Shown here: positions 1 to 22,688 of the stretch, in pieces
Layout: each line of letters begins with the position of its first letter
Numbering within the stretch: position 1 is the stretch's first letter
Origin: a virus
Length of the DNA stretch: 22,688 nt
Strand: one strand, 5' to 3'
Virus record (IMG/VR): IMGVR_UViG_3300029928_000041
Program-made: the position numbers and the translations under genes
The notes under the pieces: generated by a model
Seen by the model: only the letters and a program-made list of their open reading frames with translations
Told to the model about the DNA's origin: nothing
The model's database searches: none

Positions 1-1
1 C

Positions 2-94
2 AGTCTCGCCACATTCCCTCTGACGCAGATGGAGCTGGAGGAGCTGCGCGGGATGCTGAATGCAGGCACGGAGCATGAGGAGGAAGAGGAATGA
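2..94 (+). CDS. 3' end of a hypothetical protein (partial; ...QMELEELRGMLNAGTEHEEEEE*)
   Basis: Open frame from the window edge ends in TGA at 92-94, overlapping the ATG of the next gene (ATGA). Confidence 0.5.
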   Translation, partial: SLATFPLTQMELEELRGMLNAGTEHEEEEE

Positions 95-405
95 ACGACG
101 ACATGGTATGCACCACACTCAAATACATCATGAATCAGGCGTTCGTGTGCATGGATGAGGAGGCGGATGCGCTCTTGAAGGAATCGGGCAGCGAGGCTTT
201 TACAGAGGCCGTGGCCGTTCATAAGAAGGATCTGGAAGGACTCATGAATCGCGTGAGCGATTTCTATATGTTCTCCGGCTCCGACTCCGACACGTGGGAC
301 TCGTGGACCGACGGGATCTCCGAGCAGGCGATGGAGCTGTTCGGCAGCATAAAGAAGACCGCGCTGGAACTGAAAGCGGAACAGGATCGGAAGGGAAAGG
401 AATGA
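91..405 (+). CDS. Hypothetical protein, 104 aa, acidic and helical
   Basis: GAGGA RBS, ATGA coupling at both ends, protein-like composition. Confidence 0.7.
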   Translation: MNDDMVCTTLKYIMNQAFVCMDEEADALLKESGSEAFTEAVAVHKKDLEGLMNRVSDFYMFSGSDSDTWDSWTDGISEQAMELFGSIKKTALELKAEQDRKGKE

Positions 406-623
406 GCAGGCGCACCAGATACGCTCCCCTGAGGTCCAGAAGGAAGATTCTCAGAGTGTTGGAATCAGGAGGAAGATGGACCCGCAGGGATATCGGCAGA
501 GCGGCGAATGTCAGCATACGCTATGTGGATTCCACGCTCCGCATCGCCAAATATCTGAAGGATGTGGATCTGAAGCATATGAAAGGCAGACCTGTCTACT
601 ACGAGATAGTAAAGAAAGACTGA
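402..623 (+). CDS. Small basic winged-helix DNA-binding protein, 73 aa
   Basis: The ATG at 402 overlaps the upstream TGA. ILRVLESGGRWTRRDIGRAANVSIRYVDSTL fits an HTH, and a wing-like GRPVYYEI follows. The start is corrected from the ORF track's 294. Confidence 0.65.
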   Translation: MSRRTRYAPLRSRRKILRVLESGGRWTRRDIGRAANVSIRYVDSTLRIAKYLKDVDLKHMKGRPVYYEIVKKD

Positions 624-626
624 CTC

Positions 627-646
627 TGCATTGCGTCAGCAATGCA
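627..646. promoter_or_regulatory. Perfect 8-bp inverted repeat (TGCATTGC-gtca-GCAATGCA), candidate operator
   Basis: Seen directly; lies immediately upstream of the A-rich BRE/TATA of the RHH gene. Confidence 0.4.
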
Positions 647-655
647 AAAAACCAC

Positions 656-663
656 TTATATAT
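656..663 (+). promoter_or_regulatory. Archaeal TATA box (TTATATAT) for a leaderless RHH transcript
   Basis: A-rich BRE-like run upstream; the box ends 23 nt before the ATG at 686. Confidence 0.6.
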
Positions 664-685
664 TCATATTGTATTACCGTATCTG

Positions 686-889
686 ATGAATAGCACTACA
701 TTATGCGTAAGGGTGGATGAATCGGACAAGGAGAGGTTCAAGACACTCGCTGATGAGCTCGGCATGAATATGACCACTGTCTGCAGGGTGTTGATAAAAC
801 GCTTCCTGGAGACCGACGGATTCATATTGAACAGGTCGCCTTCGAACAGGTGCGAGTCGGCGAACGACACAGAGGAGGGGTCGAGATGA
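686..889 (+). CDS. Ribbon-helix-helix protein (RelB/DinJ-like fold), 67 aa
   Basis: TTLCVRVDESDKERFKTLADELGMNMTTVCRVLIKRFLE follows the strand-helix-helix pattern; the ATG is correctly spaced from the TATA box. Confidence 0.7.
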   Translation: MNSTTLCVRVDESDKERFKTLADELGMNMTTVCRVLIKRFLETDGFILNRSPSNRCESANDTEEGSR

Positions 890-1257
890 TCACCCGCGCG
901 TGGACCGATGCGACCGCCGACGGGGAGATATGGATCTATCCTGTAGCCGACTGCAACGGAGTGTACTTGGAGATCAGGGCCGTATCCGACGGCAAGGCGA
1001 TCACATGGTCCGTGTCTCCGTCCGAAGCGGGAGTCCTGGTGTCTCTCCTCAAGGATGTGGCGGCCGAAGACGACCCTGCCGAGAAGAGCATCCCTGCAAA
1101 CCCTCCTGCGAGCACACAGGAGCCGTCTGAGCCTGAAAAGGATGAGGAACCCCAGTTGGATGTCTTCGTGCCTCAGCAGGGCTCGGAAGCCCCTAGAACG
1201 GGATTGTCAGGTCTTGGAGCCAAGATCGCAGACACATTCTCCAAATTGAGCGAATGA
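886..1257 (+). CDS. Hypothetical protein, 123 aa, with a Pro/Glu-rich disordered tail
   Basis: GAGGAGGGG RBS and ATGA overlap with the RHH stop. Confidence 0.7.
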   Translation: MITRAWTDATADGEIWIYPVADCNGVYLEIRAVSDGKAITWSVSPSEAGVLVSLLKDVAAEDDPAEKSIPANPPASTQEPSEPEKDEEPQLDVFVPQQGSEAPRTGLSGLGAKIADTFSKLSE

Positions 1258-1258
1258 T

Positions 1259-2353
1259 ATGAAAGGTACGAATAGGGTGTCGCCTCGCAATGCCGTATCT
1301 CCTCTGTATCAGAGTCCGATGTGGCATACGGGATGGCTGCCCGCGCTCTTCGATCAGAAATGGCTGAAGGACGTTCTTCTGGGGCGCGTCGTTTTCGAGG
1401 GGGAGGGCGAAGACGCATACGACCATGCACAGCTGCTCTACATCAAGGCGATGGAGGCGGTCTCGGATGCGATATATCTCACCGAAGATATCGTCATCAA
1501 ACCCGATTACGCCCCTGTTCCATGCACGTGGGGGTCGCTATGGACCGTGAGGCTGTTCCTGTACATCAGGGACAGATGCGTAGGCGCAGTAGATGATATG
1601 ACGTTGGAGAACGACGTCCTGACCGTCTATTCAGGATATGTGGCGTTGGCAATCGGCAGACCGAAGATGGAAGCATATGATGAAGATGGGAGTACGGATG
1701 ATGATGGAAGTGGACAAATCCTCGAAGGATTATCTGAGACTGAGGAACATATGGAGAGGGATCAAGAAAAGGACGACGAATCCCCGCTCCAAAGACTATC
1801 CGCATTACGGCGCAGTCGGAATACGGATGTGCAAGGAGTGGGAAGACTTCGAGGTATTCTACGAGTGGGCGATGTCCCATGGATACAGGGATGGTCTGAC
1901 TATCGACAGGGTGAACAACAACCAGGGATACAGGCCCGGGAATTGCCGCTGGGTGTCCCGCAAGGCGCAGGCGAACAACAGGACCTCGGGGAAGATGTAC
2001 ACCATCGACGGACATACCAAGTCCCTCGCACAGTGGTGCAGGATGTACGGCATCCCTCCATATGTAGCATGTCACAGAATGAACGACTATGGATGGAGCA
2101 TCGAGGACGCCCTCACCACGCCTGTGGGAGAGAAGAGAAAAAAGACACAGAGCGGGGAACGAAGAACGCCCGTAAACACGAAACCGGGCCGGGGTCAGGA
2201 GATAATCCCCTCTCCGCTCTGCAATTCTCGATATATCCGAAATGGTATAAAACAGATTCGCTCGGATGCGGAGGGGCGTTTCCGCCCCTCCTTCGGAAGC
2301 CCGAGAGGAATGGTAACACATGTAATGAGGGGAGTTTCCTCCCCTCGGTTTGA
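1259..2353 (+). CDS. Hypothetical protein; only about the first 145 aa (to ~1700) look genuinely coding, the rest is read-through across the HNH gene
   Basis: Starts 1 nt after the previous stop. The N-terminal part is globular-looking; downstream of 1700 the composition is shadow-frame-like. Confidence 0.5.
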   Translation: MKGTNRVSPRNAVSPLYQSPMWHTGWLPALFDQKWLKDVLLGRVVFEGEGEDAYDHAQLLYIKAMEAVSDAIYLTEDIVIKPDYAPVPCTWGSLWTVRLFLYIRDRCVGAVDDMTLENDVLTVYSGYVALAIGRPKMEAYDEDGSTDDDGSGQILEGLSETEEHMERDQEKDDESPLQRLSALRRSRNTDVQGVGRLRGILRVGDVPWIQGWSDYRQGEQQPGIQARELPLGVPQGAGEQQDLGEDVHHRRTYQVPRTVVQDVRHPSICSMSQNERLWMEHRGRPHHACGREEKKDTERGTKNARKHETGPGSGDNPLSALQFSIYPKWYKTDSLGCGGAFPPLLRKPERNGNTCNEGSFLPSV

Positions 2354-2579
2354 TCATGCGTCGTCGGCGAGACCGACGATCTTGCCATGCTGGATGAAGG
2401 AATCGATACGAGTCTCCATCCTCATGTGCAGCACGTTGAGCTCCTTCAGGGTCCTGGTGACTGCCGGGTTGTCGGCGGTGAAGAGCTCGATGGGAGTCAG
2501 CATGGACATCCAGATGTGGTCCAGATCGGCAAGGAAGATGTTTCCGAGCCTGGTCTTGGAGACCTTCTTCGTGGTGTAG
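1698..2579 (+). CDS. HNH-like (beta-beta-alpha metal) homing-endonuclease-family protein with a C-terminal HTH; the recognisable core spans 1698-2144
   Basis: Motifs RLRNIWRGIKKR..NP..KDY.HYG..GI..C.EW, TIDRVNNNQGYRPGNCRWVSRKAQANNR and IDGHTKSLAQW..GWSIEDALTTPV are typical of phage HNH-like proteins; GGAGT RBS before ATGATGATG. The canonical His is replaced by D-R, so nuclease activity is uncertain. The frame runs on abnormally to a TAG inside the MCP gene. Confidence 0.75.
   Translation: MMMEVDKSSKDYLRLRNIWRGIKKRTTNPRSKDYPHYGAVGIRMCKEWEDFEVFYEWAMSHGYRDGLTIDRVNNNQGYRPGNCRWVSRKAQANNRTSGKMYTIDGHTKSLAQWCRMYGIPPYVACHRMNDYGWSIEDALTTPVGEKRKKTQSGERRTPVNTKPGRGQEIIPSPLCNSRYIRNGIKQIRSDAEGRFRPSFGSPRGMVTHVMRGVSSPRFDHASSARPTILPCWMKESIRVSILMCSTLSSFRVLVTAGLSAVKSSMGVSMDIQMWSRSARKMFPSLVLETFFVV
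2138..2222 (-). ncRNA. Candidate small structured RNA (three-way junction) ending in an oligo-U tract
   Basis: The 5' and 3' ends pair (GCAGAGCGG/CCGCUCUGU), with internal stems GGGG/CCCC and GCCCG/CGGGC. A TATA box ends 23 nt upstream and T6 follows at 2143-2138. No known family recognised; strand not certain. Confidence 0.4.
2245..2252 (-). promoter_or_regulatory. Putative TATA box (TTTTATAC) for the candidate small RNA
   Basis: Same spacing to the predicted +1 as the leaderless promoters elsewhere in the window. Confidence 0.4.
2271..2290 (-). terminator. GAAA-tetraloop hairpin (GAGGGGCG-GAAA-CGCCCCTC)
   Basis: Perfect 8-9 bp stem downstream of MCP. Confidence 0.5.
2327..2346 (-). terminator. 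GAAA-tetraloop hairpin (GAGGGGAG-GAAA-CTCCCCTC) immediately after the MCP stop
   Basis: Perfect 8-bp stem 7 nt after the MCP TGA. Confidence 0.55.
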
Positions 2580-3649
2580 TCGAAGTTGGCGTTTCCGGAC
2601 TGGATGATGGGTATGTTGTTGTAGCTCTTCAGGGTGAGTCCCGCGTCCCTTCCGGGAATGGTCTTGACTCCGCCGAAGTCCCTCTGGACATAGACGGTGT
2701 TGAGGAGCCTCTGGTTGGCCTCCATCATAGCGCCGAGGAGATCCTGGGCGACATTGGACATGAAGAAGACCTTGTTGTTGGGGTTCCCGCTGTCGGCCCA
2801 GTTGACCTGGCAGGCCCTGTACAGGTCCCTCATGTGCTCCATCTTGAGAGCGGCTCCTGCGGCGTCGATGATGTTGGAATCCAGGTTGGATTCTCCGGTG
2901 GACCTCATGGTGTAGAAGTCTCCGTGTCCTGCAGTCCTTCCTCCATACGGAGAGACATCCTCTGCGGTGAGGGTGGCGGTTCCGATGGTCCTTCCGATCT
3001 CAGGGTGTCCGGAGATGATCCTGTCCAGTCCGTTCAGAGAGGTCTCGATTCCATCGAGGACGGGCTGCTTGACCTGAATGGGCCTCAGAAGGGTCTTGTC
3101 GGCAAGGTCGGTGTAGTTCCTGGAGATCTTGTCGAGATAGTCCTTCTTGGAGATGACATCATCCTTGTTCTCGACAGCTGCGAGATACATTCCGTAGTCG
3201 AAGGACAGAGGCAGTTCTTTGGACGGCTCCCTGTACTCGTTGAGGGGCATGGCGACGGAAGCAGGGATGTTTCCGTCAGGCAGGGTGGTTGCACCGAGTC
3301 CGATGAAGTCTCCCTCGGTCATTCCGAGCAGAGTGGCATCGGAGGCGGAGGCCAGTCCGTAGGTGGCGGCCTCGGTGGCGATACGAACTCCTTCCGTGGT
3401 GTACGGGCGGGCGCCTATCGCGGTGAATATATTGTCGTTCATGTACATCGCACAGGTGATGTACTTTCCGTAGATGGGGTTGAAGTAACCGTTGTTTCCA
3501 TCACCGTATCCGGCGTGGCCTGCGGACTTCATGAATTTTCCGACTGCCGCTCCATAGAAGTCCTCGATGAGGTCCTCCATGGCGAAGGGCTGCTCGGGGT
3601 AGGTGGTTCCGAGCTTCCCGTTCTGATTGATGAATTGTCCTGAACTCAT
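2354..3649 (-). CDS. Major capsid protein, HK97 fold, 431 aa
   Basis: Last gene of the protease-scaffold-MCP block. Motifs NPIYGK..RPYTTEGVRIAT, VKTIPGRDAGLTLKSYNNIPIIQS, GNIFLADLD and FIQHGKIVGL resemble archaeal (magrovirus/halovirus-type) MCPs as I recall them. Confidence 0.88.
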   Translation of the reverse strand: MSSGQFINQNGKLGTTYPEQPFAMEDLIEDFYGAAVGKFMKSAGHAGYGDGNNGYFNPIYGKYITCAMYMNDNIFTAIGARPYTTEGVRIATEAATYGLASASDATLLGMTEGDFIGLGATTLPDGNIPASVAMPLNEYREPSKELPLSFDYGMYLAAVENKDDVISKKDYLDKISRNYTDLADKTLLRPIQVKQPVLDGIETSLNGLDRIISGHPEIGRTIGTATLTAEDVSPYGGRTAGHGDFYTMRSTGESNLDSNIIDAAGAALKMEHMRDLYRACQVNWADSGNPNNKVFFMSNVAQDLLGAMMEANQRLLNTVYVQRDFGGVKTIPGRDAGLTLKSYNNIPIIQSGNANFDYTTKKVSKTRLGNIFLADLDHIWMSMLTPIELFTADNPAVTRTLKELNVLHMRMETRIDSFIQHGKIVGLADDA

Positions 3650-3658
3650 AGGATCGCC

Positions 3659-5623
3659 TTAGAAGCTGTCTTTTGCTTTAAAAACGTTATATCTGTCACA
3701 GTCGGCCAGGAGCATGTCCATGGGGTCCTGCCCGAACTTGAACGTGTGTTCGCTGGATTTGGCTACAGAGGAAGTTCCGTAGGTGGGCGTGGTGATGTCG
3801 CCGTTCACTGCGCACATGGTGCCGGGGCGCCCGCTCTTGGCGAATGCCATCATCTCCCTGAAGGACATGATGTGCTTGCCATTCTCTTCTGCAGTCTTGA
3901 CTACAGGCATGGTGACGGATGTCCTCTTGCCTGCTCCTTCTCCGCGCTCCATCGATGCGGAGGGGATCTCGACCTGCTTGGCTTCGCCGACATCCGACTT
4001 CTCGTCACCCGTGACCTCCTTGATCGGTTCTGCAGTGGCGATGGACGTCGGGTCCTGATGACCCTTCTGACCCGAGGGGATGCTCTCGGCGGTCTTCACA
4101 TCGTCGATAGGCGTCTTTCCCTCTTTGGATCCGCCGGTCAGGTCCATCTCAAGGATGCTCCTGGCGAGCCAGCTGTTGTCAGGGACCATGCTCTCGGACT
4201 TGGCGAAGTCGGTATCGACCTCACCCTCGGGGTGCATGATCTCCTCCTCGTCCACTGCCTTGGCGGCGCGGTCGTTGTACTGCTTGGCGATGGCGGTGTG
4301 TCCGTCGATGGGATCGAGGCTGTCGTACAGAAGAGCGGAGTCCATCATGCCTTTCATCATGGAGGAGAAGCTCGGTACGGACTTCACGAGTGTGTCCGTC
4401 GGGTCCTTCAGGAGTCCGTCGTCGGAATCCTGTTTGGCGGCTCCCTCGCTGAAGAGTGCGTTGGACGCTCCTTCGGAGCCTGCGCCCATGGCGCCCGCCT
4501 CCTTCTCGATGCTCTCGGTGTCTCCGCACTCGGCGGACTTCTTGATGTCGTCCTTCTCGTCGTCGGCTTTCTCCTCGGACTTGTCGTCCTTCTCCTCGGA
4601 CTTGTCTTCGGATTCGTCCTTCGACTCGCCTTCGGGAGCCTCTTCTGCGGTGATGTCGATCTCCGCGGCAGGTGCAGGCTCGGCCGCATCCGCATCGGTG
4701 ATGGCTTCATCCGCTTCGGGAACGGCTTCAGGTGCAGGCTCGGAGCCTCCGTTGGCCATAGCATCGAACTCGGACAGGAGCGCCTTGATCTTGTCGCCCA
4801 GCTTGCCCAGGGATGCGATGGCGGTGCTGTCTCCGCGGTCAACCGCGGATGCCAGGGCATCCTTCAGTCTGTTGTTGAAATCGGTCGTGAAATCCTCTCC
4901 GACCGCTGGTTCAGGAACCGACTCGGCTCCGAGCTCGGGTGCGCCCTCGATAGGCGCCTCTCCTTCGGGTGCGCCCTCTTCGGGAGTCGCCGCGGGCGTT
5001 CCCTCTCCCGAGGAGGCGCCGCCTGCTCCGCCCAGCCCGAGGGATGCCATCAGCTCATTGAACGCGGCATCGTCCTCGTCGGTCCATTCGTCATCTCCGT
5101 CGCCCTCGGGCGACGGCTCCTCCGCTGCTCCATCGACGCCCTGCACGGGTGCGGCGGCGTCCTCTGCCGCGGGAGGCACGGGACCCGCGCCTGCGTCCGC
5201 AGGCATCGGCCCTGCCCCTTCGCCTCCGGGAGGCATCTCGGGAGGCATCTCCGGAGGAAGTTCCTCTTTACCTGCCATTGCATCACCTGCCATATCATCC
5301 ATGCCGGTACCGTCGGAACCCGCGCCGGGCATACCGTCCATAGGCGGTGCGCCTCCCTCGGCTCCGTCCGCAGGCGGGAGTCCTCCTCCTTCTGCGGGCG
5401 GCACTCCGGGAGACGGCTCCTCCCCCATGGGAGCCGCGGCATTGGCGGTATCCACCGCCGCGTTGTCCCCCATGATGGACGGCACGATCTGCGCAGTGCG
5501 TGCCGCATCGATGCGGATCTCGTTCAGAGCCGCCAGCATTGTGTCCAGCTTCTCCGACAGCGAGGCCTTCTCGACACGTGCGGAGTCTTTGCAGAATTGC
5601 TCCCACGCTTCATCGGTGTCCAT
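3659..5623 (-). CDS. Putative capsid scaffolding protein, 654 aa, very acidic with a long disordered Ala/Glu/Pro/Gly/Asp-rich centre
   Basis: Lies between protease and MCP; N-terminal coiled coil, low-complexity repeats (MPPE, EPAPA, EDKSEEK) and many K-S/K-A sites. Confidence 0.7.
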   Translation of the reverse strand: MDTDEAWEQFCKDSARVEKASLSEKLDTMLAALNEIRIDAARTAQIVPSIMGDNAAVDTANAAAPMGEEPSPGVPPAEGGGLPPADGAEGGAPPMDGMPGAGSDGTGMDDMAGDAMAGKEELPPEMPPEMPPGGEGAGPMPADAGAGPVPPAAEDAAAPVQGVDGAAEEPSPEGDGDDEWTDEDDAAFNELMASLGLGGAGGASSGEGTPAATPEEGAPEGEAPIEGAPELGAESVPEPAVGEDFTTDFNNRLKDALASAVDRGDSTAIASLGKLGDKIKALLSEFDAMANGGSEPAPEAVPEADEAITDADAAEPAPAAEIDITAEEAPEGESKDESEDKSEEKDDKSEEKADDEKDDIKKSAECGDTESIEKEAGAMGAGSEGASNALFSEGAAKQDSDDGLLKDPTDTLVKSVPSFSSMMKGMMDSALLYDSLDPIDGHTAIAKQYNDRAAKAVDEEEIMHPEGEVDTDFAKSESMVPDNSWLARSILEMDLTGGSKEGKTPIDDVKTAESIPSGQKGHQDPTSIATAEPIKEVTGDEKSDVGEAKQVEIPSASMERGEGAGKRTSVTMPVVKTAEENGKHIMSFREMMAFAKSGRPGTMCAVNGDITTPTYGTSSVAKSSEHTFKFGQDPMDMLLADCDRYNVFKAKDSF

Positions 5624-5654
5624 AGTGTACCTGGAACTTGATAGTCTGTTCTGT

Positions 5655-5662
5655 TTTTATAA
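5655..5662 (-). promoter_or_regulatory. Putative TATA box (TTATAAAA) for a scaffold/MCP transcript
   Basis: Overlaps the upstream TAA and lies 32 nt before the scaffold ATG, which has a CAGGTA RBS. Confidence 0.4.
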
Positions 5663-6055
5663 TGTATCCCCGTTAACGCCTTTCCAACCCTCGGGAACGA
5701 TGGATATGCGAACGTTGAGGTCCACAGGATAGCGCCCGTATTCCAGCTCTCCGTATTCGTCGGTGTAGCTCATGACGACATCGAGCCATCCTGCGGGACG
5801 GGACCAGACGAAGCCTTTCATGCCGTCCAGGTCCTTTATCCCCATCCTTATCAGAGCTTCCACCGATTCGTAGGTGTAGTCCGCTTCGTTCTCGATATGG
5901 GCCTCCTGCGCATCGTCGGGAAGCTCTTCCGGCAGGTTGTCCGGCAGCACCGCGTACTCGGGAAGCACAGGTGCGACCGAATCGGCGAATTCCTCCCAGC
6001 GGAAGACGCCTTTGTAGTACCAGATCAGATCATATATCGGAGAGGTGCCATCCAT
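5657..6055 (-). CDS. Hypothetical acidic protein, ~132 aa (alternative start 6082)
   Basis: Protein-like ORF in the operon; GAGG precedes the ATG at 6055. Confidence 0.6.
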   Translation of the reverse strand: MDGTSPIYDLIWYYKGVFRWEEFADSVAPVLPEYAVLPDNLPEELPDDAQEAHIENEADYTYESVEALIRMGIKDLDGMKGFVWSRPAGWLDVVMSYTDEYGELEYGRYPVDLNVRISIVPEGWKGVNGDTL

Positions 6056-7031
6056 CGGCCTCGCGCTCCAGAAGCCCTGCATTGTACATGCGGTCGAAGT
6101 CCTCGCGGTCCATGCTCAGGATACGCCCCTCAGGGGTGATGCGTCCTGCATCGAACGCTTTCCTGAACTCACGCTCCACGACCTGCTCGCGGGGATACAG
6201 CCATGCTGTGCCGTTCCTCCACTCTCCGACCGCACCGATGCTCTTCATGAGAGGTACGGTCTTCCTGAACATCTCCTCGGAAAGCCCGGGAACCTCCACA
6301 TGGTCCGGCCTGGCGTGCGCCTCGATGCCTTTGTCGCGGAGGGCTTTCCTCAGGCCCAGCACAGGACACGTGCTGTAGTCGCGGTGCAATTCGTAGGAAT
6401 CCACTCCGAGGACGACATCCCCTGAGGACTTCTTCAGCCTGGCATTCTCATTGCACCATGTCATCTTGGCGTGCCTGTTCGACGGAACGCGACAGAGGGA
6501 GATCTCAAGAAGCTGCTTCACATTGCGTTTCACATAGCAGCCTTTGGAGTCGCAGCTGTAGCGTCCGGTGTCCGCCTCTCCTGCGATGCTCACATTGTTG
6601 AATCCCTTGATGAACGCCTTGCGGGCCGCGTCGTACACCTCGTCTCCGCCGAATATGTTGCCCCACATGCGGACCGCAGGCTTCCCTTCGATCTCGCACG
6701 GCTCGATGTCCCAGCAGGTTCCGACATTATAGTTCCCGTGGTTGTCCTGCAGGTTCCCGCCTGCACGGAGATAGTCATCCGCGTGCTTGACGATCGATTC
6801 CACGCCGATGACCTCTCCGTCCTTGTCCACATCCTCCACGGACGCGATAGCGCTGAAGGAGAAGCTGGACGGCAGGTCCTTGCATGCCTTCCATGCCTTC
6901 TTGCGAGCTTTCAGAACCTCTTCGTCCGTATGAGGATCGGCCTTGTTGTAGGCCTCCATCCATTTCTCGGAGTCCTCGTCATCCAGAGCCATACGGACCT
7001 GGGTCGGAAGCTCCCCTATGCTCGTGTACAT
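6030..7031 (-). CDS. Prohead maturation protease (HK97 gp4-like, His/Ser) with an N-terminal ChaB-like domain and a C-terminal extension, 333 aa
   Basis: IASVEDVDKDGEVI, LQDNHG (His), FNNVSIAG (Ser) and LLEISLCRVPSN match the protease family; the N-terminus YTSIGELPTQVRMALDDEDSEKWMEAYNKA matches ChaB; GGAGTG RBS before the ATG at 7031. Confidence 0.85.
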   Translation of the reverse strand: MYTSIGELPTQVRMALDDEDSEKWMEAYNKADPHTDEEVLKARKKAWKACKDLPSSFSFSAIASVEDVDKDGEVIGVESIVKHADDYLRAGGNLQDNHGNYNVGTCWDIEPCEIEGKPAVRMWGNIFGGDEVYDAARKAFIKGFNNVSIAGEADTGRYSCDSKGCYVKRNVKQLLEISLCRVPSNRHAKMTWCNENARLKKSSGDVVLGVDSYELHRDYSTCPVLGLRKALRDKGIEAHARPDHVEVPGLSEEMFRKTVPLMKSIGAVGEWRNGTAWLYPREQVVEREFRKAFDAGRITPEGRILSMDREDFDRMYNAGLLEREADGWHLSDI

Positions 7032-7459
7032 CGGCACTCCATCTCGTTTCTGAGCTTGTATATCTTGTGGTCGGCACCTGCCGTGCATTCCACATCATGC
7101 ATGACCATGAGCGCCATCTGCACCTCGTATCTGCTGAACCCGTCTGTGAGGCTTGCGATCTCCGTGAGCGTGGATGCGTACGGCACGGCCTTCCTGACCG
7201 CTTCCTTGCATTCCTCGGACACGGAGCACCACTCGGATCCTATCTTCTCATAGAGGAGCCTTTTCTCCTCCTCCGTGCCGTTCAGCTTCACGGACAAGGG
7301 CATCTTCCTCCATTCTATCAGCGGGGTATCGACTCTCCAGATGATGCTGAGGACCGAACGGGGAAGCATATTCAGCTTCCACGCCAGATCCCCTATGATA
7401 ACGTAGTCGTCTGCCGCGCACAGATGCTGCCATACCTTGAAATCATTGCGGTTCATCAT
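7016..7459 (-). CDS. Hypothetical protein, 147 aa, with two winged-helix-like segments
   Basis: ATGA overlap with the upstream stop and a GAGGT RBS; patterns IIGDLAWKLNM.PRSV.SII and STLTEIASLTDGFSRYEVQMAL...YKL. Confidence 0.6.
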   Translation of the reverse strand: MMNRNDFKVWQHLCAADDYVIIGDLAWKLNMLPRSVLSIIWRVDTPLIEWRKMPLSVKLNGTEEEKRLLYEKIGSEWCSVSEECKEAVRKAVPYASTLTEIASLTDGFSRYEVQMALMVMHDVECTAGADHKIYKLRNEMECRCTRA

Positions 7460-8070
7460 CGATACCTCGGGTTTCTTGCGGTTCTCCCGCGTATGCCGTC
7501 GTTTCTCCTGTCGGAGGACCACAGCTCTTCGTAGTCTCTGTTGTCGCTCTCGCTATCGACGAGACATTCTCTGAGAGGCATGGCTCTGATGCTCTCCGCC
7601 AGACCCTCTCCTTCGCCTGAAGGCCCCTCGGACCCGTTGTAGTCCTCTACATATCTTTTCGCCTGCTCCGCCACTCTTTCGGCAATGAGTTTTGGCGTAG
7701 GAGTCTTGTAATCCCATTCGGAAGGGATATCGAGCACGTCCAGCGTTCCGTACAGAGCGGGCCTCATGTACGGATTGGGATACGCTCCGTTCTCCATGAT
7801 GTTGTGATAGACACGGTCGGCGAACTTCTCATCTCTGCCGTTCCGCTTGGCCCATTCCCTGAATCTCTCCTGCGTCCTGGTGAGACCGTTCTTTCCCGGA
7901 GGCCCTCTGGAATCCTTGCTTGCAGGCTCCGTTCCGAATTCCACGTATGCGGCATACGGAGTATCGGCGATGACGACCCACGGCTCCAAGGCACCCGGGT
8001 CGCCCTCGCTCACCTCGTCCAGGATGATGTCCAGGAGGTCGTCGGGAAGGATCTCGGTGTGGACTTCCAT
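7456..8070 (-). CDS. HK97 gp10-like neck/tail-completion protein, ~204 aa
   Basis: PYAAYVEFGT ... AYPNPYMRPAL signature; TGATG coupling to the portal stop. Confidence 0.75.
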   Translation of the reverse strand: MEVHTEILPDDLLDIILDEVSEGDPGALEPWVVIADTPYAAYVEFGTEPASKDSRGPPGKNGLTRTQERFREWAKRNGRDEKFADRVYHNIMENGAYPNPYMRPALYGTLDVLDIPSEWDYKTPTPKLIAERVAEQAKRYVEDYNGSEGPSGEGEGLAESIRAMPLRECLVDSESDNRDYEELWSSDRRNDGIRGRTARNPRYR

Positions 8071-9779
8071 CAATCCATGCTCCCGTCGGCTTCCCTCTTG
8101 GAGAGGTCTACCTCGTCCTTGGCGTCGCCGATCTCCTCGTCCTCTCTGCGGGCGGTGCCCTTCTCAGGAGGCCCGTCTCCGTCTCCCGGCATCATTCCGC
8201 CGTCGGCGATAGGCTGCTGGGCCGCCTGCGCGGCCTGCATGGCCTCCTGCTTTCTGCGCTCCACCTGATCGATGGGTTCCTCGGAGTATCTGATGTCTCC
8301 GTCCACATTGAAGATATCGAATCCGAGAGACTTCATCATCTGCGCCTCCTGGAGCTTGTCCATTCTGCGCTTGGCGTCGGTGTATGCCTTGGACGGTCTG
8401 TTGACTCTCAGGTTCCAGTCGGTTATATTGGGGAACCAGCTCATGATCCAGTCGCACAGGCTGTCTATGAACTCGTATTTGTCCATCAGGTACCTGTCGA
8501 AGATGGTTATCTGCTGACTCTCGTTGTTCATTCCTCCCGATGCCTCCACATCTCCTGCGAACAGGTTGGGGACTCCGCCGTGAGCGCACAGCCTGTCTCT
8601 GATGTCGTCCTTGGCCTGCAACGCCTGCGATGCGTCGTCGGTTCCCAGCTCAAGGGTCTGAGCCTTCATCTCCGCCGTACCGGGTATCTGCGGAGGCGTG
8701 CAGATGATGGGGATGGAGTTGGTATTGGTGGACAGAACGTCTTGAACGCCCTTCGCCATGGACTCGGCATCCTGCTCGCTGAATCCGGGCAGGATGACAA
8801 TCTTCCTCACGTATCCGAACTTGTATCTGGACAGGAAATGCTTCTCCAGATAGTGATACGCCAGCAGGTCGTCCTCGATGTCGAACCATATCGGGATGCC
8901 GTATGTCAGCGAGGGTCTGAACCAATGGTCCTGATAGACCTCCTCCTGCGTGTACAGCCAGTATTGTCCCGCACCTCCTGGAGACTCGCCGATCTGCCAG
9001 TACGCAGGATATATCTCCTTGCCGTCCTGAGCCAGCTGGTAGATCTTCTCCTCGTCGGTGTCTATGTTTATCTTGCTCTGTCTGTTGTCGCGGGTGAATC
9101 CGTAGGTGGTTCCCGGCTTTCCCGTCCTGTCGAAAAGACTCATGACATACTCGGGAGCCTCTGCGATGAACTCAAGCGGGTATGCGCGCTGCAGCCTTCC
9201 GCTGTCGGAGTCTATGAGATCCCCGGTGACGCATAGGATGTATGCCTGGTTGTTCAGATACTGGGATTCGGCATACGATCTCAGAACCTCCTTCAGCGTC
9301 TGCCCGTTGTCGTTGGCCTCTTTGAGGAAGCTCCTGCCGTTGGGACGGATGAAATACGCCTGCTGTGTCCAATCGGGTCTGCGGAGTCTTGCCGAACCGC
9401 ATGACGGGCATTTGGACACTTCGGTCTGCGCTTCATATCCGCATTCCTCGCATTTCTTGTTGAATTTCGGTTCGAATCCCAGACCGTGCCTGAACAATTC
9501 GGTGGTAGCGCGGGAGCAGATGGTGGATAGAACGGAGACTTCGCGGCGATACCAGTTCATCAAGGTATACATCATCCAGAAGTTGGACTGCTCCGCCACG
9601 CGATAGTATTGGTTGGTAGGACGCTCTGCATTCGCAATCGCCACATTTATGCGCTGATAGTCGCTCTGCCTGTCCAGGACATCGTCCGTGGATGCTCCGA
9701 GCATCTTCGAGTCCAGCTCGATGGTGCCGAGCCGCTCCATCGGCATCTCACGGGTAAGTTGACCGCCTGCTATTCTCAT
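8070..9779 (-). CDS. Portal protein, 569 aa, with a CxxC..CxxC zinc-ribbon insertion
   Basis: Directly downstream of TerL, with typical size and motifs (YGIPIWFDIEDDL, AHGGVPNLFAGD, QITIFDR); AGGTGA RBS. Confidence 0.85.
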   Translation of the reverse strand: MRIAGGQLTREMPMERLGTIELDSKMLGASTDDVLDRQSDYQRINVAIANAERPTNQYYRVAEQSNFWMMYTLMNWYRREVSVLSTICSRATTELFRHGLGFEPKFNKKCEECGYEAQTEVSKCPSCGSARLRRPDWTQQAYFIRPNGRSFLKEANDNGQTLKEVLRSYAESQYLNNQAYILCVTGDLIDSDSGRLQRAYPLEFIAEAPEYVMSLFDRTGKPGTTYGFTRDNRQSKINIDTDEEKIYQLAQDGKEIYPAYWQIGESPGGAGQYWLYTQEEVYQDHWFRPSLTYGIPIWFDIEDDLLAYHYLEKHFLSRYKFGYVRKIVILPGFSEQDAESMAKGVQDVLSTNTNSIPIICTPPQIPGTAEMKAQTLELGTDDASQALQAKDDIRDRLCAHGGVPNLFAGDVEASGGMNNESQQITIFDRYLMDKYEFIDSLCDWIMSWFPNITDWNLRVNRPSKAYTDAKRRMDKLQEAQMMKSLGFDIFNVDGDIRYSEEPIDQVERRKQEAMQAAQAAQQPIADGGMMPGDGDGPPEKGTARREDEEIGDAKDEVDLSKREADGSMD

Positions 9780-9806
9780 ATGTCACCTGCCATCGTATAT
9801 CGGGGT

Positions 9807-11264
9807 TTAAAAATCTCTTCTGGATGCGAACACTCTCCTGCTGGTTCTGCCGGTCTGTTCGGGTATCGCGCGTCCGTCGCCTCCCTTGGCTTCGAATACA
9901 CGTGCGGAAGCGTTCACGAAGAATTTGGAGGAGCTGTATCTCAGAGCATCCAGAGTGTGATCGAACTCTTTGATGGGCCTCTCCAACCAATTGCCGTTCT
10001 TGTCTTGGTCGTAGGCATAGTTCTGAAGCTCGATTATCATGTTCCTGCAGGATTGATGGATGTGCATCTTGAATGATTGGAGCCTCTGGATGCCGTTCTT
10101 CAGAGAATCGGGGCCCTTGAGCGCGGGGCGGATGGCAGGCAGCGCCCATATGTATGCGGACTCTCTGCCTTCTTCATCCACGATGACCTCTGCAAGACCT
10201 CTCTGAAGCTCGCTGATGGACTTGGGCTCCGCGGCATCGGCCCATATCTCCTCCTTGCCGTATCCCATCATGCAGATGCGCTTGGCAATGGCGAGATTGG
10301 TCATTCCCTTCTCGTACATCTCGTCGAACACCCATAGCTCTCTCGCGCCGATGTCGAAATACACTGCTACGAAGGCATTGTACGAGATGGAGTATCCGAA
10401 ATCCAGTCCGAAGGACAGCTGGCCCCGAGGGTGCTGCTCCATGACCTCGTGGATATCGAACGCCTCCTGCACCCAGTTCTCATAAATCAGACCCTCTGCG
10501 ATTCCCCATTCCCCATCGCACACGATACGCGCAAGGCGCGGAGAATCCGTATACAGGGACATGTACTGCGCTCTGTCCACATCGGACAGGTACTCGTTGC
10601 ATCTGAACGTCGTGGTGAGAGCCAGCGTGTCGTCGCGGGGTTCGTCGAAGAATCTCTTCTTGATCCATGATGTGGCGGACCAGGGGTTGAACGTCCCGGT
10701 GTACTGCTTCCACAGATGCGGAGGCAGATTTCCACGGATGGACATCGCCAAGGTGTTGAATGCGTCCTCGTTCTCGAAATCCGCGAACTCCTCCATCCAC
10801 ACCCAGCACAGATATCCGTCGGATACGCCTACGGATGCCAGTTTGAGAGGGTCGTCCATTCCTCTGAACAGGATGACCTGATCGTTCGGACGGGATGCCG
10901 TCTTGCGATGCGTCATCCTCAGATTGGATGGGGATATCTCCCAGCTGTCATGAAGATAGAGGCGGTTGATCGCCCATTCCAATGTGGCGAACACCGAATC
11001 GCGGAGGGTGTTCCCTTGTTTCTTGATGACGAGCAGATTGGCATCAGGGTACATCTCCAGATGCCAGATGAACCACAGCGCGGCCGTATACGACTTCTTG
11101 GAACCTTTGGAGCCTTTCACCATGCGGTACAGAGCCTTGCTGTTCCAGAACTCGTCATACCCGTCGCCGATGAGCTTGCGGAGCGATACGATGGGTCTCC
11201 CGTCGGGTCCGATGGGGTCGCCGTAGCGTGTGACTCCGTATCCGATGTCGGCGCTCTCCGCCAT
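9807..11264 (-). CDS. terL: Terminase large subunit (PBSX/Terminase_3-like), 485 aa
   Basis: Walker A variant KGSKGSKKS, Walker B WVWMEE, FRGMDDP, TFNP, and nuclease motifs GLDFG, DAAEP and DHTLDALRY. An AGGTG RBS 6 nt before the ATG at 11264 makes the track's GTG at 11273 part of the RBS. Confidence 0.95.
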   Translation of the reverse strand: MAESADIGYGVTRYGDPIGPDGRPIVSLRKLIGDGYDEFWNSKALYRMVKGSKGSKKSYTAALWFIWHLEMYPDANLLVIKKQGNTLRDSVFATLEWAINRLYLHDSWEISPSNLRMTHRKTASRPNDQVILFRGMDDPLKLASVGVSDGYLCWVWMEEFADFENEDAFNTLAMSIRGNLPPHLWKQYTGTFNPWSATSWIKKRFFDEPRDDTLALTTTFRCNEYLSDVDRAQYMSLYTDSPRLARIVCDGEWGIAEGLIYENWVQEAFDIHEVMEQHPRGQLSFGLDFGYSISYNAFVAVYFDIGARELWVFDEMYEKGMTNLAIAKRICMMGYGKEEIWADAAEPKSISELQRGLAEVIVDEEGRESAYIWALPAIRPALKGPDSLKNGIQRLQSFKMHIHQSCRNMIIELQNYAYDQDKNGNWLERPIKEFDHTLDALRYSSSKFFVNASARVFEAKGGDGRAIPEQTGRTSRRVFASRRDF

Positions 11265-11719
11265 CGGCTGCACCTGCCGTTCACAGGAATTATGACCTCA
11301 TCGCAGTCGTCATCATCATCGTCATCATCATCGTCGGGTGCCTCGATGGGAACGCACCCATTCGTCGCGGCACTCGCAGGCGCCAGGTCGTTGACGAACA
11401 TTGGGGCCTCCACCTGCATGAGCTGCTCCTTGACGGGTTCCAGACCTCCGTATTTGAAGAGGAACTCCGCCTTGCGCTGGTCTCCTGCCAGAGCATCCGC
11501 TGCGAACTGAAGGATGATGCGGGTCTTGATATCCACATTGGCATCCTTGTAGTCCTTGAGGGGCCTGATGCCGTCCACGGATTCGACAGGGCCTTTCCTG
11601 AGGGGGGTGCAGAGGACTGCACCGATGATGTTCTGGACGTCGCGGCGACCGTTCTTCTTCCCGACTGCTCTCGAAACGAGGATCTCGGTCGGCGTGTACG
11701 CATCGGTGTCGCCTCTCAT
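11117..11719 (-). CDS. Putative terminase small subunit (about 150 aa genuine plus read-through into terL)
   Basis: Immediately upstream of terL; helical core (IILQFAADALAGDQRKAEFLFKY) and a poly-Asp tail. The call is mainly positional. Confidence 0.55.
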   Translation of the reverse strand: MRGDTDAYTPTEILVSRAVGKKNGRRDVQNIIGAVLCTPLRKGPVESVDGIRPLKDYKDANVDIKTRIILQFAADALAGDQRKAEFLFKYGGLEPVKEQLMQVEAPMFVNDLAPASAATNGCVPIEAPDDDDDDDDDDCDEVIIPVNGRCSRWRRAPTSDTESHATATPSDPTGDPSYRSASSSATGMTSSGTARLCTAW

Positions 11720-11725
11720 GGAATC

Positions 11726-12193
11726 TCACCTGTTGAATGCCCCGTCTTTCTTCATGCGCCCGAGAGGGGTCTGCCACCCGCACCTCTGGCATCTGTCCGG
11801 GAGCATTTTGAGAGACATGCCGTATTTGAGCTTGCATCCGGGACATGTCCACCCGTCGTTGACATTGTCCACGATATCTCCGCCTTCGAAATTCTCCCCA
11901 TAGAATTGGAAGTACATCTCTGCGAGATTATCACCGAGGGCGAACTCTCTCGCACACATGTCGTAATCGCCTTTGGTCGCACGGAACTTCTCCATCTGAG
12001 CACCCTGCTCGGACTTGGATGCCATCCTCTCGACGCCTCTGCGCTCCTGCCTGTATATGTCCAGACGAAGCCTGTTGGCCACCTCGGGATCAACCCAGCG
12101 CTGCAGCATGGATGCAGGCATCAGCCTGAGGTCCTCCGGCGTGAAGGAGTGATGCATCAGTTCCCTGAATTCCTCTGTACTCCGCGTCACCAT
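11726..12193 (-). CDS. Hypothetical protein, 155 aa, with a C-terminal zinc ribbon (CPGC..CQRC)
   Basis: First gene after the AT-rich promoter; two CxxC pairs. Confidence 0.7.
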   Translation of the reverse strand: MVTRSTEEFRELMHHSFTPEDLRLMPASMLQRWVDPEVANRLRLDIYRQERRGVERMASKSEQGAQMEKFRATKGDYDMCAREFALGDNLAEMYFQFYGENFEGGDIVDNVNDGWTCPGCKLKYGMSLKMLPDRCQRCGWQTPLGRMKKDGAFNR

Positions 12194-12214
12194 GCCTTGT
12201 CGATGGATTGAGGC

Positions 12215-12238
12215 TTATATATATATATTCCTGGAATA
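12215..12238 (-). promoter_or_regulatory. Strong TATA repeat promoter of the packaging/head operon with an adjacent palindrome (TATTCC-T-GGAATA)
   Basis: The (TA)n tract ends 22-23 nt before the ATG at 12193; the palindrome is at 12226-12238. Confidence 0.6.
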
Positions 12239-12285
12239 ATAATTCTCGAAATATAGATGAATATAATAATATGTAAAATGTTTGA

Positions 12286-12305
12286 GAAGGGGGACATCCC
12301 CCTTC
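12286..12305 (-). terminator. Hairpin after the giant ORF (GAAGGGGGA/TCCCCCTTC)
   Basis: 8-9 bp stem 3 nt after the stop, followed by an AT/T-rich tract. Confidence 0.55.
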
Positions 12306-12308
12306 CGG

Positions 12309-15300
12309 TCAGTTCCTGACCCTCGGACCTATGCCTGCATTCTTGCGGGTGAGACCCTCGTCGTTGCGCTTGGCTTCAGGGATCTCGTCGGGGACCGCCT
12401 TGGTCCTGCCATCCTGTCCCATACTGACGGGGACGCATCCGAACGTGAACACAGAGCCTCCTACGGGAAGTCCATAGGGGTGTCCCTCCTTGCCTGCGTT
12501 CTTGGCGATGCTCTCCATCATATCCCTCATTGACATGTTCATCATGCTTTCCATAGTACCACTTTTCCCTATAGGTTTCAAATCGTTTTTTCCGCTGTTC
12601 CCGGTTTCCCCGTCGCCCATCTTTTCACGGTTCTCCTTCTCGATCTGCTTGACGATCTCCGCATCTTTGAACAGGTTGCGGTTTTTGTTCGGATCCGTAG
12701 CCGGATATTTTCCGTCGTTGATACGCGAATCGTTCCATGCGCCAACGCTCTGAGTCAACGGATTGAGCTCAGGATTGTAATCCTCTATCTCAGGAATGCT
12801 CTTGGGATTCTCCTCGCGCACGGCCTCCGCATCCGCACGCTGCTGGCTGCGGTTATCCTTCACCGTGTTCTTCACATTCATGCCTCCTGCGATCTTCAGA
12901 GGGTCCTCCTGATTCTTCCAGGATTCCGACTCAAGGGGCGATCTGGTCCCAGACGGATTGCCGCCGATACCCCCTGTGGTTCTGTTCGGAATCAGGCTCG
13001 GATTATACGTTCCATCGTCCCATGCCCCCGACTCTGCTGCAATCTCTCTGCTCCTGGTGACGTCATGAACATCGCTGAGGTTTATTCCGCTGCCTCTTCC
13101 TCCCAGCTCTCCGAGATCGTCATCATCCTCTTCAGGGTAGCGCGGCAACTCAGGTGCACCGTTTGAAAAACGACGGCCTATTTCATCGTTCATCTTCTCC
13201 TGGTAGAGGTCCGCAGAGTCACCGTAGAGCTTGCGCAAATTCATTGTGTAATCTACCATGTCCGCCATCTTTCCGAATCCAAGCTCATACAAATCCCTGT
13301 GCAGGTTCCTGTACTGTTTCATATGCTTGTCATCGAACAGCTCATCGTTCCCGATGTCGTAGTTACGCATATCCTCGAAGAACCTCCTAGTCCTGTTGCG
13401 CAGTCTGTCGAACATCCCTTCATAGATGTCTGTACCAGAGTTCTCTATAGCTTCGGCGAGCGGGACCTGCTGAGCGATGCGTTTCCCTTCTTCCAACTTC
13501 TTGCGTCCCTCCCTCTCCCTCTTGTTCTCCACAGGTCCTCTTCCCAGCTGATTTCTGGCCTCATTGCTCAGCTGACCGGTACGGCTGTCCTGGACGAATG
13601 GATTGAAGGATTCCATGATGCCGATATCCTCCTTGAAGTCGGAAAGCGCTTCGGGATCGTCCTTGAGCTTCTCGAACACATCGCCGTACTTATCAGACAT
13701 CTTGGCATCCGTTTTCTGTGTACCTGCTCTGGATATGTCTGTAAGAAGGTTTTTTCCGAGCTTCAGCGCTTCCTTCAGCCTTTCATCGGAATCCTCGGGC
13801 TCCTTCAGAAGACCTCCAATCGTATTCTCCACGGAATGATACGCATAATAGTACGCATTGTCGTATCTGTCCTTCATCGACTGGGATCTTCTGATATTCC
13901 TCTTCTTCTCAGCCATGCGCCTCTTCATGGAGGCTTCGTTCAGGACGATGGTGGCGGCATCGACCAGCATGCCTTTCTTGAGATTCTTGCTCCAGCTCTC
14001 GAAAGGCACGTCCGTCGGTACAGTGTCGGCAGGGTTGATGTATCCGTTCCTCTTGCAGAATGCCCTCCCTTCCGCTGTACCCAGCCATGCGAGGGCCTTC
14101 CGGGCGATCTCCCTGTTGTCCTTGCTTGCGCTCAGCCATTTGTTCGCATAGGTCTTGCGGCTTGCGAGATCCTTGTTGATGAGCTCGCTCTTCATGGAAT
14201 CCGATACAGTCAGCCTCGAAGGACGCCCGGCTTCCAGCTCCTCCTTTACTTCGGGATCGATTCCTCTGGGGTTCAGATGCAGAGTGTTGGTCTTTACGAA
14301 ATCCTCTACGACATGCCTCGGGAGAATCTGGAAGAGCCTGATCATCGAATCGATATCGACCGTGTTGCTGCCGGAGCCGGAGAGCTTGTCGTACCAGATG
14401 TTGGGGTAGTTCCTCACCAGCTCTGTAACCTTGTTCGTCGCCCACGTCTTGTCGTTGCGTGGAACATAGGTGCCGAGCATGCGTGCGCCGATGATATTGT
14501 TTTTCAGAGCCTCCTTCTTATCCCTTTCTGTCAATCTTGTTTGTTCAAGATTCAAGGCATCCATGTAATCTTCCAGTTGCCTATCGCTGAGCTTTCCTGG
14601 ACCTACGCGGAACGCATCTGCAGCCTCATCGTAGTATGTGCGACTCGCCATCGTCCTGAACAGGGCATTGCGCTTCTTCTCCAACAAAGCTCTGTCCTTC
14701 TTCAACTTAGCTCTTTCCACTGGAAGCAGGTCTTCAGACTCCAATCTCGACTCTAATGTTTTCAAGCTGCTCATGGTGTTTATGAGCTCCTTGCGCTCCT
14801 GAGCGGTGAGGCCGAGGTATTCAGGGGGCAGATCGAGTTCGTCCCCCGGTTTGCGATTCACCTTCGCATTCGCATATTCCATGTATGCGTTGTACTTCTG
14901 TTCGTCCAACGCATTGTTGTCGGCCGCCCCGAGGGCATCCATGATGTCGTTGAAATGACGTCCTCTCAGTGCGCTCTTCTCATTGAACGGATATCTGGCC
15001 TTGCCGTACTTGGGATACCAGATCTGCTCTTCGCCCTTATCGTTCGTGAATTTCTTGTTAGGGGTGGTACCCGGCAGAAGATAGGAGGTCTCGTCGTTTA
15101 TAGCCTGATCCGCGAAGGGTTTGGATGATACTCCCGCCTCGAATGCGCTGTCGCCGTAGGTGGGCTTGTCCTCGCGGTACCAGCCCATGCCTTCGCGGTC
15201 GATTATCGGATGGCTTCCGAACTCATTGCTGTTGGATTTGCGGTCCGCATCCACGAGCAGCCTGGTGATGTTCCGGAGCCAGTGCATCTTGTCCCTGTTT

Positions 15301-16253
15301 GCGGTCTCCTCCTCCTGCAGCCTGCGCAGCGTATCTTTGATCTCACTCCATGTAGTGGAATCCGTGGTGCCGAATGCGTTGTTGCCGAACTTATTGCGTA
15401 TCCACATGGCATCCTTCATGTATCCTGTGGAATTGAAGGAGGACTCTCCGCGCATCATGCCCGGGTTCTTCATATAGTTCTGTTCCAGCTCCCCGTCCCT
15501 GTTCCTGTTCTTCTTGAGCGGAATGATCTTGTCGTTCGCATCCAATCTGGGAACGTAGTTTCCGAACTCGTCCCTCTTGAAGCGTGTTCCCACCTGGACC
15601 TGCTTGCCGTTCTTCATCCTGTATACAGGTTCGATCACCACTTCGTAGTATACAGGCATGAATTTGTATGGATTGCCGTATCCTTCGGTGGGATTCAGGA
15701 GGAACGCCCCGTTGTACGGCATGGGTTCGAGGATGACGTTTCCGTTCTTGTCCTTGACAGGCACCAGCCTGTTCTCGATGGTTCCGTCCGGCATCCTCAC
15801 GGTCTTGGGCTCCACCCGAGGAATCATCGTCGCGGCGCCCTTGGGCACGGCATCCACTCTGTGCGTTTTCGGATTGTATCTGCCGTACCTCAGCCCCGGT
15901 TCGAAACTGATGTTGTTGACCGTGAATCCCGCCCTTGATACGGGCGCACCGTCGATGTTCTCCATATCAGGAGGTCCGTACGGCGAATTCATAGTCCTCC
16001 CGGCATCGGTAGATCTCGCTTGCATGGCATTGGCATTATCATATGCCAGGTTTTTTGAGGATCTGCCCGTATCCTTCTTCTCTATCGGCTCCTTCTTCAG
16101 CTCGGACCTCTTGGCGAGAGCTTTGTCTATGCGTGCGAGGACCCTGTTGATGTCCGCCTTGGGCGCCTCCATAAGATCGCCCACGGTCGCTTCATCATCT
16201 TCTTCAGCATCCTTCTCATCATCAGTATCCACCTCGTCCTTGCACGCATCCAT
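12309..16253 (-). CDS. Giant hydrophilic protein, 1314 aa (possibly 1342 aa from an ACG at 16337); probable internal virion/ejection protein
   Basis: Long uninterrupted ORF, K/R/D/N-rich and helical with no TM segment; its C-terminus shares a motif with the scaffold. The function is inference. Confidence 0.8.
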   Translation of the reverse strand: MDACKDEVDTDDEKDAEEDDEATVGDLMEAPKADINRVLARIDKALAKRSELKKEPIEKKDTGRSSKNLAYDNANAMQARSTDAGRTMNSPYGPPDMENIDGAPVSRAGFTVNNISFEPGLRYGRYNPKTHRVDAVPKGAATMIPRVEPKTVRMPDGTIENRLVPVKDKNGNVILEPMPYNGAFLLNPTEGYGNPYKFMPVYYEVVIEPVYRMKNGKQVQVGTRFKRDEFGNYVPRLDANDKIIPLKKNRNRDGELEQNYMKNPGMMRGESSFNSTGYMKDAMWIRNKFGNNAFGTTDSTTWSEIKDTLRRLQEEETANRDKMHWLRNITRLLVDADRKSNSNEFGSHPIIDREGMGWYREDKPTYGDSAFEAGVSSKPFADQAINDETSYLLPGTTPNKKFTNDKGEEQIWYPKYGKARYPFNEKSALRGRHFNDIMDALGAADNNALDEQKYNAYMEYANAKVNRKPGDELDLPPEYLGLTAQERKELINTMSSLKTLESRLESEDLLPVERAKLKKDRALLEKKRNALFRTMASRTYYDEAADAFRVGPGKLSDRQLEDYMDALNLEQTRLTERDKKEALKNNIIGARMLGTYVPRNDKTWATNKVTELVRNYPNIWYDKLSGSGSNTVDIDSMIRLFQILPRHVVEDFVKTNTLHLNPRGIDPEVKEELEAGRPSRLTVSDSMKSELINKDLASRKTYANKWLSASKDNREIARKALAWLGTAEGRAFCKRNGYINPADTVPTDVPFESWSKNLKKGMLVDAATIVLNEASMKRRMAEKKRNIRRSQSMKDRYDNAYYYAYHSVENTIGGLLKEPEDSDERLKEALKLGKNLLTDISRAGTQKTDAKMSDKYGDVFEKLKDDPEALSDFKEDIGIMESFNPFVQDSRTGQLSNEARNQLGRGPVENKREREGRKKLEEGKRIAQQVPLAEAIENSGTDIYEGMFDRLRNRTRRFFEDMRNYDIGNDELFDDKHMKQYRNLHRDLYELGFGKMADMVDYTMNLRKLYGDSADLYQEKMNDEIGRRFSNGAPELPRYPEEDDDDLGELGGRGSGINLSDVHDVTRSREIAAESGAWDDGTYNPSLIPNRTTGGIGGNPSGTRSPLESESWKNQEDPLKIAGGMNVKNTVKDNRSQQRADAEAVREENPKSIPEIEDYNPELNPLTQSVGAWNDSRINDGKYPATDPNKNRNLFKDAEIVKQIEKENREKMGDGETGNSGKNDLKPIGKSGTMESMMNMSMRDMMESIAKNAGKEGHPYGLPVGGSVFTFGCVPVSMGQDGRTKAVPDEIPEAKRNDEGLTRKNAGIGPRVRN

Positions 16254-16352
16254 GACCGACTCGCGCTTCTGCGCAGGCGATGCATCGTCCGAGATGGATA
16301 TTGCGACTTCGATCTTCTCAGCTTTCTGCGTATCCGTTCAAATACCCCCGTG

Positions 16353-16682
16353 TCATGCGTGAAATCTGCAGGGTCCGCAACCCGCGTCATGTGCGGGCCC
16401 GCACTCCTCTGCAATGGCGATGGTGACGTCCATCGCCGTGCTCTGGATGAGCAGACCCTGTTGAGTCACCGCCATCGCCTCTATGCCTCTTATCTCCAAG
16501 ACATTGCGTTTGCGGTCCTGCGCATATTCTATGCGCAGCTCGCTCGTCCTGATGCGACGGCATGTGCGCATGGACAGAGTGATTCTCATGTCCTTCTGCG
16601 TCAGCACCGTGGTGCCCTCGCACGCATCCCTGCGGAACACGGAGGCGAGGGCACGGGCATTGTCATCTGTCAGCGGTATCAT
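16353..16682 (-). CDS. Hypothetical protein, 109 aa, beta-rich
   Basis: Starts 1 nt after the upstream stop with a GAAGGGA RBS. Confidence 0.6.
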   Translation of the reverse strand: MIPLTDDNARALASVFRRDACEGTTVLTQKDMRITLSMRTCRRIRTSELRIEYAQDRKRNVLEIRGIEAMAVTQQGLLIQSTAMDVTIAIAEECGPAHDAGCGPCRFHA

Positions 16683-16683
16683 C

Positions 16684-17295
16684 TCATCCCTTCACGATGA
16701 GGATGCTCGGAACGGTCAGCGATTCAGGCTGGGTCTTGGCCCAGATCGTCACTCCGCCGTCATAGGTCTCGCATTCCGAGGAATACGTCCCTGCAGCCGC
16801 GTCCGCGGTGGAGAACGACACGATGGCGATGTCCTTCGCGGTGACCCCTTCTATCGCAACCGTGCCCTTGAACCCGTAGGTCTCGGCGGATGCGTCCTGC
16901 ACCCATGCGAATCCCGTGACATTCGAGCTGATCACGGATGCGGCGCCCTTGTCGAGCTTGCCTTCAAGGGCCTCTCTGCAGGCTTCGATGGACTCGGCGT
17001 TGGCCTTGATCGACTCCTTGTTCGACTCGATGTCCTCCCTGTTGTCGGTGACGCTTCCGGACACCGTCTCCAGATCATCCTGGATACTCCCGACGCGAGG
17101 GTCGCAGTCCTCCCATGTGGGATTCCCCGCATCGTCCGTCCCTGTGCATCTCTTGATTATTCCGTCAACCAGTGCGATGTCTCCGACCTTCGGGTCTTTG
17201 GGTGCGTCCCCGATCAGCCTTCCCTGTTTGGTCGAGTACACCTCCCCTACGACGTTGACATCGGACCTGAATGTGTAGATTCTGGGTTCTGCCAT
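16684..17295 (-). CDS. Short fibre/spike-like protein, 203 aa (N-terminal beta region, coiled coil, C-terminal beta domain)
   Basis: Heptad-like DLETVSGSVTDNREDIESNKESIKANAESIEAC; the C-terminal domain is clearly paralogous to 22109..22687. Confidence 0.65.
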   Translation of the reverse strand: MAEPRIYTFRSDVNVVGEVYSTKQGRLIGDAPKDPKVGDIALVDGIIKRCTGTDDAGNPTWEDCDPRVGSIQDDLETVSGSVTDNREDIESNKESIKANAESIEACREALEGKLDKGAASVISSNVTGFAWVQDASAETYGFKGTVAIEGVTAKDIAIVSFSTADAAAGTYSSECETYDGGVTIWAKTQPESLTVPSILIVKG

Positions 17296-17316
17296 ATGCC
17301 GATTATGGCAGAGAGG

Positions 17317-17324
17317 ATATAAAG
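17317..17324 (-). promoter_or_regulatory. TATA box (CTTTATAT) for leaderless 16684..17295
   Basis: Ends 22 nt before the ATG. Confidence 0.5.
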
Positions 17325-17332
17325 AATAGAAC

Positions 17333-17346
17333 CCCGCCGAAGCGGG
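17333..17346 (-). terminator. C(UUCG)G tetraloop hairpin after the membrane protein gene
   Basis: CCCGC-TTCG-GCGGG on the - strand, followed by a T-rich tract. Confidence 0.5.
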
Positions 17347-17380
17347 TAAATGGTTTTCTGTTCATGTTCGCAGGTACGGC

Positions 17381-17842
17381 TCAGTGCTTGTTGAGCTCGT
17401 TGAGAACAGACACGGCTTCGGAAGCGGTTCCTTTGAGAGCCGCCTTCGTCTTGGCCTTATCCCTGGATGCCTCAAGAAGGGTGCGGAGAAACGCATCGCC
17501 GGCGAGACCGCAGATGGCGGAGGCGACGACGACGAGTCCGGCGCAGTCGTAGAAGGTGCTTCCATCGACCATGCCGGTTCCGATGACCCAGCCGGAGATG
17601 AAGAGCGCTCCTGCGATTCCGAGGATGATGGTGGTGATGTTCTGAACGAGATAGTTGAAGCCGTAGTCCATGGCTTCGCCCTTGTCGCGGGCGACCTCCT
17701 TGGCCTTGGCCCTGTATTCGCTGATTCCCTTGCTGAAGGTGATCGCCGCGACGATGAGGAACGCGATGACGATCAGCTTTGCGACGTATCCGCTGTCGAT
17801 GTTCATGATTGTATCGACAGTATCGATGTATTCGGTTGCCAT
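17381..17842 (-). CDS. Integral membrane protein, 153 aa, about 3 TM helices (holin-like topology, function unknown)
   Basis: Hydrophobic segments VAKLIVIAFLIVAAITF, IILGIAGALFISGWVIG and GLVVVASAICGLAG; GGAGTGG RBS before the ATG at 17842. Confidence 0.7.
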   Translation of the reverse strand: MATEYIDTVDTIMNIDSGYVAKLIVIAFLIVAAITFSKGISEYRAKAKEVARDKGEAMDYGFNYLVQNITTIILGIAGALFISGWVIGTGMVDGSTFYDCAGLVVVASAICGLAGDAFLRTLLEASRDKAKTKAALKGTASEAVSVLNELNKH

Positions 17843-17890
17843 TCTATCCACTCCTAATATCAACAGTATCTCGGTTGCTGTCGCGATCAA

Positions 17891-17921
17891 CCTCCCCTCC
17901 CACATCACGCGGGAGGAGAGG
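17891..17921 (-). terminator. 13-bp hairpin with G-U pairs after the adhesin gene
   Basis: CCTCTCCTCCCGC-GTGAT-GTGGGAGGGGAGG; the wobble pairs work only on the - strand. Confidence 0.6.
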
Positions 17922-17940
17922 GACCGGACGAGCAGCCCGA

Positions 17941-19746
17941 TCAAGGTTTCTTATCGGCCCTCCTGGCTTCGATGACTCCTGCGACCTTTCCCTTGACGAT
18001 CTTGTAGTTCATCGGGGATGCGGGCGCGACGAGCAGAGCGATGACGACGAGCACGGCGAGAAGGATGATCGCACCTGCGATCTTCCCGGATGTGGTATCG
18101 AAGAATCCGGGCTCCTCGGGGTAGACGACATCGACGAGTCCGATGGTCATGTCATCTCTGACGGTGGAGTTGGAATAATCCCACCTGACATCTCCGAGCT
18201 GCGCGGGGATGACGGGGATCTTGTCGGCGGGGATGGTGGTTCCGTCCGCGACCTCGACGGTCACGGAAGGGATGCCGGTATCGGCACCGTACTCGAAGAC
18301 GACCTTGTGATAGAGGATCGGAACTGCCTTGAAAGACTGGCTCTGATCGATGACCATATTGATATCGAAGTTCCATCCGCTGTACACGGCAGGATCCAGC
18401 TCGGGAATCTTGTCGGCAGGGATGGTGGTTCCATTCTTGACGGAGATCTCGATTACCTCCTCTCCGATGATGAAGGTGACAGTGCTGTATCCGATCTGCT
18501 TGTAGATGGCGACGAAGGTCACATCGGCGGTGTACTCGTACTTGGTGGGATCGACGTACTTGGAGGTGCCTGCAACGACCCATCCCTGGAACTCGTAGCC
18601 CTCGCGGGTGACGTCGGGGATGGTGAGGGAGTCGGACTTCTGAGTGACATCGGTCTTGCCCTCGATCTGGAAGGTGACGTTGAAGGTCACTGCGGGAACG
18701 CCCTCGATTGCAACGAAGGTCACAGGTCCGGTGACGGTGTAGGGGAATGCGACCTTGGTCTTGGTCTCATCGTCTGCAAGAGCGTAGTATGCATATCCCT
18801 CGGGGAGAGGAACGGCATCGACAGGTTTGTTGTATTTGGCGGACCTTACCTCGGTCTTGTCACCGATGATGAAGGTTGCATCGTAGACCTTCTCCTTGAA
18901 GACGGCGGTGAATACAGTATCCTTCGTGAAGACGTAGGAGGAAAGATCCACGACATTCTGTCCAGGCAGGGGCTCGTAGGTCTTCACTCCATCAGACCAG
19001 CCGATGAAGTCATAGTTGGGTACAGAGGAGTTCTGAGGAACTTCAATTTTGCCATTAGTCGTCTGTTCGGAAACGGTGACTCCGTCTGCGACGAAGGTGA
19101 CGTTGTAGACCTTCTCCATCACGAGAGTGTATGAGGTGTTGACACCGGCGGAGGATGTGAGCACATTGATGTTGACATCAGCACCTTTAACGTCCTTGAA
19201 CCCGCTATACTCGTATCCGTCGATGGCGAATCCAGAGATGGAGTCATTCTCGCCCTTGACAACAGTAGCTCCGATCTTCTCAGCGAAGTCCTCAAGGTTT
19301 TCGGGAGCGATGGTGAATTTGGACTTGGAGGTGGTGGGGTATGTCTCGGAGATGTCTCCGTAGATCAGTGTGATCTCGGCGTGCTTGTCGTCGAGCTTGA
19401 ACTCGGGGATGACGGTGACATCGCCTGCGAAGGTATAGGCGGGTGTAGACCCTGCAGGCTCATCAGTTGCAACCTGGTATGTGGCGGAAGAGGATGCATC
19501 TCTCCACTGTTTGAATTCATAGCCCTCGGGTGCAGTGAATCCGGTCTTATCGAAGGCTTTGAACGAATATGTTCCGTCAACCCCTGTCTTATCCACGATG
19601 GAGGATTCGCCGTACTTGTAGGTGACCTTGTAGGCAGGCCCCGTGGCGTCGCCCTCAGCGGACGCATCGTCCGCGAGGACCGCCACTCCGGCGAGAGCCA
19701 GCATCGCAAATATGCCGATTGCGAATATGGCTTTATAATCAGTCAT
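17941..19746 (-). CDS. Cell-surface adhesin-like protein, 601 aa, with Listeria-Bacteroides (InlB B-repeat/Flg_new-like) repeats, a signal peptide and a C-terminal TM anchor
   Basis: Signal peptide ..FAMLALAGVAVLADDASA; about 6 repeats of the Y.VTF...P...GY.F.GW type; TM IAGAIILLAVLVVIALLVA with a basic tail. Confidence 0.8.
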   Translation of the reverse strand: MTDYKAIFAIGIFAMLALAGVAVLADDASAEGDATGPAYKVTYKYGESSIVDKTGVDGTYSFKAFDKTGFTAPEGYEFKQWRDASSSATYQVATDEPAGSTPAYTFAGDVTVIPEFKLDDKHAEITLIYGDISETYPTTSKSKFTIAPENLEDFAEKIGATVVKGENDSISGFAIDGYEYSGFKDVKGADVNINVLTSSAGVNTSYTLVMEKVYNVTFVADGVTVSEQTTNGKIEVPQNSSVPNYDFIGWSDGVKTYEPLPGQNVVDLSSYVFTKDTVFTAVFKEKVYDATFIIGDKTEVRSAKYNKPVDAVPLPEGYAYYALADDETKTKVAFPYTVTGPVTFVAIEGVPAVTFNVTFQIEGKTDVTQKSDSLTIPDVTREGYEFQGWVVAGTSKYVDPTKYEYTADVTFVAIYKQIGYSTVTFIIGEEVIEISVKNGTTIPADKIPELDPAVYSGWNFDINMVIDQSQSFKAVPILYHKVVFEYGADTGIPSVTVEVADGTTIPADKIPVIPAQLGDVRWDYSNSTVRDDMTIGLVDVVYPEEPGFFDTTSGKIAGAIILLAVLVVIALLVAPASPMNYKIVKGKVAGVIEARRADKKP

Positions 19747-19758
19747 GACATCATTTCT

Positions 19759-19802
19759 CCATCCTCTCGATGGTCTTTCAGACCATTCTTCGGAGAGGAT
19801 GG
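19759..19802 (-). promoter_or_regulatory. Structured 5' leader of the adhesin mRNA (10-bp plus 7-bp hairpin covering an SD-like sequence)
   Basis: CCATCCTCTC/GAGAGGATGG and ATGGTCT/AGACCAT stems between the TATA box and the ATG. Confidence 0.45.
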
Positions 19803-19823
19803 CGCATCAATCGCGGGTTGAAA

Positions 19824-19831
19824 ATATAAAA
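19824..19831 (-). promoter_or_regulatory. TATA box (TTTTATAT) for the adhesin gene
   Basis: Follows the upstream terminator; the predicted +1 falls at about the start of the leader hairpin. Confidence 0.5.
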
Positions 19832-19842
19832 CGATAGGGAAA

Positions 19843-19860
19843 GGAGGCGTTTCCGCCTCC
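19843..19860 (-). terminator. GAAA-tetraloop hairpin (GGAGGCG-GAAA-CGCCTCC) after the fibre gene
   Basis: Perfect 7-bp stem followed by TTTCCC. Confidence 0.55.
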
Positions 19861-19875
19861 TGAAAGGGTTTGATC

Positions 19876-21564
19876 TCAGACGAGTCCGATGACGTGCGCA
19901 GACCCGGTGAATGCCGCGGAGAAGGACAGCGTGGCTGTGCCTCCGGTGACGCTGATCCCGCACTGGACGGCATTGTTGTTGCCGTCGAAGACCTGGACGA
20001 TGAGCACGGTCGTCATCCCGGTGGTCTCCGCATTGATCGCAACATCTCCGCCTGCGGCATCGGTGACGGTCACAGGGACGGTCTTGCCGATGATGGAGGA
20101 CTGCGCAAGAGGCAGGACTCCGTCGATCTTGGCGACAGGGATCTTCGCAGGCAGGTCGGAGACCTCGATGGCCTTCCCGCCGGTGACGAGTCCCTTGGCG
20201 TCGTAGGTGACGAGCTTGGCAGCCGTGCTCGCCTCGATGTCGGCGTTCTTGGCGACCTTCCCATCAGCGGCGGTCTGGGCGGCGGTTGCTGCATCGGCTG
20301 CGGACTTGATGGATGCGGCGTAGCCGTCGTAGGCCGCGACCTTGTCGGCGGTGATTCCAGAGTCCGCGGCGGCTAGCTGGGCATCGGTAAGCTTGTCCTG
20401 CTTGACCTTGACGGCGGTCTCGATAGAGGTGGTGACCTCGGTCGTCTTGGCGTAGGCGGAGAGGTCGGTGAGTCCCGCGAGAGGGTCCCACTCGGTTCCG
20501 GTCCACACGACGTTGGTTCCTACAGGATAGGAATTGGTGCCGTCGGAGAAGGCGTCAGTAACATTGTAGACCTTGCCTGTGTCCGCCTCGGTGAGGTTCT
20601 TGGGCAGGTCAGCGAATGCGACGGACCCCATCGCCTTGTACGCGGACGAGATATCCGTCTTCTTGGCGTATCCGGACAGATCGATGTTGACGGCCTTCTC
20701 GGTGATGGCGAGAGCGGTTCCATCGACCTTCACGGACTCGATGACGTTGACCTGGGCGCCGGTTGCGATGCCCGCAAGTTTGGTCTTCTCCGCAGCGGTG
20801 TAGTCGTTGGTGGACAGGCCCTTGCCTTCGACCTTATCGACCTTGCCGTTTAGAGCGTCATCGACATCGGTCTTGACAGCGGCCGCATCGGCAGTGGCCT
20901 TGACGGCGGCGATGTTTGTAGCGTTGGTTGCGACGTCCTTGAAGAGCCCGGTTGCGGCGACATCTCCGGAGGCCTTGGTTCCGACGGCGGTCTTCAGAGC
21001 GCTGATGTCGGAGGTCTGCGTCTTGTCGGTCTCCTGGAGGGCTTTGATTGCAGTGGAGTTGTCCGCAGCAGTGTTCTTCGCAGAGGTAGCATCCTTCTGA
21101 GCATTATCGGCAGCTTCCTTCGCATTGGCGGCGGCAGCGGCATTGGTTGCGATGTCCGCGGCATTCTTGGCGATCCTGGCATAGGCGGAGCCGTCTGCGG
21201 CGGCCTTGTCAGCGGCGGTTCCGACGGCGGTCTCCAGGTTGGCGACCCTGGTTCCGAGGGTGTTCCCTCCCGCATCGGTCCCGACCTGGGCCTTCAGTTC
21301 ATTGACAATCTTGACCAGCCCGGAGTTGGGATCTCCGACAGTCTCCTGCAGAGAGGTGATGTTGGTCTTGTTGATCTGCACCTGGGCATCGTCGGCGTAC
21401 TTGACCCATTTGGTCCCGTCGTACGTCTGGAGGACGCCCTCGAACTCGACGACCTGTCCCTTGAAGGGGGTCGCGGGCAGAGCGGTCACGATCTCGAATT
21501 TGACATTCTTGACCGCGTTCTTCTTCATGTCGATATCGACATAGAATTCCTGTGTCTTTGCCAT
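19876..21564 (-). CDS. Fibre protein (head or tail fibre-like), 562 aa, Ala-rich coiled coils
   Basis: Contains KVDKVEGKGLSTNDYTAAEKTKLAGI..AQVNVIESVKV and GKVYNV..GTNVVWTG.EWD.LAG, which I recognise from phage fibre proteins. Confidence 0.75.
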   Translation of the reverse strand: MAKTQEFYVDIDMKKNAVKNVKFEIVTALPATPFKGQVVEFEGVLQTYDGTKWVKYADDAQVQINKTNITSLQETVGDPNSGLVKIVNELKAQVGTDAGGNTLGTRVANLETAVGTAADKAAADGSAYARIAKNAADIATNAAAAANAKEAADNAQKDATSAKNTAADNSTAIKALQETDKTQTSDISALKTAVGTKASGDVAATGLFKDVATNATNIAAVKATADAAAVKTDVDDALNGKVDKVEGKGLSTNDYTAAEKTKLAGIATGAQVNVIESVKVDGTALAITEKAVNIDLSGYAKKTDISSAYKAMGSVAFADLPKNLTEADTGKVYNVTDAFSDGTNSYPVGTNVVWTGTEWDPLAGLTDLSAYAKTTEVTTSIETAVKVKQDKLTDAQLAAADSGITADKVAAYDGYAASIKSAADAATAAQTAADGKVAKNADIEASTAAKLVTYDAKGLVTGGKAIEVSDLPAKIPVAKIDGVLPLAQSSIIGKTVPVTVTDAAGGDVAINAETTGMTTVLIVQVFDGNNNAVQCGISVTGGTATLSFSAAFTGSAHVIGLV

Positions 21565-21689
21565 TGCAATAGCTCCTGACGGTCATACGGGCGCGCCGCA
21601 TCCCGTCATCCCGCGGAAAAGCGTCCGAGTTGAAAAAATAGAAGGACGCCCTGTATTCTTATACAGATACACTGTATACACGATGTCTG

Positions 21690-22046
21690 TCATCGCATGG
21701 GTATGCATCTGCTGATGGCACACAGCAGCCACTGCACGGGATTCCTCCTCACACGCGAGTCGAAGCCTTCCCCGTGCCCATGTACGCCCGTTTCGGCCCA
21801 CTCCCAGTGATGACAGAACTCATGCCACAGCGTCGCCTTGATGCGCCATGACGCCTTCAGACGTGTGTTGATGCGTATCACTCCGTACCTCGTTCCGCCG
21901 TCCGTGATGCAGTGGCGCGTCGTCCCGCGCGTGGTCTTCCCGAGATCGGAGAATCCCATGAAGCACGGCTCCGTCGCCCCTTCGCCCATGTATTGGCGGG
22001 TCCAGCCCTTCAGCATCGCTCTGCAATCGTTCTCTGTGACGGTCAT
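21690..22046 (-). CDS. SprT-like zinc metallopeptidase, 118 aa
   Basis: IRIN..L....TLWHEFCHHW...HGHGEGF: HExxH with a downstream His, the SprT pattern. Confidence 0.75.
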   Translation of the reverse strand: MTVTENDCRAMLKGWTRQYMGEGATEPCFMGFSDLGKTTRGTTRHCITDGGTRYGVIRINTRLKASWRIKATLWHEFCHHWEWAETGVHGHGEGFDSRVRRNPVQWLLCAISRCIPMR

Positions 22047-22070
22047 GGATCGTATATGGATGTCCCGACA

Positions 22071-22078
22071 TTTTTAAA
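22071..22078. promoter_or_regulatory. Probable bidirectional TATA box (TTTTTAAA) between divergent genes
   Basis: 25 nt from the - strand ATG at 22046 and 31 nt from the + strand ATG at 22109. Confidence 0.5.
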
Positions 22079-22108
22079 CCTCCTCCTCCTTCCCGCATAT
22101 GATAGACC

Positions 22109-22687
22109 ATGACCAGCGTCACATTCTACCAAGGCATCGACGTCAAAGGTGTCGTCAAGGCGTCCAACGGACGCATGATCGGCATCGTGGACACGATGCC
22201 TGTCGCCGCCAAGGCACTGAGCGGCGTCGCGGTCCTCTACACGGGGGTCGGAGGGTCGCACACAGCAGGTGCGATCTATCGCTGCGATCCCTCTTCGGGA
22301 GGGTACGCATGGGTGCGTGTCGATGACCATATCTCCGTAGATGCTTCGCTTTCGGCAACCAGCACCAACCCTGTGCAGAACAAGGCCGTCAAGAGCGGAT
22401 TCGATTCGCTTGAAAAAGCCATAGCCGAGAAGATAGACGCGATCTCCGCCGAGGGCGTCGCAGTGTCCTGGACTGCGGATGCGTCCGTCAGCGGGTACTC
22501 GTACAAAGGCACCATCGCCCTTCAGGGCGTGACGTCGGAGTACATGCCGTTCGTGACGTTCTCCGCGACGCAGGCGTCGTCGGGCAACTTCTGCCCGGTG
22601 GCGGAGTCGGGGACGAACGCGATATACATCTGGTCGAAGACGAACGACGCCGTCACGGTGCCGTCCGTAGCGGCCGCGAAGATGTGA
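22109..22687 (+). CDS. Short fibre/spike-like protein, 192 aa, paralog of 16684..17295
   Basis: Contains the fibre motif DASLSATSTNPVQNKAV; the C-terminal domain aligns by eye with 16684..17295; ends in TGA at 22685-22687. Confidence 0.7.
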   Translation: MTSVTFYQGIDVKGVVKASNGRMIGIVDTMPVAAKALSGVAVLYTGVGGSHTAGAIYRCDPSSGGYAWVRVDDHISVDASLSATSTNPVQNKAVKSGFDSLEKAIAEKIDAISAEGVAVSWTADASVSGYSYKGTIALQGVTSEYMPFVTFSATQASSGNFCPVAESGTNAIYIWSKTNDAVTVPSVAAAKM

Positions 22688-22688
22688 G

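What the first reader, a model, noticed from the sequence alone, without database searches (positions are those of the whole stretch)
12474..12572. Scaffold and giant protein share a C-terminal motif: candidate capsid cargo-loading signal
The giant protein ends ..IGKSGTMESMMNMSMRDMMESIAKNAGKEGHPYG... The scaffold has ..LVKSVPSFSSMMKGMM.. (4341-4390) and ..HIMSFREMMAFAKSGRPG.. (3826-3880). The consensus [ST]-[FM]-x-[SED]-M-M occurs twice in each protein near K-S/K-N sites, and the last copy in each is followed by AK..G[RH]P. Scaffold C-termini bind the inner capsid surface in P22 and herpesviruses, and T4 internal proteins and encapsulin cargos use short targeting peptides. Inference: this virus loads a ~150-kDa cargo by grafting a scaffold-like coat-binding helix onto it, then releases it by proteolysis. 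I know of no description of this in archaeal viruses.
Basis: partly seen in the sequence, partly recalled or inferred. Interest (0 to 1): 0.75.

Follow-up and report, generated by a model that had tools for sequence, protein, structure and literature searches.

The report
Shared head-loading motif, archaeal virus
A gut archaeal virus (Methanomassiliicoccales-type) carries the same short helical peptide on its capsid scaffold protein and on a giant, fast-evolving protein; the peptide resembles the tag phage T4 uses to load proteins into its head, so it probably loads the giant protein into the capsid, but this is untested.

Summary
A stricter form, [ST]-[FLMI]-[RK]-[DE]-M-[MVSYA], has 17 hits in 139,500 residues of same-strand ORFs from 25 related loci. 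All 17 lie in scaffolds, giants or two portal C-termini.

A motif profile scanned over two 97-98% complete sister genomes finds four copies each: two in the giant and two in the scaffold, none elsewhere. In giants the C-proximal copy opens a conserved ~85-residue module. An exhaustive search found that module in 24 protein clusters at E <= 1e-10, always at the C-terminus. The bodies of 25 such giants fall into 10 BLAST-unrelated groups.

Most giants outside the window's own subgroup also begin with a copy such as MQTFEEIMAE, which fits the T4 capsid targeting sequence MKTYQEFIAE. An HK97/T4-gp21-like prohead protease gene lies beside the scaffold, and K-S sites (the HK97 cut is K/S) flank the motif.

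Best reading (about 50%): a CTS-like docking helix that co-assembles the giant with the scaffold core. The binding partner is unknown, and neither packaging nor cleavage has been shown. This scan has noted analogous but different tags in other archaeal viruses.

The parts
12309..16253 (-). Giant protein gene (1314 aa, pI 5.9, no Pfam/PHROG family). It has a hypervariable body with conserved ends.
12312..12581 (-). Conserved C-terminal module of the giant (residues 1225-1314): K-S site, Met-rich helix, GHPYG turn, Gly/aromatic-rich tail.
   Evidence: Only part of the giant conserved in L002, L005, L006 and L016. Found in 24 clusters at E <= 1e-10, always C-terminal. AF2 alone gives helices at module residues 9-13 and 18-28, with low confidence.
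12501..12557 (-). Tandem motif in the giant, residues 1233-1251: TMESMM followed by SMRDMM-ESIAK.
12561..12566 (-). K1230-S1231, a candidate protease cut at the border between the variable body and the conserved module.
   Evidence: K-[ST] lies within 16 residues upstream of the motif in 19 of 25 representative giants. The HK97 cut is K103/S104 (PMC10275583). Inference only.
3659..5623 (-). Putative scaffold protein (654 aa, pI 4.06, acidic and low-complexity, directly upstream of the MCP gene). It is enriched in K-S dipeptides.
   Evidence: K-S count 8 against 3.0 expected, p 0.005.
3821..3880 (-). C-proximal motif copy of the scaffold (GKHIMSFREMMAFAKSGRPG, residues 582-601).
4328..4387 (-). 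Internal motif copy of the scaffold (VPSFSSMMKGMM, core residues 418-427).
3662..3820 (-). Scaffold-specific C-terminal tail after the motif, ending in a conserved Y-N-[VL]-[FY]-K...F. It is not shared with the giant.
2354..3649 (-). Major capsid protein, HK97-like. It has a conserved F-x-K41-S42-A-G near the N-terminus.
   Evidence: PHROG major head protein 1.4e-7. 42% identity to the annotated MCP of BK063680. Invariant columns.
6030..7088 (-). Probable prohead protease: ChaB-like N-domain plus an HK97/T4 gp21-like protease core. The true start is probably M20.
   Evidence: Invariant H117, S167 and E195, with the LLEISLC.vP.N block. VIA-align Z 5.4 to T4 gp21 (5jbl) and 4.8 to VZV protease. 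Pfam S78 and S78_2 at E about 0.1 in one member each. The homolog in BK063680 is annotated 'prohead protease'.
8070..9779 (-). Portal protein.
   Evidence: Pfam Phage_portal, below cut-off. Conserved gene order. The homolog in BK063680 is annotated as portal.
9807..11273 (-). Terminase large subunit.
   Evidence: Pfam Terminase_3 1.3e-44 and Terminase_3C 2.2e-26.

Best explanation
The motif, consensus x-[ST]-[FLMI]-[RK]-[DE]-M-M-x-x-[IF]-x-K, is a short amphipathic helix that acts as a head-interior docking signal. It works like the capsid targeting sequence (CTS) of phage T4.

The scaffold carries two copies, one internal and one about 65 residues from its C-terminus. The giant carries one at the start of a conserved ~85-residue C-terminal module. 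In most lineages it also carries one as its very N-terminus. Because cargo and scaffold display the same helix, the giant is probably recruited to the same partner as the scaffold while the procapsid forms, and so ends up inside the shell.

The HK97/T4-gp21-like protease encoded two genes upstream of the scaffold then probably dices the scaffold at its many hydrophobic-x-K/S sites. It would clip the giant at the conserved K-S just before the module, leaving a ~135-kDa body free in the head to leave with the DNA.

Shown: the motif, its conservation, its exclusivity to these two proteins, the modular architecture, and the presence of a protease-like gene.
Inferred: docking, the identity of the partner (capsid protein, scaffold core, protease or portal), packaging, cleavage and ejection.
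For: (1) Exclusivity. All 17 strict-motif hits in 139.5k residues of same-strand ORFs lie in scaffolds (9), giants (6) or portal tails (2). A six-frame profile scan of genomes estimated 97-98% complete finds exactly four copies each, two per protein, with nothing else at E <= 10.

(2) Conservation against a diverging background. Giants of L002, L005, L006 and L016 match the window's giant only in the last ~85 residues. The module occurs in 24 clusters at E <= 1e-10 in a search of 1.84 billion proteins, always at the C-terminus. The bodies of 25 representative giants form 10 BLAST-unrelated groups.

(3) N-terminal copies. Examples are MESFKEMM, MQTFEEIMAE and MQSFEEMMAE. They fit the T4 CTS MKTYQEFIAE, which is cleaved off by gp21 (PMC8442874). 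The T4 CTS interacts with the prohead core (PMC7411985).

(4) Profile-profile alignment of the giant and scaffold modules: 28 columns, E 5.9e-5.

(5) Protease candidate. K-S is enriched in scaffolds (p 0.001-0.02 in 5 of 6) and is conserved upstream of the giant's motif in 19 of 25. The HK97 site is K103/S104.

(6) In HK97 the part of the scaffold domain that contacts the shell is a helix-turn-strand just before the cut (PMC10275583). The module's predicted helix followed by a Gly/Pro turn and a possible strand region has that order (low confidence).

(7) Codon alignment shows synonymous variation across the motif, so selection acts on the peptide.
Against: There is no experimental or proteomic evidence that the giant is a virion protein, and no family assignment for it.

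Cross-family sequence statistics are weak when taken one protein at a time. The strict motif was defined after looking at the data.

The window's own giant and its closest relatives lack a clear N-terminal copy. Their N-termini read A-D-I-x-R-[VM]-L instead.

In one relative (L001) the module is followed by a 200-residue extension, so a free C-terminus is not required.

More distant relatives (L008, L009/L010, L026/L028) have no profile match, so the motif is lineage-restricted.

The motif could be a protease recognition element rather than a docking element. In T4 the same peptide serves both roles.
Confidence: 0.5

Rival explanations
1. The motif is chiefly a recognition or cleavage element for the prohead protease, like the herpesvirus M-site or the T4 L/I-x-E sites. 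It marks where scaffold and giant are cut. The different C-terminal tails after it, not the motif, do the binding.
For: A protease candidate is present. The motif lies a similar distance from the C-terminus in both proteins, about 60-75 residues. Conserved K-[SN] sites flank it on both sides. In T4 the CTS ends in the gp21 cut site. Phi-x-[DE] inside the motif resembles the T4 gp21 site. The gp21 site is recalled from memory; mentions a gp21-like motif only in general terms.
Against: A 10-12 residue amphipathic pattern with two invariant Met is more than known prohead protease sites need. Copies at the extreme N-terminus of giants would remove only a few residues unless the peptide itself has a role. 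The capsid protein's candidate site (F-M-K-S-A-G) has no such motif next to it.
Confidence: 0.2
2. The Met cluster marks internal translation starts that give small co-terminal products: the last ~75 residues of the giant and ~68 of the scaffold. This would be a nested-gene arrangement as in lambda C/Nu3 or herpes UL26/UL26.5 (both recalled from memory). The 'motif' would then always be an N-terminus.
For: In L026/L028 the scaffold's C-terminal module is a separate 68-69-residue ORF that starts just before the motif-like helix. A Met precedes the motif serine in most copies.
Against: The preceding Met is absent in several copies: L016, L029 and L032 scaffolds, P0018, P0020, and all internal scaffold copies. 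No convincing ribosome-binding sequence lies before the internal ATGs when compared with the real gene starts.
Confidence: 0.05
3. The similarity is a chance or compositional effect of Met-rich helices in two long, fast-evolving proteins and has no common function.
For: Single-protein PSSM p values are only 0.004-0.15 and HMM cross-hits E 0.008-0.4. The consensus was derived post hoc.
Against: The motif is conserved at four separate positions across lineages and appears in no other protein of whole genomes. hhalign gives E 5.9e-5. The motif is the best-conserved stretch of an otherwise hypervariable protein family.
Confidence: 0.07
4. The conserved element is a nucleic-acid signal, not a peptide: a hairpin or palindromic protein-binding site lying within the coding sequence.
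For: The scaffold copy is a quasi-palindrome (ATCATG...ATGATG). It folds to -20 kcal/mol in the window and reads almost the same peptide on the antisense strand.
Against: The hairpin is weak or absent in L001, L016, L032 and in the giants. Third codon positions vary freely while the peptide is kept.
Confidence: 0.02

Closest known systems
Capsid targeting sequence (CTS) of phage T4 internal proteins IPI-III and Alt (MKTYQEFIAE; Mullaney and Black 1996, as cited in PMC8442874, PMC7411985 and PMC9958956)
   Same: It is a short helical peptide on proteins carried inside the head. It fits the same pattern, [ST]-aromatic/aliphatic-x-E-hydrophobic-hydrophobic. N-terminal copies in relatives such as MQTFEEIMAE share 5 of 10 identical residues with it. 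It sits beside a gp21/HK97-fold protease, and its partner is likewise unknown.
   Different: Here the motif is also carried by the scaffold itself. It is also embedded near the C-terminus in an 85-residue module. It loads one giant (~150 kDa) hypervariable protein rather than many small basic ones. The hosts are archaea. Homology with the T4 peptide cannot be established from 10 residues.
HK97 scaffolding (delta) domain, helix-turn-strand at residues 76-103, with the K103/S104 maturation cut (PMC10275583)
   Same: A helix lines the inner shell, followed by a turn and a strand next to a K/S cleavage site. Here a predicted helix is followed by a Gly/Pro turn, and K-S sites are conserved at the borders.
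   Different: In HK97 the element is fused to the capsid protein. Here it sits on a separate scaffold and on a cargo protein. Contact with the shell has not been shown here.
C-terminal coat-binding domains of separate scaffolds (P22 helix-turn-helix; staphylococcal 80alpha scaffold and the SaPI1 CpmB protein, which share a C-terminal capsid-binding helix). Recalled from memory, not checked here.
   Same: This is a docking element near the scaffold's C-terminus. The 80alpha/CpmB case is a precedent for a second protein copying the scaffold's docking helix.
   Different: There is no sequence similarity. In this virus the shared helix lies about 65 residues from the C-terminus, and the extreme C-terminal tails of scaffold and giant differ.
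Phage P1 DarB (250 kDa) and its N-terminal capsid targeting signal (PMC9024508)
   Same: It is a very large protein packed in the head by a short terminal signal and delivered with the DNA.
   Different: DarB has recognisable enzyme domains (recalled from memory) and a different N-terminal signal. P1 may use a scaffold domain on its capsid protein rather than a separate scaffold.
Encapsulin cargo-loading peptides (recalled from memory)
   Same: A short terminal peptide docks cargo onto the inside of an HK97-fold shell.
   Different: Different consensus, no scaffold, no protease and no DNA packaging.

Membership tests
T4-type capsid targeting sequence (functional class) | A short terminal peptide is present on proteins carried inside the head. 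| tested here: inconclusive
   N-terminal copies occur in most giant lineages outside the window's own subgroup. Residence of the giant in the head has not been shown.
T4-type capsid targeting sequence (functional class) | The peptide alone is sufficient to direct a foreign protein into the prohead. | not testable with these tools
   This needs a reporter-fusion encapsidation assay.
T4-type capsid targeting sequence (functional class) | The peptide is removed by the prohead protease after assembly. | not testable with these tools
   A protease candidate and conserved flanking K-[SN] sites exist, but no termini have been mapped.
T4-type capsid targeting sequence (functional class) | Sequence resemblance to MKTYQEFIAE. 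| tested here: inconclusive
   The T4 peptide fits the motif pattern and shares 5 of 10 residues with one relative's N-terminus. Ten residues are too few to show homology.
Scaffold C-terminal coat-binding element (P22 / 80alpha / HK97 delta type) | It binds the inner face of the major capsid protein. | not testable with these tools
   No usable result here. It needs cryo-EM of procapsids or a binding assay.
Scaffold C-terminal coat-binding element (P22 / 80alpha / HK97 delta type) | It is a helical element at or near the scaffold C-terminus. | tested here: met
   The copy is at scaffold residues 582-601 of 654. The homologous giant segment is predicted helical, at low confidence.
HK97/T4 gp21/herpes assemblin-fold prohead serine protease (for ORF 6030-7088) | Conserved catalytic His and Ser in the family's sequence blocks. 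| tested here: met
   H117 (D-H-x-N-Y), S167 (L-S-I-A-G-E) and E195 with the E-I-S-L...P-x-N block are invariant in 11 homologs. Assigning these residues as the catalytic ones rests on recalled family motifs.
HK97/T4 gp21/herpes assemblin-fold prohead serine protease (for ORF 6030-7088) | The protease fold. | tested here: inconclusive
   VIA-align gives Z 5.4 (101 residues, rmsd 3.9) to T4 gp21 5jbl and Z 4.8 to VZV protease 1vzv. These are among the top rows but below the level the tool calls reliable. The model's mean pLDDT is 74.5.
HK97/T4 gp21/herpes assemblin-fold prohead serine protease (for ORF 6030-7088) | A Pfam Peptidase_S78 or S78_2 match above the gathering score. | tested here: not met
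   Only E 0.11 and 0.12, each in one of 11 homologs. The homolog in BK063680 is nevertheless annotated as prohead protease.

The most novel reading that the evidence does not exclude
A two-ended capsid-loading address (an N-terminal CTS-like decapeptide plus a C-terminal helix-turn module that copies the scaffold's own docking helix) packs a single ~150-kDa, rapidly diversifying effector into the heads of Methanomassiliicoccales viruses. The head protease then releases it at a K/S site. The likeness to the T4 CTS would then reflect an ancient, shared docking groove in HK97-fold procapsids of bacterial and archaeal viruses.
Probability: 0.25. Interest if true: 0.75.

Novelty: new variant of a known kind. 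Interest (0 to 1): 0.58.

Why it matters
How proteins other than the shell and scaffold get into a virus head is poorly understood, even for T4. A 2023 review calls the mechanisms that localise proteins in the scaffolding core 'mysterious' (PMC9958956).

This virus group offers a clean natural experiment. One short helix is present on the scaffold and at the ends of a single giant cargo candidate, conserved while the cargo body changes beyond recognition. If confirmed, three things would follow:
- It would be, as far as the searched literature shows, the first capsid-loading signal defined for an archaeal virus.
- It would give a handle on what gut methanogen viruses inject into their hosts.
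- It would provide a small tag for packing foreign proteins into HK97-type shells.

The resemblance to the T4 tag also makes it possible to test whether such tags bind a conserved site in HK97-fold procapsids.

Tried and rejected
- Complex prediction of the capsid protein (10-row alignment) with the giant's C-terminal module (6 rows) gave no verdict: score 0.11 against a mark of 0.32, with the partner fold uncertain. It counts neither for nor against binding.
- AF2 of the module alone has low confidence (mean pLDDT 52.9), with only two short helices.
- Foldseek of the protease model against the PDB found nothing at E <= 0.001.
- The word-based homolog search with the module found only the window's own protein.
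- The ESM Atlas gave no usable hit for the giant.
- tblastn of the module against 50,697 phage records found nothing.
- Pfam and PHROG found nothing for the giant or scaffold. Seven diverse giants gave only sub-threshold Rubrerythrin and Sel1 hits.
- BLASTP of the giant against the scaffold does not detect the motif.
- No whole genome is held for this window.
- DNA/RNA hairpin idea: rejected, because the fold is not conserved and synonymous sites vary.
- Nested internal starts: no convincing ribosome-binding site.
- The small zinc-ribbon protein (11726-12193) has a conserved N-terminal F-R-E-x-[LM], but the motif profile does not match it at E <= 10. It is not counted as a motif carrier.
- The scaffold's N-terminal E-A-W-E-Q-F element was checked as a possible second dispersed tag. 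It occurs only in scaffolds.
- The paper on HK97 protease encapsidation (PMC3709472) is not held. What I say about it is from memory and from its title in a reference list.
Full report
**What the window is**

All long genes lie on the minus strand and form a head module. In order they are:
- the giant ORF, 12309-16253
- a small zinc-ribbon protein, 11726-12193
- the terminase large subunit, 9807-11273 (Pfam 1.3e-44)
- the portal, 8070-9779
- a 205-residue protein
- a 352-residue protein, 6030-7088
- a 654-residue acidic protein, 3659-5623
- the major capsid protein, 2354-3649

The same contig is in a public metagenome assembly (L027). No whole genome is held for the window. The nearest annotated record is BK063680, Caudoviricetes sp. 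vir335. Its host is given as Methanomassiliicoccales and its source as baboon faeces. Its capsid protein is 42% identical to the window's and it has the same gene order. Relatives come from human gut, rumen-type and fermenter metagenomes.

**The observation**

BLASTP does not see the similarity. Cross-family HMM and PSSM scans are only marginal for single proteins. The profile-profile comparison of the two C-terminal modules aligns 28 columns at E 5.9e-5, probability 65%.

**Conservation**

I collected 32 related loci with the portal and capsid proteins. Six viruses, the window included, have both genes on the fetched DNA. In every one the scaffold has the C-proximal copy (I-M-[ST]-[FL]-[RKQ]-[DE]-M-M...K-S..R-P), and four of the six also carry the internal copy (P-S-[FIM]-x-[DS]-[ML]-M). 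In every one the giant has M-S-[LIM]-[RK]-[DE]-M-M..I-A-K...GHPYG.

The giants of L002, L005, L006 and L016 are recognisably similar to the window's giant only in these last ~85 residues.

A strict pattern, [ST][FLMI][RK][ED]M[MVSYA], hits 17 times in 139,507 residues of same-strand ORFs from the non-redundant loci. Nine hits are in scaffolds, six in giants and two at the extreme C-terminus of the portals of L026/L028. There are four hits in 122,121 residues of opposite-strand ORFs, and two of those are antisense to the scaffold copy.

A 20-position profile of the motif was run over five whole virus records in six frames. It found four copies in each of the two genomes estimated 97-98% complete, two in the giant and two in the scaffold. 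It found three in a 78%-complete genome and none in two more distant ones. No other protein matched at E <= 10. The matched copies were in the training set, so the informative result is the absence of any other match.

**The giant family**

An exhaustive HMMER search of 1.84 billion representatives with the module profile found 27 proteins at E <= 0.001, and 24 at E <= 1e-10. Nearly all are 1,000-1,500 residues long with the module at the very C-terminus. With the ends trimmed off, the bodies of the window's giant and 24 of these proteins fall into 10 groups with no BLAST similarity to each other.

No enzyme domain was found. The protein is not basic; its pI is 5.9.

Most groups outside the window's own subgroup begin with another copy of the motif right after the initiator Met, for example MESFKEMM, MQTFEEIMAE and MQSFEEMMAE. 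The window's own subgroup starts differently, with A-D-I-x-R-[VM]-L.

Two near-identical strains (the window and L027) differ by 13 non-synonymous and 12 synonymous codons in the giant. All but one of the amino-acid changes fall in its first half and none in the module. Six other head genes show 0 non-synonymous and 17 synonymous changes between the same strains. The body therefore evolves fast while the ends are held.

**Comparison with T4**

The T4 capsid targeting sequence is MKTYQEFIAE, and gp21 removes it (PMC8442874). It is said to interact with the prohead core and so mediate incorporation of IPI-III and Alt (PMC7411985). How core proteins are localised is still called mysterious (PMC9958956).

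The T4 peptide fits the motif found here and shares five identical residues with one relative's N-terminus. I treat this as a functional analogy. Ten residues cannot prove common descent.

**Protease and cleavage**

The 352-residue protein has a ChaB-like N-domain (Pfam 1e-3 in the window, matched in all 11 homologs, best 2.4e-5; structural Z 5.6). Its core has invariant His117, Ser167 and Glu195 in blocks that I recall as typical of HK97-family proteases.

Its AF2 model (pLDDT 74.5) gives Z 5.4 to T4 gp21 and Z 4.8 to varicella-zoster protease, which is suggestive but below the reliable range. The homolog in BK063680 is annotated as prohead protease.

K-S dipeptides are enriched in the scaffold: 8 against 3.0 expected, p 0.005, with p 0.001-0.02 in four of five other scaffolds. 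Most are in a hydrophobic-x-K-S context. A K-[ST] lies within 16 residues upstream of the giant's motif in 19 of 25 representatives. The capsid protein has a conserved F-x-K41-S42-A-G.

HK97 cuts its capsid protein at K103/S104, just after a helix-turn-strand that lies against the shell (PMC10275583). Cleavage at these sites in this virus is inference.

**Mechanism**

The most economical reading is that the helix is a docking signal shared by scaffold and cargo. It would draw the giant into the assembling core. Proteolysis would then free the body.

What the helix binds is open.

The main rival is that the helix is principally a protease recognition element. The T4 precedent shows that the two roles can coincide.

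I tested and disfavoured three other readings:
- a nested internal start
- a nucleic-acid palindrome
- chance

**Novelty**

Capsid targeting peptides are known in T4, P1 (PMC9024508), HK97 protease and encapsulins; the last two are from memory. The kind is therefore known.

The new elements are these:
- the particular motif
- its presence on the scaffold itself as well as on the cargo
- the two-ended arrangement on a single giant hypervariable protein
- the archaeal (methanogen) host

No paper in the searched library combines 'archaeal virus' with 'capsid targeting sequence'.

Earlier notes of this scan describe analogous but different tags in magroviruses and other archaeal viruses. They are unchecked AI notes and I did not use them as evidence.

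Noticed in passing
L001:7424-9970 (also L002:7455-9908 and L009:7257-9845); window 9807-11273 for comparison: The terminase large subunit of three relatives is 817-862 aa against 488 aa in the window. In L001 the extra ~350 residues near the C-terminus match intein domains (Intein_splicing 1.1e-7, Hint_2 3.1e-6). The window's gene is intein-free.
   Followed up: partly
window 12309-16253 versus L027:3529-7473: Two near-identical strains differ by 13 non-synonymous and 12 synonymous codons in the giant. Six neighbouring head genes show 0 non-synonymous and 17 synonymous changes. The giant's body appears to be under relaxed or diversifying selection.
   Followed up: partly
L026:9863-11695 and L028:9782-11593 (portal genes): In these two distant relatives the portal protein ends in S-M-R-E-M-M-A or S-M-R-E-M-A-A, a strict match to the motif. 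Closer relatives have L-S-K-R-E-A-D at that place. The meaning is unknown. It hints that the portal may take part in the same interaction.
   Followed up: no
L026:16394-16600 and L028:16393-16602: In these lineages the scaffold homolog is 949-979 aa and lacks the C-terminal module. A separate 68-69-aa ORF overlaps its stop, begins with a diverged copy (G-K-H-I-Q-T-L-N-E-T-F) and sits just before the capsid gene. This may be a split gene or a recoding site.
   Followed up: no
window 3523-3528 (capsid protein residues K41-S42) and the scaffold K-S sites: A conserved F-x-K-S-A-G lies near the capsid protein's N-terminus, and K-S is significantly enriched in scaffolds. These are candidate sites of the head protease, by analogy with the HK97 K103/S104 cut.
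   Followed up: partly
window 11726-12193 (-); L031:249-605: The zinc-ribbon protein upstream of the terminase has a conserved N-terminal E-x-F-R-E-x-[LM]. In L031 the small ORF at the same place begins with ...R-P-F-R-E-M-M-A-M-R-K-S. The relation to the motif is unclear. The motif profile did not match this protein's homologs in the three sister genomes at E <= 10.
   Followed up: partly
window 3783-4058 (+), antisense to the scaffold motif at 3821-3880: The DNA coding the scaffold's C-proximal copy is a quasi-palindrome, so the antisense frame reads almost the same peptide (I-I-S-L-K-D-M-M). The same is seen in L002 and L006. It looks like a by-product of the I-M...M-M codons.
   Followed up: yes
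L001:5806-6408: In this relative the giant continues for about 200 residues beyond the module, with tandem D-L-R-I-G-G-S-D-D repeats. Another assembly's representative of the same cluster (P0007) stops soon after the module.
   Followed up: no
window 5566-5623 (scaffold N-terminus) and homologs: All scaffold homologs, including the distant 949-1368-aa ones, start with a conserved D-x-[AK]-W-[DE]-x-F element. It occurs only in scaffolds here. It loosely resembles the A-W-x-x-L-K tags this scan noted on magrovirus proteins.
   Followed up: partly
window 1566-2357 (-) versus 1259-2353 (+): The 263-aa minus-strand ORF after the capsid gene has 2 non-synonymous and 0 synonymous differences between strains, and its BLAST-matched ORFs in relatives are short with unrelated ends. 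It may not be a real gene. A 364-aa ORF lies on the opposite strand and has no Pfam match.
   Followed up: no
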